The notes under the pieces are model-generated. The model was not told the origin of the DNA. It saw only the letters and a program-made list of their open reading frames with translations, and did not search any database. From the IMG/VR virus record IMGVR_UViG_3300043418_000072, positions 186,001-250,000 of that record: DNA of 64,000 bases. One strand, given 5' to 3'. This document shows, piece by piece, positions 1-64,000 of this stretch; the stretch's first letter is position 1, and the number at the start of each line of letters is the position of its first letter. The position numbers and the translations under genes were made by a program.

Positions 1-885
1 TTGCAAGCCCTTGGCTCTAGCGGCTGTGACCCTATGGTTGCCGTCTAGTAGCCATCCGTTGCTGTCTGCAACTACGGGCTTCTTTAAAATATCACGTGTT
101 GTGACATTGTTGATGTGGTCCCAGTCTAAGTCGATTACTCTGCGGTAAGGATCGTCTTGATCGTAGAACTCCGGAGTCTGCAACTCACTTAGTGGAACTT
201 CTTTAAGCACCCATACCTTGTGTCGCAGAATTGGCTTTTCTAAATGATATTCATTATGTATGCCTTTAACATACTTGAGCACCTGTTGATTGGTGTAAAG
301 TTTGTTTTCTACGCTTAGGTCAACATCTTCGTCTTCTACTTCGCTAGCAGGAATCAAGCCTTCTAGTGCATAGTGCAGTTTCTTTAAGGCCCGTTCACAC
401 TCGCCATCTTTGTACAAGATACCAATTCCGCCATTTGCTTCCCATAGCTTGATATTGCTATCCCAATCGTCGATCAAGATATTAGGAGTGCCATCTGCTT
501 GTCTAGCAAACTTTTCCTTTTGGTGATCAAAGATAATGCTTTCGGGAGGGATTCTGGATAGTTTGCGATCAATCCAGTCGGCCTTTTCTCTGCTGCTTTG
601 CTCTACATCGCTCATTAGCGGAGCAGATAAGATACTGTATTCGCCTGCTAGTTTTAGCACACCGTGTAGCAGTTTACCTGCTTGTGGTAATGCTGGCAAT
701 TCAGCGAAGAATCCAGGTTCTTGTGCGACTTGATCAATGCAGTCTTTTTCTTTACGTGCTCTACGCCAATGCGTTGCACCTTCGCGTTTTGCGATCTCGC
801 CAAACATGTCCGCGAGAACACCGTCGAGGTCAACGTATACCACCGGAGTGGACTCATAACTATTTTCTAATTCAAAACTTTTCAT
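1..885 (-). CDS. HAD 5'(3')-deoxyribonucleotidase fused to a C-terminal ParB/Srx-like domain (3' end outside window)
   Basis: Not in ORF track because it is truncated. Hand translation from ATG at 885: [28 protein letters not shown]...ILSAP...NILIDDW (HAD motifs), later [20 protein letters not shown] (ParB-like DGxHR). Confidence 0.8.
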
Positions 886-906
886 ATCAGTATTTACGTG
901 GGTTTA

Positions 907-914
907 TATAAATA
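907..914 (+). promoter_or_regulatory. T4-type late promoter TATAAATA for the GIY-YIG gene
   Basis: Exact TATAAATA about 60 nt upstream of ATG 977. Confidence 0.65.
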
Positions 915-976
915 TTAGTGTAGTTCGCGGACATCCCCTTCCCAACTACTCTAATGCTACAAGGAGCAATCAGCAC

Positions 977-1570
977 ATGTATTTACACTATTACGTCTAT
1001 GCCTATCTAAGAAAAGATAGCACACCTTACTACATTGGCAAGGGAAAAGGTAACCGTGCATTTCAGAATCATATTTCTCACAGGCCACCAGCTGATAGAA
1101 CTAGGATAGTGTTTATTGAGAAAAATTTATCCAATGTAGGAGCCCTTGCAATCGAACGTAAGATGATACTCTGGTATGGCCGTAAGGATAATGGAACTGG
1201 TATCTTGCGTAACAAAACAGATGGGGGAGATGGATTAACTAATTACAATCCGTCAGCGGCAGTGAGGCAAAAATGTTCACAACCCGGTGAGTTAAATGGA
1301 ATGTATGGTAAATCACATTCTGATGATGTACGAAAAGCGTCGAGTATGCGAAGATCCCGCACTAATAGCTTGCGGCGGTGGTATAATAATGGCGTAGAGA
1401 CTGCTTTCTTATTAGAATGTCCCACTGGATGGCGCGAAGGCAGAATAAATCAAAAGCCCACTACTGCTGGTAACAAATGGTACAATAACGGTATTATTGC
1501 AGTTAGTAGAAAAGAGAAACCACCCGGGGACGAGTGGATTTGTGGTATGCTTGACCGTAATAATTTATAA
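977..1570 (+). CDS. GIY-YIG homing endonuclease with NUMOD3-like repeat
   Basis: YVYAY...YYIGKG..R, E and N-x-T-D-GG-D-G core, NGMYGKSHS motif, WYNNG repeats; on the opposite strand to its neighbours. Confidence 0.85.
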
Positions 1571-2128
1571 CGCTAGCGCTCGACGAAAACTTTGAATTGT
1601 GTGGTTAAGAGTTGTGTTAACTGCGTTCTGTTGGCGCAGGGCAATTTCGTGTCCGATACTAAAGATGTTAGTAGGAGGCATAGTAACACGGGCATCGCTT
1701 TCGATTCCGTCCCTACTAATAGCAAGTCCGTGCTTGGTAACAAGGTGCTTAATGGGTGCATTATAGCTCAAACAGTGCATGTAAAGGTCTCTAAAACCTC
1801 TGTTTTGTGCCCATGTCATGGCATAATCCATCATACCACTGGCAATGCCCTTGCTGCGATATGCTTCTGCTACCATTACACCAAACTCTACTTCGTGGTC
1901 GCTCATACGTGCAATATGCACGGTGCCCACAATTTCTTGATCAATATCTTCTGCTACCACAATATTGTGCAAGAGTGCATCTGCAATCATTCCATCCATT
2001 AAATGATCAATCATTTCATGACGCATAGCGTGTCCAAAATAAAGATTAAGAGAATCGGAATTACGCTGTTTTAGAAACATAGCGTATTTTGGTAACTCAG
2101 GCGCAGATAGAATTCGGTAAGTGATCAT
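1565..2128 (-). CDS. GNAT acetyltransferase
   Basis: [17 protein letters not shown] acetyl-CoA motif A, followed by CLSYN motif. Confidence 0.85.
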
Positions 2129-2129
2129 G

Positions 2130-2225
2130 TTAGTACCAGTAACGACCGTTCTTGGTTATGGCGCGGGCTCTAAATTCCTGAAAGCGAATTATGCCTTCCC
2201 ATAAGGTCTTTAAGTATTTACTCAT
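2130..2225 (-). CDS. small hypothetical protein (31 aa)
   Basis: Hand-translated MSKYLKTLWEGIIRFQEFRARAITKNGRYWY; ATGA-coupled to the upstream ORF and abutting the GNAT start. Confidence 0.55.
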   Translation of the reverse strand: MSKYLKTLWEGIIRFQEFRARAITKNGRYWY

Positions 2226-2374
2226 CGTGACCACCCCTTGCGTGAGTCGTACTGGCGAATCCAGTGTTCAACTTCTGTTGTGGTAGTTGGGCGCTTGCTG
2301 GTAATATAGCTGTCTAGTTCATCTTGGTAAGATGGTGCAGCAAATAGACTTTTGATCCATTGTAATAATTGCAT
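2222..2374 (-). CDS. DUF3563-like small protein (50 aa)
   Basis: MQLLQWIKSLFAAPSYQDELDSYITSKRPTTTTEVEHWIRQYD; AAGGA RBS and TATAAATA upstream. Confidence 0.6.
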   Translation of the reverse strand: MQLLQWIKSLFAAPSYQDELDSYITSKRPTTTTEVEHWIRQYDSRKGWSR

Positions 2375-2445
2375 TTCAGTTTCCTTCTAGTGATTGAACT
2401 AGTATTTATACTGGGATGCAACATTATCTCATGGTTTCTACTGAG

Positions 2446-2757
2446 TCACTCTGTCCATCTTAGTGCAAACAACACTGACTTCTGCTCGTCAGTGATATCA
2501 ACGTGCCAGGTGACTTCGGCATCCATGCGATCCGGGCGAGTAGGTTTTCCATTGTACAAGGAGAATACTTCCCATCCGAGTCCAATGGAAACCACATTGT
2601 CGCTAAAGCCATCATTGCCGGGCCCACAGTACTCACCAACATTTTCCTCTAGCCAGTCTTCAATTTGAGACAATGCACTACTGATAGTGCCACGGGCATA
2701 AGGATCATACTCGCGAGCATGATTGAGTATGTTGGGAGTAATGTTGAATATGGCCAT
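2446..2757 (-). CDS. hypothetical protein
   Basis: ORF coupled to the clpP stop; ends in FALRW as many small phage proteins do. Confidence 0.7.
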   Translation of the reverse strand: MAIFNITPNILNHAREYDPYARGTISSALSQIEDWLEENVGEYCGPGNDGFSDNVVSIGLGWEVFSLYNGKPTRPDRMDAEVTWHVDITDEQKSVLFALRWTE

Positions 2758-3380
2758 TAAGGACGCTTAGAGATCACCTCATCGGCAAGACCCATTTCTA
2801 CTGCTTCTTGTGCAGAAAGGAATGTGTCAAACTTCATAGTGGCAAACATTTCGTCGTATGTTTTGCCCGCAGTGTTGTGCTTGATGTACAGCTCAGTAAG
2901 GCGTTGGTTCAAGCGTTGGCTTTCTTCAAAGCTGCGTTTAGCATCTTCAAATTGCAGTTCTTGAACGTGTACGCTACCACGTGTGCTAGGAGTGCCCGAG
3001 CTAACACGGTGAATCATTGTGCGTGATTCTGGCAGTACTAGTCGTTTGCCTGGGGCTCCTGCGTTGGCAAGGAAACTGCCCATAGAGCAGGCTTGGCCAA
3101 GTACAATGGTAGAAACATCAGGCTTAATGAACTGCATAGTATCATAGATTGCCAAGCCAGCAGTGACGAGGCCACCGGGTGAGTTGATGTAAAAGAGGAT
3201 GTCTGCATTTGGATCTTCACTTTCTAAAAAGAGCATTTGTGCAATAACGAGACTAGCGGAATGCTCGCTAACATCCGTGTCCAACATGACAATACGATCT
3301 TTGAGCAAACGACTGTAGATGTCGTAAGCACGTTCGCCGTTGGCAGTTTTTTCGAGTACGGTAGGTACAAAGTTAGGCAT
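2757..3380 (-). CDS. clpP: ATP-dependent Clp protease proteolytic subunit
   Basis: ERAYDIYSRLLKDRI, YINSPGG, ACSMGS (Ser), MIHR (His), DTFLSA (Asp). Confidence 0.97.
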   Translation of the reverse strand: MPNFVPTVLEKTANGERAYDIYSRLLKDRIVMLDTDVSEHSASLVIAQMLFLESEDPNADILFYINSPGGLVTAGLAIYDTMQFIKPDVSTIVLGQACSMGSFLANAGAPGKRLVLPESRTMIHRVSSGTPSTRGSVHVQELQFEDAKRSFEESQRLNQRLTELYIKHNTAGKTYDEMFATMKFDTFLSAQEAVEMGLADEVISKRP

Positions 3381-3428
3381 TAGATTCCTGTTAGTTAGTT
3401 GTTGAGCAACTATTATAACAGGATTACC

Positions 3429-3923
3429 TTAACATTTACTAAAATTTTGGTGTTTAAACCAACGCTTTTGTCCAAAAGAGATTTTTAAGTTTAAGCCGTA
3501 ATGCTCAAAACGATCACGGAACATATAGAAGCTAGGACCATGTGCGCCACTGTTCATGTAAATTTGGCGACCGTCTTCTGCTAGTTCCCAGCGGTACACA
3601 TCCCATTGATACTGATGTACCATTTCGTGTGCAATAGTGTTCATGAACCATTGTTGACAAAACCAGTTTGGGACTAGTCTAATATCGCACCAGCTGCCGT
3701 TGTGCTGCTCTTTAGTTAGCCAACTGCATAGTCCCCAACATTTACGAATTCCGCTAAGTGTGATTTGGGGTCGGGTTAGTACTCCGTCAAACACATAACG
3801 ATTGATAATGTTGTATGCGTATACAACGTCCATTTCGTTTGGACGAAACTGCTTTCTACGTTGGTACGTTATGCTGGGCAGTGGTACTGCCATAATGCTG
3901 CGTATCGGGTTCGGTCTTGCCAT
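3429..3923 (-). CDS. SprT-like zinc metalloprotease
   Basis: TIAHEMVHQYQ (HExxH) and downstream HGPSF. Confidence 0.85.
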   Translation of the reverse strand: MARPNPIRSIMAVPLPSITYQRRKQFRPNEMDVVYAYNIINRYVFDGVLTRPQITLSGIRKCWGLCSWLTKEQHNGSWCDIRLVPNWFCQQWFMNTIAHEMVHQYQWDVYRWELAEDGRQIYMNSGAHGPSFYMFRDRFEHYGLNLKISFGQKRWFKHQNFSKC

Positions 3924-3928
3924 AGAAA

Positions 3929-3966
3929 AGCCCCTGGTTACGGTATTTAACTACCGCCCAGGGGCT
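3929..3966 (-). promoter_or_regulatory. Hairpin (terminator and/or RBS-sequestering) with a late promoter TAAATA in its loop
   Basis: AGCCCCTGG...CCAGGGGCT outer stem, CGGTA/TACCG inner stem, TAAATA at 3944-3949 (minus), then TTTT and ATG 3923. Confidence 0.65.
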
Positions 3967-3981
3967 CGTAATCTACAGCGT

Positions 3982-4563
3982 TTATTCTTTCTTTACTGTA
4001 GATACTGTTGCATCAAGCTCTTTGAACTCTCGCTCTGCTCGGGACATTGCACCTCGTGCTGCACGATCTCGTTCCTTAGTGCGGGCAATTACGTTAGCTT
4101 CGCCCATTGGGAGCGCAACCAACACATAAGCTCGGAAACGGCCTTGGCTTTCAATCACCTTAATCTCCCGGATTTCAGTACCAGTTACGTCAACGTCCGG
4201 GCACATGCTTTTAATGGCTGTGGTGTTGATTGCGTTGCTGGTGCTTTCAGTGTCTACCCGGAACACCTTTGTTTGGCTGCGCACTGTACCACCTGCTGCC
4301 ATACAAATTTGTCGGAATGCGTTGGTTTCCGCAATGTCCTTGGCCATGTTAAAGTCACCTGAAATTGCAGTACCCGACGCATATACTGCATCAGTGCTCT
4401 TAGGTAACTTAGTCATCCACTCAGGAGCTTCGTTAATGGTTTGCTTTACCACACGTTCTTGACGCTCACGCACTTCTTCTGCGCGGCGCTCGTACGGGTC
4501 ACGGGTTGAGCTACAGCCTGTCATGATCAGGGCGATTGCGGCAATTGATAAAATACGTTTCAT
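3982..4563 (-). CDS. lipoprotein (LPP20-like)
   Basis: Start reassigned to MKRILSIAAIALIMTGC (lipobox, GAGG RBS); PEW...VYASG motif. Confidence 0.75.
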   Translation of the reverse strand: MKRILSIAAIALIMTGCSSTRDPYERRAEEVRERQERVVKQTINEAPEWMTKLPKSTDAVYASGTAISGDFNMAKDIAETNAFRQICMAAGGTVRSQTKVFRVDTESTSNAINTTAIKSMCPDVDVTGTEIREIKVIESQGRFRAYVLVALPMGEANVIARTKERDRAARGAMSRAEREFKELDATVSTVKKE

Positions 4564-4610
4564 TTCACACCTCTTGTTTGTTTCAATAACACAGTTTAAC
4601 ATAGATCCCA

Positions 4611-5060
4611 TTACCGGTCAACAATGGCTTCCCAACGGTTGACAACTGGCTTGGGGTTATTTCCACGATAGCATTTTGTACCTTGGCCGTTACCCGAAGG
4701 CAACTGCTCAGTTACTGTCACGCACCCTTGTGGACGGGCTACTGGAGCAGGACACCAATCATGGATCGTCCTGATCAAATTCTTAGCAATGTGTTCCTGT
4801 CTGCGATCAAACATGGCACGTTCTTCGTAGTACGTACCATCTGCTATTGACACCGCAGAAGCCACAGGGCTGGTTATTCTTAGTGCGTTTCTCCAACGGT
4901 CATTTACAGTGGGTATCTGACCTTGCAGAAATGCAATTTGTTCGTCTCGGTACTTGCAATCAATTTGAAAGCGATTCAAATCAACCACATCCATCTTGCT
5001 GGTAGTAGTTGTGCTACAACCAGCGAGGGCGAGTAAACTGATTGCAAGTACGAGTCTCAT
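4611..5060 (-). CDS. lipoprotein
   Basis: LLALAGC lipobox. Confidence 0.75.
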   Translation of the reverse strand: MRLVLAISLLALAGCSTTTTSKMDVVDLNRFQIDCKYRDEQIAFLQGQIPTVNDRWRNALRITSPVASAVSIADGTYYEERAMFDRRQEHIAKNLIRTIHDWCPAPVARPQGCVTVTEQLPSGNGQGTKCYRGNNPKPVVNRWEAIVDR

Positions 5061-5293
5061 TGGCAGTAGTGTTTTAAGCGTTCAATTTGAACATCAATAG
5101 TTTGATCATACTCAGACTGCGAAACAGTGCTGCCCGGGCCAAGAGGAAAACGTTTCCATTTAGTCAGCATCCTGATCCTGGCATCCCTGTTTGCACAATC
5201 TGGGTTAAAGTTAGTCACTGCACTATATGGAGGGCGATGCTGGCTAGCACAACCTGCTAATGCAGCGACTAAGATCAAAGCTAAGAGTTTCAA
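5057..5293 (-). CDS. lipoprotein, paralog-like to 4611..5060
   Basis: AALAGC lipobox; shared DC-x-x-RD-x-x-I-x-x-L motif. Confidence 0.7.
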   Translation of the reverse strand: MKLLALILVAALAGCASQHRPPYSAVTNFNPDCANRDARIRMLTKWKRFPLGPGSTVSQSEYDQTIDVQIERLKHYCQ

Positions 5294-5448
5294 TGCTTGT
5301 GGAAAGTTACTGCTGCCTTTAGCGCGGTTTGCGCTGTTTTCTCATCAACCTGTGCGTTGCGCTGGATATAGCGCACAGCATCACGGCTGTTGAATTGAAG
5401 TTGAAACACTGCCTCATTGGCAAAACGCTCGGCTTGGTTAGACATCAT
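5290..5448 (-). CDS. hypothetical protein (52 aa)
   Basis: Hand-translated MMSNQAERFANEAVFQLQFNSRDAVRYIQRNAQ...; strong AAGGAG RBS. Confidence 0.7.
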   Translation of the reverse strand: MMSNQAERFANEAVFQLQFNSRDAVRYIQRNAQVDEKTAQTALKAAVTFHKH

Positions 5449-5474
5449 TTTCTCCTTGGTTACGATGTTTGGGT

Positions 5475-5801
5475 TTACGCTGAAACTTTTTCTTGGACTC
5501 GACTACTTTTTGTCGAAATGGACTGTCCTGATGAAACAGTACCAGATGTGCTCTTGGATCTGGGTTTCGTGTTTTTCTTTGTCGCTGCTTTGTCATTTTT
5601 AAACTCTTGCTCGATGTACCAAGCTAACATTGTAGCATTGATATAAGCCAATAAATCCGTGTTCAAACTTTCTACCATAAAACGCACAGGGCAATGGCCC
5701 CACGATTGCGTTTCAATGAACTTTCTGTAATAGCGTCGATGCTCTGCATTAGTTGCATCAAAAGCCACAATAGGTCTTGCGCGGAGATACAGTAGGCTCA
5801 T
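5475..5801 (-). CDS. conserved phage hypothetical protein
   Basis: Start reassigned to MSLLYLRARP; FDATNAEHR...WGHCPVRF. Confidence 0.7.
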   Translation of the reverse strand: MSLLYLRARPIVAFDATNAEHRRYYRKFIETQSWGHCPVRFMVESLNTDLLAYINATMLAWYIEQEFKNDKAATKKNTKPRSKSTSGTVSSGQSISTKSSRVQEKVSA

Positions 5802-5802
5802 A

Positions 5803-6225
5803 TTATTCCAGTTCTGCTTCGATAGCGTCTGCCAACACTTGCAAAGGACCGCCACCCAAGCTAACGTACCACACACCATCTTTCATGATGTAAGTGTAGT
5901 GAGCTTGTGTGCTAGCCAACAACTCTTCCATGCTAAATGCAACTTGAAAGTCAACGCCAGACTCATCGCGATCACGCTTGTAGAAGCGACATTGCTTGGC
6001 AATATGGTACTCGTCGTACTCTAGACGATCGCTAAAATCAATCTTCTCGCCAATCTCTTTGCCGAGCATAGAGCAGTCACCTTGGGCAACTAGGAATTGA
6101 GCTTTAGTGCTGTCATAGTTTGCCAGCAATACTTTACCAGCGTAGTCCAGATAACCATCGCTATGCAGGTAAATGTGTTTGCATTTGTCACCGTGCATAA
6201 TTCCGATTGTTGCGTTTGTGCTCAT
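5803..6225 (-). CDS. conserved phage early protein
   Basis: MSTNATIG...IYLHSDGY motif; AGGAG RBS; early promoter upstream. Confidence 0.75.
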   Translation of the reverse strand: MSTNATIGIMHGDKCKHIYLHSDGYLDYAGKVLLANYDSTKAQFLVAQGDCSMLGKEIGEKIDFSDRLEYDEYHIAKQCRFYKRDRDESGVDFQVAFSMEELLASTQAHYTYIMKDGVWYVSLGGGPLQVLADAIEAELE

Positions 6226-6256
6226 CTCAACTCCTGTTTTTGCTTGCTATGTATCT

Positions 6257-6285
6257 ATTATACAACCAAAATCATTAATGGACAA
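6257..6285 (-). promoter_or_regulatory. sigma70 early promoter (repeat family copy 1)
   Basis: TTGTCC-17 bp-TATAAT. Confidence 0.75.
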
Positions 6286-6288
6286 CCA

Positions 6289-6606
6289 TTATTTGCAGTT
6301 TTTGTCTTTTGTTTTGTCGCAATCTTTGCTGCTATTGCTGCGCTGATGCCAGATGTTCCATGGCATATAGAAGTACGAAGGACTAGTTACAGTGCTAGGA
6401 CTTTCGGTAGTACTTTTGCTTGGAGAAGTAGTACTTTTTGCTGGTGCAGGAGCAGAACCTTTTGCTGGCGCTGCTGCATGACTTGAGCTTGCATGTCCAC
6501 CGGAACTAGCATGACCGCCGCCTCCATGTCCGCCTCCGCCACCACCTTTAGCTTGGGCAGTGCCGGTAATTGCAAGGACGATACAGAGTGCAATAATTTG
6601 TTTCAT
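6289..6606 (-). CDS. secreted Gly/Ser-rich hypothetical protein
   Basis: Signal peptide ending AQA, then GGGGGGHGGGGH. Confidence 0.7.
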   Translation of the reverse strand: MKQIIALCIVLAITGTAQAKGGGGGGHGGGGHASSGGHASSSHAAAPAKGSAPAPAKSTTSPSKSTTESPSTVTSPSYFYMPWNIWHQRSNSSKDCDKTKDKNCK

Positions 6607-6612
6607 GTGTGT

Positions 6613-6641
6613 ATTATATAACCAAAATCATTTATGGACAA
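6613..6641 (-). promoter_or_regulatory. sigma70 early promoter (copy 2), leaderless start
   Basis: TTGTCC-17-TATAAT; ATG lies 6 nt after the -10. Confidence 0.75.
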
Positions 6642-6645
6642 CCAT

Positions 6646-6668
6646 AAAAAAGCCCCAATTAAGGGGCT
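6646..6668 (-). terminator. intrinsic terminator after the phasin-like gene
   Basis: AGCCCC/GGGGCT stem followed by a T run on the minus strand. Confidence 0.8.
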
Positions 6669-6689
6669 AGTGAATAGTAGTACTTTGTA

Positions 6690-6959
6690 TTACTTTTTAA
6701 AGCTGAACTTCTCGCTGAAGTCTTTTGTGGCTTTGGCGAAGTCAAACTTGCTGGCTTCGGTAGCTGCTTTAACTGCTTCGCTAGTCAATTGAGCCACTGT
6801 GTCGGAACCGGCCTTAGCTGCCTTCTTTGTGTACTCAGCTTGTGCGTCAACAAAACCGTTTAGTGCCTTGGCGACTGCTTGGTTGTTTGCGAATACTGTG
6901 TTAACGAATTGTTTTTTACCGTTAGATACGGTGTCGATGAATGTGTCTGTAATAAACAT
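6690..6959 (-). CDS. phasin-like (PHA granule-associated) protein
   Basis: Start reassigned to MFITDTFIDTV (AGGAG RBS); Ala/Lys-rich amphipathic helices, FVDAQAEYTKKAAK; PhaR-like palindrome upstream. Confidence 0.55.
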   Translation of the reverse strand: MFITDTFIDTVSNGKKQFVNTVFANNQAVAKALNGFVDAQAEYTKKAAKAGSDTVAQLTSEAVKAATEASKFDFAKATKDFSEKFSFKK

Positions 6960-7032
6960 GTTGTTTCTCCTAAATAGACGAATACTTCTTTTACGGCCCG
7001 CCCTATGCAGCACCGTACAAAGTATTTAGTTA

Positions 7033-7061
7033 TTATAATGCTGCGCCGCAGCAAAAGTCAA
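7033..7061 (-). promoter_or_regulatory. sigma70 promoter with a PhaR-type operator TGCTGCG-C-CGCAGCA (7039-7053) in the spacer
   Basis: TTGACT-18-TATAAT on minus; perfect 7-bp inverted repeat between the boxes. Confidence 0.6.
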
Positions 7062-7127
7062 CAAATTTTCCTAGTGAGCTGTCACTAATTAAATACATAT
7101 ACATTGAAACATGTTTAAGGAGATCCA

Positions 7128-7427
7128 ATGTTTAAAGCAATCAAAGAATTCTTTTTTGGCAAGCCAACTCCGGCACCAAAAATTGAGTCACACGTAGAGG
7201 CAGTAAATGCAGCACCGTACAAAGTTGAACCACCAGTTCTAACTGAAGTAGTTACACCTGCAAAAAAGCCTGCTGCTAAAGTAAAGCCAGTTGCACCTAA
7301 GAAACCAGTTGCTAAAGCGCCTGCAAAAAAGCCTGCTGCAATCAAAGCACCTGCTAAGAAAGCATTGGCTAAAGCTGGCGATCCAAAGCCTGCTAAGAAA
7401 CCAGCCAAGAAACCTGCTAGCAAGTAA
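7128..7427 (+). CDS. histone H1-like / PhaM-PhaF-like PAKK-repeat protein
   Basis: Repeated PAKKP/PAKKA; N-terminal amphipathic MFKAIKEFFFGK; AAGGAG RBS; TAAATA upstream. Confidence 0.7.
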   Translation: MFKAIKEFFFGKPTPAPKIESHVEAVNAAPYKVEPPVLTEVVTPAKKPAAKVKPVAPKKPVAKAPAKKPAAIKAPAKKALAKAGDPKPAKKPAKKPASK

Positions 7428-8518
7428 TGTTTCTCAACGTCGGAGTTTTCCGCGATAATTCCGACACGGTTAGGTACCACCTAGATCATTTTGAAAAGCT
7501 CACTCCAAACGAATGGGCAGTTTACGATGATCTAGGTCACTACTTAAACAGTGGGCATCCACTGAACATCGCGTTTATTCACCTACCCTATCCATTCAAA
7601 TCTGACACCCAAGCTAAACTAGATGCAGTCTACGAGATCAGCGATTTTGTTTTTGTTATAGGCTCTGAGCTACATGCTAGCACACTAGAGTTTATACTAA
7701 AGAACGATCGTCCCAACATTGCCTACTATCTTTGCGGGTTTGTTGAGCAACCACTGGAACATGCAACTGTTCATCAATACTTTGATTGGTTTGAAACCAG
7801 TCGCTATTTTTATCGTGATTACTTGCCCGAGCTGTTGGGAAGAATCAATTATGTTCACAGTAAGGAATCGCACTTTGATATCCTACTAGGTCGAAAGAAG
7901 CCTCACCGTGATGCTGTTTACCAATTTGTAAAAGCGAACCTAAGGCAAGAAAATCGTGTGCTCACTTACTTTAACGAGCACCAAGTAGATTTTGCCACGG
8001 GTAGTGAACAATGGATATGGGAGGATCGCGGTATGCAGTTTATCAATGATCCTAAATGGACTGTGGACTTTGTTAAGTACTACGGTCACGCGATGAGTAT
8101 TAGCCAAGTTATACCCATTGATATCTACAATCGCACTGCCTACACTGTAGTAGCAGAAACCAACTATGATAATAGATACAGTTTTTACACTGAGAAAACT
8201 GCCAAGCCTATTATTGCTAGGCGCTTGTTTATTATGTTTGGCGGCCAGCATTACCTACGCAATTTACGCAAGTTGGGATTTCAAACGTTTGGTTCTGTTA
8301 TAGATGAAAGCTACGACTCTATTGCCGATGACCAACAACGTTGGGCCGCAGCATGTGATCAGATGAGTTGGTTATGCAATCAAGACCAAAATGCCATACT
8401 TCAAAAGGCAAGGCCAATCGTTGAACATAACTTTAACATTATGATGTCAACTGATTGGCACTTGTCTCTTGTGCGCGGTCTAGAATCTAAGATTGAAGAG
8501 CTACTGTCGCGAACTTAA
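7427..8518 (+). CDS. phage glycosyltransferase-like protein (paralog family member 1)
   Basis: C-terminal VVAET...TEKTAKPIIARRLF...LRKLGFQTF...IDESYD, shared with 14138 and 49325. Confidence 0.55.
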   Translation: MFLNVGVFRDNSDTVRYHLDHFEKLTPNEWAVYDDLGHYLNSGHPLNIAFIHLPYPFKSDTQAKLDAVYEISDFVFVIGSELHASTLEFILKNDRPNIAYYLCGFVEQPLEHATVHQYFDWFETSRYFYRDYLPELLGRINYVHSKESHFDILLGRKKPHRDAVYQFVKANLRQENRVLTYFNEHQVDFATGSEQWIWEDRGMQFINDPKWTVDFVKYYGHAMSISQVIPIDIYNRTAYTVVAETNYDNRYSFYTEKTAKPIIARRLFIMFGGQHYLRNLRKLGFQTFGSVIDESYDSIADDQQRWAAACDQMSWLCNQDQNAILQKARPIVEHNFNIMMSTDWHLSLVRGLESKIEELLSRT

Positions 8519-9494
8519 TGCTAGCAAGGTTCTTGGCTTTGGATTCGCACATGATGTCAAAGTCTTTGCTAAACGTAGCAGCCCAGTCGTTAACTGCATT
8601 GTTCCAGTAGTAGTCACTGTGAGCACGAAGTTTTTGCTTTTTGTGACCGCTTACAAGCAACGCTGGGTGATCGGGCAAGGTGTTCGCACAGTGTCCAACG
8701 AGGACATCTTCGCGTGAAACACTGTAGTGACAAGTAGGGCGCACACCGCGCCAGCTATCAATAACTGCTTTAACACGATCGCTGCTCGCATCAATGTACT
8801 CGCCTTCTCGGATCCAGTTATGATGAATATCGAGCACAGTAGGTACAAGATCGTGTAGAGACAAACAATCGTCCAAACCATGTGTGTATTCCTCGTTCTC
8901 TAGTGTTAGACAGTTACGTGCCTCAGGCGATAAACGGCCATATACATCTCTAATGCCCTGCGGACCCTTGCGTCCACTAATGTGTACGTTGATTTTGAAG
9001 TCTTGAAATTTTTGTCCATAGCCCATCCAGCGGGTCATATCAGCATGGTATTCGAACTCAAGGATTGAGCGTTCAACAACATCTCCAGTATCACTTGCGA
9101 GAACGCAGAATTGACCTGGGTGAAAACTAAGACGCACGTTGCAGCAACGAGCAACAGCGCCAACCTGCGCAAAGTGTTTTTCGCAATAAGCCCTAACGTC
9201 AGGCTGGCGCCAAAAATAACTCCAAGAAGGCTCGGTATATACAGGAAGAAGGTCGCTGCTAAGGCGCACCATTCTGAGATGTTGTTCAAGGGTTCCTACT
9301 TTTTCTACCAGCTGCTTTGCTGATTCGATGTTGTGCTTCATGATATCCCAGAGACGTTCCTCTGCAATATGCTTGCTCTGTCTATTTAGCCACGACACTG
9401 TAGTGCCGCGTGTATTTAATTCCGGAACACTTTCAATGCCTTTAGGGGTAAGCTCACTGAACTTACAGGCAAACCCAATTCGTGGTGTAGTCAT
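8487..9494 (-). CDS. uvsE: UV damage endonuclease
   Basis: RIGFACK, RLSSD, RLSFHPGQF, LENEE, LDIHH, AHSDY, MCESKAK. Confidence 0.93.
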   Translation of the reverse strand: MTTPRIGFACKFSELTPKGIESVPELNTRGTTVSWLNRQSKHIAEERLWDIMKHNIESAKQLVEKVGTLEQHLRMVRLSSDLLPVYTEPSWSYFWRQPDVRAYCEKHFAQVGAVARCCNVRLSFHPGQFCVLASDTGDVVERSILEFEYHADMTRWMGYGQKFQDFKINVHISGRKGPQGIRDVYGRLSPEARNCLTLENEEYTHGLDDCLSLHDLVPTVLDIHHNWIREGEYIDASSDRVKAVIDSWRGVRPTCHYSVSREDVLVGHCANTLPDHPALLVSGHKKQKLRAHSDYYWNNAVNDWAATFSKDFDIMCESKAKNLASIKFATVALQS

Positions 9495-9520
9495 GCTGTA
9501 TTATAGCATGTGACCCATTA

Positions 9521-10738
9521 TCAGTCAACTATACCAAAATTTGCCCAATTTGCAGCACCTAAGCAAACCCAGCCCAATGGACCGCCTGCGCTAGGATTGG
9601 CATTAAACACAATATGCCCTTTGGTGCTAGAGAAGTTGGGAGGGGTGTCGCTTGCAGACATTTTTACGTTGCCCATACGCAGGTCATTGATTTGTGCTGA
9701 TCCATCTGTGTTAAGCACGATATTGCTGTGCTGGTTGCTGCCTAAAACAAGTGATTGATTTCTGGGTGTGCCAATGCGGCCCTGACCGTTGCGTTCTTTG
9801 CTAACAGTAATTTCAATATCTTCGTCCCATACTGCCAATGCTGCACTAGGTTCTAGAGTGTTAATACCGGTACGTTTGTTGCCAACATATAACGTGTCTG
9901 CAAGTTGAGTTTCGCCCGATACTTGCAATTCCTTTAGCATACCCAGCTTCTGTAAGTTACTTTCGGTAATGGTGTATCCAATGCGATTACCTTCGATTAC
10001 TACATTTTCATTTACAGTAATCTTGGATAAGTCTAGCCCGTCTGTTTTGATCTTGCTAAAAATAGTGTCGCTGAAACCTGCAAATAATTCACTATCCAGG
10101 CCTTGCTGCACTGCATTGGTAACTGAGCTAGCTAATTGTTTGTAGAACGCACTGTCCTCGTCTACCTTGCCTTTTACGTTGAGGTCGCCCTCAACAGTTA
10201 AATCCATTGTTACTAGATTGTTTTCAACAACTACCGCAGCATCAAGAATAGTAACAACACAATTAGTCGATTGGTCATCAATGCCGGTGGATGCAAAGTT
10301 TCTAATAATACCACCTGCAACTTGGTTACCCGAAATAGCCAAGTCTGACTGCTTGATACTTGCTGCACTAACACTGCCTTCTGGGAAGTCGAGGTTAAAG
10401 ATCTTGTCCTTAACTGCGGTTGCTAATGTTTGGTTAAATTGTCGGTTAACATCAAGGTCCTTGAGTTTCTTGTAAACAAGGTCTGCAATCTCTGCTTCAA
10501 GCTGCGCTTGGATGTTATTTACAACCGCGTTCACAGCCGAGTTAATACGTTTCTGCAACGCCTCGGTGTCAGTGGGGTCGAGTACTTGGTTTAATTTGTG
10601 TACAGCTAGATCGTAGTTGTACGTGTCTAGTCGAGCTCTAAGCTCATCTTTAACGAGGTCAGTAATTTGATTACCAACCTTTGTTTGTACGTCTTCTAAT
10701 ATGTTAGCTACTAACGAGTCGAATTTTGATAGTTCCAT
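9521..10738 (-). CDS. putative virion structural protein
   Basis: Coiled-coil N-terminus; beta-rich C-terminus ending GHIVFN..P..GGPLGWVC...W..FG, typical of fibre-like proteins. Confidence 0.55.
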   Translation of the reverse strand: MELSKFDSLVANILEDVQTKVGNQITDLVKDELRARLDTYNYDLAVHKLNQVLDPTDTEALQKRINSAVNAVVNNIQAQLEAEIADLVYKKLKDLDVNRQFNQTLATAVKDKIFNLDFPEGSVSAASIKQSDLAISGNQVAGGIIRNFASTGIDDQSTNCVVTILDAAVVVENNLVTMDLTVEGDLNVKGKVDEDSAFYKQLASSVTNAVQQGLDSELFAGFSDTIFSKIKTDGLDLSKITVNENVVIEGNRIGYTITESNLQKLGMLKELQVSGETQLADTLYVGNKRTGINTLEPSAALAVWDEDIEITVSKERNGQGRIGTPRNQSLVLGSNQHSNIVLNTDGSAQINDLRMGNVKMSASDTPPNFSSTKGHIVFNANPSAGGPLGWVCLGAANWANFGIVD

Positions 10739-11472
10739 TGATCTTCAAATCTTATGCTGATAACGTGTTCATAATTTTTCTTAATCAATGACTTATACAT
10801 GAGATTTTTATGCACAATGAAATCACCTGCACCTGCATCCATACTAAACTTAGCCAACTGTTTGAAGTACATAGTACGTCGATTAAACGGTCCGTAAGTG
10901 GTTAGTTCATGTGCTGGGTTCGAGATTTCATATACAGTAGTAGTCCATGCACTACGGTTTGCAAAGTCCCAGTCATGGAACTCATTGTAAATGCAGTTAG
11001 TCTTACCATTTCGAATCACAGCCGGGATACTGAACTCACGATCTTTAAAGTCTTGATTCTTATAATCACGTAAAGTACTTACCACAAATTCACTGGCTAG
11101 GTTACAAATCTGTTTAACAACATTTTGCTGATCCAACTCGTTGTCAGCAAACGTAAAGAATTCTTCCATTGCAACCACAACGTCAAACTTCTTACCAACA
11201 GTCTCAGATTCTGATATGTATGTGTATTCGATATTCTTGCTGTCCAGGTAATCCCTTGCAGCTTGGCTAATGCAAGTGACAGAAACGTCACCATTCTTGG
11301 CGGATAGCAATGCTGGATTGAACCCGACGAATAAAGTTGTAGATGGTACAAAGTTATGAAATCCATAGATGCCATCTAAGATCTCTTGCTTCTTAGTTAC
11401 AATCTCTTGCTCTTTGCTTGAGTGTTTAAGTGCTGAAAGTAGTGCATCTGAATATCTAGAAAAATCGGTCAT
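10711..11472 (-). CDS. SAM-methyltransferase-fold protein (degenerate)
   Basis: TLFVGF motif I-like and KFDVVVAM motif II-like. Confidence 0.45.
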   Translation of the reverse strand: MTDFSRYSDALLSALKHSSKEQEIVTKKQEILDGIYGFHNFVPSTTLFVGFNPALLSAKNGDVSVTCISQAARDYLDSKNIEYTYISESETVGKKFDVVVAMEEFFTFADNELDQQNVVKQICNLASEFVVSTLRDYKNQDFKDREFSIPAVIRNGKTNCIYNEFHDWDFANRSAWTTTVYEISNPAHELTTYGPFNRRTMYFKQLAKFSMDAGAGDFIVHKNLMYKSLIKKNYEHVISIRFEDQWNYQNSTR

Positions 11473-11494
11473 AGTTGTTCTTATTATTAAGTAT

Positions 11495-12412
11495 TTATAT
11501 CGAACGAACTAAATCGAGCGTTACACAGTGGAAGCCTCCGCCAAGAGTGCGGCTGTGTCGTAAAGTCAATGGGATGACTGTGAACTTTAATGCCTCCAAG
11601 GTTTTAATTAGCAGGTCTTGTGCAGCATCAACAATGACAGTAGTGGGATTGATACTCAGCATGTTTAGTGCAATCCACTTACTAGCATATGGATACTCGT
11701 GAAACTCTTGAGCTACTACATCGTTAACAAATATCAGTTCTTTGTCTTTTAACATCTTAGGCAGCGTGTCATTGGTTACTCTGCTACCGTTAACAATAAA
11801 GGTATTTTCATTTAATGCAACAATAGTTGAATCAATATGCACCCCGGCATAGAAGTTACATAGCTCAATTTCCACGTCAGGTACTTGCTTGCATAGCCAA
11901 TCATATGCGGCACGATTTCCGCTAGCAGACTCGAGAAATAACCATTTGTCTTTTGCGACACGCAATATATTGGCAGCATCTAGTACCATGCCCTTATCGC
12001 GTGGCATGTGGATAATGTGTTCTGCTTCGTCCAAGAAATCCATGTAGCATTGATATTCCATGTCCCTACATGGGTACATCATGGCTGTGTCAATTATAAT
12101 TCCGCCATGCACAATAAAACGGTCACGCGGGCAATAGTTGTAAAGGCCGTCATGCACTTGAAAGTTCATAGTATCCGGGCGCTCTACTTCTACGCCGTGT
12201 ACAGTAAGAATGGTACAAAGACGTTGCAGGTCGCGATTAGTTTCATCGATGATCCACTGCGGTACCGGTCCTGCTGGCAGAGGAGTCTCTTTCCACAAGG
12301 TGTTTTGTTCTTCTGCACGAAAGACTGGATCGTGTACTGGCCAGTTTGCATGTGTTGCATCGCCGACAATGATCCGCTTTAACGGATCATATTCATTCCA
12401 ACTTGATATCAT
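11495..12412 (-). CDS. amidinotransferase (glycine/inosamine-phosphate amidinotransferase family)
   Basis: SWNEYDPLK, YCPRD, DAAN, HIDST, GGGFHCVTLD (catalytic Asp/His/Cys). Confidence 0.92.
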   Translation of the reverse strand: MISSWNEYDPLKRIIVGDATHANWPVHDPVFRAEEQNTLWKETPLPAGPVPQWIIDETNRDLQRLCTILTVHGVEVERPDTMNFQVHDGLYNYCPRDRFIVHGGIIIDTAMMYPCRDMEYQCYMDFLDEAEHIIHMPRDKGMVLDAANILRVAKDKWLFLESASGNRAAYDWLCKQVPDVEIELCNFYAGVHIDSTIVALNENTFIVNGSRVTNDTLPKMLKDKELIFVNDVVAQEFHEYPYASKWIALNMLSINPTTVIVDAAQDLLIKTLEALKFTVIPLTLRHSRTLGGGFHCVTLDLVRSI

Positions 12413-12921
12413 ACCCAACCTGTTATTTGTAAAGTGTATCTGGCTTCAATGCCAATGTTTGCTGCGGCATGTGGGGTATCATAATCCCATTCTAGCACTG
12501 TTCCTGCATCCCAATGCACTAACCCCATGCCGTTAATCTCACTGTAGTGGCCGGGCTTCCAGTCCTCTAAGAACACTACTGCTCTACGGATACGTTGCTC
12601 CTGACCTTGCAAGCTGTGTAGTTTAACATACTTTGCATACAAGTCAGAGTGAGTTGGTAAGACTGTTCCGGTATCCATGCGGTAGTAGCTGGTACCAATG
12701 TCCTTCCATCCCATCTCTCGATATATCTCGATGAACTTATCATTCCAACTAGGCTGAGGACTGCGCATGTCGCACATAGCGCCAGTGAATGGTCCGGGGT
12801 ATCCTTGGTGTTGCCAGATACGCAAGCTCTCGGGATCATTGAACTCTTCAGTTACATAATCCAACAGCTTGTATTCAATGCCCCAAAACTTAGGGATCTT
12901 ATACTTTGCGTGTATTGCCAT
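12409..12921 (-). CDS. 2OG-Fe(II)/cupin oxygenase (Asp/Asn beta-hydroxylase-like)
   Basis: PTHSD (HxD), PHAAAN (distal His), RYTLQITG; start reassigned to MAIHAKY. Confidence 0.75.
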   Translation of the reverse strand: MAIHAKYKIPKFWGIEYKLLDYVTEEFNDPESLRIWQHQGYPGPFTGAMCDMRSPQPSWNDKFIEIYREMGWKDIGTSYYRMDTGTVLPTHSDLYAKYVKLHSLQGQEQRIRRAVVFLEDWKPGHYSEINGMGLVHWDAGTVLEWDYDTPHAAANIGIEARYTLQITGWV

Positions 12922-14137
12922 AGTGGATGACCTTAATGTCAGTGCGAGCAGTAGCGTATTGACGCCATGGATCAACTACAATACTACCTTCGTTAAGTTT
13001 GCAGTAGAGTTCCTGCTCATTCTTTTCGCCGGCATACCCGTATGTGATCTTTCTATTATGTGCAAGAAGCACCACACCCTTAACGGATTTAGGATTGAGT
13101 TCTTCTGTTAGCGGATCAACATATTGTGGGGTGATACCAAAATCTTGTTTTAGAAAATGCCCAACTAGCAAACTGTAGCTACCTTCTAAATATGCCACGT
13201 CCGGCTTATATGCCTTACCGTGAATGTAAACGGGCAGCAACGCATTATTAGCTTCATCGGCAATAAATTTAGCCAAGTTACGTGCTTGAATTTCTCGCGC
13301 ATTCATGATAGCGTCGAACAAGTCGTAACCTAGATCCAACTTCTCTGCCATGTATCGCAATGCAATGTTGTCACGTGGGTGGCAAGGTCCGGCATCACCC
13401 ATACCTGCTGTCATATATTTTGGCCCCATGATTCGCATACTAGATCTTGCTAGTGCATCAGTCACGACATCCACATTAATATTGCCTTGCTTGATAGCAA
13501 CGTCTTGGATCATGTTAGCCAATCCAATTTTAGCACTAATGAATGTGTTGTAAAACACCTTAATACATTCCGCTTCGTCCCATGTGCCAACTTCATAACG
13601 TGGATTGTTTTGCATCAACCCTTTGTAAAACTCAATTAGCTCTGCTGCATCGGTTGTAACATCACCGTCTTCGGTACCAATAATAACCATCTCGGGATTG
13701 ACCATATCCCACTCTACACTGCCCATAGCAATTAAGTAAGGGTTGTAAACAAAACGTGGATTGGTAATGTGTTGGCGTAATCGTCCGCGCACTGTCCCTG
13801 GTAGTACGGTGCTAATTAGCACAACCATTTGATTAGGTCTTGCCCAACAGTTAATCTGTTTAAGCACATGCTCAACTACATCGTAGTTAAAGTCTACGTT
13901 GGGCAAATGTGCAATTGGGCTAGCACCGCCATACTTGGCATCATGCGGTGTTTGTACTGCAACAAAAATAATGTCTTGACCAAGCACTGCATCTTTAAGT
14001 TGGTCCACAATTTTGATCTTGTCACTGGTTTTGGGGTAAATATCATAGCCGGTAACAGAATGCTTTTCGGCCATCACTTCGGCACACGCCATTCCTAACT
14101 TGCCAATTCCAATAAATCCAATTTTCTTGCCTAACAT
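12899..14137 (-). CDS. ugd: UDP-glucose/GDP-mannose dehydrogenase family
   Basis: GFIGIGKLG Rossmann motif, AVQTP, ISTVLPG, AECIKVFYN, GPCHPRD catalytic Cys, AYKP; AAGGA RBS before ATG 14137. Confidence 0.92.
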   Translation of the reverse strand: MLGKKIGFIGIGKLGMACAEVMAEKHSVTGYDIYPKTSDKIKIVDQLKDAVLGQDIIFVAVQTPHDAKYGGASPIAHLPNVDFNYDVVEHVLKQINCWARPNQMVVLISTVLPGTVRGRLRQHITNPRFVYNPYLIAMGSVEWDMVNPEMVIIGTEDGDVTTDAAELIEFYKGLMQNNPRYEVGTWDEAECIKVFYNTFISAKIGLANMIQDVAIKQGNINVDVVTDALARSSMRIMGPKYMTAGMGDAGPCHPRDNIALRYMAEKLDLGYDLFDAIMNAREIQARNLAKFIADEANNALLPVYIHGKAYKPDVAYLEGSYSLLVGHFLKQDFGITPQYVDPLTEELNPKSVKGVVLLAHNRKITYGYAGEKNEQELYCKLNEGSIVVDPWRQYATARTDIKVIHYGNTRKV

Positions 14138-15253
14138 ATGATTCCTTTTGATTTTTTCTATAATGTAATGAAAGATCACTTCTTTGATAAAACAGGGATC
14201 ATGTTAATTTATCCTCAATTTAATCAAGAGCGTATAACCTTTGTTTCTAAATTGCTAAACGATAATGCAAAGCCTGTTGTTATTTTTTATGACCAAGAAC
14301 CAATCGATGTTACTAAATTTTACGCCGAGGTATATAGACCTTATTCTCAATCTTTTAAGTCCCGTCAGGTCTTAGTAACTAGTGAGTATAGCACAGAGAG
14401 TGACAAATTGTGTAAGGATTATGAGTTGAAAGATGTCCAGTACTTCTATCACGCATTACTGTGCCATGAATGGTATCGATTGCATTGGTACGAAAACATA
14501 AATGTTAATACCGATTTTGACCGCGCATATATTACTTATAACAATTTAACATTAGACAAACGTTTGTATAGAGCAAACTTGATCATTGAGTTGCAAAAGA
14601 GAAATCTAACGTCCAATGGATACGTAAGTTACAACAATAGCAATTTTAGTGGGATAACTGCATCCACTAACACGTATGCAATGTTGCCAGTACAGCATAA
14701 ACTAAACATCCAATTGCACATGGATCTATTAGAAACCCAAATGATACTGGATACTCCTGCCCCAAGAGGAGAGTTGAGTGCCGCAGTTAATATAGGTGAT
14801 ATGCAAAAGGCATTTGTAAATCTAGTAACCGAAACAATCTTTTACGAGAACAAACAACATTTAACAGAAAAGATTTTCAAGCCCATTGTTGCAAAGATGC
14901 CATTCTTGTTGTTAGCAGGCGCCGGCTGCTTGTCGTACTTACGTAGCTACGGATTTAAAACCTTTGGAGAGTTTTGGGACGAAAGCTACGATGATATTAC
15001 AAACAGTGCTGATAGATTTAGTGCAGTGCTAGCCATACTCGAAGATCTATGCAATAAACCCCATGAAGAACTAGTGCAAATGAAGTTGGCAATGAGTGAA
15101 ATCCTAGAATACAATTTCAATCACTTTTACACAAACATGCGTCCCATTGTTGTTGACGAGTTTATAACCAAGCTAGGTGCGGCACTAACTGCAAATGGGG
15201 TAGATTATGATCCAGCTGACTTAGAGAACTTGAACTGTAGATTAACCTACTAA
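14138..15253 (+). CDS. phage glycosyltransferase-like protein (family member 2)
   Basis: LVTET...LTEKIFKPIVAKMPF...LRSYGFKTF...DESYD. Confidence 0.55.
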   Translation: MIPFDFFYNVMKDHFFDKTGIMLIYPQFNQERITFVSKLLNDNAKPVVIFYDQEPIDVTKFYAEVYRPYSQSFKSRQVLVTSEYSTESDKLCKDYELKDVQYFYHALLCHEWYRLHWYENINVNTDFDRAYITYNNLTLDKRLYRANLIIELQKRNLTSNGYVSYNNSNFSGITASTNTYAMLPVQHKLNIQLHMDLLETQMILDTPAPRGELSAAVNIGDMQKAFVNLVTETIFYENKQHLTEKIFKPIVAKMPFLLLAGAGCLSYLRSYGFKTFGEFWDESYDDITNSADRFSAVLAILEDLCNKPHEELVQMKLAMSEILEYNFNHFYTNMRPIVVDEFITKLGAALTANGVDYDPADLENLNCRLTY

Positions 15254-15256
15254 ATA
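15251..15256 (+). promoter_or_regulatory. late promoter TAAATA, leaderless start
   Basis: CTAAATA-CAGT-ATG(15261). Confidence 0.6.
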
Positions 15257-15260
15257 CAGT

Positions 15261-16418
15261 ATGAAAATTACAGACGTATTAGACGAAGCGGGTGCTGCCC
15301 CGATATATTATTTTGCCTACGGCATGTTAACAGATCCAGAATTGATGCCGGGTGCAGAATTTGTTGGACGTGCAGAGCTAAAGAATTTTGTCTTTGAGAT
15401 GTTTACCTATGCCAACGTATTCCCGTATCCTGGTGCCAGGGTAATCGGCAGCTTGTGGGCAATCGATAGACAGCTACTTGCTCAATTAGACCAAACTGAG
15501 GGATACCCAACCCTATACGATCGTAAAACGGTTCCGGTATTTGCCAATGGAGAGCGCCACGAAGCAGCGATTTACACAATGACTCCCGAGACTCGCGAGT
15601 ACATGCAAGGCACTGAACCAAACGATGCGTACATCGCTCGCATAGAGCGTGGGTATAACAATGCAGGAATTCCGTTACGTCAACTTGATGATGCACTAGA
15701 TGCCATTTACTCTGCACAGGATCTTGACGAGGGGTGGAAAGACTGGGCTGCTACAGGCGCCCTTGCTGCTGGAATGGCATTAGGTGGCGGAGCTGCTGAT
15801 GCTAAAGTTGCACCACATGCACAACCTAAAGCAACAGCCCAACACGTGGCTAAAGCTGCACACCCAGTTGCAGCTCAGTCCAAAACAGCACAACCAGAAA
15901 CCTACGGTGTTAGTATGAACACTGGTCCCGAACATACTCTACAACGTACTGCTCTTAGAGCCGGCATCAAAGGAGCAGAACTAGCACAATTCATGGCACA
16001 AACTCGCCACGAAAGTGCAGATTTTACACGTATGAAGGAGATTGGTGGAGCCAAGTACTTCCACAAGCGTTACGACCCCAAAGCCGCACCAGCTATGGCT
16101 AAGACCTTGGGCAATACACATGCAGGTGACGGAGTTAGGTATCACGGGCGCGGCTTTATTCAAATCACTGGACGAGACAACTATCGTATGGCCGGAAAAG
16201 CGTTGGGGTTGCCGTTAGAGCAAAAACCGGAGCTTGCTGCTAACCCAGAAATTGCTGCCAAGATTGCAGTGTGGTATTGGCAAACTCGCGTTAGACCTAA
16301 TGTACACAACTTCAATGACACTGCTACAGTCACTAAATATATTAACCCTGCGCTCAGAGGACTGCAAGATCGCTTGCACAACTTTAAAGAGTACACTGTA
16401 GCGATGAACATGCGATGA
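15261..16418 (+). CDS. gamma-glutamylcyclotransferase (AIG2-like) domain fused to a GH19 chitinase/lysozyme domain
   Basis: YYFAYG...LDQTEGYP..Y (GGCT); FMAQTRHES...YHGRGFIQITGRDNY...AVWYW...TKYIN (GH19). Confidence 0.88.
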   Translation: MKITDVLDEAGAAPIYYFAYGMLTDPELMPGAEFVGRAELKNFVFEMFTYANVFPYPGARVIGSLWAIDRQLLAQLDQTEGYPTLYDRKTVPVFANGERHEAAIYTMTPETREYMQGTEPNDAYIARIERGYNNAGIPLRQLDDALDAIYSAQDLDEGWKDWAATGALAAGMALGGGAADAKVAPHAQPKATAQHVAKAAHPVAAQSKTAQPETYGVSMNTGPEHTLQRTALRAGIKGAELAQFMAQTRHESADFTRMKEIGGAKYFHKRYDPKAAPAMAKTLGNTHAGDGVRYHGRGFIQITGRDNYRMAGKALGLPLEQKPELAANPEIAAKIAVWYWQTRVRPNVHNFNDTATVTKYINPALRGLQDRLHNFKEYTVAMNMR

Positions 16419-17437
16419 AAATAAACGAAATTTTAACAGAAGCCCTAGTAGGCGAACTCAACTTCGGTCCACTAAAGATTATGGTGGACCAACATACCAT
16501 TGACAGATCTATTCAACGCTATGTTTCACCGTTTGGTGTAGACCGTGTGCTAAAACAACTGCCTATTGTAATCGACGAATTGCGCGGGGTTGAACCCGGG
16601 CAACAAGTTTGGGTTTACGATCAGGCACAAAACATTGCGTTAGGTATGCGTAGACTGGGCACAGAGCAAAACCTGCGCTTCTTATTTAAAACTGTAGTTG
16701 GTGATCGCCCATACGACAGCGACATGCCTGTTATCTTATTGGGCGAGCCCCACGAAGAGCTAGACGAGCAAGTATTAGACGAATTAATCACTAGCGATCA
16801 CCGTGCTAAAATCCAGCAAACAATGAAGTCAGCGGGCTACACTGAGCTAGGTGCTGGCGCAGACGCTGCGGTATACGCAAAAGATGCTCATACAGTAATT
16901 AAAATCCTTATGCCAGACAGTGGGCAGTTAAGCACAGGCGAAAAGACATTCCTAGACTTCTATCAATATGTAACAACTAGCAAGCCAAATCCATTCTTGC
17001 CAAGATTTGTTAAGATTCAGGGGCAACATCATAATCGTTTTGAAATTGACGGCGAACCATTTAGGCAAATCGCTATGGAACGCTTGCAACCTATTCCGGC
17101 TGGTACCGCATTGCAGGGCATTGTTTGGATCATGAGTGAGTGTGCAGCCCGCCAACTTAGATGGGAGCAAGTGCTTGATGACTTTATGACCGAAAGTGAT
17201 CTATGGCGTTACTGGGGCGGTGACCCTGATGTCCCGGAACTAGTGCATAACGAGTTCATGGATCACCGTAAGCAAAGCTACTACGAAGCATTGTACATCA
17301 CTATGCTTATTCTAGCTAGACTGGGCGCACACAAAGGTTGGGGATGGGACTTGCATACAGAGAATGTTATGCAACGTGCAGATGGTACACCAGTTATCAT
17401 CGATCCGTGGTACCACGATGTACTAGGAACCGTTTAA
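16415..17437 (+). CDS. two-domain protein: N-terminal DUF4258/RelE-like domain plus protein-kinase-like domain
   Basis: Kinase: LGAGADAAVY, VIKI, AMERL, WDLHTENVM, IIDP. N-domain: HTIDRSIQRYVS. Confidence 0.75.
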   Translation: MKINEILTEALVGELNFGPLKIMVDQHTIDRSIQRYVSPFGVDRVLKQLPIVIDELRGVEPGQQVWVYDQAQNIALGMRRLGTEQNLRFLFKTVVGDRPYDSDMPVILLGEPHEELDEQVLDELITSDHRAKIQQTMKSAGYTELGAGADAAVYAKDAHTVIKILMPDSGQLSTGEKTFLDFYQYVTTSKPNPFLPRFVKIQGQHHNRFEIDGEPFRQIAMERLQPIPAGTALQGIVWIMSECAARQLRWEQVLDDFMTESDLWRYWGGDPDVPELVHNEFMDHRKQSYYEALYITMLILARLGAHKGWGWDLHTENVMQRADGTPVIIDPWYHDVLGTV

Positions 17438-18189
17438 TCCACTTGCTTGTAGATAAACTCGGCCTCGGGTATACGGGTTCTACCGTTTTTACTACCCAAT
17501 ACAACAACGCGGCGCAGGCCGCGTTCTGTTTCAACTGTTAAAATAATACATCCACCTGCTGCATTAGTGGTGCCAGTCTTGCTAACAATGAACTTGTGCT
17601 TGTGACCAATTAAGGGATTGGTTTGTTTAAAGATCAACCACCGCTTTTTGTTCTTAATCTCTACTCGAGTCTTGGCAGCAGAGTCCACAATAAGATAGTT
17701 CTTCTCTGCTACATTCAATAACAATAACAAATCTTCTGCGGTACTGGTGTTGTCTGGTAATAGTCCTGTCGCATCAACATAGTTAGTATGTCGCATACCA
17801 TACTTCATAGCGTTGGCATTCATGTCGCTGATGCAATTACCGTACCCGCCTATATAATTCCTGCATAGCAAATCTGCGGCATGGTTGTCGCTTTTGACCA
17901 TTGCAAGATTAATAAGCTCTTGCCTAGTTAGACGTAGAGTTTGGTTGTAGGCTATGGATTGATTTAGATCCTGTTTTGCTTCCATAACTGTTAGCACAGT
18001 CATTACCTTGGTAATGCTAGCCATTGGACGTATGGTGCCAGTGTCTTTACTGGCTAGGATTTGGTTTTGTTCGTCTGCGACAAGCCAGGACTTTGCAGTA
18101 AGGTCGCTAGTGTCGTCGATAGTTGTGGCAGGTTTCGCCCAGCTAATGCTGCTGGCAAGTAATGCCAAAATAAGTATAGTGCTACGCAT
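17434..18189 (-). CDS. D-alanyl-D-alanine carboxy/endopeptidase (peptidase S11, PBP7-like)
   Basis: Signal peptide; SITK (SxxK), SDN (SxN), KTG. Confidence 0.93.
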   Translation of the reverse strand: MRSTILILALLASSISWAKPATTIDDTSDLTAKSWLVADEQNQILASKDTGTIRPMASITKVMTVLTVMEAKQDLNQSIAYNQTLRLTRQELINLAMVKSDNHAADLLCRNYIGGYGNCISDMNANAMKYGMRHTNYVDATGLLPDNTSTAEDLLLLLNVAEKNYLIVDSAAKTRVEIKNKKRWLIFKQTNPLIGHKHKFIVSKTGTTNAAGGCIILTVETERGLRRVVVLGSKNGRTRIPEAEFIYKQVD

Positions 18190-18232
18190 TTGTCAAAGTA
18201 GTTTAGCATAGATGCTAGTGATATCAAAGTGT

Positions 18233-18772
18233 TTAGGTTATTCGGGGATTTCCGAATACAGTTTCAATTGCCATTCCGCTGTGCAGCTTGCGTTGGTAGG
18301 TTCCGTGGTCAACCATCTTTAAATGCGGATCATTGAATAAGAACTTCAGCAAGTGCTCGCTGTCTACCATTGGTACTGGTAAACGCTTTAGGGTTGTCCG
18401 CATAGCATCACTACTTTCAATCCAGAAACCTGGCTTGTTAAGCAACTGAGTCACTTTGTTTATCACACGGTCTTTGCTTTGTTTTTGTCCATCGTGTCCA
18501 ATACCTTGGATCTTATATCCAACCCATTGCTCGTTTGCTCTAGGACCACGATAAAATACACACGCATCAACTTCGGGGTCGGCGTCCCAGTCAATGACAT
18601 TCCAATCGCTTGGGATAACGTCTCTGATGCTGGTAACAAAACTGCCGTGTGCAGTAGAACTGTATGCGTTGTTAACTAGATCAATTAAATTGTCACCGAG
18701 CTCTTGCTTATCGGCATTGGATACAACTAATTCCCATAGATTTTTAGGCAGGCTAACTTCTGTAATACGCAT
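18233..18772 (-). CDS. hypothetical, probable internal head protein
   Basis: MRITE leader; ATAAATA 5 nt before ATG. Confidence 0.65.
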   Translation of the reverse strand: MRITEVSLPKNLWELVVSNADKQELGDNLIDLVNNAYSSTAHGSFVTSIRDVIPSDWNVIDWDADPEVDACVFYRGPRANEQWVGYKIQGIGHDGQKQSKDRVINKVTQLLNKPGFWIESSDAMRTTLKRLPVPMVDSEHLLKFLFNDPHLKMVDHGTYQRKLHSGMAIETVFGNPRIT

Positions 18773-18779
18773 CTAGTAT

Positions 18780-19094
18780 TTATAGCATCGTTCCGGTCTT
18801 GGGAAAACGGTAACGCACATCCTTGCCTATGCTAATAACACAAGCTGCTTCTCTGTCAAACTCAATAATAGTATATGAGCCAGTTTCCTTATTAAGGTAC
18901 AGAGCCATTGCAACGTCGCTCATATTTGAAGTTGTGCCCATTACCATTGGCTCTTCTCCGTACTTGTCTTTAAGATCCTTCATTAGGACTTTAACAGGAA
19001 AACACACAATCTTCTTGTTTGTTTCTACTGGTTTTTGTGCATAGGATGCAGCACATGTTAGGGCAAGACAGAGAGCAATAAGGTATTTAGACAT
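18780..19094 (-). CDS. secreted hypothetical protein
   Basis: Start reassigned to MSKYLIALCLAL (signal peptide); C...YGEEP...N.ETGSYT...AC. Confidence 0.7.
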   Translation of the reverse strand: MSKYLIALCLALTCAASYAQKPVETNKKIVCFPVKVLMKDLKDKYGEEPMVMGTTSNMSDVAMALYLNKETGSYTIIEFDREAACVISIGKDVRYRFPKTGTML

Positions 19095-19102
19095 GCAAAT
19101 AC

Positions 19103-19255
19103 TTATCGTACTCGCTCCCACCACGCAATGAAAAACAGAATCCCGATTATAGCCCACTTAGTTAGTCCAATTGATAGCGCAAGTAGGACAGTATACGCTG
19201 ACCCTACTCCTTGTTCTAGCAACCATGCTAGAATACTTTGTTTTTTCTTTTTCAC
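19103..19255 (-). CDS. small membrane protein (50 aa)
   Basis: GTG start; MKKKKQSILAWLLEQGVGSAYTVLLALSIGLTKWAIIGILFFIAWWERVR fills the gap between neighbours. Confidence 0.5.
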   Translation of the reverse strand: MKKKKQSILAWLLEQGVGSAYTVLLALSIGLTKWAIIGILFFIAWWERVR

Positions 19256-19257
19256 AA

Positions 19258-20040
19258 TTATCGTCCGATGTACTTTTTAGGTGACATTTCTAATCGACGT
19301 TGTTCTTCCGTTTTTGGTACCCATCCGGTACCGTACTGTGGATATTTTTGAATCCTGTCTTCTACAACATACATCATTAGCACAATGCTAAATCCTATGC
19401 CGAGAATCATACCAATGGCGCCAACTCCTTCAATGAAGTATTTGTCCATTAGTTGTTTTTTACGTTTTGCTGCAATCTCTTCGTTGCGCATCTTGCGAGC
19501 AATAAGCACACGCTGGGTTTGACCCATGTGCTTCATCATTTGTTCGACTTCAGTGTAAAGAGCACCTAATTCAGGCGGACTCTGATAAACCATGAGCTCA
19601 CGTAGATCCACACTCATTTGTTCTAGCTGCTTACGCATTAGAACACGTTGCAGAGCACGTTTACCTAGAGAGGCATCACCGGTGTATACTTCGTTTTCGG
19701 CACGGCGCTCCTCTTCTTCCATAATAGCCAAACACTTATAGAAGTTGTCGTAGTACTCTCCTAGCTTTTCCCCAATTTCAGTATAGACACCAGTATGCTG
19801 GCCTTCGTTGGCTTTCTTGTTTAGCTCAACGACTTTGTTCTTTTCTTGTATGAACTGGTTACGCTGCTCTACTGTGGCTGGCTTTTCTGGAGGGTGAAGT
19901 TTCTTAAATTGATCGTCGAGATCTTTAAGTACGTCTTTAACTTCGCCTGCGGCACCCTTAATATCCCTGTATAATTTGCAGCCAGCCTTAACTGCGGAGA
20001 CAGCTCCGTTAGCAAGTGCAAAGAGGGTTAATGGATCCAA
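19258..20040 (-). CDS. coiled-coil membrane-anchored hypothetical protein
   Basis: MDPLTLFALA N-terminal helix; C-terminal TM segment; AGGAG RBS. Confidence 0.75.
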   Translation of the reverse strand: MDPLTLFALANGAVSAVKAGCKLYRDIKGAAGEVKDVLKDLDDQFKKLHPPEKPATVEQRNQFIQEKNKVVELNKKANEGQHTGVYTEIGEKLGEYYDNFYKCLAIMEEEERRAENEVYTGDASLGKRALQRVLMRKQLEQMSVDLRELMVYQSPPELGALYTEVEQMMKHMGQTQRVLIARKMRNEEIAAKRKKQLMDKYFIEGVGAIGMILGIGFSIVLMMYVVEDRIQKYPQYGTGWVPKTEEQRRLEMSPKKYIGR

Positions 20041-20108
20041 AGCGCATCTCCTGTTATTATTATTGTTAGAGGGCTACCCTAACTTATTTACAGGAGGTTT
20101 GCTCTAGA

Positions 20109-20417
20109 TTAAATGCTGCTAATACGTTTTAGGATTTCTTCGTAAAAACTGTCAACTTCGCCGCCAAAGCGCCCAATAAGGTGTACGCTTAGGTCATGGC
20201 ATATCTTGTAGTCCTTACGGTTAAGTGCTTCCACAAAGTCACAATGCAGCTTAGTTGAGTGCTCGATTGTGGTAATTTCTGTTAACGCGATTTTCTCTGC
20301 AGGGATTACACAGAATACTTCAAGGGGCTTGCCCTCAACCTCAAGAGTTTCTAGTTCTAGTATAGTGTAACGTTCCCGTAGCTGTTCCGCCACATCTTTT
20401 CCAAAGATAAGTTGCAT
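20109..20417 (-). CDS. conserved hypothetical protein
   Basis: Clean ORF; YTILELET...DSFYEEI. Confidence 0.75.
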   Translation of the reverse strand: MQLIFGKDVAEQLRERYTILELETLEVEGKPLEVFCVIPAEKIALTEITTIEHSTKLHCDFVEALNRKDYKICHDLSVHLIGRFGGEVDSFYEEILKRISSI

Positions 20418-20418
20418 T

Positions 20419-20979
20419 TTAATTTCCTAACACGTTTGATGGTGTAAACATGCTATCCCACAAATCTACTTTAATAAAGGATTTGTGCTGAAATCGAGCC
20501 ATAGTTGTAGTATCATTGACGTTACCAATTGGCTTATTCCCGACTAGAGCAGCATATTGACTAATTAGTAGTTGCTCTGCGTAATAAACTTCGTAATCAG
20601 GCGTGATTGACTCAAACTTATAATTAGTAAAGTCAAATACCTGCACAGTTACAAATTGATGATCGATATCGTGGTTGTACGAAGTTTTAAAATCTTCTTC
20701 AATATAAACCCAGTCAGCGCCGCTTGATCCACGGATACGTAGCGGTCCCCAGCTTTTGATATGTGCAATTTGTCGATAGAGCCTGTCGCCGGGATCCGCA
20801 GATCTAGCCTTAGGTGCGCTCATACCGAACTTAATCACAATATCCTTATACTTAATTTTGTAAACATACTTTTCGATCTTGTGTTTATCAAAATAATGTT
20901 GAATTTCGATTGGTGCATTCATCTTAGATACATCAAGAAAATGCTGAGGAACCTGATTCCAGTTGATATTAAATTTCAT
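20419..20979 (-). CDS. degenerate GIY-YIG-like protein
   Basis: YVYKI...IKFGMS...R...E..L...PIGN; ATGA-coupled start at 20979; AT-rich. Confidence 0.5.
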   Translation of the reverse strand: MKFNINWNQVPQHFLDVSKMNAPIEIQHYFDKHKIEKYVYKIKYKDIVIKFGMSAPKARSADPGDRLYRQIAHIKSWGPLRIRGSSGADWVYIEEDFKTSYNHDIDHQFVTVQVFDFTNYKFESITPDYEVYYAEQLLISQYAALVGNKPIGNVNDTTTMARFQHKSFIKVDLWDSMFTPSNVLGN

Positions 20980-21506
20980 CGTTTTTCTAATCCTAATTTG
21001 CAGAACACTTGCTGCACTGCGTTTGCTTGACTCACGCAATCTTCTAGCGCATTGTGCAAACCAACTTTGCCCTTAACACGTGGGTCACCGTGTACTTTAA
21101 ACAAGGTGCGTGAGTCTGCGATCTGCCAGAACTGCCAAGGTGTAGGCCATCCGTATTGCTCGTACAAGTTTTCAAGAATCGCAATGTCAAACACAGGACC
21201 TTGGCACCAAATGTTATTTACGCCCACTAAGAACTTGTTGAGCTGGCGATACATATCCTCTACCGGTATACGTCCTTCAGTACCCAGTGCTTCTTCACGC
21301 ACATCCTCGGCTTGCTGCATCCACCATTGCAGTGTATCTTCTTGGACCGTTCTACCACGGGCAATTTGTTCGTCTGCATCTGGACGGATATACAAACCCG
21401 GGCCCGGATCCTCCATTGTGTAGGGATTGAATTTAACTGCACCGAGAGTGAGAATTACACACCCCGGGCGAGTACCTAAAGTTTCTAAATCGAGCATTAC
21501 ATCCAT
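20976..21506 (-). CDS. DEDDh 3'-5' exonuclease (Rv2179c/exoribonuclease-like)
   Basis: MLDLETLG, WCQGPVFD, DSRTL, HNALED. Confidence 0.9.
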   Translation of the reverse strand: MDVMLDLETLGTRPGCVILTLGAVKFNPYTMEDPGPGLYIRPDADEQIARGRTVQEDTLQWWMQQAEDVREEALGTEGRIPVEDMYRQLNKFLVGVNNIWCQGPVFDIAILENLYEQYGWPTPWQFWQIADSRTLFKVHGDPRVKGKVGLHNALEDCVSQANAVQQVFCKLGLEKR

Positions 21507-21526
21507 GCTATATTATATGCTGCTAG

Positions 21527-22678
21527 TTATAGATTGTCAATTGACTTGCCAACCAAATAGAATTTACTGTAGCAACCGATTAGTCCCTTAGTGAAGTCAC
21601 CGCCGTTGCACCAACTGGTTGGAACTTGTTTTGACAAGTCGCTCAGACCATTAAGCCATTTTGAGTACGCAGGGATAGCATCGCTTCTAAACCAATACTC
21701 ATTTTCTTGGAACATGGGATTGTATGGTTTCTTTACTTTAAACAAGATATCACTGTTGTGGGGATAAATTAGATCGTTGACAATGGAGTAGTATTGTTCT
21801 GGTACCAATGCGCCATACTTACTGTGATCAAGTTTATCCCTTAGGTCAGGGTGTAAATCAAACCATGCACAAATGACCTGTGCTTGCTTTGCTAGCATTT
21901 CGGGTAAGTCGGGAGTCCAATAAAACAACTCGTCGTTTTCCCAATAATGGTCGTTGGTTTGATTAAAGTCCCCCACGCTGATACTTAACTGTATGTCTAA
22001 GAAATACAAGTAGTAGGCATTGTCTTTGTAACAGATTCGTGGCTTGTCAATGCCGTGAATAAACCCGACTCTACGACCTGCATCGTATTGCTGTAGGTAA
22101 TTCTTTGTGGCATTGTGCAGCAAGATGTTCTTGGGCATAGACGAGTTATAACGCACACCTGGGTTGAAATCATCAATCCAATTTGGGTTATTGTAATAGT
22201 CTAAGAGATCATCAGTGTAGTCGTATAGAGTTACTTTTGTTCTAGTATCTATGTCTAGTTTCTTAAGCATTGGTAACGCTTGAAAATCAATTTCACTGCG
22301 CAAATTCCATGCTTCGTCGCTGGCACTCTTAGTGGACTCAGTGCCCTTAAACGGACCGAAGATCAATATCTCATCAATGAAGATGTTGTTGTCGTGAAAT
22401 GCACGTAGGATAGTGTAGCTATCAATGCCGCCGCTGAAGCAAAGCACAAGGTAATCATACTTGTCCCTAAGTTGCTGCGCCCTAATGCGATACAACTCAC
22501 TTAGTGAAATATCAACAGGTTTGGTCCAGTTGTAGTTTGAAAACGCCGACTCGTTGAAATTCCAGTGAGGATGGATGCCGGACTTTGAGTGTTCAGTGAT
22601 AGCATCAATTTTTCTGTAGAACTTCTCGGGTCCTACCTGATAAAATCCACGTTTATCGTATTCAATCGAATTTGACAC
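21527..22678 (-). CDS. PP-loop (adenine nucleotide alpha-hydrolase) protein
   Basis: LCFSGGIDS PP-loop; GIDKP. Confidence 0.7.
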   Translation of the reverse strand: MSNSIEYDKRGFYQVGPEKFYRKIDAITEHSKSGIHPHWNFNESAFSNYNWTKPVDISLSELYRIRAQQLRDKYDYLVLCFSGGIDSYTILRAFHDNNIFIDEILIFGPFKGTESTKSASDEAWNLRSEIDFQALPMLKKLDIDTRTKVTLYDYTDDLLDYYNNPNWIDDFNPGVRYNSSMPKNILLHNATKNYLQQYDAGRRVGFIHGIDKPRICYKDNAYYLYFLDIQLSISVGDFNQTNDHYWENDELFYWTPDLPEMLAKQAQVICAWFDLHPDLRDKLDHSKYGALVPEQYYSIVNDLIYPHNSDILFKVKKPYNPMFQENEYWFRSDAIPAYSKWLNGLSDLSKQVPTSWCNGGDFTKGLIGCYSKFYLVGKSIDNL

Positions 22679-23549
22679 GTTGCTTTATTTTCCGAAAGTT
22701 TGATGCTAATTCTTCTAGCTGATTGGGAACTGTTTTTACTGGGCGATGGTCTAGTTCTAGCAAGCGTTCTGCAACTACCGGTTGAGATACAATTTTTCGA
22801 ATCTTTTCTATCATTACAGGATCAGCAGTCTTGTTAGCAATTAGGATGGACCAGCGGGTATACCCATAATCATTAATGCCAAGTTCGCGCAATGTTGGTA
22901 CGTTAGGATTGGCTGGCAACCGATGTGCAGACATTACTGCCAGTGCCCTGATTTTTCCAGATTTGATATAAGGATCCATAATTGACTCAGCTTCCATCAT
23001 GTAATCGATCTGGCCGCCCAGCACATCTACTAGAGCTTGTGCTTGTCCTTTATAGGGTACGCTAGTAAACGTACCTTGCCCGTTGCCAACAATGGCTCCT
23101 GCAATGTGCGTCCCCGACCCAATGCCACTTGTGCCGTAAGTAACAGGCCTAGAGCGTGAAATTTCAATCAGTTGCTTGAGAGTCTTTGCAGGATGGTTAT
23201 TGCTCACTACCAACATAGAAGCTGAATTTCCTAGATGCTTAATGACCACAAAGTCACTAAACTCGTATTCAACATTAGCTTCTCCGATGTTATCAGTGAG
23301 TCCATTACTGGCAATCATAATAACTGTCTCATTGGTTCGCACTTTAGATAGGTAGTTGTACGCAATAAATCCACCGCCACCTAGTTTGTATTCCAAGTTG
23401 GTGGCAACACCGTTTTCTTCTAGTGCAGTTTGCACAGTCCTAGCTACACGATCACTAACGCCGCCGGGCTGATACTGAACAATTATTTTAACTGGTTGAG
23501 CAAACGCAGAGCTTGCAACTAATACCAATGCGGCTAGAATTAATTTCAT
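22662..23549 (-). CDS. Bug/TctC tripartite tricarboxylate transporter substrate-binding protein
   Basis: Signal peptide; IIVQYQPGGVSD, YGTSGIGSGTH, VPYKGQAQALVDVLGGQID, PNVPTLRELG. Confidence 0.92.
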   Translation of the reverse strand: MKLILAALVLVASSAFAQPVKIIVQYQPGGVSDRVARTVQTALEENGVATNLEYKLGGGGFIAYNYLSKVRTNETVIMIASNGLTDNIGEANVEYEFSDFVVIKHLGNSASMLVVSNNHPAKTLKQLIEISRSRPVTYGTSGIGSGTHIAGAIVGNGQGTFTSVPYKGQAQALVDVLGGQIDYMMEAESIMDPYIKSGKIRALAVMSAHRLPANPNVPTLRELGINDYGYTRWSILIANKTADPVMIEKIRKIVSQPVVAERLLELDHRPVKTVPNQLEELASNFRKIKQRVKFD

Positions 23550-24017
23550 TTATTTTGTCTTTTTGGTTTCAGCTGCTGCAACTCGTTTACGCAGGCTGCT
23601 ACTAGAGAAACTGTGATCTCTACTGTTAAAGATATGCTTGACACCAATGTGCGAACCTTCTGCTCGACCTGTAAAGTCTTGGCTCTCGTATTCCACACCT
23701 AAGATGCGCACATCAATGGGCAAGATGAGAATCAAGTCACGCAGGTCTTGTTCAGTTTGGTACACAACAATTTCGTCAACAAAGCGACATGCACTTAGTT
23801 GGATTTGTCGTTCTACTACACTTTGAATAGGCTTGTTTTTGGTATCAGGGCGATCGATTGTGGCATCTGTTTGCAATCCTGCAATCAAGTAATCACAATG
23901 GTTCTTGGCTTCTGCCAACATGGCAATGTGTCCTGCATGTAGCAAGTCAAATTGACTGAAGGTAATGCCAATGACTTTACCTTCATCTTTGAGCTGTTTG
24001 ATCTTATTGAAAATCAT
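23550..24017 (-). CDS. cytidylyltransferase (TagD/RfaE-like)
   Basis: FDLLHAGH (HxGH), C-terminal SSSSLRKR; start reassigned to MIFNKIK. Confidence 0.9.
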   Translation of the reverse strand: MIFNKIKQLKDEGKVIGITFSQFDLLHAGHIAMLAEAKNHCDYLIAGLQTDATIDRPDTKNKPIQSVVERQIQLSACRFVDEIVVYQTEQDLRDLILILPIDVRILGVEYESQDFTGRAEGSHIGVKHIFNSRDHSFSSSSLRKRVAAAETKKTK

Positions 24018-24220
24018 GCTATTAAATGTTTCTTTCTCTCTTTGAAGTCTGCGCAATGGGCACACTTCTTAACCTGCACAATATAGTTGCCTTTATATGT
24101 GCGAACCTCTTTGGTATTGTCCCACTTGGTCCATTTATGAAACCCAAAGCTGCACCAGCAACTAGTTACCAATGGATCGTCGCCCTTTAGTACTCGGAAT
24201 GTGTTTTCTTCTTCATTCAT
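24014..24220 (-). CDS. small Cys/His Zn-binding hypothetical protein
   Basis: CSFGFHKWTKW...CAHC. Confidence 0.65.
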   Translation of the reverse strand: MNEEENTFRVLKGDDPLVTSCWCSFGFHKWTKWDNTKEVRTYKGNYIVQVKKCAHCADFKERKKHLIA

Positions 24221-24473
24221 CGTCGTCGGTGGTTTCTGATAATTCATCCATACCTTCACCGGTAGTGTGTTGGTATGTTTTGTCGCCTACTATCCATTCG
24301 TCAGTCCAGAAGCGTTGGCTGTTACTGGACTCGGGTGGCGGAAGTAGCGCAAGCATAGTGAATACTTGCTCACGCTCTTCGCCTTCTAGAATTCGAGTAG
24401 TTTTGAGCAAGCCGCAACGTTTTAGAAACGCACGAGCTTCCTCTTTGGTCTTGAACTCTTTGGGTTTGATCAT
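24213..24473 (-). CDS. hypothetical protein
   Basis: Translationally coupled ORF. Confidence 0.65.
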   Translation of the reverse strand: MIKPKEFKTKEEARAFLKRCGLLKTTRILEGEEREQVFTMLALLPPPESSNSQRFWTDEWIVGDKTYQHTTGEGMDELSETTDDDE

Positions 24474-24781
24474 TGATCAGCTTCAAGTTTGACCTGAAGT
24501 GGGAATCCGTTGTTACGTGCAAGCAGTGTGACTTCAACACCTTTTTGCTCTGCAATTTCGTAAGGGAGAGTTGCAACCACTGCCGAACCTTCTTCGTGGA
24601 TTCGCATAGTCAATTGCTCAGAACTGTCATTGTCGTGATTGAAAACAGCCTTCAGCGTCTCGACAACAAATTCCATAGTAGTGGTATTGTCGTTAACGTA
24701 AATCACCTTGTACAAACTTGGTGGCTTAACATCGAAACGTGGTTGGATTTTAATTTGTTGACGAGTTTTGGTATTTGCCAT
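24470..24781 (-). CDS. clpS: N-end-rule adaptor ClpS
   Basis: PPSLYKVIYVNDNTTTMEFVVETL...IHEEGSAVV...EIAEQK...FPLQV. Confidence 0.95.
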   Translation of the reverse strand: MANTKTRQQIKIQPRFDVKPPSLYKVIYVNDNTTTMEFVVETLKAVFNHDNDSSEQLTMRIHEEGSAVVATLPYEIAEQKGVEVTLLARNNGFPLQVKLEADQ

Positions 24782-24797
24782 AATTGAATTAAGTTAA

Positions 24798-24821
24798 ACG
24801 TAGGGCGTCATTGCCCTACGT
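24798..24821 (-). terminator. hairpin downstream of hsp20
   Basis: ACGTAGGGC/GCCCTACGT 9-bp stem. Confidence 0.65.
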
Positions 24822-24834
24822 ATATCACATTATA

Positions 24835-25281
24835 TTACTTTTTGAAAGTAATTGCAATGGATTTTGGTTTCTTTTCTTCCGGAACAACTAGTTCCAGTTG
24901 AACAGAAAGGATACCGTTTTCCACAGTAGCGCCACGAACCTCTACGTTGTCTGCCAACGTAAAATCGCGAACGAAGTTGCGGTTACTGATTCCTTGGTGC
25001 AAGTATGTTGGAGCAGCCGAATCGGCATCCTTGACCTTTTCACCAGTTACAGTAAGAACATTGTCTGCTAGCTCTACGTTGATTTCGCTTTCTGAGAATC
25101 CAGCAACTGCAACTTCGACCACAAAATGGGTTTCGTTAACTTGAACGATATTGTGTGGAGGGTAGTTGCCGCTTTTGCTGTTTGCAAAGGTGCGATTCAA
25201 TTCCTCAAACATGCGGTCAAAGCCAATGGCTGAACGATGTAGGGAAGGTAGGTCTAGAGTACGGATGTTGAATTGTGTCAT
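24835..25281 (-). CDS. ibpA: small heat shock protein Hsp20 (IbpA-like)
   Basis: IGFDRMF, YPPHNI, AVAGF, YLHQGIS.R.F.R.F.LA, NGIL. Confidence 0.95.
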   Translation of the reverse strand: MTQFNIRTLDLPSLHRSAIGFDRMFEELNRTFANSKSGNYPPHNIVQVNETHFVVEVAVAGFSESEINVELADNVLTVTGEKVKDADSAAPTYLHQGISNRNFVRDFTLADNVEVRGATVENGILSVQLELVVPEEKKPKSIAITFKK

Positions 25282-25342
25282 GTTATTCTCCTATTAAGCA
25301 AGTTATGACGTTTAAAATGTAGCCCGATTATCGGCACTACAT
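25277..25342 (-). promoter_or_regulatory. ROSE-like RNA thermometer in the hsp20 5' UTR
   Basis: CUUGCU pairs with AGGAG (bulged G); GUCAU pairs with AUGAC over the start codon; upstream hairpin AUGUAG..CCGAU-A-AUCGG..CUACAU. Confidence 0.65.
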
Positions 25343-25351
25343 GTTTATTTA

Positions 25352-25648
25352 TTATACAGACAAAAAGTCAGTGATCAAATTATTTTGGGCATCTACAACT
25401 TCAATACGTTTCCTGCTGCTGCTATGGTATTGTGGTTTGTAGGTTAGTAAGAAAAAGCTGATACTTGCTGGATCCTCGAGAGTGAGATACAAGTATCTGC
25501 CGTCGTTTTTAAGCGTGTACGGCTGCTGATAACGACTGCCCCATCGCTGCATATCCGTTTGAATAAAGGATATTGCAGTTTGGTTAACGCCAACAGGATT
25601 TCCTGGAAAAATGGTTTCGTCAGCAGGTAATCGAAACCTAACTTGCAT
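25352..25648 (-). CDS. hypothetical protein
   Basis: TGATG-coupled to the rpsU stop; start MQVRFRLP. Confidence 0.6.
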   Translation of the reverse strand: MQVRFRLPADETIFPGNPVGVNQTAISFIQTDMQRWGSRYQQPYTLKNDGRYLYLTLEDPASISFFLLTYKPQYHSSSRKRIEVVDAQNNLITDFLSV

Positions 25649-25881
25649 CAGTACAGTTTCTTTGGCAAGCTCTCTGCTTGCAGTTTCTTTTGCCAACGGC
25701 GCTTGGCTTGTGCTGCTGCCTTCTTGCGCTTGGTAGTTGGCTTTTCGTAAAACTCACGTTCGCGAAGTTCTTGCAACTTGCCACTCTCCATGATTTTCTT
25801 TTTAAATTTGCGCAAGGCTTTTTCAACGTTGTCGTTTTGCACAACTACGCTGCTGCCATAAAGTTTCATTCTTTCGTTCAT
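25648..25881 (-). CDS. rpsU: ribosomal protein bS21
   Basis: VEKALRKFKKK...LQELREREFYEKPTTKRKK. Confidence 0.93.
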   Translation of the reverse strand: MNERMKLYGSSVVVQNDNVEKALRKFKKKIMESGKLQELREREFYEKPTTKRKKAAAQAKRRWQKKLQAESLPKKLY

Positions 25882-25888
25882 TTTTATC

Positions 25889-27091
25889 CTATTCTATAAA
25901 ATTAGGTGGGTCGTTATATTTAACCACTTTGTCAGTAATCTCTATCTTTTTAAAACCCTGCTTTTTAATTTCAGTTAGGGTGTACATATATGGTGTAAGA
26001 GTACGCTCTAAAATACTCTTTAGTCCACGGGCACCAACTTTTTGCTGCACTGCTAAGTCGGCTACTGCTTCAATGGCTTCCGGTGTAAACAGTAATTCCA
26101 CTTCGTCTGACGAGAAGTAAAACTTCATCTGTGCAAGCAAGTTGTTCTTAGGTTCAGTTAGAATCTTAACAAAGTCATCCTTGCTTAGTTCGTCAATTTG
26201 CACAGAGATTGGGAAACGTCCAGTAAACTCCGGTATCATCCCAAACTTTTGGAAATCGTCCGGGGTCACTTCTGTAACATCAATTTGGTCTTCATTGGCT
26301 GAGTTGAATCCAATACTGGTTCCTCGCTGCCTACGGTCGACAATCTTAGGTAGTCCAGCAAAGGCACCGCCGGCAATAAACAAGATCTTGCTGGTATCAA
26401 TTTCCACTTGATCCATTGCTGGATGCTTCTTGCCACCATTTACACTAACCTTGCACTTGGTACCTTCTACTAGCTTGAGTAGAGCTTGTTGTACTCCTTC
26501 GCCGCTTACGTCACGAGTTAGGCTAGCTGATTCACTTTTACGTGCAATTTTGTCTACTTCATCAAGGAAGATAATACCTTGCTCACAACGGGCAACATCG
26601 TATTCTGCTGCTGCTAGCAAGCCCGAGATGATGCTTTCAACATCATCCCCTACATATCCTGCTTCGGTTAGTGTAGTTGCATCTGCTACAACAAAGGGCA
26701 CGTTTAGATAACGTGCGATTGTTTTGGCTAGTAGTGTTTTACCTGAGCCAGTTGGGCCGTGAATTAGAATGTTTGACTTTTCTAGTTCAACTGAACTTTC
26801 GAAGAAGATGCGTTTGTAGTGATTAACCACTCCCACACTAATTGCAATTTTGGCAGCGTCTTGGCCGATAATGTATTCGTCTAAGTGCTGTTTGATTTTG
26901 ATTGGATCAAGTGCCTTGCCAATTTTCTTATCCTTGCGAATATGATCGTTAGCTTCTTTGTTAATGATGTTGCTACAAAGCGTGATACATTCATTACAAA
27001 TGCCCGCGTCGTTGGCTACAATTAACTTCTCAACTTCATTACGGCTTTTACCACAGAAGTTACAGTGGATCGGTTGAATGGTTTCGCTCAT
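25889..27091 (-). CDS. clpX: ClpX AAA+ unfoldase
   Basis: CNFCGK..ICNEC zinc-binding domain, [39 protein letters not shown] loop, GARGL. Confidence 0.97.
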
Positions 27092-27440
27092 GGGCTCTTT
27101 TGATAAAATATTCTAATACGTTAGTGTATTTACGATCATTGTTGATAAAGTTCTTTGGCCCGTAATGGTATGTTTTTTCTGACCCAACAAATAGGTCTTT
27201 GATTGGACTTAGCTCGGTAGCAGCGGTGTTTACTACGATTGCATCTACTTGCCCTGCTGCCTTGGTAAGCCAATTAACGTCATCTAACTCTGCACTGTAC
27301 AGATACACATTAAATGCTTCGTTATGTCCTGCGCATAAAAATGCCAATGTTTCAACGTCAACTGGATCGACGTCAATTAGCAATACTGAATGATTTGGAT
27401 CTTCTACAAAATCCGGCGGGGTAATAAAGTTAGTTGTCAT
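27060..27440 (-). CDS. conserved hypothetical protein
   Basis: ITPPDF N-terminus; coupled ORF. Confidence 0.7.
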   Translation of the reverse strand: MTTNFITPPDFVEDPNHSVLLIDVDPVDVETLAFLCAGHNEAFNVYLYSAELDDVNWLTKAAGQVDAIVVNTAATELSPIKDLFVGSEKTYHYGPKNFINNDRKYTNVLEYFIKRAHERNHSTDPL

Positions 27441-29080
27441 TTGCTCTTTAGATATTCGCGAATCTGCTCTTGTTCGCTTTCGCTTAGTGTTTCAACATCG
27501 TATTCGCCGCTATTGATTTTGTCAATTAGGTACTTGATGTATTCTTCATTGTAAGTGTAGCTATCAGTTGCTGCTTTGTCAACTTCAATCCACTTAACGC
27601 CATTAAACTTAAACAGCCTAGCTGGCAAGAAGTCTACACGCAGATACATGTCACCTTTGTTTGCAGATTCTGGAAACTTAGTTCCAAAGTCTGCGTTAGC
27701 TGCTTTAGCACGATCAATATTGTCTGCATGGGCATCTAGGTCAGGTACCCACGAGTGACTGAGAGTTTTGATACGAGTATTTGGATCAATGTGCTCTTCA
27801 ACTACTTCTTTCATTGGGCCGGTGTACTCAGGGGGAGTAATGTAGTCACCCGGACGCTCGATTTCGTCAATGCCCATTGTTAGGATCTCTGGAGAAGATT
27901 GCTGGATGCCTAATCCAGACTCAATGGCTATGTCATCTTCGGATTCTTTGGTATCAACTGCGGCCTTAAATGCTTCCACAGACTTGATAAGTTGCGCCAC
28001 TTGTTCATCTGTTAACGGCCCATCATCTTCATCATACTCTGGTGCCATCACCTCATCTGCAACCACTTCACGCTTATGTACCATCGGTGGCAGGTTTGAA
28101 AAATGAACAAAGGGTTTCTTTAGGTACGCAAACAAATCCACTTCCTCTGTAGTGGTAGACTCAGCAGGGACACTCTGAACTATGGGCTCAGCGTCCAACA
28201 CCGTGTAATCGTCTACTGCAATATGTTCCTCTACATCGGGAGTGGGCTCGTGGGGTTCTTCGACTGCAACATGACTGTTAGCGGTCTCCGTATATTTGTT
28301 CACCTCGTCAGGTGTGTGTTCCTCCCCACGTGACCATTTTAGGCTTTGTTGCGCTGCTAAAATTAGCACAAGAGCAAGCGGATCAAACACCGCGACAATC
28401 ATCATGATGACTAACCGTACTGCTTTTTCAAGGATGTTAGCATCTGGGTTGTCCCCGTAGATCAACGCCGCGATGTATTTAATTGGACCGACTTCACTTT
28501 CAACTTTGCGGAATTCAGCCCGCAAAGGCGCTGCCTCTTCGCCAAGGGCGGTAATAGTTTTCTGTTCGGCTTGGATCTCGGATTGAAGTCTTGTGCGTTC
28601 TTTTTGTTGACTACGTCTAATTGCAACAGCTTTGTCGGCACCTTTTTCATCACTGCTTCGAGCCAACACCTGGTCCAAAGCTTCATCCATTTGTTTAATC
28701 GCCTTCCGGTTCGCATCAATATTATCCTTTGAGATTTTGATTTTTTCATCATAGATAGCAACTTTAGCCATGCTATCACCGGATATCATGCTTTGGTCCG
28801 AGTGCGCTTTACTTAGGAAACCAAAGATGCCCATACTAGTTAGTACCATTAGGAATGCCACGGCCGGCACAAGGTATAACTTGTAGGTCCAGCTAGCACG
28901 TTCCCAATTGAGTTTTAGCCAAACTGCGGCAGTGATTTTGCCTACTCCGAGCACTGCACCCATAATAACAATGGGCCAAAAAGCCGCAGAGAAGATAGCA
29001 GTAAGACCTACAATGCTGTAGTATTCTGCAACGGCACTAATAATTAGTGCTACAAGAAGTGTGAAATATCCGAATATCAT
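27437..29080 (-). CDS. membrane-anchored coiled-coil protein with an acidic linker
   Basis: Three N-terminal TMs, coiled coil, TM ending FDPLA, C-terminal FG.KFP...GD..LRVD..P.RLFKF; ATAAATA upstream. Confidence 0.75.
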   Translation of the reverse strand: MIFGYFTLLVALIISAVAEYYSIVGLTAIFSAAFWPIVIMGAVLGVGKITAAVWLKLNWERASWTYKLYLVPAVAFLMVLTSMGIFGFLSKAHSDQSMISGDSMAKVAIYDEKIKISKDNIDANRKAIKQMDEALDQVLARSSDEKGADKAVAIRRSQQKERTRLQSEIQAEQKTITALGEEAAPLRAEFRKVESEVGPIKYIAALIYGDNPDANILEKAVRLVIMMIVAVFDPLALVLILAAQQSLKWSRGEEHTPDEVNKYTETANSHVAVEEPHEPTPDVEEHIAVDDYTVLDAEPIVQSVPAESTTTEEVDLFAYLKKPFVHFSNLPPMVHKREVVADEVMAPEYDEDDGPLTDEQVAQLIKSVEAFKAAVDTKESEDDIAIESGLGIQQSSPEILTMGIDEIERPGDYITPPEYTGPMKEVVEEHIDPNTRIKTLSHSWVPDLDAHADNIDRAKAANADFGTKFPESANKGDMYLRVDFLPARLFKFNGVKWIEVDKAATDSYTYNEEYIKYLIDKINSGEYDVETLSESEQEQIREYLKSK

Positions 29081-29151
29081 AGTGTGTATTTATTGGGGTT
29101 AACCAACAGTTTACATTATGATATCTGTAAAGTCAAAAGTTTTGATTAAAT

Positions 29152-29358
29152 TTAGGTGGTCCAGGGTCGGCCTTGCACTAGGCCTCCGACGTTTGGATTG
29201 TCTACAACATCGTCGCCGCTGTACTGTGTTGGCAATTGGGTGATATCATATACATCACGCGGGTTACCTACTGCTGCGCGGTCAGTTGCTGCAAGGTCAA
29301 GTTTAGCCTTTTGCTTTGCTTCTTTTGTGGATAGGGTTGAGATTCCGTTTTGTGACAT
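29152..29358 (-). CDS. small late protein
   Basis: NGISTL...LPTQY...GLVQGRPW; CTAAATA 4 nt before ATG. Confidence 0.7.
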   Translation of the reverse strand: MSQNGISTLSTKEAKQKAKLDLAATDRAAVGNPRDVYDITQLPTQYSGDDVVDNPNVGGLVQGRPWTT

Positions 29359-29370
29359 ACAGTATTTAGC

Positions 29371-29553
29371 CTACTGCAACGTAGATTGAGTATACCCAGC
29401 ACCGCCCATTTTAATCATTGCGGTGTGCATAACAATGCGTTCAAACTCTTTTATTTCATCAAAAGTTGCTGCGGTTTCTGGTAGCAGCCCGTGACATACG
29501 TTCCAAAGTCGTTGAATGTCTTCTTCCTCTAGCCAACTATCGAATGTGCTCAC
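29371..29553 (-). CDS. hypothetical protein
   Basis: Coupled small ORF. Confidence 0.55.
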   Translation of the reverse strand: MSTFDSWLEEEDIQRLWNVCHGLLPETAATFDEIKEFERIVMHTAMIKMGGAGYTQSTLQ

Positions 29554-29732
29554 AGTTTAGCCTTAATGTTTGCAATAACTTCTTTGGCGTCTGCGTAGTC
29601 CATCATTTCCATGAAGTTGTCTTGTGCTTGCCCTTGAAACTCGCCAAATTGGCGCTGGAAGTTTTCCAGATCACGCTTGGTCAGCTCGATGCTAAATGTA
29701 TAACCGTTAATAGAAAGTGGCTTGTTGTTCAT
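29550..29732 (-). CDS. hypothetical protein
   Basis: Coupled small ORF; AAGGA RBS. Confidence 0.6.
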   Translation of the reverse strand: MNNKPLSINGYTFSIELTKRDLENFQRQFGEFQGQAQDNFMEMMDYADAKEVIANIKAKL

Positions 29733-30106
29733 GATATTTTCCTTGGTGAAGAACGACGATCGCTATAGAGTTGGTCTCCGCGATCTCTGATTAAGTCTGC
29801 TGCTGCTTGAGGGTCTTCCTCGAACATGCGAATCATGCTGTCTTTATCAATGCTGGGTGTAGTATTGATTTTGTAGATTTCGTAATTGCGCTGTGGATTG
29901 TAACGAGCCCGCAACTGCATCATGTGGATCATTTTTGTGATTTTATTCAATGCTTCATTGTGCGGCTCAATGTTGGGGTTTTTAATGCGCTCAAAAATAC
30001 TTTCACGCTCAAAGTCATCACAGCGTACGAGATCATCTGTAATGTCCACGCAGGCTTCAAGGCCTTCGCAGTCCCAGCTGAGGATGAAAGTATTTGTCTT
30101 GCTCAT
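29729..30106 (-). CDS. conserved hypothetical protein
   Basis: WDCEGLE...LRARYNPQRNYEIY...PQAAADLIR. Confidence 0.75.
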   Translation of the reverse strand: MSKTNTFILSWDCEGLEACVDITDDLVRCDDFERESIFERIKNPNIEPHNEALNKITKMIHMMQLRARYNPQRNYEIYKINTTPSIDKDSMIRMFEEDPQAAADLIRDRGDQLYSDRRSSPRKIS

Positions 30107-30107
30107 A

Positions 30108-30512
30108 TTACTTAACCAATGCGTAGGGCTTGTCCCAACGGCCCACGTTTACATCCACATACCAACCAACGTTGAAGTAGTCGGTCTGGATGTCGCTTTT
30201 GTCCCAATTGCCGTCATTCATGACTGCAAAGATTTTACGCAAAAACACAAGAGCAACACCATCAAAGTGTTCCTGAAACCAGTAAGGATTCACGTCCAGT
30301 GAGCCTTCTGCTTTGCGCCAATCGCGCCCGTGTGCTTTAGATTCGCTAACTCGGTTCGCGTTACCAATGAAGTCAATTTCACCTTGGCTAATGTTAAGCA
30401 CAAGGGTAGAGTGATGACGTACTGCAATGCTGGCCTTGACCTTGTACTCTTTGCAAATTGCACGAAGTTGTGGGGCCAATTTTGCTTTAAGTTCTTGACT
30501 AACGTATGCCAT
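30108..30512 (-). CDS. conserved early phage protein
   Basis: MAYVSQE...DKSDIQTDYFNVGWY; AGGAG RBS; early promoter upstream. Confidence 0.8.
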   Translation of the reverse strand: MAYVSQELKAKLAPQLRAICKEYKVKASIAVRHHSTLVLNISQGEIDFIGNANRVSESKAHGRDWRKAEGSLDVNPYWFQEHFDGVALVFLRKIFAVMNDGNWDKSDIQTDYFNVGWYVDVNVGRWDKPYALVK

Positions 30513-30544
30513 CTTCTACTCCTGTTTTGCTTTGCTATGTAGTT

Positions 30545-30573
30545 ATTATAGCAAGAAATCCATTTCGGGTCAA
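30545..30573 (-). promoter_or_regulatory. sigma70 early promoter (copy 3)
   Basis: GGTTGACCCGAAATGGATTTCTTGCTATAAT, 17-bp spacer. Confidence 0.8.
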
Positions 30574-30601
30574 CCAAAATCTAGCACTAAAAAGTACTAC
30601 T

Positions 30602-30877
30602 TTAGTTAGTTAACTGCAATAGCACCAAAGTGGCATCTGCTTCGTTAGTAAAGCTGATCCAATATGGGCGATAGCCATTGTTGCCACGCACAGGGGAACC
30701 AAAGTTGGATTTCCAAACTTGGCTATGGTTGTAGGCATATTGACTGCCATGGATGTCGTGCATGATGCGTTCAATCTTGGGGCACAGTTTACTATCGTAG
30801 CTGCTAAAACGAAACGCCCAATGGTGATGGTGTTCCTTGTATGCCTTATGCGTTTTGTTTAATTTTACCAATCTCAT
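30602..30877 (-). CDS. hypothetical protein
   Basis: Clean ORF in the early block. Confidence 0.65.
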   Translation of the reverse strand: MRLVKLNKTHKAYKEHHHHWAFRFSSYDSKLCPKIERIMHDIHGSQYAYNHSQVWKSNFGSPVRGNNGYRPYWISFTNEADATLVLLQLTN

Positions 30878-30878
30878 T

Positions 30879-31166
30879 CTAATGCCCCAATGTCAACATC
30901 ACCATGGTGATGTAATGTTCTTCCCTCATGTAAATGCGTCTGCGCTTGGCGGTTGCATTCATCTCGAGGCGGTAGTTCTCATTGTACTTGCGAATATTAA
31001 ATCCGTTTGCAGTGGGCACCGATTCGTGTGACGGCCCGTACATGTCTACAAATGCTGGGATTAACTTTTTGAATAACTCCCGCTCACCGTGCCACATAAA
31101 CTCGCAGATGTAAATTAACCCTTGGTTGTGGTATTTGTACCTACCATCACTTTTGAACACTCTCAT
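30879..31166 (-). CDS. hypothetical protein (similar architecture to 30602..30877)
   Basis: MRV.K..., C-terminal R-I-Y...T-x-V-x-L. Confidence 0.65.
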   Translation of the reverse strand: MRVFKSDGRYKYHNQGLIYICEFMWHGERELFKKLIPAFVDMYGPSHESVPTANGFNIRKYNENYRLEMNATAKRRRIYMREEHYITMVMLTLGH

Positions 31167-31332
31167 ATCTTGTCACCAAATCTTTTGCGTTTGCGTCTAA
31201 CTGTTTCATGTGCTTATCCAGCTTGTCCTGAAACTTATTACGATCACTTTTTGCTTTTTGCCAATCTTCCCACATCTCCAGGGCTTGTGAGCCTTTTGCC
31301 AGGATGCTGCCTTTATACACCACTTGTTTCAT
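31147..31332 (-). CDS. hypothetical protein
   Basis: Overlapping-coupled ORF. Confidence 0.6.
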   Translation of the reverse strand: MKQVVYKGSILAKGSQALEMWEDWQKAKSDRNKFQDKLDKHMKQLDANAKDLVTRYESVQK

Positions 31333-31591
31333 TTGCTGCCTTGTTTGCTAGGTTGGCCAATCGACGTGCTTCGTTGCTGGCACGTTGCTCGGCTTTTTTC
31401 TGGGTGCGACGTTCGTGCTCTCGCCAAGACACTTCTGCATTAATATCCTTGGCTACTTCTTCCTGCGTTTTGCCATATGCTTCTGCTAAAAGAATGTATG
31501 CACACCAAGCATTGTAGCGCAACCGGTCACTCATTTGATCCACAGTGAAATGGATCATTTCTTCGTAAGTTTTCATTTTCCAAAGACCCAT
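31313..31591 (-). CDS. hypothetical protein
   Basis: ORF in the early block. Confidence 0.6.
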   Translation of the reverse strand: MGLWKMKTYEEMIHFTVDQMSDRLRYNAWCAYILLAEAYGKTQEEVAKDINAEVSWREHERRTQKKAEQRASNEARRLANLANKAANETSGV

Positions 31592-31676
31592 CTAAGCAAG
31601 TTTAACACAACGGCAATTGGCAACAACAAGATTGAGCCAACCCAATACTTGATGTGATACCAAATGCCAAACTCTT

Positions 31677-31979
31677 TCATTTCCAACCTCTGTTGGGATC
31701 AAGTTCTTCTGCCGTCCATCCGCCACCGCCCATGCGGTCCGGGTTAGTGATCCAGCTGTCGTCGGCAGCTTGCTTGCAACACACTTCCACATCCTGCAAG
31801 ATACGCTTGAGTTCGTCAATGTTGATTGTCAGAAAGCGAATAATTGCCTGGTGGGCGGAGTCACTATAGCAATCACCATCTTCTAGTTCTTGGCGTCTTT
31901 TAACCAGCAATTCTTCCTTGCCGGCGATTGTGTTACGCAGATTTTCTGCTACGGTTTGGATGTTCATTTTGCTCTCCAT
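31677..31979 (-). CDS. hypothetical protein
   Basis: SWITNPDRMGG motif; coupled ORF. Confidence 0.65.
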   Translation of the reverse strand: MESKMNIQTVAENLRNTIAGKEELLVKRRQELEDGDCYSDSAHQAIIRFLTINIDELKRILQDVEVCCKQAADDSWITNPDRMGGGGWTAEELDPNRGWK

Positions 31980-32191
31980 TCTGTTACACCATGTTCTTGA
32001 CCGAAACCCATGTATTCAGCAACATAGTCGCCAGCATATTCGCAACCTGCGTCCTGTGCCATGTCAGCGGCATCAGCACATTCCTTCACAATCAACTCGG
32101 CGAAGATTTTTTGCCATTCTGTAGATCCTGTTGGAGCTCCGGTCCGTAGTAATGTTTCATATGCAATTTTTGCTATTAGCTGTTCGTTCAT
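31964..32191 (-). CDS. hypothetical phage protein
   Basis: MNEQ...FAELIVKEC family motif. Confidence 0.7.
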   Translation of the reverse strand: MNEQLIAKIAYETLLRTGAPTGSTEWQKIFAELIVKECADAADMAQDAGCEYAGDYVAEYMGFGQEHGVTEWRAK

Positions 32192-32412
32192 TTTTCAACC
32201 CCGAAATGTTTCTTTGCTACTGATACCCCTTCATCAACATCAGTGTAATGTAACACAATGTTGGTACATTTGCGCACAACCATTTCGGTGTACTGTTGCA
32301 GTTCATAAGTGGTCATAGTAAACATGGGGTTACCACAAACATTCTTAACTATCTGGCAACCTGTGAGTTTAGCAAGGTTGTGTATTTGTTCACGGTCAGT
32401 AATCATACGCAC
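32188..32412 (-). CDS. hypothetical phage protein (paralog-like to 31964)
   Basis: YTEMVVRKC...KKHFGVE. Confidence 0.65.
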   Translation of the reverse strand: MRMITDREQIHNLAKLTGCQIVKNVCGNPMFTMTTYELQQYTEMVVRKCTNIVLHYTDVDEGVSVAKKHFGVEK

Positions 32413-32413
32413 C

Positions 32414-32614
32414 TTAGTCTTTCATTACACGAGAACCAACATACTTGTCACCTGTGCAAGTTGGACGGAGTTCTGCAACCATGCCTTTGGCTTCGTCTTC
32501 AGTTAAGCCTGCTTTGATCACACGCTCAGAACTGTAACCACGTCCACCTGCAGGAGGAGCAAAAAATCGCTCAACGTATACTTCGTAAAACTTTGGATAG
32601 TAATCTTTTGGCAT
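32414..32614 (-). CDS. hypothetical protein
   Basis: AAGGAG RBS downstream of an early promoter. Confidence 0.65.
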   Translation of the reverse strand: MPKDYYPKFYEVYVERFFAPPAGGRGYSSERVIKAGLTEDEAKGMVAELRPTCTGDKYVGSRVMKD

Positions 32615-32643
32615 ATCTGACTCCTTTTTGCTGCTATGTGTAT

Positions 32644-32672
32644 ATTATAGCAAAGAAATCATTTTCGGACAA
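32644..32672 (-). promoter_or_regulatory. sigma70 early promoter (copy 4)
   Basis: TTGTCCGAAAATGATTTCTTTGCTATAAT, 17-bp spacer. Confidence 0.75.
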
Positions 32673-32673
32673 A

Positions 32674-32940
32674 TCAAACATCACCTTTGAGGGTGTGCCA
32701 AACTTTGGGATCCATGCCCAAATACACACTGTATACTTTATAGTTACGCCAGCGGCTGTACCTTTCTGTATAGCTGATCAGCTTGTCCAGGAACCACTCG
32801 CGGAACCACAGGGGATTCAAAAACCCAATGATCATAACTGCTACAACTACGGGCAGCATGGGCCAGGTAAGCAAGATGCTTAGTGACTGCGCACGCCAAA
32901 AGTGGCCACCGTCGCGGGTCATTTTAATTGTTTTAGACAC
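32674..32940 (-). CDS. small membrane protein
   Basis: One TM segment; GTG start with AAGGA RBS. Confidence 0.6.
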   Translation of the reverse strand: MSKTIKMTRDGGHFWRAQSLSILLTWPMLPVVVAVMIIGFLNPLWFREWFLDKLISYTERYSRWRNYKVYSVYLGMDPKVWHTLKGDV

Positions 32941-32949
32941 TGTTGTTCC

Positions 32950-33102
32950 TTAGATAAAAATTACCAACATAACCAATCCCATTATAACAAACAGGCCGAT
33001 GGTGTCGGCAATGTCCTCGCCCTGCCCATATTTGTAGTTGTCCAGTGGACGAATACAGTCCTGAAATTCTTTTGAATTTAAGTAAGCGATTAGTTTCTTC
33101 AT
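32950..33102 (-). CDS. small membrane protein (50 aa), leaderless
   Basis: Hand-translated MKKLIAYLNSKEFQDCIRPLDNYKYGQGEDIADTIGLFVIMGLVMLVIFI. Confidence 0.6.
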   Translation of the reverse strand: MKKLIAYLNSKEFQDCIRPLDNYKYGQGEDIADTIGLFVIMGLVMLVIFI

Positions 33103-33108
33103 GTATGT

Positions 33109-33137
33109 ATTATAACCGAGAATCCATTATCAGTCAA
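33109..33137 (-). promoter_or_regulatory. sigma70 early promoter (copy 5)
   Basis: TTGACT-17-TATAAT; ATG lies 6 nt after the -10. Confidence 0.75.
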
Positions 33138-33160
33138 CCAAAAAAAAGTAGTACTTAGTA

Positions 33161-33375
33161 CTACTCTTTTAAAACGTCAAAGATGTTGCCATATTCATAA
33201 CGTTTCCAATCATCCATGTCAACGTAGGTATTAACACATCGGCGGAGTACAGTTTTAAGCCATACCCGTTCGCCGTGTATCTTTACTGGCCGCCATGCAA
33301 ACCACTCTTGCCAAGGGCCTGTTTCAATTTTTCTAGCAACGTACCCGCCACTACTAGATCCACCAAACCACTCAT
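33161..33375 (-). pseudogene. frameshifted small phage gene (WFAWRPV..G..VWL family)
   Basis: The ATG at 33375 is out of frame with the protein-like frame; span is 215 nt, and one extra T restores a 71-aa ORF. Confidence 0.45.
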
Positions 33376-33377
33376 CC

Positions 33378-34283
33378 TTAGGCCACCTCCAAATAGTTGC
33401 GTACCCATGCTAGACGAGCTTGCTCATCCATTGCTGTATATTCTTCAATGTTAGCACGGATAGCGTCCACCAGTGGGTAGTACTCTTCGTCTAACTGCTT
33501 CTTAATATCAGCTTGCATGTTAACCAGCTTGTCTGTGCGTGGATTGCGAGAAACCCACTTTGAGGTCAAGTAGTACGGGCTTTTGATTTTAGCACTCACA
33601 CCGGTGTCGGTATAGAACACATAACCTTCATGCTTACATTCCTTTGACATTTGCACAAGGTGTTCCATATTAGTTGTTACACTTTCTGGACAATAGCACT
33701 TGAACACTTCTGCCAATTCTTTAAGCATAGCTGGGTCATGTCCTACACGGCTACCCCATTCGTTCTCACGGTAACCCAAAATGTACATACCAGCCTTTTC
33801 AGGAATGATATGTGGGTCAGAGGGATGCACACACTCAAACATATAAGTCATGCCACGTAAGTCAGCTGAGCACATTGCCATTTGCCAGTCTGCCCAAGGC
33901 ATGTGCTTCTGCATCATTTCCTTGGCGTACTCAACATAGTCGTTGGCAGTAGATCCAGTAGTGGAAACCAACACGTCGCCGTTATACCAAGTACATGCAA
34001 CCATGAAGCCGTTTACTTTACGGAAAGCAGTTACCTTAGTATCTGGAGCAAGCACTGGTGCTTCCTTTTCGATACCATAGTTGTAGATCTTTGTGAATGG
34101 ATATGTAACTAGGTTAAAATCCGCATCCACAATACTTCCACGGCATTCAGCAATGTATTCGTTCCACAAGTTATCGTAGAACACTTTCTTCTTGTACTTG
34201 AGCACATAAATGTCTGGGCCACACTCTTTCATGTTAACTAGTCCCGACGAGTTTACGTACTCTTTTAGCTTGTCCTTAAACAT
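33378..34283 (-). CDS. T4 Rnl1-like RNA ligase
   Basis: ECRG, PFTKIYN, KVNG (motif I variant), YMFE, HII, EGYV, AKIKSPYY; start reassigned to MFKDKLK. Confidence 0.88.
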   Translation of the reverse strand: MFKDKLKEYVNSSGLVNMKECGPDIYVLKYKKKVFYDNLWNEYIAECRGSIVDADFNLVTYPFTKIYNYGIEKEAPVLAPDTKVTAFRKVNGFMVACTWYNGDVLVSTTGSTANDYVEYAKEMMQKHMPWADWQMAMCSADLRGMTYMFECVHPSDPHIIPEKAGMYILGYRENEWGSRVGHDPAMLKELAEVFKCYCPESVTTNMEHLVQMSKECKHEGYVFYTDTGVSAKIKSPYYLTSKWVSRNPRTDKLVNMQADIKKQLDEEYYPLVDAIRANIEEYTAMDEQARLAWVRNYLEVA

Positions 34284-34737
34284 ACCAAATTTCCTTAAAG
34301 CCTTCTTCTTCAGAGGGCATTTCCAAATTATCAATCATGCTGCGCATAACATGCTCGGGAATTGTTTTACCCAGGCGGCTTTCTAAACGACGAGCATGTT
34401 CTTCGGGCTCAGGAGTTCTAAACACCACTGCAATCTTTTCGTACTTGGGCAACATGGCCAATTTCTTTGCACGGCTTTTTGCTGAGGTGTTGGTTTGATC
34501 CCAAATCACGTCTGTGCCATTTGCTTGGCAGATCAACACTTGGTTATCCATCAAGCGCATAGCAATAGGCGCATATTCTTTGAACACTTCGTTGTAAGTC
34601 TTGCCTTCTTTTTCAGCATACTCGTCAATGAAGCGATCGCTGCTAACTACAGGCATGTCCTTAGTCCAGTCTTGCGACTTGATCCAAGTGCTCTTGCCGC
34701 TAGCGGGCACTCCGATTAACATATACAATTTGTTCAT
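34276..34737 (-). CDS. P-loop polynucleotide kinase-like (AAA_33) protein
   Basis: LIGVPASGKST, SSD, WDQTN...R; leaderless start MNKLYML. Confidence 0.88.
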   Translation of the reverse strand: MNKLYMLIGVPASGKSTWIKSQDWTKDMPVVSSDRFIDEYAEKEGKTYNEVFKEYAPIAMRLMDNQVLICQANGTDVIWDQTNTSAKSRAKKLAMLPKYEKIAVVFRTPEPEEHARRLESRLGKTIPEHVMRSMIDNLEMPSEEEGFKEIWYV

Positions 34738-34743
34738 GTGTGT

Positions 34744-34772
34744 ATTATAGCAAGAAACCCATTTCGGGTCAA
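34744..34772 (-). promoter_or_regulatory. sigma70 early promoter (copy 6)
   Basis: GGTTGACCCGAAATGGGTTTCTTGCTATAAT. Confidence 0.8.
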
Positions 34773-34778
34773 CCAAAA

Positions 34779-34952
34779 TTACTCGTCGTAATTGCTGTTT
34801 TCAATGCGTAAGCGTTCTATCTCGTTCGCTGCTTCTTCGAGAATGTCGGCAATGCGATCCGGAGTTCCTTCCTCGACGCTTTTACGTCCTGGAATTTGTC
34901 TCCGGATCTCTGCACGTTTGCGCAAACGATAAACTAAGTCTTGTTCATCCAT
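34779..34952 (-). CDS. conserved small phage protein (57 aa)
   Basis: Hand-translated MDEQDLVYRLRKRAEIRRQIPGRKSVEEGTPDRIADILEEAANEIERLR. Confidence 0.7.
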   Translation of the reverse strand: MDEQDLVYRLRKRAEIRRQIPGRKSVEEGTPDRIADILEEAANEIERLRIENSNYDE

Positions 34953-35022
34953 TAGTGATATCTTTCATCCCATTCAATAATTGGGCTAGTTGTATAAATA
35001 CATTATAACAGAAAGTATCAAT

Positions 35023-35679
35023 ATGTCAAATCTACTCAATGCTTATCCGACAGTGTTTGTTGATAACAAATACTTACACTGGTACGAAAAACTTACCTCT
35101 AATCCCTCGGTTGGTGGATATTTAGAAAAACATCACATTGTGCCAAAATCGATTGTGCCGAATACTAGCCTAATTTCGCTCACAGCACGACAGCATTATA
35201 TTGCTCACTTACTCCTAATTAAATGTGTTACACCCAAATACAAAAGGAAGATGTTGTATGCTCTTACTGCAATGAAAATGCGGACGATTAAGGGTATAAA
35301 GTTCAATTCAAGGTTATTTGAGACTTTTAAAATTGAAGCAAATAAAAATCGAAGAGAGGCACTAACAGGAAGAAAACATTCAGCAGAAACAAAGGAAAAG
35401 ATTAAGGCAAAGCGGGCATTGCAGACCATTTCTAACGAGACCAAGCTCAAAATGAGTGCCGCTCACAAAGGGAAAAAAAATTCTCCAGAAGCAATAGAAA
35501 AAACCCGTCAAGCACACATTGGATCCAAGCGAAGCGACGAGACTAAGCAACGACTAATTGAAAGTAGACAATATTATCCTCGCATCAAGTGCGAGCACTG
35601 CGGAATGGAGGTTGTTACCGTCAACTATAATAGATGGCACGGTAACAACTGCAAAAAACGAATCAATGATGAGTTTTAA
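35023..35679 (+). CDS. HNH homing endonuclease with NUMOD3 repeats
   Basis: EKHHIVPKS...LTARQHYIAHLLL; GRKHSAETKEKI repeats; C-terminal CEHC...RWHGNNCK; TATAAATA at 34993-35000. Confidence 0.88.
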   Translation: MSNLLNAYPTVFVDNKYLHWYEKLTSNPSVGGYLEKHHIVPKSIVPNTSLISLTARQHYIAHLLLIKCVTPKYKRKMLYALTAMKMRTIKGIKFNSRLFETFKIEANKNRREALTGRKHSAETKEKIKAKRALQTISNETKLKMSAAHKGKKNSPEAIEKTRQAHIGSKRSDETKQRLIESRQYYPRIKCEHCGMEVVTVNYNRWHGNNCKKRINDEF

Positions 35680-36211
35680 TTTCTCGTTTTAACGCCGATG
35701 CAATTACCTCATCCATGCTAACTGCAATTACTCCTGTGGCATCCATTCCAACATCTTGCATACGATACTTTTCCATGCCAGTTGTGCCGCCATGCAAGTG
35801 ACCATACAAGTGGACGCTACCTCGGTGCATCTGGTCCCATTCTAAGAATGGAAAATGTGACATCACAACCATTGTGCCGTTGTATTGGATGGCCAAGTAC
35901 TTGTGTACTTCTTCAAAAGATTCAAAGAAGTGCTTGTCCATCAATGTTTTACGGTCATGGTTGCCTTCAACCAAGATCTTTTTACCGTTCAACCGGTTCA
36001 TGATCTTGCTTGCGTCGAATCCGCCCATAAATGCCACGTCACCCAAGATGTAGGTGGTGTCTTCTGGTCCAATCAACTCGTTCCATTCTTTAATCATTGC
36101 TTCAGTCATGTAAGCAATGTCGTCTTTAAATCGTGCGCGAGTCACTGGACAGAACTTTGTGATGTTTCTGTGGCCGAAGTGTAAGTCGCTAGTTACCCAA
36201 GTTTTTGTCAT
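35663..36211 (-). CDS. calcineurin-like metallophosphoesterase
   Basis: SDLHFGH, LGD, GNHD, SHFP, GHLH. Confidence 0.92.
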   Translation of the reverse strand: MTKTWVTSDLHFGHRNITKFCPVTRARFKDDIAYMTEAMIKEWNELIGPEDTTYILGDVAFMGGFDASKIMNRLNGKKILVEGNHDRKTLMDKHFFESFEEVHKYLAIQYNGTMVVMSHFPFLEWDQMHRGSVHLYGHLHGGTTGMEKYRMQDVGMDATGVIAVSMDEVIASALKREIKTHH

Positions 36212-36231
36212 ATTTGTATTTTACTCGATTA

Positions 36232-36447
36232 TTAGTTAGTTGTCAACTGTGCAGTTTGTTTAAGTAGGATAGCAATGTACTCGCCGGGTTGCTCAGGATT
36301 GCCATAACTGTTGTGGGACACTTTGTCATAGCATGGGCCGCAGAAGTAACCGCTGATGTTGTAGTAGCCCCGGAGACTCCAGAAGCTACGCTCACGTTCT
36401 AGAGATTTTTCCGTGTAACCACAATTGGTGCATGTTGCATAAGCCAT
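36232..36447 (-). CDS. small zinc-finger protein
   Basis: CTNC...CGPC; start reassigned to MAYATC. Confidence 0.6.
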   Translation of the reverse strand: MAYATCTNCGYTEKSLERERSFWSLRGYYNISGYFCGPCYDKVSHNSYGNPEQPGEYIAILLKQTAQLTTN

Positions 36448-36448
36448 G

Positions 36449-36646
36449 TTATTCCCCGATGTACTCACGCACCCACTCAAAGTGAGTGTCTGCAGGGATC
36501 CACTTGATTTGTTCACGGCGACGGTTTTGCTTGTCAAAGTCAAAGCAGATACAGAACCAACCGCGTTCGTCACTGAAGCCAACTGTGTCAGCATAGCGCA
36601 CAATTTGAACAATCTTGTCCTTCATTTTTGCTACCATAACCATCAT
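36449..36646 (-). CDS. hypothetical protein
   Basis: AAGGAG RBS. Confidence 0.6.
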   Translation of the reverse strand: MMVMVAKMKDKIVQIVRYADTVGFSDERGWFCICFDFDKQNRRREQIKWIPADTHFEWVREYIGE

Positions 36647-36655
36647 GCTAACTCC

Positions 36656-36982
36656 TTAGTGAGTGTTCAATGCGGGCTTGTTGCCGTTAATCAATTCACG
36701 CTCAACGCTGTGTGCTGGCTTGCGACCACGCACAACATCAACCAACAACACTGCAAACGCTTCTGCACCGTGTTCGCGAATGCTTTCGCACAGGGCCCAG
36801 TCTTTGTTTTCAGTGAGTGCGCGGCGCACATGCTTTTGAAAGCGAACTTTAAGGGCTTTGCGAACTTGGTTACCACAGACAGTGATACCAATGTAGCTTT
36901 CATTTGTGTTAGTGTTCACTAACATATAGACAGCATGTTTGGTATCTTGTCTGCGTTTACGGGTAACTGTTGTTTTCTGCAT
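36656..36982 (-). CDS. stand-alone GIY-YIG nuclease domain protein
   Basis: AVYML...SYIGIT...R..KH...E..LI...P.LN; leaderless early gene. Confidence 0.8.
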   Translation of the reverse strand: MQKTTVTRKRRQDTKHAVYMLVNTNTNESYIGITVCGNQVRKALKVRFQKHVRRALTENKDWALCESIREHGAEAFAVLLVDVVRGRKPAHSVERELINGNKPALNTH

Positions 36983-36988
36983 GTATGT

Positions 36989-37017
36989 ATTATAGCAAGA
37001 AAACCATTTCGGGTCAA
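36989..37017 (-). promoter_or_regulatory. sigma70 early promoter (copy 7)
   Basis: GGTTGACCCGAAATGGTTTTCTTGCTATAAT. Confidence 0.8.
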
Positions 37018-37046
37018 CCGAAATTTCTACTACTTGAGTACTAGTT

Positions 37047-37235
37047 TTACATCAACGTAGAAGCGTCATTAAGCTCAGAGTTGGCCTTTTCTAAGGCAAC
37101 ATCAACCGCTTGTAATACTGAAGTACTACCATTTGCCTTAACCAAATTTTCCCGGGCCTTTTCCAAGTCCCACACTGCATTTTGCAGATAATGAATTTGA
37201 TCACGTTGTTTTTGTGTGTAATCTCGAGCGTTCAT
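37047..37235 (-). CDS. hypothetical protein
   Basis: Start MNARDY with AAGGA RBS. Confidence 0.55.
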   Translation of the reverse strand: MNARDYTQKQRDQIHYLQNAVWDLEKARENLVKANGSTSVLQAVDVALEKANSELNDASTLM

Positions 37236-37277
37236 TTTGCTTCCTTTGAACCATTGTAACACCGATCCCATTATGGG

Positions 37278-37490
37278 TCAATGGATTGTTGGACTAACTG
37301 CTAAACTCTCAACGTCGTTGACATTGAATACTGCTAGCACTTTATTAATGTTTTCTGGCAGCTCAAACGGAACTTCGTCTGGCAAAAGTATCTGCTTTAG
37401 ATTTCCGTCTGGACTGATAATAAAAACATAATCATCATCTGCTATGTCTGCATCAACTACATCAATTTCGTCGTCTTCGATATCGCTCAT
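37278..37490 (-). CDS. acidic hypothetical protein
   Basis: DYVFIISPDGNLK. Confidence 0.65.
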   Translation of the reverse strand: MSDIEDDEIDVVDADIADDDYVFIISPDGNLKQILLPDEVPFELPENINKVLAVFNVNDVESLAVSPTIH

Positions 37491-37491
37491 A

Positions 37492-37809
37492 TTATTTAAA
37501 AAGAATAAATGCCATAATTACTGCTTGGGTGATAAAACCCATGCCGTTTGTGATGATGTTTAAACTGTTCTTCAGTAAAATGGCACGGAAGAACAATAAC
37601 ACTAGTCCGCCCCATGCAAACAATACCACATCAAGGCTAGGAGCCCGATCACTTAGTGCAGTTACCATTGCTAGCAAGGTAGGAATAGTGGCACAATGGA
37701 TAATGATGATTGCTAACCACTCTAAGCTGTCTGCTGAAATCTTATGAAAGTGATTTTCAAAGTAACTCACAACGGATGCTTTAATTGCATTGATGTCGAA
37801 TTTTTTCAT
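37492..37809 (-). CDS. small three-TM membrane protein (holin- or SemiSWEET-like topology)
   Basis: Three hydrophobic segments; directly downstream of the cell wall hydrolase. Confidence 0.6.
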   Translation of the reverse strand: MKKFDINAIKASVVSYFENHFHKISADSLEWLAIIIIHCATIPTLLAMVTALSDRAPSLDVVLFAWGGLVLLFFRAILLKNSLNIITNGMGFITQAVIMAFILFK

Positions 37810-37810
37810 T

Positions 37811-38386
37811 TTAATCCTTGTAGAAAATGTGGTGGCCAATTTGTGTGATTTTTGGTTTACCCCACTTTGGGTTGACATAATCTGCATGATAATACATTGC
37901 GTCTTTCATGCCCGGCAAACGGAAGTTTTCCAATAAAACCTTTTTGGCTACTTCTTCGCTTTCTTTATACAATGCTGGGTAGACTACTTTCTTGCCTACG
38001 CCCGGAATACATGCCCAGCTAAATTGACAAATAACCTTTTCGTAAATTACATTCTTTTGATAAACTACTCCGCATACTCCGTTACCAAATCGGCCGTTGT
38101 CAACGCGGTTCATGGTTACTTGTGCTACTGCTACTTTTCCTTCAAATGGTTCGGTTGCAGCCTCGTGATAGATATTGCGTGTTAGGCATTCTAATTGTTG
38201 AGTACGATCTGCGGTGCTGATAAAGCCCTGTCGGTATGCTTCGCTACCTTCTTTTAAGGTGTTAAATTTTGCTGTGGTTACATTCCATACCAGGAATACA
38301 ACTGCAAGTAATGCTAGAAATTGGACAACATTTCTAGAAAGAGCAATCCAAGAATCTGTTTTGCTGTTTGACGTTTTAAGTGTCAT
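37811..38386 (-). CDS. cell wall hydrolase, SleB/Hydrolase_2 family
   Basis: CLTRNIYHEA..E...GKVAVAQVTMNRV, CGVVYQ, CQFSW, YYHADYVNPKW, IGHHIFY. Confidence 0.93.
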   Translation of the reverse strand: MTLKTSNSKTDSWIALSRNVVQFLALLAVVFLVWNVTTAKFNTLKEGSEAYRQGFISTADRTQQLECLTRNIYHEAATEPFEGKVAVAQVTMNRVDNGRFGNGVCGVVYQKNVIYEKVICQFSWACIPGVGKKVVYPALYKESEEVAKKVLLENFRLPGMKDAMYYHADYVNPKWGKPKITQIGHHIFYKD

Positions 38387-38516
38387 ACTTTCTCCTTTGT
38401 TTCTGTCTGTTGTTTATATAACCCTGTAGGATCAAAGTAAACAACTGCTATAACTCAATAACTGATACTATTATAGCAATTAGTTCGCTGAAAAGCGAGT
38501 AATATGGTAAGTTAAC

Positions 38517-40097
38517 TTACCCCTTTCGGATCTTTGCTAGCACATCCATCGGGTCAATTTTGGTTGTGTTGGCAATACCAGCGGCTGCAGATTTGGCAAT
38601 GTTTTGCCCCTCTGACAGTGCTGCTTTGACTGCATCGCCGTACTGGTCGTCAGTGGCCATGCTGCTGAATAGGAAGTTGTATCCTACTTGTTGTTTATCA
38701 AGACCTAAGTCATGCAACTTGTTTGCAAGTCCTAGTAGTGCTGGCGCCGCTGGAACAGTGGCTGCGCTTGGCACAAAGCCCGCTTTGGTTTGATTTGTGG
38801 CTTCATTGGTTAATTGAGTCTGACTTGCAGTAATGGCAGCACTGCTGTCAGTAATCAATTTAGCCAATGCGGGGTTAGTTGAACTGGTTACTGCTGATTG
38901 GGCAGAGACAAAGGCACTTAACGTAGATGGGTTTGACGGATCTGCAATTAGTGCGTTGGCTGCGGACTGCAATGATTGTCCTGCACTAGTTTGTAGAATC
39001 GCAGTATGTGCGGCCACTATGTTAGTAAAGCCTTCTGTATGTTTGTATCCTGCTGCGGTGCCAATGATATCATTGATAGTGGGATTACCAAATGGTCCTC
39101 CACCTGCGCCTAGTTTGCTAGATAGTGCAGATGCGATGCTAGCCGGCATTGGGGAACTCAATGCGTCTAGGTGTTTAAGTGATGGAATTTTAGTTGCTGC
39201 TAAACTTGCCGCCATTGCTGCTGCTGTTTTAAACTTACCGCCCATGTTAGACAAGGCGTTACCGAGGCCATCCAAACTACCCCCTGGTAGTGCAGCCAGC
39301 TCACTGGTGCTCACAATCTTTTTAGCATCTAGTAGATCAGCTGCCGAAGATATCATAGTGTTAGCTGGCAAGATCATTTTTGTTTGACTGATGATCTTAG
39401 CTACGTCTAATCCTGTGATTGTTTCTAGCACCTGTTTAATAACTGCGGGATTTGCAGAATCTAAATTGGTTGGATCGAGACCGGCCTCTGACAGTTTGTC
39501 CTCTAGTCCGCCTATGTCACCAAGTCCTTGCTTTTGCAGGTTCTTCACAAAACCAGCTGGGTCAAACATCTTTTGCGGATCGCTAGAATCAAATGCAGAT
39601 CCAAATTTAGTTATGGTACTCGACAATGCAGTGAAGTCTGCTGCTGCACCATTGGCGCCTGCCATAATGGTGCCGACGCCGCCGGATACCATCTGACTAA
39701 AATTAGAAATGCCAAGGCCGAAACTATCAAAGCTCGCAGATGCTGCACCAGTTAATGCACCAGACCAAGTAAAGCTGGTTTGTGCAAAGGTGCTAGCACT
39801 GTTAAAGTTGCTAATAAACTTTTGCGTATTTGGAGCAATCGCAGTTGCCGCAGTTCTAATGCTGTTAGTGATGCTCGTACCAGTTTCGCCACTGGACAGT
39901 CCAGTGAAGTAATTTGGCATAGTTGGTAACGCAACGTTTGCTCCGTTTAACGCAGAGATAACATTGGTGTACAGTGTGACTACCGGGCTGGTATCAAAAT
40001 TGGTTAATGCTGTTAGCATCGCACCACTTACGCCTAGACCCTGGTTGTTAGTAAAACCAGTGGCAGCGATCATCATTGTTGGACTAATTCCACTCAT
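38517..40097 (-). CDS. Ala/Ser/Gly-rich putative baseplate hub/tail protein
   Basis: 526 aa; follows the PAAR gene; G.GPFG.PT..D.IGT..G motif. Confidence 0.55.
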   Translation of the reverse strand: MSGISPTMMIAATGFTNNQGLGVSGAMLTALTNFDTSPVVTLYTNVISALNGANVALPTMPNYFTGLSSGETGTSITNSIRTAATAIAPNTQKFISNFNSASTFAQTSFTWSGALTGAASASFDSFGLGISNFSQMVSGGVGTIMAGANGAAADFTALSSTITKFGSAFDSSDPQKMFDPAGFVKNLQKQGLGDIGGLEDKLSEAGLDPTNLDSANPAVIKQVLETITGLDVAKIISQTKMILPANTMISSAADLLDAKKIVSTSELAALPGGSLDGLGNALSNMGGKFKTAAAMAASLAATKIPSLKHLDALSSPMPASIASALSSKLGAGGGPFGNPTINDIIGTAAGYKHTEGFTNIVAAHTAILQTSAGQSLQSAANALIADPSNPSTLSAFVSAQSAVTSSTNPALAKLITDSSAAITASQTQLTNEATNQTKAGFVPSAATVPAAPALLGLANKLHDLGLDKQQVGYNFLFSSMATDDQYGDAVKAALSEGQNIAKSAAAGIANTTKIDPMDVLAKIRKG

Positions 40098-40118
40098 AAA
40101 AGTATCCTATTATAATAC

Positions 40119-40406
40119 TTATGACCCAATTTCCACGTCGGGACTACCTGCTGCAATAGCATGGCCGCAGCTGAGATCACTGCCCACAAAGGCAATACCT
40201 TTGCCATTGGCAATCACTGTGCTGCTAGCGGTAGCAACCGTTGCGGCTTGATGTGGGGGATGAGGGGCTCCGTACGGAGCATGACTGCTATCTAGACTGC
40301 CCTCTAATGCAGCACCTTGCCCGTTGATAATAACATCAGTACTAACGTCGCCACAAATTTGGCCGTCGCTAGTGTCTGCATCATTTAGGCGTGCTGCTGC
40401 TGGCAT
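40119..40406 (-). CDS. PAAR domain spike-tip protein
   Basis: MPAAARLND, V.INGQGAA, SCGH.IA.GSPDV. Confidence 0.9.
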   Translation of the reverse strand: MPAAARLNDADTSDGQICGDVSTDVIINGQGAALEGSLDSSHAPYGAPHPPHQAATVATASSTVIANGKGIAFVGSDLSCGHAIAAGSPDVEIGS

Positions 40407-40717
40407 TAAAGGATGATTCCAGGTTTAGCAATTACGTCAACACCAGTTGTGGTCTTAACATAATGCACACGCATTTGGTCCAATGACTCGGCATGGAACA
40501 TAACGTGTTGCTTACTGATGAAAACTTTGCAGTCTTCCTTAGCACTAAACAAACTCTGCATTAGACCAAGGCCTTGTTGGCTTGGCATAACTGTGCAAGG
40601 ACTAGCGACCTTCCAACCATCGTCGGTTGTCTCTAGTAATTTAGCAACGACTTCATCGCCGTTGACCATTTTGAAACTCACTACATCACCTGATGCGTAT
40701 TGTTGACTTACTAGCAT
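40406..40717 (-). CDS. Sm/LSm-like conserved phage protein
   Basis: VVSFKMVNGDEVVAKL...Y..TTGV. Confidence 0.6.
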   Translation of the reverse strand: MLVSQQYASGDVVSFKMVNGDEVVAKLLETTDDGWKVASPCTVMPSQQGLGLMQSLFSAKEDCKVFISKQHVMFHAESLDQMRVHYVKTTTGVDVIAKPGIIL

Positions 40718-40718
40718 G

Positions 40719-40961
40719 TTATCCTTTTAATGTTGTCCAGAAGGCTTCGTCTTTACCCGCAATGCCTTGGTAGCCACCGGGGATAATTGTTGTGCCTGTA
40801 AAAATTTGTGGGACGCTGCGTAGACCCATGTCTAGTAGGTGTTGGCGTGCGTCTTGATCTTCTTCGATGCTGATTGTTTTGTACTCAATGCCCTTGCTTT
40901 CAATTAGTGCCTTGGCACGATCGCAGAAAGGGCAGTTGCTTTTTGAATAAATTGTTAACAT
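40719..40961 (-). CDS. glutaredoxin
   Basis: YSKSNCPFC, RSVPQIF, GGY; GAGG RBS. Confidence 0.93.
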   Translation of the reverse strand: MLTIYSKSNCPFCDRAKALIESKGIEYKTISIEEDQDARQHLLDMGLRSVPQIFTGTTIIPGGYQGIAGKDEAFWTTLKG

Positions 40962-40986
40962 AGTTTCCTCTTTTATTATAATTATC

Positions 40987-42117
40987 TTAGAGACTGAAGC
41001 CGCTAAAAGTATTTGAGTCAACGTCTTGTTTTGTACCACCAACTACGTAAGATGAAATCTCAGTTTCTTGTGGCGCAACTTGTACGTCAGCACCAGCAAT
41101 CCACTTGGCAGTCCAAGGCAATGGGTTAGAGCTAGGCTTTGGAATACCGCAGTCTAGGCCGATAGCAGTCATGCGCTTGCAAGTCAACCAGTCCACGTAT
41201 TGGCACAATAGTTGAGTGTTAAGACCAATCATAGATCCGTCTTTAAACAAATACTCAGCCCAAGTCTTTTCTTGTTGTGCTGCACTCAAGAACATGCGAG
41301 TACATTCTTCTCGTGTCTCTTCTTTGATCTTGATAAAGTCGGGATCATCCTGTGGCAACAACTTCAACAAGGTCTGTGTTGAGCCAAGGTGTACGTTCTC
41401 GTCGCGGCAGATAAGTTTGATGTTCTTGGCATTGCCTTCCATCTTCTTTAGTTCTGCAAATGCCCATGAGCAAGCAAAGCTAACGTAGAAGCGAATGCCC
41501 TCTAGTGCGTTAACACTGTTGATAGCAAGCCACAGCTTCTTCTTTAGTTCGTACAGGTTGACTTCAAATTCGTTGCCGTTAATGGTGTGTACACCAGCGC
41601 CTAGCAAATTGTAGAACCCGCCGTACTCAATGAGATCATCGTAGTACTTGCTAATATCTTTAGCACAGTTAACAATAGGTTCAATGTCCATTAGGCCATC
41701 GAAGATCTCGCTAGGGTTGCTATAGATGTTGCGAATAATGTGAGTGTAACTACGACTGTGAACAGTCTCGTTAAATGCCCATGTGGTAATCCAAGTTTCC
41801 AATTCAGGAATAGATACCAATGGCAAGAACGCCAGCGTTGGGCTACGTCCTTGCACACTGTCTAATAAAATTTGTCGCTTTAGGTTACTGGTAAAGATAT
41901 GCTGTTCAAACTCTGTTAGTTCCTTGAAGTCTTTGCTATCGCGAACGATGTCAATTTCTTCAGGGCGCCAAAAGAATCCCAACTGCTTATCAGTTAGTTT
42001 GTCAAATTGTCTATACTTTAATGTTTCGTAACGTTGCACTGTCACTGGACCACTTGGGTCCAGGAACATGAGTGCTTCGGTATGCTTCTTTTTGTTGTTG
42101 ATATTAAAAACGCTCAT
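40987..42117 (-). CDS. nrdB: ribonucleotide reductase class Ia beta subunit
   Basis: FFWRPEE, LDSVQGR, ETVHSRSY, LEGIRFYVSF, RDENVH, VAPQETE. Confidence 0.97.
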   Translation of the reverse strand: MSVFNINNKKKHTEALMFLDPSGPVTVQRYETLKYRQFDKLTDKQLGFFWRPEEIDIVRDSKDFKELTEFEQHIFTSNLKRQILLDSVQGRSPTLAFLPLVSIPELETWITTWAFNETVHSRSYTHIIRNIYSNPSEIFDGLMDIEPIVNCAKDISKYYDDLIEYGGFYNLLGAGVHTINGNEFEVNLYELKKKLWLAINSVNALEGIRFYVSFACSWAFAELKKMEGNAKNIKLICRDENVHLGSTQTLLKLLPQDDPDFIKIKEETREECTRMFLSAAQQEKTWAEYLFKDGSMIGLNTQLLCQYVDWLTCKRMTAIGLDCGIPKPSSNPLPWTAKWIAGADVQVAPQETEISSYVVGGTKQDVDSNTFSGFSL

Positions 42118-42776
42118 TTTGTTCCCCAATTATTTTTTGCGTATTCTTCAAATAATGGATATAACATTTTTCTTTTTATTTCCATGATATTAAATGAATG
42201 ATGTGTTCCTCGTTGCGCTGCCGTGGTTTCTGTTAACACAAAAACATACCGTTGGTGATCCATTCCTCCGATAAATTTTTCAAGTTCCGTTGCGTTACTT
42301 ATGTCAGTTAATACATACTGTTGGGTATTAGTATCGTACACTGACACTTTGTTGCCACGATTAACAATGCCGTTCCATAGTCTAATTGCCTCGTCGGACA
42401 AAATAGCATCGCTTGTAAATGTTAAATTCAAATTTGACAAATCTTGTTTTATTAACAAATACAAATCACTAGCATAAGGAGGAGACTTGGCAGGAACCTG
42501 AGGATTTTTTGATGTTAACGTAACCTTACAAAAATTGCCGTTAATTTCTGTATCTACAATAATTGATACCTCTGTGGTATTGATATCTCCGCCCCAATAT
42601 GTGAGTTGATTCTCAGATGTAGCTTTAAAAATATTACGCGAAACTTCTTCTACGTCTGCTCCGTGTTTTAAATTTTCTTGCAACATCTCTAACTGTGCAG
42701 CAAACTCATTTCCGCCAGGCGCACGCCATGGCATTTCTGCCAGGAACGTGCGGTAAAACGATTCGTAATTATTCAT
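42114..42776 (-). CDS. hypothetical protein inserted between nrdA and nrdB (GNAT-like remnant)
   Basis: AT-rich 220-aa ORF; SDAILSDEAIRLW; FLAE leader. Confidence 0.65.
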   Translation of the reverse strand: MNNYESFYRTFLAEMPWRAPGGNEFAAQLEMLQENLKHGADVEEVSRNIFKATSENQLTYWGGDINTTEVSIIVDTEINGNFCKVTLTSKNPQVPAKSPPYASDLYLLIKQDLSNLNLTFTSDAILSDEAIRLWNGIVNRGNKVSVYDTNTQQYVLTDISNATELEKFIGGMDHQRYVFVLTETTAAQRGTHHSFNIMEIKRKMLYPLFEEYAKNNWGTK

Positions 42777-42777
42777 A

Positions 42778-45078
42778 CTAGATTACACAGCTATCGCAGT
42801 CTTCTTGACCCGTGTCACCTTCTGGTAGTTGCGTTGTAGCGCCCAGCTTGTCGACATCAATCTCGCCTTGTCCGTCGTTTGTGTTGAAGTAGTAAAGTTG
42901 TTTAGTTCCGTATTTGTAGCACATTAGCAAGTGCTTGAGCATCTCACTCATGGGGATCTTTTCATCTTCGTAGAACTTAGGGTTGTACGAAGTGTTGATG
43001 CTAATACCCTGGTCAATCCATTTTTGTAATACTGCACATAGTTTTAGGTAGCCGTCTGGGCTACGTTGGTCCCATAACAATTCGTATTTGTTCTTTAGTT
43101 TGCGGAATTCAGGTACAACCTGTTTTAATACTCCGTGTTTGCTTTGCTTAATAGAAACATAGTTTCTTGGTGGTTCAATGCCGTTAGTGGCATTGGAAAT
43201 TTGTGCGCTAGTCTCTGCTGGCATCAATGCCATTAGTGTAGCGTTACGGATACCTGTAGTTAGAATCTGTTCACGTAGAGCACGCCAAGGCATACGCTCT
43301 TGATGTTCGACTAGTTCGTCAACTTCTTTCTTGCGTGTGTCCATTGGAAGGATACCATCGGCATACTTCAACTCGTCCCACTTCTCACATGCACCTTGCT
43401 CACGTGCCAAGTCTGCACTGGCTTTGATCAAGTAGTATGACCATGCTTCTGCATACTCGTCAACTAGTGCTAATGCACGTGGATCGCTATAGGATACATC
43501 ATGCTTGGCCAAGAAGTAGGCAAAGTTAATAATACCGTTACCCAATGGGCGGAATTCTTTAGTTGCAATCTCAGCAGCCTTAACTGGATAGTTCTGGTAG
43601 CTTAACAATGCGTCGAGTCCGCGAACGCTTAGAGTACACATACGTTCAAAGTCTTGCGGCTTTCTAACGTTGCCCCAGTTCTGTGCAGAAAGAGTACACA
43701 ATGCAATACGACCCATTTCGTCGTTAATGTCCATCAATGGCTTGGTTGGCAAGTTAATCTCAGTACACAAGTTACTCATCTTGACAGGGTGTAACTCTTC
43801 CTTGAATGGGCTATGAGTGTTAGCATGGTCCACGTTCATCAAATAGATACGACCAGTGTCCTTGCGCTCTTGCATGAACTTACCAAACAACTCCGCAGCA
43901 GGAATAGTCTTCTTGCGGATCTTGGTATTGCGTTCTGCCTTCTCATACAGCTCTTTAAACAACTCTTGATTGTTAAAGAAAGCATCGTACATTTCCGGCA
44001 AGTCGTGGGGGCTAAACAAGGTGATATTGCCACCTTGAATAAGTCTTTCGTACATTAATTTGTTGAATTGGACGCCGTAATCCATCTGGCGTACTCTGTT
44101 ATCCTCTGTGCCTTTGTTGTTCTTCAAAACAAGCATATCTTCGACTTCTAGGTGCCACAATGGGTAATAGATAGTTGCTGCGCCGTTACGCACGCCACCT
44201 TGACTGCATGAGCGAGTGGCTGTTTGAAAGTGCTTTAAGAAAGGTGTGATGCCTGTATGATATGCGTCACCATTGCGAATAGGGCTTCCAAGCGCACGGA
44301 TACGTCCAGCACCAATTCCAATACCTGCCTTTTGTGAGACATACTTAACAATGCTGCTAGAAGTAGCGTTGATACTATCGAGACTATCGCCAGACTCGAT
44401 AAGAACGCACGAGCTGAACTGCTTCTGTGGAGTGCGTAAACCGGCCATAATAGGGGTAGGCAAACTAATATCAAAATTAGAGATAGCATCATAGTAGTCC
44501 TTAATCCATTGCATACGTGTGTCTTTTGGATAGGCCATAAACAATGTGGCAGCAATCAACATGTATGCAATTTGTGGTGTTTCAAAGATTTCGCCAGTGA
44601 CACGGTTTTGTACCAGGTACTTACCGCGCCATTGTTCCATAGCCACGTAGGTGAATGTTTCATCACGTTCGTGTTTGATATACGAGTCCATTTGATTGAT
44701 CTCGTCTTCGCTATAGTTTTCTAACAATTCTTTTGTGTAGTAGCCAATATCAGTGTTACGTTTAACTAACTGTAGCAATGGCCATGGCTTAAAGTCTCCA
44801 TAAACTAACTTATGGATATGATATGTAAGCAAGCGTCCTGCTACATATTGGTAATTTGGTGATTCTTCGCTAATTAAGTCTGCTGCGCTTTTGATAAGCG
44901 TTTCTTGAATGTCTGTACTCTTGATGCCGTTGTAGAATTGTACATGACTATTGATTTCTACTTCGCTTGCACTAACTCCTGTAATTCCTTCGGTTGCCCA
45001 AAAAACAACTTTGTGTAGCTTCTCTAAATTTAGTGGCTCTTTACGGCCGTCTCTCTTCGTGACGTTTATTTGACTCAT
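42778..45078 (-). CDS. nrdA: ribonucleotide reductase class Ia alpha subunit
   Basis: ATP cone VTKRDG, PTPIM, QFSSC, SNLCTE, LMPAETS, YY, C-terminal CDSC. Confidence 0.98.
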   Translation of the reverse strand: MSQINVTKRDGRKEPLNLEKLHKVVFWATEGITGVSASEVEINSHVQFYNGIKSTDIQETLIKSAADLISEESPNYQYVAGRLLTYHIHKLVYGDFKPWPLLQLVKRNTDIGYYTKELLENYSEDEINQMDSYIKHERDETFTYVAMEQWRGKYLVQNRVTGEIFETPQIAYMLIAATLFMAYPKDTRMQWIKDYYDAISNFDISLPTPIMAGLRTPQKQFSSCVLIESGDSLDSINATSSSIVKYVSQKAGIGIGAGRIRALGSPIRNGDAYHTGITPFLKHFQTATRSCSQGGVRNGAATIYYPLWHLEVEDMLVLKNNKGTEDNRVRQMDYGVQFNKLMYERLIQGGNITLFSPHDLPEMYDAFFNNQELFKELYEKAERNTKIRKKTIPAAELFGKFMQERKDTGRIYLMNVDHANTHSPFKEELHPVKMSNLCTEINLPTKPLMDINDEMGRIALCTLSAQNWGNVRKPQDFERMCTLSVRGLDALLSYQNYPVKAAEIATKEFRPLGNGIINFAYFLAKHDVSYSDPRALALVDEYAEAWSYYLIKASADLAREQGACEKWDELKYADGILPMDTRKKEVDELVEHQERMPWRALREQILTTGIRNATLMALMPAETSAQISNATNGIEPPRNYVSIKQSKHGVLKQVVPEFRKLKNKYELLWDQRSPDGYLKLCAVLQKWIDQGISINTSYNPKFYEDEKIPMSEMLKHLLMCYKYGTKQLYYFNTNDGQGEIDVDKLGATTQLPEGDTGQEDCDSCVI

Positions 45079-45090
45079 TGATTCCTCTTA

Positions 45091-45528
45091 TTATCTATTC
45101 AAATGCAGTTGATCGCTAAACGTAGCTTTCAACTTTAATGTATTTTCAACCTGTTCTTTATTTACGATCTCATCAGTGACCAAATTAATAACATATTTCC
45201 CCTGCTCAATCCAGACTAAATTATAACCGTACTTTGTTTCTGGATCGACATACATGCGTAGCTCAACGTCGGGGTTGTGCGCGGTGTACTTAATAGTATA
45301 CAACATACCCAATGCTTTTGCAATATCGCAATAGTAGTTTTCGGTGATCATTGTCCACGGATCTGGCCATTCGTCCGGCTTAGCTGGATCTAGATAGTAA
45401 GGAGAGAACGGACACGCTGACCAGAAGTCATTGACCTCAGCTAATGCTTTGTCTAGTGGTAGGTGATCCAGCGATTTTCGAAATTCACGCCAGCGAGTTA
45501 ATCTCTCGCTAGCTTGTAGTTTGAACAT
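45091..45528 (-). CDS. conserved protein, transglutaminase-like Cys protease fold possible
   Basis: WPDPWTMITENYYCDIAKALGMLYT resembles the BTLCP W.TP...DC...A.AK core. Confidence 0.5.
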   Translation of the reverse strand: MFKLQASERLTRWREFRKSLDHLPLDKALAEVNDFWSACPFSPYYLDPAKPDEWPDPWTMITENYYCDIAKALGMLYTIKYTAHNPDVELRMYVDPETKYGYNLVWIEQGKYVINLVTDEIVNKEQVENTLKLKATFSDQLHLNR

Positions 45529-45531
45529 AAA

Positions 45532-47103
45532 TTAACCGAAGTAGTTGATGTTGTATTTAAGGATGGCGTTAGTGCCTGAAGATGTTGTTGTGTAGGTAAT
45601 AACGTTTGCGTTACTTACGCTTAGTAATACGCCTACTGAAGTTCCAGTTACTGTGTAATTATCAATGAAACTTGCGCCAGTGGTGCCGTCGTGTGCAAAC
45701 ATCAATGTACCAAATCGTTGAGCTGCACCGCGGGTAATAGTATACGACACGCTGCATCCGTTGATCAAGTTTACGTTTGAACTAATGAACGTCGGGGAGT
45801 TGTCTAATAGAACAGCATATCCGCCAGTGCCAATTGTGTAGGTACCTACAGATACTCCTACGTTTGCTTGGATAGCAATATTCTTGGCATTGTTAAAGCT
45901 CAAACGAGGAACTGTTATATTATCAGCATCATTGCGATCAAAGATGTCATTTGCGCTAGTGTTGCCGTTTGCAATAAACGAAATAACAGAAGCTACAGGT
46001 GATCCAGAACCAGCAAAGTTGTTACCGACATCAAGGAAGTGGTTGCCGCCACTTAGCACGCCAGTGACGTTTGCATAGCAGTCGATTGCATTGTTTGCAA
46101 CGCTGGCAAAAATGCTGTTTAGAATTTTGTAGTTGCTTGGGGTAGTTGCAACGCTTGCACTATTCTGGCCTAACTTTAGACCTTTGTACAAGCCAACAAA
46201 TAAACATCCGTTCATTCTCACGTCGTTGCTAGCGTCGTCGCTCAATGCTGCATAACGTGTATTCTTAAATTTGCACGACCAGAAGTTGATATTCTTAGTA
46301 GTTGCCGCAAACGAATTGATTTTTACGCCTGCGTATGCTTGACTACCAGCAGTAGTTGGACTGCTTAGGCTACCAAGGAATTCAACACCAAAGAACGTCA
46401 CGTGCTCTGCGCTGTCGATTGCCACAATGTCGCGATCGCTTGTGGTGGCCAATGTCATGTTTTCGATTGTAATGTAACCAGGCAATGTTGCACTGTTCTG
46501 CCCCAGTGTTGCACCAGTCTGGTACATGCTATCTGTGAACTGGAACAGCGAAGATTGTGAGCCATCGGTTTGTTTAATAATTGTGCTTTCGATCCCGTCG
46601 CCAGTAAATCGAACGTATGGAGGAATTAAAATACTTGCACCAGTTACTTTGTACGTACCTGCAGGGAAGAAGATTGTTCTACGCACTTGCGGATAGTTTG
46701 ACAAACGAGTAGTCAAGTAGATTTGCTGAATTGCACGGTTAATAGCCGCAGTGTCATCTGCAATGCCATCACCAACTGCGCCAAAGTCCTTGATGCTAAC
46801 AATGTCATCAAGTTTATCTTGAATTGTGCGAACAATAGGACTTAGTGGACTTGTGGTAGTCTGTGCAGTGTATCCGCCAGCATTGCCTTTGAACGTGTAG
46901 TTCTTTAAGACTGCTGCAAAGTCAGTGTACTGAGTTAAAATCTCAGTTGCACCTTCGGTCGGAGCACCTTCTGCTAGGGTTCCGTTACCGATGTATAACT
47001 TACGTGTATCAACACTCCATGCAAACTCTGCGCTTGCTAGTGCTGGTAAATCTTGTTGTAGGCCTCTACGTGCCTGAATTCTCGAGATTTGGACTACTGC
47101 CAC
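45532..47103 (-). CDS. virion protein with a pectate-lyase-like beta-helix (tailspike/baseplate)
   Basis: RIQARRG...LASAEFAWSVDTRKLYIGNG; VSIKDFGAVGDGIADDTAAINRA, FFPAGTY. Confidence 0.85.
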   Translation of the reverse strand: MAVVQISRIQARRGLQQDLPALASAEFAWSVDTRKLYIGNGTLAEGAPTEGATEILTQYTDFAAVLKNYTFKGNAGGYTAQTTTSPLSPIVRTIQDKLDDIVSIKDFGAVGDGIADDTAAINRAIQQIYLTTRLSNYPQVRRTIFFPAGTYKVTGASILIPPYVRFTGDGIESTIIKQTDGSQSSLFQFTDSMYQTGATLGQNSATLPGYITIENMTLATTSDRDIVAIDSAEHVTFFGVEFLGSLSSPTTAGSQAYAGVKINSFAATTKNINFWSCKFKNTRYAALSDDASNDVRMNGCLFVGLYKGLKLGQNSASVATTPSNYKILNSIFASVANNAIDCYANVTGVLSGGNHFLDVGNNFAGSGSPVASVISFIANGNTSANDIFDRNDADNITVPRLSFNNAKNIAIQANVGVSVGTYTIGTGGYAVLLDNSPTFISSNVNLINGCSVSYTITRGAAQRFGTLMFAHDGTTGASFIDNYTVTGTSVGVLLSVSNANVITYTTTSSGTNAILKYNINYFG

Positions 47104-47123
47104 GATATTTTCCTTTAATAATA

Positions 47124-47804
47124 CTATTTATTGCACCACACACGTTTACCATTAACTACTTTCCAGGACTTTCCGGTACAACCGTTATCAACAACAATTT
47201 TACCTCTTTTGTTTTCGTAAGAGGGTAAGACAGGCATATTAGCTCTGCGTATTCTCCAACCTTTTGTTTGTTTTTGGAATAGTCTACTAGACGGATTGTT
47301 TAGCGTAGTTGGCATAGATTTGTCTACGCCATTATCCTCGCACCATTTACTAATATTGTGTACATATACCTCAGTTGGATCATCCACCTTGCTTACATAC
47401 CACCCTTTTGCACGAGAATTAGCTTGTTTTACCAATATGTCTTTCTTTTGTACGTCGGTTAAATTTTTAAACCATTTGTTGCGACCAGCAAATTTATCAC
47501 CCGGTCTTCGTAAGGAATAATCAATAAACTTGCTCAAGTCCCCGCCTTCTCCGCCTGATGCTAAGTTGTAGCTCAGTGGATCTGATGTAGCTTTAGTTTG
47601 ACTGATCCAAAATTTTTCTCTCAGTGATAGCTCGTCTTTAGAGGTACACGTTTCTAAAATAATCTTTTCAAAATTGTCTTTTCCGTACTTAGTAATGGCT
47701 TGTGTAATGAGTTTGCCTGACCCATAATAATTTGGGTTGTTGGCCATATCTTTACCTATGTACCATTTTCCGTTGATCTTATTAATAGTCTTATAAATTA
47801 TCAT
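47124..47804 (-). CDS. GIY-YIG homing endonuclease (Seg-like)
   Basis: IIYKTINKINGKWYIGK, YYGSG, E.FWI, YNLASGGEGG; ATAAATA 5 nt before ATG. Confidence 0.9.
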   Translation of the reverse strand: MIIYKTINKINGKWYIGKDMANNPNYYGSGKLITQAITKYGKDNFEKIILETCTSKDELSLREKFWISQTKATSDPLSYNLASGGEGGDLSKFIDYSLRRPGDKFAGRNKWFKNLTDVQKKDILVKQANSRAKGWYVSKVDDPTEVYVHNISKWCEDNGVDKSMPTTLNNPSSRLFQKQTKGWRIRRANMPVLPSYENKRGKIVVDNGCTGKSWKVVNGKRVWCNK

Positions 47805-47840
47805 ACAGATATTTATCTAATAATCTGTACTATAGGCATT

Positions 47841-48551
47841 TTAGCTAGAGAGGTAATACATCTCTACACGTTTCATCCACTCTTTGTCCCAATGTGCAAA
47901 CTCATCGCCTTCGATTACATATTCGGTATAAACCGGCTTGTCTAGTTCGCCATTGGGCAATGTAGTTGGCTGTTGAGCCATTAAAATAACGCCAGTGTTG
48001 ATTTCTGTGCCGTGAGTGTGATTGTGTGCTGCGGCGTATGCTGCTAGCTGAATAAAGTAATCGTCGATCCACTCACGCTTCTTAGGCTTGTTAGTTTGCT
48101 TAAAGTCAAGGATAGCAGGCCTGCCCTTCCATACGCCAATGCAGTCGGTGGTACCTGCATATAACCCACTATAATAAAGTGGAACTTCTGTGCCCCAAAA
48201 CTCGTCTACGTTTTGCAGCCCTTGCAGAATGACTTCGGCGGCCATAAACCAGCTAGGCTGGGCAAAGGGGTTAGAGGGCAGTTCCTTCATGTCACCTGTT
48301 AAGATGTACTGCTCTAGGTAACTGTGCATACGTGTACCGCGGTTAGCAGCTTCTGTCACAATCTTTTGTGCTTGCTGCTCGCCTACACGCTTTTTCCAGT
48401 TAGCAAGGACTGCTTTCTTTTCCTCGCTCTTGGTACGGTCTAGGATAGTAGTAACGCTAGGTACTTTGCTGCCGTCGGGTAAACAATAATGACGTTTGCC
48501 TTCTAGCGTTTCTCTGCTTAATGGTGAATATTCATATGGTGATGTTAACAT
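47841..48551 (-). CDS. PD-(D/E)XK (Cas4/RecB-like) exonuclease
   Basis: PSVTTIL, RGTRMH, E..L, AGTTD, ILDFK, QLAAYA; sigma70 promoter TTGACT..TATAAT just upstream. Confidence 0.9.
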   Translation of the reverse strand: MLTSPYEYSPLSRETLEGKRHYCLPDGSKVPSVTTILDRTKSEEKKAVLANWKKRVGEQQAQKIVTEAANRGTRMHSYLEQYILTGDMKELPSNPFAQPSWFMAAEVILQGLQNVDEFWGTEVPLYYSGLYAGTTDCIGVWKGRPAILDFKQTNKPKKREWIDDYFIQLAAYAAAHNHTHGTEINTGVILMAQQPTTLPNGELDKPVYTEYVIEGDEFAHWDKEWMKRVEMYYLSS

Positions 48552-48597
48552 GTTGCAATTATAACAACCAGTAGTCAGATAGTCAATAAATATTTTG

Positions 48598-49347
48598 ATG
48601 AAATTACTTATAAGTGGGTGCAGCTTTACCCAATGGCCCGAGACACCGGGCGGACTCAATACGTGTTGGCCCCGTTACCTAAACGAAATCAATCCCGACC
48701 TAGACATTACCACTATTGCCGAAGCTGCGGCTGGCAATCAATATATCGCAGACAGCGTTATACACAAGGTCTTAGAGAATCCTGGTGCGTATGACCAAGT
48801 GTTGGTTATGTGGAGTGGTGTGAGCAGACTAGATTTCCTAACCGACGTTACTGATCCGGACTGGAATGCCTTATACGACAGCTACGGTTTCTATCGCAGA
48901 ATGGATAACCAAAAGCTGGGTTACATCTTTAGCGGTGGGCAGATGGGCACATGGTATAAGAATCCTGTTGCACATAAGATGTTCTATGAGCAGTACAAGG
49001 TATCTAGTGAATTGAGCTTGGCAATGATCAACTTAATGGAGATAGTTAAGCTGCAAAGCTTCTTGGAGAGCAAGGGCATCAAGTACAAGTTTATGAGTTA
49101 TGTAAACTACTGGACTGATGGTAAGAATATTAGCCCCAATGGCGACTTTGGTGTTACAGGATTCCCCGAAGTTCAGCATCTGTTACGTGAAATCAAGTTT
49201 GATAACTGGATCTTTACAAACGATGCCAAAGACGGGGTCTACGAATTAGCTAAGAGTATGGGAAGTTTTATGGATGACAAGTTTCATCCAGGCCCTGCTG
49301 CACATGCTGCGTGGGCCGGAATTGTTAACCAACGATTGTTGAGTTAA
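48598..49347 (+). CDS. SGNH hydrolase/acyltransferase-like protein
   Basis: GCSFT block I, AAGN block II, WSG..R.D, D.FHP block V. Confidence 0.7.
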   Translation: MKLLISGCSFTQWPETPGGLNTCWPRYLNEINPDLDITTIAEAAAGNQYIADSVIHKVLENPGAYDQVLVMWSGVSRLDFLTDVTDPDWNALYDSYGFYRRMDNQKLGYIFSGGQMGTWYKNPVAHKMFYEQYKVSSELSLAMINLMEIVKLQSFLESKGIKYKFMSYVNYWTDGKNISPNGDFGVTGFPEVQHLLREIKFDNWIFTNDAKDGVYELAKSMGSFMDDKFHPGPAAHAAWAGIVNQRLLS

Positions 49348-50410
49348 TTACTTGAGTGATACGGGATGCTGGCCATTCAGTCCAGTCCCGTGTCATTAAC
49401 AGTTGAAAGTTATGTTCAACAATAGGCTTGATCTTGGCATAGATAACATCTTGATCTTGCTCACAAAGCCACTTAACCTGCTCAAATGCGGCAGTATAAC
49501 GCTCGTTATCGTCTTTAATCAAGTCATAAGACTCGTCAATTACTCCATCAAATGTTTTGAAGCCCAATGCACGTAGATTGTGCATAAACTTGTAACCTGT
49601 AAAGGCAATAAACAGTCGACGACCAATCATTGGCTTGGCTGTCTTCTCGGTGAAGCAGCTTAGTGTGTTATCAAAGTCAGTTTCTGCAATGATACTGTAT
49701 GCTGTTTCGTTGAATGTCTTGATAGGAATGATCTGACTTAGGTGTACACGTTGCCCGCAATAGTCTGCCCAGTCGGCAGTGCCAATGGTTTGGCCAATTG
49801 GCGTTGTTCCTTCTTCCCAGATAAAATAATCCTTGGCATAGAATTCGCCTTCTTTCCAGTCGCCACCGTAAGTCATTACAACTTTGTCATTTAACTGGTT
49901 ATCGTTAACTGCCTTAAACACAAAGTCTCTATGTGGCTTGGGACTGCCTAGCAAGGCATCGAAGTACTTGGGCTTGGTAGCAGAGTAGTTGATGTGCATT
50001 ACTTTGTCGGGCAATGCTTTGTAAATGTTCGCAGTTGTTTTAAACCAGTCGCCCCAGCATAGGATGTGACTGTTAATGTCATCTCTGTCGTTTACTGCAC
50101 CGGGTAGCATCCAGTAGACATTGTCATGATGACATTGGTCCCAAATTTGCCAATGGAAGTTGTGCAATTCGCTTTCAAAGGTGAAAACTAAATCACTAAT
50201 GTAACTTAAACGGTTTATCTTATCTTCGAATCCAACGTAGGCTGTGTCAAAGTCACAGTGTAGTCGGTGTGTAGTAAATGCTATCTTAGTGTCAACTTGT
50301 GCTGCTTCATATTCGTCAATGCTGTGACAAATTGTGTATGGGCGGTTGAACTGTATTTTTGGAAGCCACTCTAAGTCAATAATCTGACTATCACTGTAAA
50401 CTAGAATCAT
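49325..50410 (-). CDS. phage glycosyltransferase-like protein (family member 3)
   Basis: FDALLG..KPHRD, SQIIP, IIAET...TEKTAKPMIGRRLF, GFKTF..VIDESYD; closest to 7427. Confidence 0.55.
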   Translation of the reverse strand: MILVYSDSQIIDLEWLPKIQFNRPYTICHSIDEYEAAQVDTKIAFTTHRLHCDFDTAYVGFEDKINRLSYISDLVFTFESELHNFHWQIWDQCHHDNVYWMLPGAVNDRDDINSHILCWGDWFKTTANIYKALPDKVMHINYSATKPKYFDALLGSPKPHRDFVFKAVNDNQLNDKVVMTYGGDWKEGEFYAKDYFIWEEGTTPIGQTIGTADWADYCGQRVHLSQIIPIKTFNETAYSIIAETDFDNTLSCFTEKTAKPMIGRRLFIAFTGYKFMHNLRALGFKTFDGVIDESYDLIKDDNERYTAAFEQVKWLCEQDQDVIYAKIKPIVEHNFQLLMTRDWTEWPASRITQVINSTIVG

Positions 50411-50783
50411 TCTTTGCTCGATAATTTTCAATTGCTGCTTTGATTGCATCCTCAGCTAAGATGCTACAATGGATTTTAACTGGTGGTAGAGCTAGCTCGC
50501 CTGCGATCTCACTGTTTGTGATGCTTGCTGCTTCGGACAGACTTTTTCCTTTAACCCACTCAGTAACCAATGAGCTGCTTGCAATAGCACTCCCGCAACC
50601 ATAAGTCTTAAAACGTGCATCGGTGATAATTCCATTCGAGTCTACCTTTATTTGTAATTTCATTACGTCGCCACAAGCGGGTGCGCCAACCATACCAGTG
50701 CCAACATCGCTGTCCTCACTCGCAAAAGAACCCACATTACGTGGGTTCTCATAGTGATCAATTACCTTGTCTGAATATGCCAT
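50391..50783 (-). CDS. iscU: Fe-S cluster scaffold IscU
   Basis: YSDKVIDHYENPRNVG, APACGDVM, FKTYGCGSA, LPPVKIHCS. Confidence 0.98.
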   Translation of the reverse strand: MAYSDKVIDHYENPRNVGSFASEDSDVGTGMVGAPACGDVMKLQIKVDSNGIITDARFKTYGCGSAIASSSLVTEWVKGKSLSEAASITNSEIAGELALPPVKIHCSILAEDAIKAAIENYRAKNDSSLQ

Positions 50784-50813
50784 ATAAGTCCTTTATGGAC
50801 AACTATAACAGAT

Positions 50814-51236
50814 TTAGCCACGGTTTCCTAGTGCCCTGTTAGCCATACTGCTAACAGTTTTCTCAGGAGCAGTTTGTGCTCCGTCTTCTGCACCAGGAGT
50901 CGATTCATCACCGAAACCGTCATCACTAAATGTAGCCAAGTAAACGTACTTAACGCCGTTTTCGTCGTCTTTAATATCTGTGATTAAGTTTTTGATTGTG
51001 TCGTTGCTCTTACGTGCAGACTCTAGTGCATCTGCGTTAAACGATTCACCACCTGGTAAACGCTTAACTAGATTAACTAAGCTGTCAACACGTACCTTAG
51101 GGACTGAATGCCCGTGAGCACGATTACGTAATTCTTCAAGAGCTGTGGCTAAGACGCTATCTCCACGAGTTTCTGCCTCGTCTTCGATCATTGCGCCTAT
51201 GCCGCTGTCTTCAACAATAATTTCTGCGAATCGCAT
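50814..51236 (-). CDS. putative head-associated protein
   Basis: MRFAEIIVE leader; C-terminal V.SMA.RA. Confidence 0.65.
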   Translation of the reverse strand: MRFAEIIVEDSGIGAMIEDEAETRGDSVLATALEELRNRAHGHSVPKVRVDSLVNLVKRLPGGESFNADALESARKSNDTIKNLITDIKDDENGVKYVYLATFSDDGFGDESTPGAEDGAQTAPEKTVSSMANRALGNRG

Positions 51237-51919
51237 TAGCGTACTTCTCTGCCTAAGTCGGCTGTACCGCCAGTTGCTGCATCGCTGGCACCGAAGTCTG
51301 CGCCTTGGTCCATGTCACTCATTTCACCGTCAAGACCGCCGTCCATGCTTGGACCTAAGTCTGCGCCGCCCATGCCCATATCTTGGCCCATGTCTTCGCC
51401 GGCTAAGCCACGTGCTGCTGAATCAGCAGTTTCGCGACCTTGTTGTAGTGTTTGTGCCAAATTGCCTAGCAATGGGCTAACTGCGCTCTTAAAGCCGTCA
51501 GCTTTTTCAATGCCAATTTGGTCACGGATTGTGTCTAACAATGCAGGCAACTGCTCGTTCTGCATTTTGCTGATTTTTTCCAACATGTCTTGGATGCTAT
51601 CAACCATGTCTTTTGCAGCTAAGATAGCTTCAGACTTGGCCATTTCGCTTTCGTTGATCAACTGTTGTTTGTTGTCACGCATCCAGCTGTGTAGGCTCTC
51701 ACGTACCATAAGCATTTCCATGTAAGATGGATTCTTTTCAGCGGTGTGAACGCCGTGTGTGCTCTTAATCTTGTTTAGGCTTTCGCTGATAGCAGTTGCC
51801 ATCGTGTAAGCCTTCTTGAAGGTTAAGTTTGCATAGTCAACTTGGAAACCAAAGCGGCTTTCCATGACTTTGTTCATTTGTTTTGCGGTTGGCTTAGCGC
51901 CCATTTCGTTTAATCTCAT
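51236..51919 (-). CDS. putative prohead core/scaffold-like protein
   Basis: MRLNE and QLINE sites; helical core; acidic Gly/Met-rich tail. Confidence 0.6.
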   Translation of the reverse strand: MRLNEMGAKPTAKQMNKVMESRFGFQVDYANLTFKKAYTMATAISESLNKIKSTHGVHTAEKNPSYMEMLMVRESLHSWMRDNKQQLINESEMAKSEAILAAKDMVDSIQDMLEKISKMQNEQLPALLDTIRDQIGIEKADGFKSAVSPLLGNLAQTLQQGRETADSAARGLAGEDMGQDMGMGGADLGPSMDGGLDGEMSDMDQGADFGASDAATGGTADLGREVR

Positions 51920-51924
51920 AGTGG

Positions 51925-52452
51925 TTATTCCCAGATACCTTTTAGATATTTAGCCTGATTTAAAGTTTTTTCAAGATCTATTTTAGCTAGATCTAACATG
52001 ATACTATTATCTGTTATTCTAGCATCTAATACGTCAACTGTAAACATGTCATCGCGCTTAATTGCTCGATTTCTGTTGTGTACGTAATAGATTTTATCCT
52101 GTGTTAACTTACTTAGTGTCGTATCGTTTCGGTATAAATTCTGTGCTTGCTTCAAGCGGCCAGTTTGATATAGCAACGAGTACGTCACAGCGGATTGTTT
52201 GCAAGTAAACGTGGCCATCAACTCAGTGAAGTCGTTGAATAGTTGCCAGACACCTGCTGACTGTTTTATAGAGTGCTTACCAACTTGCCATCCATCCTTA
52301 GTGGGGATGATCAAGGGTTCGCTTTTTATTAGTTTTTGAGTTTCATTTTTAGTCCAGGTTTTGACATATTGTGCAGCTAAATCTACTGCTACCATTGCCT
52401 CGACTATTTGCCCATTAGTTATGGGATTTTTTCTTGTACGTGATTTGGCCAT
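51925..52452 (-). CDS. conserved hypothetical protein
   Basis: Clean ORF in a late operon. Confidence 0.7.
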   Translation of the reverse strand: MAKSRTRKNPITNGQIVEAMVAVDLAAQYVKTWTKNETQKLIKSEPLIIPTKDGWQVGKHSIKQSAGVWQLFNDFTELMATFTCKQSAVTYSLLYQTGRLKQAQNLYRNDTTLSKLTQDKIYYVHNRNRAIKRDDMFTVDVLDARITDNSIMLDLAKIDLEKTLNQAKYLKGIWE

Positions 52453-52627
52453 CTTGATTCTTTCTCAACAATACATCTTTGTTGACTAATTGATTTGCAA
52501 TGTGAATTTCGCGCTCGTTCAGGTCGGCCCGTTTAATTATTTCGTGTTCATTAAATTTGCCCAACACATCCGCTTCTTCGTTTGTGATGGACAATCTAAT
52601 GTGATTTAATAGTTCAACAATTTTCAT
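52415..52627 (-). CDS. small winged-helix-like protein
   Basis: ITNEE...L.ERE..IANQLVNKDVL.R. Confidence 0.6.
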   Translation of the reverse strand: MKIVELLNHIRLSITNEEADVLGKFNEHEIIKRADLNEREIHIANQLVNKDVLLRKNQDGQITYKKKSHN

Positions 52628-52881
52628 TTGTTGACGAAGTTAACTAGCACAACAACAAAACCGGAGATCAACACGCCAATGATTGCTGTACCAATAGTGA
52701 TAATTGTTTTGTTTGATGCGTCAGGAGCAGCGGCAAGCGATTCTTTAATACTCACGATTAAATCCTCAACGCGACTCATTCTTTCATCAAGACTGTTTAG
52801 CTTAGTGTCCAAATTCTTATACCTTTCAGCACATAATTCTACGTGCGCTTCAAGATTCTCTTTTTCAATTTCCGTCGCCAT
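52624..52881 (-). CDS. coiled-coil protein with a C-terminal TM segment
   Basis: LEAHVELCAERY coiled coil; TM at C-terminus; AAGGA RBS. Confidence 0.7.
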   Translation of the reverse strand: MATEIEKENLEAHVELCAERYKNLDTKLNSLDERMSRVEDLIVSIKESLAAAPDASNKTIITIGTAIIGVLISGFVVVLVNFVNK

Positions 52882-52912
52882 TGCGATATTCCTTATTTGT
52901 TAATCAGATAAC

Positions 52913-52973
52913 AATGCTGTTGAGTGTGCCAAAGTGTGTGCCATAAAAGAGTGCCTGTGTGTGCCGTAGCATT
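52913..52973 (-). repeat. four GGCAC repeats enclosed by an AATGCT/AGCATT stem in a late-gene leader
   Basis: GTGCC on the plus strand at 52926, 52938, 52951 and 52961; inverted hexamers at 52913-52918 and 52968-52973. Confidence 0.7.
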
Positions 52974-53418
52974 AAATATTATTTAAGTCTATTGCCAGGT
53001 TTTTAAAGTACACATTTTTTATCGCGCCATGCGGATAAAAGATAGGCAACATAAAACGAGCTGTTTCTGCCAATCCGGTTACAACAGGAATTTGTTCAAA
53101 GTCAGTTTCTAGGCCACCTTGTGGATTGTCTCCTACTAGGAAAACGTCTTGGTGCTCAATTGCAAAGGTCCAGGCCCATATTTTATGTCGCCCTTGGTAG
53201 TATTCCCCAAAGTTCCAACCATCTGCTAGATTACTTTCTGTGCAAATTGGACCATTGATCATGAGAGGCTGAGTTCTAAGACCCATTGTCTGCAATACCG
53301 TTTCCCAGTTACGTTGCTGATTTCTTTCAAACTCTTGCTCAGGTCTATAGCGGGTCACACCAGTGGCAGTAATGTCCACTAGTGTGTATCCTGTATAAAA
53401 CTGTAGTTCTCGGTTCAT
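52972..53418 (-). CDS. conserved late hypothetical protein
   Basis: TLVDITATG...RNQQRNWET..Q..GLR.QP; ATAAATA 5 nt before ATG 53418. Confidence 0.75.
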   Translation of the reverse strand: MNRELQFYTGYTLVDITATGVTRYRPEQEFERNQQRNWETVLQTMGLRTQPLMINGPICTESNLADGWNFGEYYQGRHKIWAWTFAIEHQDVFLVGDNPQGGLETDFEQIPVVTGLAETARFMLPIFYPHGAIKNVYFKNLAIDLNNI

Positions 53419-53437
53419 GTAGATATTTATGTCCAAC

Positions 53438-53462
53438 AAAAAAGGCAGTATAAAACTGCCTT
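53438..53462 (-). terminator. intrinsic terminator
   Basis: AAGGCAGT/ACTGCCTT stem followed by a T run on the minus strand. Confidence 0.8.
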
Positions 53463-53481
53463 CGTTGCTGAGTGTTAACTC

Positions 53482-53925
53482 TTATGCTAGCTTTAAGCCG
53501 CCTGTACTAGCAACTGATACGCTAGACACAGTGCTGTTACCGTATACACCAAGTTGTGTAATGTTTGCACGAATATATGCTTGCAATTCTGCATCTGTCC
53601 ATGCACTGTGTTCTACTAATGCGCTTAGTTGATTGCTGCCGCTTTCAACTTGGTATGCCACAACAGTGTTACGTTGTTGAATCACTCCGAGCATCTGCGA
53701 TACTAAACCAACGTTACCTGTTGTACGGTTAATGCCGCTTTCAAGAGTTAAGTTGCTTGCAGCATACCCGCCAACACCTGTAATCTTATATGCAGTGATG
53801 CGGCCACTCATGCCAGGTGCAATAATGCCAGTGGCAGTACGTGCTGAGCCGTCTGTGTTACTATCAATGTCTGTTGCAACTACTGCGGTTGCATCGCCGT
53901 TTACTTTTAATGCGCCTAAGGCCAT
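53482..53925 (-). CDS. putative virion structural (decoration-like) protein
   Basis: Own late promoter, GGAG RBS and terminator; MALGALKVNG shared with its neighbour. Confidence 0.6.
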   Translation of the reverse strand: MALGALKVNGDATAVVATDIDSNTDGSARTATGIIAPGMSGRITAYKITGVGGYAASNLTLESGINRTTGNVGLVSQMLGVIQQRNTVVAYQVESGSNQLSALVEHSAWTDAELQAYIRANITQLGVYGNSTVSSVSVASTGGLKLA

Positions 53926-53961
53926 GTTATATCTCCAATATACTATATTTAGTTAGCCATT

Positions 53962-53986
53962 AAAAAAGGCTCCTAAGAGCCTTTTT
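53962..53986. terminator. bidirectional intrinsic terminator
   Basis: AAAAAAGGCTC-CTAA-GAGCCTTTTT. Confidence 0.85.
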
Positions 53987-54005
53987 GTTTTCACTGCTTA
54001 AAATA

Positions 54006-54404
54006 TTAAGCGAATGTGAATGTACCAGCGCCGTTCAACACGCTAGATGAAGTAACTGTCAAGTTACCAGCACCCATGCCTGTTGCAGATGCAACTGCAT
54101 CCTTCAAAGCACCGTAAGCACCAGATGTTGTTGCACCTGCGCCTGCGTTGAATGTAGCAGCATCAACAATAACACACAAAGATGCGTTAGTTTGTGCGCC
54201 TGCCCATACGATAGAACCCAATGTTTCTACTGCACGGATACCTTGGTCGTAGCCACCTTCAACCAATGGTGCAGATTGACTTGTACCACCTGTTGCTGCT
54301 GTGAAGCCAGACTGGCTGTCAGCAATTTTAAGAACCAATGGTTGGTAACCTTGGAACGCACCTGCGGCTGCTTTGCCGTTTACTTTTACTTGTCCTAATG
54401 CCAT
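54006..54404 (-). CDS. putative virion structural (decoration-like) protein
   Basis: MALGQVKVNG; Ala/Gly/Thr-rich; own promoter and terminator. Confidence 0.6.
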   Translation of the reverse strand: MALGQVKVNGKAAAGAFQGYQPLVLKIADSQSGFTAATGGTSQSAPLVEGGYDQGIRAVETLGSIVWAGAQTNASLCVIVDAATFNAGAGATTSGAYGALKDAVASATGMGAGNLTVTSSSVLNGAGTFTFA

Positions 54405-54477
54405 TTTAAATTTCCTTTAATGAATGGGCTATACGCCTCATGTAAATATTTATCTCTTTGAGAAAAAGACTGGCTAT

Positions 54478-55596
54478 TTACTTGTTAAAATGCGCTGCGC
54501 CGAACTGCCCACGATTTACAATTTTAACCAGGCCATTTGGGCTCGGAAATACAAATCCTTCGCCACCGGGTTGGCCACCACTAAACTGTTCTAGTCCCTT
54601 AACTTGAGATTCAAGCTGTTGACTTAGGTTAACTTTAAACGCATAGATTGCGTTCCATATTGCTTTAAGGCCTATGTAACCTGGACTTTCGTCTAGGCCG
54701 CCTTCTGCATTTTGTGCATACAACGCACCAGGAGTTTCCTGATCGCCTACTAGGATTTGAAACTGCTTTCCGCTAGCTTTTGCTTTCAAGAACTCAACAA
54801 GATCCCTGCCTTCGGGCTGGTTAGTAATGCGCTTGTTAAAGAATTGCTGTAGCAGAGCTTTTGCTGTTCCAGACTGTGTAGCAAGGAACTGGTCCACAAT
54901 CGGGCCCCACTTTTTGATTGCTGCATCTGCTGCTTTAGAAAGCTGCACAGGTTCTTTGAGGCTAAACTTAATGCCTAAAGTAGGGTTAATAATAGCCACA
55001 CCGCCTGGAATATTACGCAAACCGTTGCCGTTCCATGGCGTTTTTGTACCACCAGGGGAATCAGACTGTACGTGTACAACAATGCCTGCAATAGTTCTGT
55101 TAATTAAATGTCCTAGTTCACTTTCAATGGGAACACGGTACTCAACAGTTGGGCCCTTAAACACAAAGCGTCCATGGATAGGAGTTAGTGGCTCGCTGTA
55201 CATTAGGTCACCGAAGAACCATCCTGGCCCAACAACTGCTTTATCTAATGCAGGCCACATTTGTGCTAGCTTTGCATATAAGTCATCACGAGTTGTTCCC
55301 GACTTCTTTTGTAAATCGTATTCACGCCATTGCTCGGGGCTAGTTGCTAGAACACCTTTGTCTGGCATGTACTTGTCAGTTACTACTAACTGTCCTTGTT
55401 CATTGCGACCGAACCACAATGCAATACCACCATCCCATTTAATACTCATATTACCAGCTTGGGCAATAGCACCCCTAAGTCCTGCAAGAGCTCGTGCAGC
55501 ATCTGCACTGCCATTGGGTCCAAAGATAGCATCCTCTGGATGGGGAATACGTGGATCTGCTGCTTCAGTCAGCATGTTAATAAAGCTGAATTTCAT
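54478..55596 (-). CDS. ATP-dependent ligase-fold nucleotidyltransferase (DUF6267-like)
   Basis: SIKWDG (motif I KxDG), FGDLMY (III), EGFV (IV), LVKIVNR (V); MLTE leader. Confidence 0.7.
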   Translation of the reverse strand: MKFSFINMLTEAADPRIPHPEDAIFGPNGSADAARALAGLRGAIAQAGNMSIKWDGGIALWFGRNEQGQLVVTDKYMPDKGVLATSPEQWREYDLQKKSGTTRDDLYAKLAQMWPALDKAVVGPGWFFGDLMYSEPLTPIHGRFVFKGPTVEYRVPIESELGHLINRTIAGIVVHVQSDSPGGTKTPWNGNGLRNIPGGVAIINPTLGIKFSLKEPVQLSKAADAAIKKWGPIVDQFLATQSGTAKALLQQFFNKRITNQPEGRDLVEFLKAKASGKQFQILVGDQETPGALYAQNAEGGLDESPGYIGLKAIWNAIYAFKVNLSQQLESQVKGLEQFSGGQPGGEGFVFPSPNGLVKIVNRGQFGAAHFNK

Positions 55597-56612
55597 TATG
55601 CGAATAGTCCTCTAACCATGTCAAGACCCTGCTGGATCTTTTGTCTGTCTTGTTCTGCTCTAGCAATAGCATCAGGTGTTTGTGCCTTGTCGCGTTTCTT
55701 GCCTGCGATATCAATCATGGCTTTTTCTTCGTAACGTTGCCAAAACTGCTGTATAAAATCCTGTGCGCTTGAGAAGTTAGCAAAATCGCCTTGTCCCATC
55801 ATGCCACTGGCTTCTGCGCTGCGGGCAAATCCCTTAACGCCGTTAACTAGTTTAGCAATTTTAACATCATTTAAGTCGTTGCCTGGAAATTGCTTTAGCA
55901 ATGAATCGATACGTGGTTGCACGCCTTGTTGTTGGGCTTCGTAGTTAAACAAATCTAGGATATAGGTGCTAGGGTTAGTTGTGATAGTAACAACTTGTGT
56001 GCCCTTTTGTTTACTAAACGGAACGTGTTGATTGTCAATAACCTTTAGCTGCACACCCGCATGTTGAATACTAATATCCAACAGCTCGCCTAGCACACTA
56101 AACATGTTGCCAGTTAGCAAGCCCTTGACCCCACGCTCAGGAGTAACACGGGCTGCGCCCCATTGCTCTAAACGCTCGGGATGCCACATAAAGTCAATCT
56201 GTACGTAATCGTTTGCGCCAATTTGGAAAATAGGGTGACCGGGTTTGCTTTCGCTTGTGTCCACATAAGGAGCATGACCTTCTTTAACAAACTGATCTGC
56301 TAGCTTGTTCCAGTTTCCTGTAAACTGTGCAAATGTTGCACCTTCAAACTCAGGTCCGATCATTTGTAAGTCAATGTCTCCGTAGACCTTGTCTGGTTGT
56401 TCTGCTGTGTCTGCTTCGTGATGTGCGCTGCTACCTGTAGGGCGGCCTCTGCGTACAGGGCCCAATCCCTTAGGCTCTAGCCATTTGTTAAAGTCCATAA
56501 CAAACTTGTCAACTACTGCTAGCGCAGGAGCAACAATTTTAGGATGTAGGACTGTGTTTTGTGTTAAGGTAGTGTCCCACCCACCTTCTCTTAGAATTTC
56601 AAAAATTTTCAT
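55596..56612 (-). CDS. Pol-beta superfamily (PolX-like) nucleotidyltransferase
   Basis: TGS...YGDIDL...VQIDFM three-Asp signature; MKIFEILRE leader. Confidence 0.7.
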   Translation of the reverse strand: MKIFEILREGGWDTTLTQNTVLHPKIVAPALAVVDKFVMDFNKWLEPKGLGPVRRGRPTGSSAHHEADTAEQPDKVYGDIDLQMIGPEFEGATFAQFTGNWNKLADQFVKEGHAPYVDTSESKPGHPIFQIGANDYVQIDFMWHPERLEQWGAARVTPERGVKGLLTGNMFSVLGELLDISIQHAGVQLKVIDNQHVPFSKQKGTQVVTITTNPSTYILDLFNYEAQQQGVQPRIDSLLKQFPGNDLNDVKIAKLVNGVKGFARSAEASGMMGQGDFANFSSAQDFIQQFWQRYEEKAMIDIAGKKRDKAQTPDAIARAEQDRQKIQQGLDMVRGLFA

Positions 56613-57367
56613 AGTAAACTGCTATACTTTCTAAACCACGTTGCTGTACCAGGTGCAACGTCTTCGGGTAATGTTAGTAATCCCTTGGATTGGTCCTGTC
56701 TGGCTTGTGCTAGTTTACCTTCGCGATCTGGGTCGTTTGTTAGTGCGGCCATAATAGTGCCTACACTGTTTAAATCTGCTGCCTTTGCTTTGGGATTAAG
56801 CAAAACTTTTGCGGCAGCATCTCTATTGTTTGCTACCACTTCGTTATTGTCTCTGCGCAATACGTTGCCAGCAAAGGCATCTACTTTAAGCCCAAGATGC
56901 TTACCAATGCTGTTTAACAAAATAAAGATTTGCGCTGCTTTAAACTTGGGATCTTCGTAACTGCCGCGTGGGCCATGCTGGTGCCAATCTGCTACACGGG
57001 TAGCATCTGGTATAACCATTAAGTCAACTTGAGCTGCACGATTGCCTGCTTCAGTTTTGTAAGGAACTTCAATATGCACGTTGCGACCTGAGATTTTGGC
57101 CTTGTAGCCTTTAGCCATCATAAACTCTGCTAGAGCTACTTTAGCTGCCTTCTCATCTGCTGCACCAAACTTCTTCATTACAGTCTCTGCATCTAAAAAC
57201 AAGTCCATGTCACCTGCTGATACTTTGAAGCCTGCTGAGCCAATGTCAGCAATGGCCTTTAGCCCAGCAGGTAGGTCTGCTTGTACATGGGCAATGATGC
57301 CCTGTACTGCCTCTTTGGGAATGTCGCCATCCCCGAAAATGTTTCCACCTTCGTACAAATGCATCAT
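56609..57367 (-). CDS. Pol-beta superfamily (PolX-like) nucleotidyltransferase
   Basis: IGSAG..SAGDMDL...QVDLM; thumb-like GS...IGKHLGLKV...G; HLYE leader. Confidence 0.72.
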   Translation of the reverse strand: MMHLYEGGNIFGDGDIPKEAVQGIIAHVQADLPAGLKAIADIGSAGFKVSAGDMDLFLDAETVMKKFGAADEKAAKVALAEFMMAKGYKAKISGRNVHIEVPYKTEAGNRAAQVDLMVIPDATRVADWHQHGPRGSYEDPKFKAAQIFILLNSIGKHLGLKVDAFAGNVLRRDNNEVVANNRDAAAKVLLNPKAKAADLNSVGTIMAALTNDPDREGKLAQARQDQSKGLLTLPEDVAPGTATWFRKYSSLL

Positions 57368-59790
57368 TTGATTCTCTTCATTTTACGCCATAGTGTTTCG
57401 GCTATGTCAATTTTGCTTTCAGCCATTGCTGGTTGTGCTGCTGCTGCGGCTTGTACTTTCTTGTTGTAAGCGTCCACTTCGGCAGGGGTTGCACCACCCG
57501 AAACAACCTTAGGTTGCTTTGGTTGCGCTGGTGTTGCTGGCTTAGCTGCTGTAGGAGTTGTGTTTACAGTAGTTGTAGTCTTACCGTAGCCGCCCATTTG
57601 CTGACCAAAGTTTGGTGCTGCTTTAGGAGCTGCTGGTTTAATTCCGGCCATCTTAGCTGCTGACGCATAATCAAATCCAGTTGATCCAGTTACCGGGGTT
57701 GGCTTTGCTGCTGGAGCAGTTGTGGTAGGAGCGGGTGTAGCTTGCGCTGTTGCTGCCGGAGCAGGTGTAGCTTGCGCTGTTGCTGCCGGAGCAGGTGTGG
57801 CTGCTGGCTGTTGTGCTGCTGCATATTGCGAACGTAAATTGTTCATCGCTGCGCCTGCTGTTTTAGATGCATCTGCAGGTGGTGCTTTTGCTCCGCCGGT
57901 GCTTGCTGCATTGTACGAGTCAACTGCTTGACCTGCTTGCTGTGCGCCAGCGCCTTTTAGCAAACTAGATAAGAATCCGCCCTTTGTGGCGTTTGCGGCC
58001 TGTGACGATTTGTCAAGCGGGATATTCATGTCGGCGAATACGCTGTTAATTAAGTTATCCTTGACACCTTGGTCTTTAAGAAACTTAACTAGGTCTTCGC
58101 TGTTTACAGTCGGGGCTGCTGCTAACTTTGCGCCACGACGCCAATTCATGTCTAGCTTATCGTAAGTGATATTGTTAGTTGCTGCGTCTGCGCCAGCTGC
58201 GGCAATACGTTTTAGCGGTGCTGTTGCTTTACCAATTGCTGCGCCAGCTTGTTGGTTAAACGACTTTAGCTTATCTAATGCACCTTCGTTTAAACTTGCT
58301 TTAGCGATTGCACGGAAAATAGCTTTACGACCAGATTCTGTAATCTGTACGCCACCACGTGCTTTGCCCATACCTTCGCGTAAGACCCACATACGGATAG
58401 TCATGTCACGATCAATGTAGCTTTCACGTAAACGGATACCGTTTGCTGCGGCTCTGTTTAAACGATCAATGTAGGCATTACTAGTTGGTACATAGTTTCC
58501 TTGGGCACCTTGTTGAGTTGCGTAATCTGCGTCTACTTTATCCTGCACCGTTTTGTTTAATTCAACTTGGTTGCGGGCTTGCTGTGCAAAATCTGTAGAC
58601 GGTTCTGCAACTGGTGTTGCGGCTTGCTGTGCTGCGCTTATGTTTGATGTTCGACCACTTAATTCGTCGGCTTGTGCTTGCGGCATTGTGCTAGACGCAG
58701 TTGGTCCACCTGCGCCAACCCCATTGGCATAAACATTACTGCCAGTCTCTGCAGGGATATTGATATTTTGTCCTACTGCAATCTTGTGTACATCAGTGAT
58801 CTCTGGGTTAGCAGCTTGTAATTCTTCTACTGATACACCATTGGCTTTGGCAATCTGACTCAGTGACTCACCTTTTGTTACAGTGTGTTGAATTACTTCG
58901 CCTGCATCAACTCCGCCCATGTCTACACTACCAGCGCCAGTTGGCTGTAAGCTATTGCTAACCGAAATATCTTGTAACTGCGCTGCTGGCATTCCAGTAG
59001 CTTGCTCAATTGCTGTTTTACCCGCTTCATCTGCATCAAGCCACTGCTGTGCTGCATCTACATCTGCTTGTGCGTTCATTGCTGCATCGGCGTCAGGTAA
59101 TTGTAAATCTTGGCTTGCTTCTGGCTCAGCTGCTGCATCCGGCTCTGTAGTTGCTGCATCTGGTGCATCGGCTAATAAGTCTTTTGCCACGTGCATAGCT
59201 GCTACAGTTCCGCCTGTTGCTAATGCGCTACCAACTGCGCTAGAGAATTTGTTACCTTGCAACATTTTGTTAGCAAATGTTAATCCTGCTGCGATACCAA
59301 CTGGGCCAAGGCCCGAACCTGCTAAACCCGCAAGACCAACTACGATTGCTTTAATAGCAAGAGCCATGCCCGGTACTTTACTTAATTCACGGTACCAATC
59401 AAGCGCCTGTTGCACCTTGCCTGCGTCGCCGCCTGCTGCTGACATAATTTCTTTTTGCGCTTGGTCGATCATTGCATCTAAGCCAGCAACTGGTCCAGAA
59501 TTACCAATCCAGTTACCAACGTCTTTAAATGCAGAAGATACTTTACCAGCAACGTCAACGCCTTTACCTAATAGGGTACGGTTGCTTGCTTGATCGTCTG
59601 TAGAGAATTCTGTGTTTGCACCTGCTGCTGCGCCGTCGGCTACACGCTGAAATGCTTGTTTGACTTGATCTTGTGTTAGGTCTGCTTCTTTAAGCAAGCG
59701 ACCGAGATTGTACAATTTCTTGTAATTTGGATCTTCAATTAATCGTTGCTTTGCTCTTACATTTTCCGATAGGATGCTGTTAATTCTCAT
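57364..59790 (-). CDS. large LysM-domain virion (ejection-like) protein
   Basis: HTVTKGESLSQIAKANGVSVEELQAANPEI...IAVGQNINIP (LysM); hydrophobic Gly-rich hairpin; Ala/Pro-rich linkers; MRINSILSE leader. Confidence 0.8.
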   Translation of the reverse strand: MRINSILSENVRAKQRLIEDPNYKKLYNLGRLLKEADLTQDQVKQAFQRVADGAAAGANTEFSTDDQASNRTLLGKGVDVAGKVSSAFKDVGNWIGNSGPVAGLDAMIDQAQKEIMSAAGGDAGKVQQALDWYRELSKVPGMALAIKAIVVGLAGLAGSGLGPVGIAAGLTFANKMLQGNKFSSAVGSALATGGTVAAMHVAKDLLADAPDAATTEPDAAAEPEASQDLQLPDADAAMNAQADVDAAQQWLDADEAGKTAIEQATGMPAAQLQDISVSNSLQPTGAGSVDMGGVDAGEVIQHTVTKGESLSQIAKANGVSVEELQAANPEITDVHKIAVGQNINIPAETGSNVYANGVGAGGPTASSTMPQAQADELSGRTSNISAAQQAATPVAEPSTDFAQQARNQVELNKTVQDKVDADYATQQGAQGNYVPTSNAYIDRLNRAAANGIRLRESYIDRDMTIRMWVLREGMGKARGGVQITESGRKAIFRAIAKASLNEGALDKLKSFNQQAGAAIGKATAPLKRIAAAGADAATNNITYDKLDMNWRRGAKLAAAPTVNSEDLVKFLKDQGVKDNLINSVFADMNIPLDKSSQAANATKGGFLSSLLKGAGAQQAGQAVDSYNAASTGGAKAPPADASKTAGAAMNNLRSQYAAAQQPAATPAPAATAQATPAPAATAQATPAPTTTAPAAKPTPVTGSTGFDYASAAKMAGIKPAAPKAAPNFGQQMGGYGKTTTTVNTTPTAAKPATPAQPKQPKVVSGGATPAEVDAYNKKVQAAAAAQPAMAESKIDIAETLWRKMKRIK
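57728..57798. repeat. 30-bp in-frame tandem repeat (about 2.4 copies, ATPAPAATAQ)
   Basis: GGAGC(A/G)GGTGTAGCTTGCGCTGTTGCTGCC repeated. Confidence 0.85.
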
Positions 59791-60031
59791 TGTTTCTTAG
59801 TCTCCGTACACCACGTGTGAATTTTTGTGGATCCTGCGAACGGATACTGTTTAGAAGCCTACGCTCAAGTTCAGCAGATGTCTCAGCATCATAATTTTCC
59901 TTGATATAGTTTACTAAATTGATAGCACTAGCGATCACATTATTAGCACGGCTTTCAATAAGGCTTTCTTTGTCCTTTTGTGCACCGATACTAGCAAGTT
60001 CGTCTAGGATACTACGAGTACGTTTTTGCAA
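59780..60031 (-). CDS. conserved late hypothetical protein
   Basis: Probable TTG start (MQKRTRSILDEL) after GGAG; LERRLLNSIRSQDPQKF. Confidence 0.7.
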   Translation of the reverse strand: MQKRTRSILDELASIGAQKDKESLIESRANNVIASAINLVNYIKENYDAETSAELERRLLNSIRSQDPQKFTRGVRRLRNNEN

Positions 60032-60053
60032 GATTTGCTCCAATTTAGTATAT

Positions 60054-60076
60054 TTAGTTGGCGAATCGCCAACTAA
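60054..60076. terminator. perfect 10-bp hairpin after the helicase gene, overlapping a late promoter
   Basis: TTAGTTGGCG-AAT-CGCCAACTAA; CTAAATA on minus at 60051-60057. Confidence 0.55.
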
Positions 60077-60085
60077 CGAAGTTGA

Positions 60086-61531
60086 TTATTCTTTGTTGCT
60101 TTTAAGCCCAGCTAACATCTGCTTTAGCTTGTTGCTTTGTACTTCGCCTGTTACCTTGGGGCCTTGTTCCCACGCTGGAGTTCCTGTTGCACGTTTAAAC
60201 TCAGTGGGGCCTTCGTCATCATCGGACGCTGCTGGTTTGTTCTTAATCTGATTCATAATGCCAGCAAGTCTAGGTGGGCCGCCATTGCCACTGCTTTCGT
60301 CAATGCCTGGGTCAGTGATACGCATAGTTTCAATGTTGTACTCAAGATCGATCTTTTGCCCGACACCTGTAGAACTACGTGACTTCATACACTGTATTTG
60401 ATACTTGCCACGTTCTTTCATAGCACGACTAGTAAAGATACCAAACACGTTGTCAGCCGTGTTAATCTTAGAGATACCGCCAGCAATGTGACTGTGATCA
60501 AATTCAACTTCTTCAACCGCACTACGGTTCAACTGCGATGCTGTAACTAACAAGATACCCAGTTCCTTTGCCAAGTTACGCAACTCTTCTGCTACATACT
60601 TGTCTTTAATAAACTGGTCGTTAGGGTTAACTTTAACTGATACCGGCATAACCAAGTCAAGGTAGTCAACCATTACAAAGTCAACTTTGATGCCTGTTTG
60701 TAATTGCACTTCCTTTAGGTAAGCACGAATGTCGTTAACGTTACTCTGCGCTGGTAATGCCTTAATGCGATACTGCCCAGACTTTTTGCTAACCAGCTTA
60801 ACTTTAAGTGTTGTGGTATCAATGTCCTTGCGAATGTCTTTTGTGCCCATGCCAGTTAACATAGCATCAGTACGCAATGATGTAAGTTCTTCGCTCAATT
60901 CTAGCGTAACATATACACCACTTAGTCCTGCTTGCAACCAGCTTAGGGCAATGTTCATCATAACAAGAGATTTGCCCGAGCCAGATCCGCCTGCAAAGAT
61001 GTTTAGTTCGCCTCGGCTAAATCCGCCGTACAATAGTCGATCCAGTTGCGGCCATCCAGTACTTACTTGTCCGCCACTGTTGTAATATTTGTTAATACGA
61101 CCTGCTGGGTCAGCAAAGTAATCTGTACCCATGTCTTTTTGCAAACTGATCTGCACTGCATCCTTGATCAGTTTCTCTACAGGATCAAAGTCTCCTGCCT
61201 CAAGCATGTCCGCTGCTTTAAGGATAGCACGTTCTAGTTCTTGGCGCTTAGTAAATTGTTCAAACTCAGTCAGGAACCATTCAGTATGCCCTTCGCCTAC
61301 GTCAGGAATCGCCTTGAGTTCTACTCCAGTAACTGCTTTAATCTGGTCATAGCCTGGTAATGTTTTAAAGTCATTACTGTGTGTCTTGATAAATTCTGCT
61401 GCTGCTCTAATGCTACGATCAAAGTTGTCAGGATTGTAAATATTTGCTACCCGCACATACGATTGTGCATCCTGTAACATCATTTCTAAAAATAGTTTTT
61501 GTAAATCGGTACTGTATTCTTTTGTTGCCAT
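60086..61531 (-). CDS. replicative DNA helicase (T4 gp41/DnaB-like)
   Basis: STGW..LD, GGSGSGKS, TLELSE, VDYLD, TASQLNR, KSR. Confidence 0.95.
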   Translation of the reverse strand: MATKEYSTDLQKLFLEMMLQDAQSYVRVANIYNPDNFDRSIRAAAEFIKTHSNDFKTLPGYDQIKAVTGVELKAIPDVGEGHTEWFLTEFEQFTKRQELERAILKAADMLEAGDFDPVEKLIKDAVQISLQKDMGTDYFADPAGRINKYYNSGGQVSTGWPQLDRLLYGGFSRGELNIFAGGSGSGKSLVMMNIALSWLQAGLSGVYVTLELSEELTSLRTDAMLTGMGTKDIRKDIDTTTLKVKLVSKKSGQYRIKALPAQSNVNDIRAYLKEVQLQTGIKVDFVMVDYLDLVMPVSVKVNPNDQFIKDKYVAEELRNLAKELGILLVTASQLNRSAVEEVEFDHSHIAGGISKINTADNVFGIFTSRAMKERGKYQIQCMKSRSSTGVGQKIDLEYNIETMRITDPGIDESSGNGGPPRLAGIMNQIKNKPAASDDDEGPTEFKRATGTPAWEQGPKVTGEVQSNKLKQMLAGLKSNKE

Positions 61532-61543
61532 GTAATTTTCCTG

Positions 61544-62602
61544 TTAGCTATTATATATGCGGCGCTTCATAAGCTCAATCTTTAATCTGCTCGTTTGCTT
61601 GCCCTCTAAGATACTCTTCATAGTAAATAGCTTGCCGTATGATTCAACTGCATTTGCAGTGTCTTTAACCAGTTCTCGCCAGACTGGGAAACTAACAGAC
61701 CAGCCATATTCAATTGCTTGGTCTACTAACTTTTCTCCAGCCCACACCATCTTGCCCTTAACCTCTTTAATGTCAAAGTCTGGAACTACAATAGCTTCGC
61801 GACCAAGAGATTCGATAATGTCTGCTTGAGTCTCATTACATTCGGAGCCCAGAATAGCAACACCGTCAACAGACATCGCATCAAACGGACCTTCCATAAC
61901 AAGAACAAACTTGCTAGTATCCAGCTGCTCATCCATATTAAAGACAAAATTAGGCTCATGGTGGTTGTGGTACTTGGGCTTAACGTTGTTGTCCCATGTT
62001 CTTGCTGTGTATCCAATTATCTGTCCTTTCCACTTAAATGGAACAATTACACGTTTGTGCAAATTGTATGCTTCGTTCTCTGTAGTGTAGAAATCGTACC
62101 TGCTGTAATCAATTTTACGATTGTAAATGTAGTTAAATGCACTAGCAAATTGTGGATGCACAGGCTCATCGTCGTCTTGCAAACGCAGGAATGTCTCCCA
62201 CTCCTTGAAACTCACTGCATCCTCTGGTAGTGCCCGTACCTTAAAAGAAACTTCTTCTCGCTCTTCTTTAATAGTCTCGGGTGCAACCAGATCTTTAACT
62301 CGTAGTGCGTCAATAACCAAACGCTTTACTTCGTTCTCGCTTGCACCGAGCCAACCCAATAGCTTACGAAATTTATAGTTTAAGTGGCGACCCGGTGTGT
62401 AGTTGGCTTTGAACCCACAGTTAAAACAGTGATAGCTAGTACCGCCATCTGCGTTCATTACAAGGCCGCCTCTGCCCCGTGTGTCTGCGCTTTCGCCATT
62501 GTGAGTGCAACACACGCCGTTGAAACTGATCCAGCCATTGGAACTGGTTTTCTTTTTAGCAGGAAGTATTTGACGCACTGCGTCTTGGATGGTATTAAAC
62601 AT
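61544..62602 (-). CDS. DNA primase (T4 gp61-like)
   Basis: Zn finger CC...YHCFNCG, GYTAR, KY, EGPFD (TOPRIM), PDFD. Confidence 0.92.
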   Translation of the reverse strand: MFNTIQDAVRQILPAKKKTSSNGWISFNGVCCTHNGESADTRGRGGLVMNADGGTSYHCFNCGFKANYTPGRHLNYKFRKLLGWLGASENEVKRLVIDALRVKDLVAPETIKEEREEVSFKVRALPEDAVSFKEWETFLRLQDDDEPVHPQFASAFNYIYNRKIDYSRYDFYTTENEAYNLHKRVIVPFKWKGQIIGYTARTWDNNVKPKYHNHHEPNFVFNMDEQLDTSKFVLVMEGPFDAMSVDGVAILGSECNETQADIIESLGREAIVVPDFDIKEVKGKMVWAGEKLVDQAIEYGWSVSFPVWRELVKDTANAVESYGKLFTMKSILEGKQTSRLKIELMKRRIYNS

Positions 62603-63564
62603 TATCGTTGATCTTCTAAGTTAGCTGCTTCAATTTGCGCCAACTGTTCTCGCTCTACATCACTAACAGTAATATTGCTGCCATCTTTTGTGGGCAAGAC
62701 ATTGCCTTGCACTGACCAGCATTTGGGTCGATCTAGGTTACAAAACAACCACACAAGGCGTTCAGCCGTTTCCCCAATCACTGCTCTTACTGCATCTCTA
62801 TCGGATGTACTTGAGTATGTAAAGATACTAGTGCCATATACACTGTGGAACAATCCTGCTAGGCATACATCAATGTTTTGCTTTTTGTTTTGCAGAATCT
62901 GATACGTGCCCATTAAATGACTTTTTAGTGTGCCTTTGGCGTGCTGTGTTTTATCTGCGCCAATTTGATTAAGCAAGGCTGTGTATTTTGCTTCAATGAT
63001 ATCTGGTGCAGAATCTAAACGTATCTTGTATACTAACACTTCTCTCAGCTCATTGCAAGTCTTACTAACAGGTCTGGCTGCATGTAATTGGTTGCAGGGG
63101 AATTTCACAATGCGCCTAAATCTTGGTATTACTGACTGCTGGATATCTTTACCCTCTATATCAAGGATAACGGTTTCTCCTGCCCAGTTCATTTGCCATT
63201 CTCTATTGAGATAGAGCATGACTGTGTATTCCCCATCTCGGTTGCTGTCTGTGTGCATTGCACCTTCGGTGCCAAACGTATATGCGTTTACGTAACATCG
63301 TAACAGTTTACATGGCTCTACAATAATGTCACGTTTGATAACGTCCCAAACTTGTGATTCTAATTCGTAGCCGGGCTTATTGTAAAACTTATGTGAAACG
63401 TCATCTACTCCGTTTAGTCCGCCATCAGCAATACCATGATGCCAATGGTTCAAGGAAGACTTGACGTTACCTGCCCAGTAGTAACTAAAACGAAATCGAC
63501 GATACTTGTTCCATAATTCAATGGCTGTTGTATCGTCGATTGCTGAATCAAAAACTTTAATCAT
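62602..63564 (-). CDS. 2OG-Fe(II) prolyl-hydroxylase-like domain fused to a DUF6817 (HD-like) domain
   Basis: MHTD...WAGET...LHAA...R; then H...L..HL.GT..IL...CLAGLFHSVYGT. Confidence 0.8.
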   Translation of the reverse strand: MIKVFDSAIDDTTAIELWNKYRRFRFSYYWAGNVKSSLNHWHHGIADGGLNGVDDVSHKFYNKPGYELESQVWDVIKRDIIVEPCKLLRCYVNAYTFGTEGAMHTDSNRDGEYTVMLYLNREWQMNWAGETVILDIEGKDIQQSVIPRFRRIVKFPCNQLHAARPVSKTCNELREVLVYKIRLDSAPDIIEAKYTALLNQIGADKTQHAKGTLKSHLMGTYQILQNKKQNIDVCLAGLFHSVYGTSIFTYSSTSDRDAVRAVIGETAERLVWLFCNLDRPKCWSVQGNVLPTKDGSNITVSDVEREQLAQIEAANLEDQR

Positions 63565-63599
63565 ATAGTAGTTTATACTAAATGACAACTTAAATCAAC

Positions 63600-63622
63600 A
63601 AAAAAGGACCAAAGTCCTTTTT
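63600..63622. terminator. bidirectional intrinsic terminator
   Basis: AAAAAAGGAC-CAAA-GTCCTTTTT. Confidence 0.8.
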
Positions 63623-63635
63623 GTTTTATGCCATA

Positions 63636-64000
63636 TTATCCAACTGTCCAAGTTCCAATTGCTGTGTTACCACCAGTTGCACTGATTGGGTTGATACGCA
63701 TTAGTGAACCTGCTGGTACTGTTACAGTTCCCGGAGTCACGCCCCAGCCAATTTGTGGAATTAATGTGCCGCCTGTGGTTACATCAATTGTACCAAACAC
63801 TTCGATAATGTTCGGTGTTCCATTTGCACCACTTGCCGTAACGGCCGATCCTGTTGCAAAACCACTGGTGATGTTGGTATTATTCATTACCGGAGTTGTT
63901 ACTGAGTTAACGCTCACTGCAAAAAAGTTAACACGAGCCAAAGCTGCTGTTCCGGCAAAACCTAAACGCATAGTGCTTGACCCACCTGCACTGCGGCTTA
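63636..64000 (-). CDS. C-terminus of a tail-fibre-like protein (5' end outside window)
   Basis: Thr/Gly-rich beta-strand sequence, GTIDVTTGGTLIPQ; frame appears open to the window end. Confidence 0.6.
   Translation of the reverse strand, partial: SRSAGGSSTMRLGFAGTAALARVNFFAVSVNSVTTPVMNNTNITSGFATGSAVTASGANGTPNIIEVFGTIDVTTGGTLIPQIGWGVTPGTVTVPAGSLMRINPISATGGNTAIGTWTVG

What the first reader, a model, noticed from the sequence alone, without database searches (positions are those of the whole stretch)
54478..57367. Candidate virion-delivered nucleic-acid repair kit: two PolX-like nucleotidyltransferases plus a ligase-fold enzyme, all with head-packaging leaders
Seen: three translationally coupled late genes lie downstream of the LysM virion gene. 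Two have the Pol-beta superfamily GS...GDxD...QxD signature, and one of these also has a PolX thumb-like segment. The third has ligase/capping-enzyme motifs KxDG, GD, EGFV and K. Each begins with a leader ending [L/I]-x-E (HLYE, MKIFEILRE, INMLTE). Established: T4 gp21 protease cleaves after L/I-x-E, and T4 internal proteins use an MKTxxEFIxE capsid-targeting leader and are injected with the DNA; PolX plus ligase is a minimal gap-fill-and-seal pathway. Inference: the phage may pre-load end-healing and sealing enzymes that act before any transcription, to circularise the genome, repair restriction/CRISPR cuts, or re-tail and religate tRNAs cut by host defences. Protein NMPylation or signal-nucleotide synthesis are alternative activities.
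Basis: partly seen in the sequence, partly recalled or inferred. Interest (0 to 1): 0.85.

Follow-up and report, generated by a model that had tools for sequence, protein, structure and literature searches.

The report
Jumbo-phage PolX-like and ligase-like trio
An uncultivated 354-kb phage has a conserved, probably late operon encoding two polymerase-X-like nucleotidyltransferases and a ligase-like enzyme of an unassigned family (DUF6267), each starting with a short peptide that resembles a head-protease cleavage tag. This suggests a nucleic-acid mending kit that may be loaded into the virion, but neither the activities nor the packaging has been shown.

Summary
Three overlapping minus-strand genes follow an 808-aa LysM gene: A 56609-57367, B 55596-56612 and C 54478-55596.

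- **A and B:** both keep an invariant Pol-beta catalytic signature (GS...GDxD...QxD). B's model matches only family-X polymerases at the top of a PDB fold search, and A's family has PolX-like predicted structures.
- **C:** it is Pfam DUF6267. It has an invariant KxDG lysine and later ligase-like motifs, and its nearest folds outside the family are RNA and DNA ligases, with weak scores.
- **Linkage:** the trio is syntenic in about 60 related metagenomic loci, and A and C are often fused.
- **Expression:** a T4-late-like [AC]TAAATA motif conserved in orthologues precedes the operon. The neighbouring helicase and primase genes have sigma-70-like promoters.
- **Leaders:** [I/L/V]-x-E directly precedes GGWD in B (118/118) and GGN in A (113/113), and lies just before HPED in C (120/120). 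It is kept at internal domain junctions. Some B relatives keep the N-terminal leader with unrelated domains inserted after it.
- **Nearest cultured relative:** in PA5oct the syntenic block consists largely of MS-detected virion proteins, including an A homologue but not the ligase-like protein.

Packaging and a repair function remain inferences. Verdict: partly supported; a new variant of known kinds.

The parts
60049..60058 (-). ACTAAATATA, a T4-late-like promoter motif 14 nt upstream of the first gene of the operon
   Evidence: Exact 10-mer also lies upstream of 53482-53925 and 16415-17437. TAAATA is present upstream of the s87 orthologue in all 23 distinct related loci. 19 of 34 [ACT]TAAATA sites in the window lie 7-90 nt upstream of a start codon on the same strand.
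59780..60043 (-). s87, a small conserved protein and first gene of the operon
   Evidence: Syntenic in related loci. 46% identical to PA5oct gp259 (E 1.6e-21), which RefSeq annotates as a virion structural protein.
57364..59790 (-). 808-aa LysM protein with leader MRINSILSE and long Ala/Pro/Gln-rich regions
   Evidence: Pfam LysM at residues 302-346, E 4e-12. Length and sequence vary between related loci, and the protein was not detected in many of them.
56609..57367 (-). A: 252-aa minimal PolX-like (Pol-beta superfamily) nucleotidyltransferase
   Evidence: Invariant GS..GDxD..QxD. Atlas structure neighbours include PolX (TM 0.59) and NTP_transf_2. The family has 1175 representatives at 50% clustering. 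PA5oct homologue gp253 was MS-detected.
57350..57367 (-). A leader MMHLYE, ending in L-x-E directly before GGN
   Evidence: [L/I/V]-x-E before GGN in 113/113 close homologues, and in 118 of about 130 regex-defined GGN-type domain starts among the 149 best-scoring family representatives, including internal ones. Most of the remainder look like spurious pattern matches. Six members start M-(G/S)G(N/K) with no leader.
57203..57241 (-). A catalytic motif G43 S44 ... G52 D53 M D55. The third carboxylate D115 is at 57023-57025.
   Evidence: Invariant columns.
55596..56612 (-). B: 338-aa PolX-like nucleotidyltransferase with a C-terminal helical domain
   Evidence: AF2 pLDDT 87.4, pTM 0.84. Foldseek PDB ranks 1-47 are all pol lambda/beta, best E 9e-4, prob 1.0, TM 0.3-0.4.
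56586..56612 (-). B leader MKIFEILRE, ending in L-x-E directly before GGWD
   Evidence: Residues 1-10 have pLDDT below 50. [I/L/V]-x-E before GGWD in 118/118 homologues. In longer relatives several unrelated segments (GNAT, a second NTase and others) sit between the retained N-terminal leader and a second [hydrophobic]-x-E before GGWD.
56370..56435 (-). B catalytic motif G60 S61 ... G78 D79 I D81. The third carboxylate D140 is at 56193-56195.
   Evidence: Invariant columns.
54478..55596 (-). C: 372-aa DUF6267 protein, a ligase-like covalent nucleotidyltransferase
   Evidence: Pfam PF19782, E 9e-18, 65 bits against a cut-off of 27. AF2 pLDDT 91. The nearest non-family folds are RNA/DNA ligases. 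Language-model neighbours are mainly PF09414 RNA_ligase clusters, 78 of 100 hits.
55564..55596 (-). C leader MKFSFINMLTE, ending in L-x-E, followed by a short linker and the invariant HPED motif
   Evidence: Residues 1-13 have pLDDT below 50. [LIVM]-x-E lies 6-17 residues before HPED in 120/120 homologues, including A-C fusions where it is internal.
55429..55440 (-). C motif I, K53 W D G (candidate nucleotidyl-lysine)
   Evidence: Invariant, including in S-PM2d138 and Melnitz_16.
54511..54561 (-). C motifs IV/V-like: E346 G F V F ... K358 I V N R362
   Evidence: K358 and R362 are invariant across the family. E346 is E/D/N in the cyanophage relatives. PA5oct gp256 has EGYVIR...VKIVDK at the matching place.

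Best explanation
The operon s87-LysM-A-B-C is transcribed late. It makes two active Pol-beta/PolX-fold nucleotidyltransferases (A, B) and a DUF6267 enzyme (C) that works like an ATP-dependent ligase through a lysyl-NMP intermediate on K53. A and C act together, since they are often one polypeptide elsewhere.

Each protein is made with an N-terminal extension ending in [I/L/V]-x-E. I infer that this extension is a T4-type targeting and cleavage peptide. It would bring the protein into the prohead core, and a gp21-type prohead protease would cut after the Glu, leaving mature GGN... (A), GGWD... (B) and a trimmed C. The enzymes would then travel with the DNA into the next host and extend and seal broken nucleic-acid ends before phage gene expression.

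Status of each step:
- Shown: the genes, the motifs and their conservation, the synteny and the fusions.
- Supported by prediction: the folds and the promoter class.
- Inferred: cleavage, packaging, ejection, and whether the substrate is RNA or DNA.
For: Folds and motifs.

Linkage:
- The gene order primase-helicase-s87-(LysM)-A-B-C-downstream block is conserved in about 60 loci.
- A-C fusions.
- DUF6267 is the commonest partner of A-like domains, in 27 of 61 multidomain representatives.

Late class:
- [AC]TAAATA is conserved upstream of s87, g147 and g227 orthologues, while helicase and primase carry TTGA..TATAAT-type sites.
- In the window the motif also precedes a tail-spike-like gene and a gene similar to a virion protein.

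Leader as a separable, cleavable module:
- It is disordered in both models.
- It is kept at the extreme N-terminus when extra domains are inserted, with a second [hydrophobic]-x-E at the B junction.
- L/I/V-x-E precedes internal GGN domains in distant family members, whereas six members and PA5oct gp253 begin M-(G/S)G(N/K).
- T4 gp21 cuts after L/I-X-E, and 10-19-residue propeptides target internal proteins into the head (PMC9026906).
- T4 Alt begins MELITE.

Virion link:
- In PA5oct (helicase 45% identical) the syntenic block is largely ESI-MS/MS virion proteins. These include the A homologue gp253 (BLASTP 2e-14 to an A-type domain; hhalign 5e-4), the g155 and g227 homologues, and the leader-bearing gp246.
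- PA5oct has a gp21-like protease (37% identical to T4 gp21).
- Other leader-bearing late genes in the window look like delivered proteins: a GH19 lysozyme-like fusion, and a weak, sub-threshold match to a polyvalent-protein kinase domain.
Against: - No virion or transcript data exist for this phage.
- Its own prohead protease was not found. It is not in the window, and the scan hit other contigs.
- The Glu before GG(N/WD) is invariant even at internal positions, which could mean it belongs to the fold rather than to a cleavage site.
- PA5oct's ligase-like gp256 and the neighbouring gp255 were not MS-flagged, and no B counterpart was recognised there.
- The PA5oct list of 93 particle-linked proteins includes 7 virion-unrelated enzymes, so MS detection is not proof of packaging.
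- S-PM2's DUF6267 protein has no leader and sits among replication genes.
- C's fold matches to ligases are weak: PDB E at least 0.1, BFVD 2.6e-3.
- Sequence profiles of A, B and C hit no solved structure.
- The window already has a canonical Rnl1-like ligase with an adjacent kinase.
Confidence: 0.45

Rival explanations
1. The enzymes are made late but stay in the cytoplasm. They would be a PolX-like gap-filler plus ligase that tidies replicated or recombined phage DNA (gaps and nicks) before packaging, or that stands in for a missing gp30-type DNA ligase. The N-terminal peptides would then have another role or none.
For: - The genes lie directly after primase and helicase here.
- DUF6267 genes lie directly after gp41 helicase and MazG in S-PM2, and after the DnaB-like helicase in Melnitz.
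- A tblastn with T4 gp30 finds too few Synechococcus phage records to reach the top ten organisms (all with at least 63 records). The gp21 and helicase searches find 379 and 376. Cyanomyoviruses therefore seem to lack a gp30-type ligase.
- S-PM2d138 has no leader.
- PA5oct's ligase-like gp256 was not MS-flagged.
Against: - A promoter-class switch separates helicase from the operon.
- The operon includes a LysM protein and is followed by a block whose PA5oct counterparts are virion proteins.
- Leader behaviour in fusions is hard to explain without processing.
- C's nearest folds are RNA ligases rather than DNA ligases, and it has no OB domain.
Confidence: 0.2
2. It is an RNA (tRNA) repair set of the RlaP-plus-RNA-ligase kind. 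The NTases would restore nucleotides lost from cleaved RNA ends and C would reseal them, whether or not the proteins are pre-packaged.
For: - Pol-beta NTases that accompany RNA ligases are a described theme in jumbo phages (RlaP, PF10127; PMC7824862; bioRxiv 10.64898/2025.12.29.696909).
- C's language-model neighbours are PF09414 RNA_ligase clusters.
- Its structural neighbours include Trl1, Rnl3, REL1 and phage RNA ligases.
- C has helical modules in place of an OB domain.
Against: - A and B do not match PF10127 at E up to 1.
- B's best structural matches are DNA polymerases of family X.
- The window already encodes an Rnl1-like ligase with an adjacent AAA_33 kinase.
- The genes are linked to DNA replication genes in several phage groups.
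Confidence: 0.2
3. They are delivered anti-defence effectors that act on nucleotides, signals or proteins rather than on broken nucleic acids. The NTases would make or modify small nucleotides or NMPylate proteins, and C would adenylylate a non-nucleic-acid substrate.
For: - Multidomain relatives of A carry CTP_transf_like (7), NT5C (2), NUDIX, Amidoligase_2, ART-PolyVal, the Thoeris inhibitor Tad3 and GNAT domains.
- B relatives carry GNAT or a second NTase.
- S-PM2d138 fuses DUF6267 to CTP_transf_like.
Against: - The partners other than DUF6267 are each rare.
- The PolX-like thumb region and the ligase-type motif order point to polynucleotide substrates.
- There was no match in NCBIfam. PADLOC was not searched.
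Confidence: 0.1

Closest known systems
RlaP (PF10127) Pol-beta NTases paired with RNA ligases in phage and bacterial RNA-repair loci
   Same: A Pol-beta-superfamily NTase genetically coupled to an ATP-dependent ligase-type enzyme, predicted to restore and reseal ends. The theme is common in group 2/3 jumbo phages (PMC7824862).
   Different: A and B do not match PF10127 and look PolX-like by fold. There are two NTases. The ligase partner is DUF6267, not Rnl1, Rnl2 or RtcB. The genes sit in a late operon with cleavage-tag-like leaders, next to virion-type genes.
T4 internal proteins and Alt (capsid-targeting propeptides cut by gp21 after L/I-X-E)
   Same: Short N-terminal extensions ending in I/L-x-E and portable to unrelated cargo domains. 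The proposed outcome is enzymes injected with the DNA (PMC9026906). Alt begins MELITE.
   Different: The cargo here would be nucleic-acid enzymes. Cleavage and packaging are not demonstrated. The motif is also kept at internal domain junctions.
ASFV Pol X plus ASFV ligase, and giant-virus PolX-ligase fusion proteins
   Same: A minimal PolX-type polymerase working with a ligase as a viral gap-fill-and-seal pair. Atlas structure neighbours of A and B include Nucleocytoviricota ligase-PolX fusions.
   Different: These are eukaryotic viruses with canonical ATP- or NAD-dependent DNA ligases with OB domains. That ASFV packages these enzymes is from my memory and was not checked here.
DUF6267 proteins of T4-like cyanophages and relatives (S-PM2d138, Melnitz_16)
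   Same: The same Pfam family (E 1.6e-111 and 3.6e-105), with the same invariant HxED, KWDG, GDL, Y, H and K..R residues, and next to the replicative helicase.
   Different: 23-24% identity. The S-PM2 protein has no leader and is fused to a CTP_transf_like domain. No A- or B-type NTase was recognised next to them.
Polyvalent proteins of phages and conjugative elements
   Same: Many A-family members are large multidomain proteins. One carries ART-PolyVal, and a leader-bearing neighbour gene has a weak Kinase-PolyVal match. Delivery with the DNA is the proposed theme.
   Different: In this window the domains are separate small proteins, and no polyvalent-type processing peptidase is seen here.

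Membership tests
Family X DNA polymerases (PolX) | Pol-beta-type palm with GS ... DxD ... D catalytic carboxylates | tested here: met
   Invariant in A and B. B's model aligns to pol lambda/beta at ranks 1-47. A's family model has TM 0.59 to a PolX cluster.
Family X DNA polymerases (PolX) | Thumb subdomain that follows the palm and contacts the nascent base pair | tested here: inconclusive
   Foldseek alignments cover about 190-215 columns of pol lambda/beta, but TM is only 0.3-0.4. The resemblance of B's LLTGNMFS and A's FK..IF...GK.LG to the PolX YFTGS/KG motifs is recalled from memory and was not tested.
Family X DNA polymerases (PolX) | Match to PolX sequence models (DNA_pol_B_palm/thumb, HHH_8, DNA_pol_lambd_f), including the 8-kDa and fingers domains | tested here: not met
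   No Pfam family at E up to 1 for A or B. No PDB sequence or profile hit.
Family X DNA polymerases (PolX) | Template-directed DNA gap filling | not testable with these tools
   Needs enzyme assays.
RlaP (PF10127) | Match to PF10127 | tested here: not met
   No Pfam hit for A or B at E up to 1.
RlaP (PF10127) | Gene neighbourhood or fusion with an RNA-ligase-type enzyme | tested here: inconclusive
   The link to DUF6267 is tight, but that DUF6267 is an RNA ligase is itself only inferred.
ATP-dependent ligase / capping-enzyme covalent nucleotidyltransferases | Motif I KxDG with an invariant lysine | tested here: met
   K53-W-D55-G56 is invariant across the jumbo-phage, S-PM2 and Melnitz members.
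ATP-dependent ligase / capping-enzyme covalent nucleotidyltransferases | Motifs III, IIIa, IV and V in order | tested here: inconclusive
   Candidates are GDL (D130), Y153, EGFVF (E346, E/D/N in cyanophages) and VKIVNR (K358, R362), in the right order, with a roughly 110-residue helical insert before IV. The motif assignment is by eye.
ATP-dependent ligase / capping-enzyme covalent nucleotidyltransferases | Nucleotidyltransferase-domain fold | tested here: inconclusive
   PDB: the best hit is the Trl1 adenylyltransferase domain (E 0.11, prob 0.51), and the list is enriched in RNA/DNA ligases with TM below 0.25. BFVD: the first non-family hits are RNA ligases (E 2.6e-3 and 7e-3, prob 0.82-0.96). 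Most Atlas feature hits are PF09414, at scores of 0.72-0.77.
ATP-dependent ligase / capping-enzyme covalent nucleotidyltransferases | OB domain (DNA ligases and capping enzymes) | tested here: not met
   No OB Pfam hit. The model shows helical modules instead. RNA ligases do not require an OB domain.
DUF6267 (PF19782) | Score above the Pfam gathering threshold | tested here: met
   65.2 bits against 27, covering residues 18-371.
T4-type propeptide-bearing head-internal proteins | Short N-terminal extension ending in L/I-x-E | tested here: met
T4-type propeptide-bearing head-internal proteins | gp21-type prohead protease encoded by the same phage | tested here: inconclusive
   It is not in the window. 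The scan of IMG/VR with a PA5oct-plus-T4 protease alignment returned 80 loci, none on contigs that carry B. It is present in PA5oct.
T4-type propeptide-bearing head-internal proteins | Presence of the processed protein in virions | not testable with these tools
   There is only an indirect indication: the PA5oct A-family homologue EST35_0231 is annotated 'structural protein, ESI-MS/MS'.

The most novel reading that the evidence does not exclude
A large clade of uncultivated jumbo phages pre-loads its capsids with a processed PolX-like polymerase pair and a DUF6267 ligase. These would be delivered with the genome to mend nucleic-acid ends before any phage gene is expressed. This would be a phage counterpart of the enzyme-loaded virions of large eukaryotic DNA viruses. 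DUF6267 would also be a new ligase family, one that may fill in for the gp30-type ligase that cyanomyoviruses appear to lack.
Probability: 0.3. Interest if true: 0.8.

Novelty: new variant of a known kind. Interest (0 to 1): 0.62.

Why it matters
- **A function for a DUF.** It would give a first functional assignment (ligase-like covalent nucleotidyltransferase) to DUF6267. This family is conserved in T4-like cyanophages and many jumbo phages, and a full-text search found no paper on it.
- **A large unannotated family.** The A-type, PolX-like NTase family has 1175 representatives at 50% clustering. It obeys a simple rule, [L/I/V]-x-E before GGN, that can be tested as a protease site.
- **Delivered repair enzymes.** If packaging is real, phages would deliver polymerase and ligase activities with their DNA. 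That would be a new class of injected cargo, relevant to how large phages survive nucleases on entry.
- **An experimental route.** PA5oct, which can be cultured, carries recognisable counterparts (gp253, gp254, gp256).

Tried and rejected
- **Cultured-phage searches.** A DNA search of the region against cultured phages found nothing. tblastn of A and B found nothing.
- **Solved structures.** Single-sequence and profile searches of A, B and C against PDB sequences gave only chance hits.
- **A against B.** BLASTP and hhalign showed no detectable similarity despite shared motifs, so paralogy rests on fold and motifs only.
- **PA5oct counterparts.** gp255 against the B profile gave nothing, so no B counterpart was identified there. 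Melnitz_15 against the A and B profiles also gave nothing.
- **Family libraries and literature.** NCBIfam found nothing for A, B, C or the PA5oct proteins. PHROGs found nothing for A or B. Literature searches for DUF6267 and S-PM2d138 returned no papers. The PA5oct supplementary MS table is not held, so peptide-level evidence could not be checked.
- **This clade's prohead protease.** I looked for it with a PA5oct gp152 plus T4 gp21 alignment. It returned 80 loci, none on B-bearing contigs.
- **bS21 phages.** I considered that the phage belongs to the published freshwater bS21 phages (PMC9723584) and rejected it. Those have 31-34% GC against about 44% here.
- **LicD/fukutin-type phosphotransferase.** I considered this reading for A and B because of the CTP_transf_like partners and rejected it. 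B's structural matches are PolX.


Full report
**What is there.** The minus strand carries four overlapping ORFs: the LysM protein (57364-59790, 808 aa), A (56609-57367, 252 aa), B (55596-56612, 338 aa) and C (54478-55596, 372 aa). Stop and start codons overlap as ATGA, ATGA and TAATG. An 87-aa ORF (s87, 59780-60043) overlaps the LysM start. Upstream lie a DnaB-like helicase, a primase and an endonuclease-V-like gene.

The window matches IMG/VR contig IMGVR_UViG_3300043418_000072 (354,098 bp), which is an uncultivated jumbo phage. By helicase similarity its nearest cultured relatives are Pseudomonas phage PA5oct (45% identity) and Agrobacterium phage Atu_ph07. Cultured phages have no DNA match to the region and no tblastn match to A or B. 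C has weak matches to S-PM2 and the Melnitz phages.

**The two nucleotidyltransferases.** A and B each have hundreds of metagenomic homologues.
- In 33-35 aligned sequences the Pol-beta catalytic signature is invariant. In A it is G43 S44, G52 D53 D55, Q113 D115. In B it is G60 S61, G78 D79 D81, Q138 D140.
- B's AlphaFold model is confident (pLDDT 87.4, pTM 0.84). Its 47 best PDB matches are all DNA polymerases lambda or beta (best E 9e-4, probability 1.0). TM-scores are only 0.3-0.4 over about 190-215 columns.
A near-identical-feature cluster in the ESM Atlas has a predicted structure with TM 0.59 to a family-X polymerase cluster. It also matches NTP_transf_2 and ligase-PolX fusion proteins. 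B gives a similar list.
- Neither protein reaches any Pfam, PHROG or NCBIfam model or any PDB sequence. The two are not detectably similar to each other by sequence.
- They are therefore PolX-like in fold and motifs, without the 8-kDa and fingers domains. They are not demonstrable members of the PolX or RlaP sequence families.

**The third enzyme.** C matches Pfam DUF6267 over its full length (E 9e-18). No paper in the library mentions that family.
- Invariant residues, shared with the 23-24% identical proteins of S-PM2 and Melnitz, are H19-x-E21-D22, K53-W-D-G56, G129-D130-L131, Y153, H175, K358 and R362. E346-G347 is invariant within the jumbo-phage clade.
- Their order fits ligase motifs I, III, IIIa, IV and V, with a roughly 110-residue helical insert before motif IV.
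- The model is confident (pLDDT 91). Its PDB matches are individually insignificant (best E 0.11), but they are mostly RNA and DNA ligases: Trl1, archaeal Rnl3, REL1, ligases I and III, and ASFV ligase.
- Against predicted viral structures, the hits after the DUF6267 relatives are RNA ligases at E 2.6e-3 and 7e-3.
- With DUF6267 excluded, most language-model neighbours are PF09414 RNA_ligase clusters, at modest scores of 0.72-0.77.
- I rate 'ligase-like covalent nucleotidyltransferase' as probable (about 0.7). RNA-ligase-like is likelier than DNA-ligase-like, because there is no OB domain.

**Linkage.**
- In about 60 related IMG/VR loci the order is kept: primase-helicase-s87-(large variable protein)-A-B-C-g147-g155-g85-g70-g175-g227-g140. 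A second subclade has B-A'-C.
- A and C are fused in many proteins of 615-650 aa.
- A profile search found 1175 A-family representatives at 50% clustering.
- Of 61 multidomain members sampled, 27 also carry DUF6267. Rarer partners are CTP_transf_like (7), NT5C, NUDIX, Amidoligase_2, ART-PolyVal, Tad3 and GNAT.
- The described analogue is the RlaP NTase that accompanies RNA ligases in jumbo phages (PMC7824862).

**Expression class.**
- The sequence ACTAAATATA lies 14 nt upstream of s87.
- TAAATA is present at the matching place upstream of every distinct s87 (23), g147 (16) and g227 (21) orthologue examined. Helicase and primase orthologues instead carry TTGA...TATAAT-type sites.
- In the window, 19 of 34 [ACT]TAAATA sites lie 7-90 nt upstream of a same-strand start. 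Those starts include a tail-spike-like gene, a gene with similarity to a virion protein, bS21 and Hsp20.
- The resemblance to the T4 late promoter TATAAATA comes from established knowledge. The timing itself is inferred.

**The leaders.**
- [I/L/V]-x-E directly precedes GGWD in 118/118 B homologues and GGN in 113/113 A homologues. It lies 6-17 residues before HPED in 120/120 C homologues.
- Residues 1-10 of B and 1-13 of C are disordered in the models.
- In longer B relatives, several unrelated segments (a GNAT domain, a second NTase and others) sit between a retained N-terminal M[KR]xx[DE]hhxE leader and a second [hydrophobic]-x-E before GGWD.
- Among the 149 best-scoring A-family representatives, a pattern search found about 130 GGN-type domain starts. 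L/I/V-x-E precedes 118 of them, internal ones included, and most of the remainder look like spurious pattern matches. Six members begin M-(G/S)G(N/K) with no leader.
- PA5oct gp253 likewise begins MSGNAFG, directly after a separate small leader-bearing gene.
- A free GGN N-terminus could thus arise either by Met removal or by cleavage. That reading is my inference.
- The same type of leader occurs on 7 of 77 window genes against 2 of 413 internal-Met controls (p = 5e-5). All seven lie behind the late-type motif or in operons that do.
- Two of the seven have informative matches: a GGACT plus GH19 lysozyme-like protein, and a protein with a weak, sub-threshold Kinase-PolyVal match.
- T4 gp21 cleaves after L/I-X-E, and 10-19-residue N-terminal propeptides target internal proteins into the T4 head (PMC9026906). 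T4 Alt begins MELITE.

**Virion link through PA5oct.**
- Downstream of PA5oct's primase and helicase lies a block that is largely annotated 'structural protein, ESI-MS/MS'.
- Homology connects gp259 to s87 (E 1.6e-21), gp250 to g155 (1e-7) and gp247 to g227 (1e-11).
- gp253 (EST35_0231, MS-detected) is an A-family member. BLASTP gives 2e-14 to the A-type domain of an A-C fusion, and hhalign gives 5e-4 to the A profile.
- gp256 has KIDG and EGYVIR...VKIVDK and weakly matches the C profile, but it is not MS-flagged.
- gp246, which is MS-detected, starts (V)KIKDILVE.
- PA5oct encodes a gp21-like protease (PMC7318152) that is 37% identical to T4 gp21.
- The paper counts 7 virion-unrelated enzymes among its 93 particle-linked proteins, so MS detection is suggestive only.
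- I could not show that this clade's own genome has the protease.

**Counter-current evidence.**
- DUF6267 genes sit immediately after the replicative helicase in S-PM2 and Melnitz. S-PM2d138 has no leader and is fused to a CTP_transf_like domain.
- A T4 gp30 search finds too few Synechococcus phage records to reach the top ten organisms, unlike the gp21 and helicase searches. DUF6267 could therefore be a replication-associated ligase in those phages.
- The window also has a separate Rnl1-like ligase with an adjacent kinase.

**Verdict.**
The enzyme classes and their linkage are well supported, late expression is likely, and packaging through cleavable leaders is plausible (about 0.5).
- The 'repair kit acting before transcription' idea and its specific targets remain untested.
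- The finding is a new variant of known kinds: NTase-plus-ligase repair pairs, and T4-type propeptide-targeted head cargo.

Noticed in passing
window 15261-16418 (+), 16415-17437 (+), 18233-18772 (-), 50814-51236 (-), 51236-51919 (-), 52415-52627 (-), 57364-59790 (-): Other genes begin with the same kind of leader: MKITDVLDE, MKINEILTE, MRITEV, MRFAEIIVE, MRLNEM, MKIVELL and MRINSILSE. The first is a GGACT plus GH19 lysozyme-like fusion. The second has a weak Kinase-PolyVal match. Together they may be the phage's set of head-targeted proteins.
   Followed up: partly
window-wide, e.g. 60049-60058 (-), 53944-53953 (-), 16332-16341 (+), 15249-15258 (+): A [AC]TAAATA motif is strongly enriched just upstream of start codons and conserved in orthologous loci, so it is a candidate late promoter. 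Sigma-70-like TTGAC..TATAAT sites precede other genes, for example 30108-30512 and 6690-7013.
   Followed up: partly
window 52882-52971, upstream of 52624-52881: A different conserved upstream element (GGCACA...GGC[AT]CA...GCATCG) precedes the g85 orthologues in most related loci. It may be a third promoter or regulator class.
   Followed up: no
window 54006-54404 and 53482-53925 (-): Two small Ala/Gly-rich proteins have similar N-termini (MALGQVKVNG / MALGALKVNG). Each has its own TAAATA motif and is followed by a strong hairpin terminator, as expected for abundant virion components. Their function is unknown.
   Followed up: no
window 25648-25881, 24835-25281, 25889-27091 (-): The phage encodes ribosomal protein bS21 (Pfam E 7e-17) and Hsp20, both behind the late-type motif, and a ClpX-like ATPase.
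   Followed up: partly
window 33378-34334 and 34276-34776 (-): There is a separate Rnl1-like RNA ligase (PHROG 562, E 2e-52) with an adjacent AAA_33 kinase, which is a conventional RNA-repair pair elsewhere in the window.
   Followed up: partly
L001 (S-PM2) 5863-7638; L002 (Melnitz) 5824-7080 and 7466-9418: In T4-like cyanophages and Melnitz, DUF6267 lies just after the replicative helicase. It is fused to (S-PM2) or lies near (Melnitz) a CTP_transf_like domain. Cyanomyoviruses appear to lack a gp30-type ligase.
   Followed up: partly
L084 (PA5oct) 8376-9334: PA5oct gp254 (81 aa, leader MRLDEIQSK) and gp253 (A-like, starting MSGNAFG) overlap as TAATG. They look like a split version of a leader-domain-NTase protein, and both are MS-detected. 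gp253 ends with DGFVFPT, which resembles C's EGFVFP motif.
   Followed up: partly
proteins P0363-P0509 (A-family representatives): A-like NTase domains occur in proteins of up to 1802 aa, with up to three copies. Single members carry ART-PolyVal, Tad3, Sigma70_r4, NUDIX and NT5C domains. Many of these proteins start with MK[IV]N[DE]-type leaders.
   Followed up: partly
window 50391-50783, 40119-40406, 12899-14179 (-): Auxiliary genes include a NifU/IscU-like Fe-S scaffold (E 3e-53), a PAAR-motif protein and a UDP-glucose dehydrogenase-like protein.
   Followed up: no
window 57364-59790 (-), protein residues about 145-180 and 640-700: The LysM protein has a Gly/Ala-rich hydrophobic stretch (AIKAIVVGLAGLAGSGLGPVGIAAGL) and a repeated ATAQATPAPA-type segment. 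Its length and sequence vary greatly between related phages.
   Followed up: no
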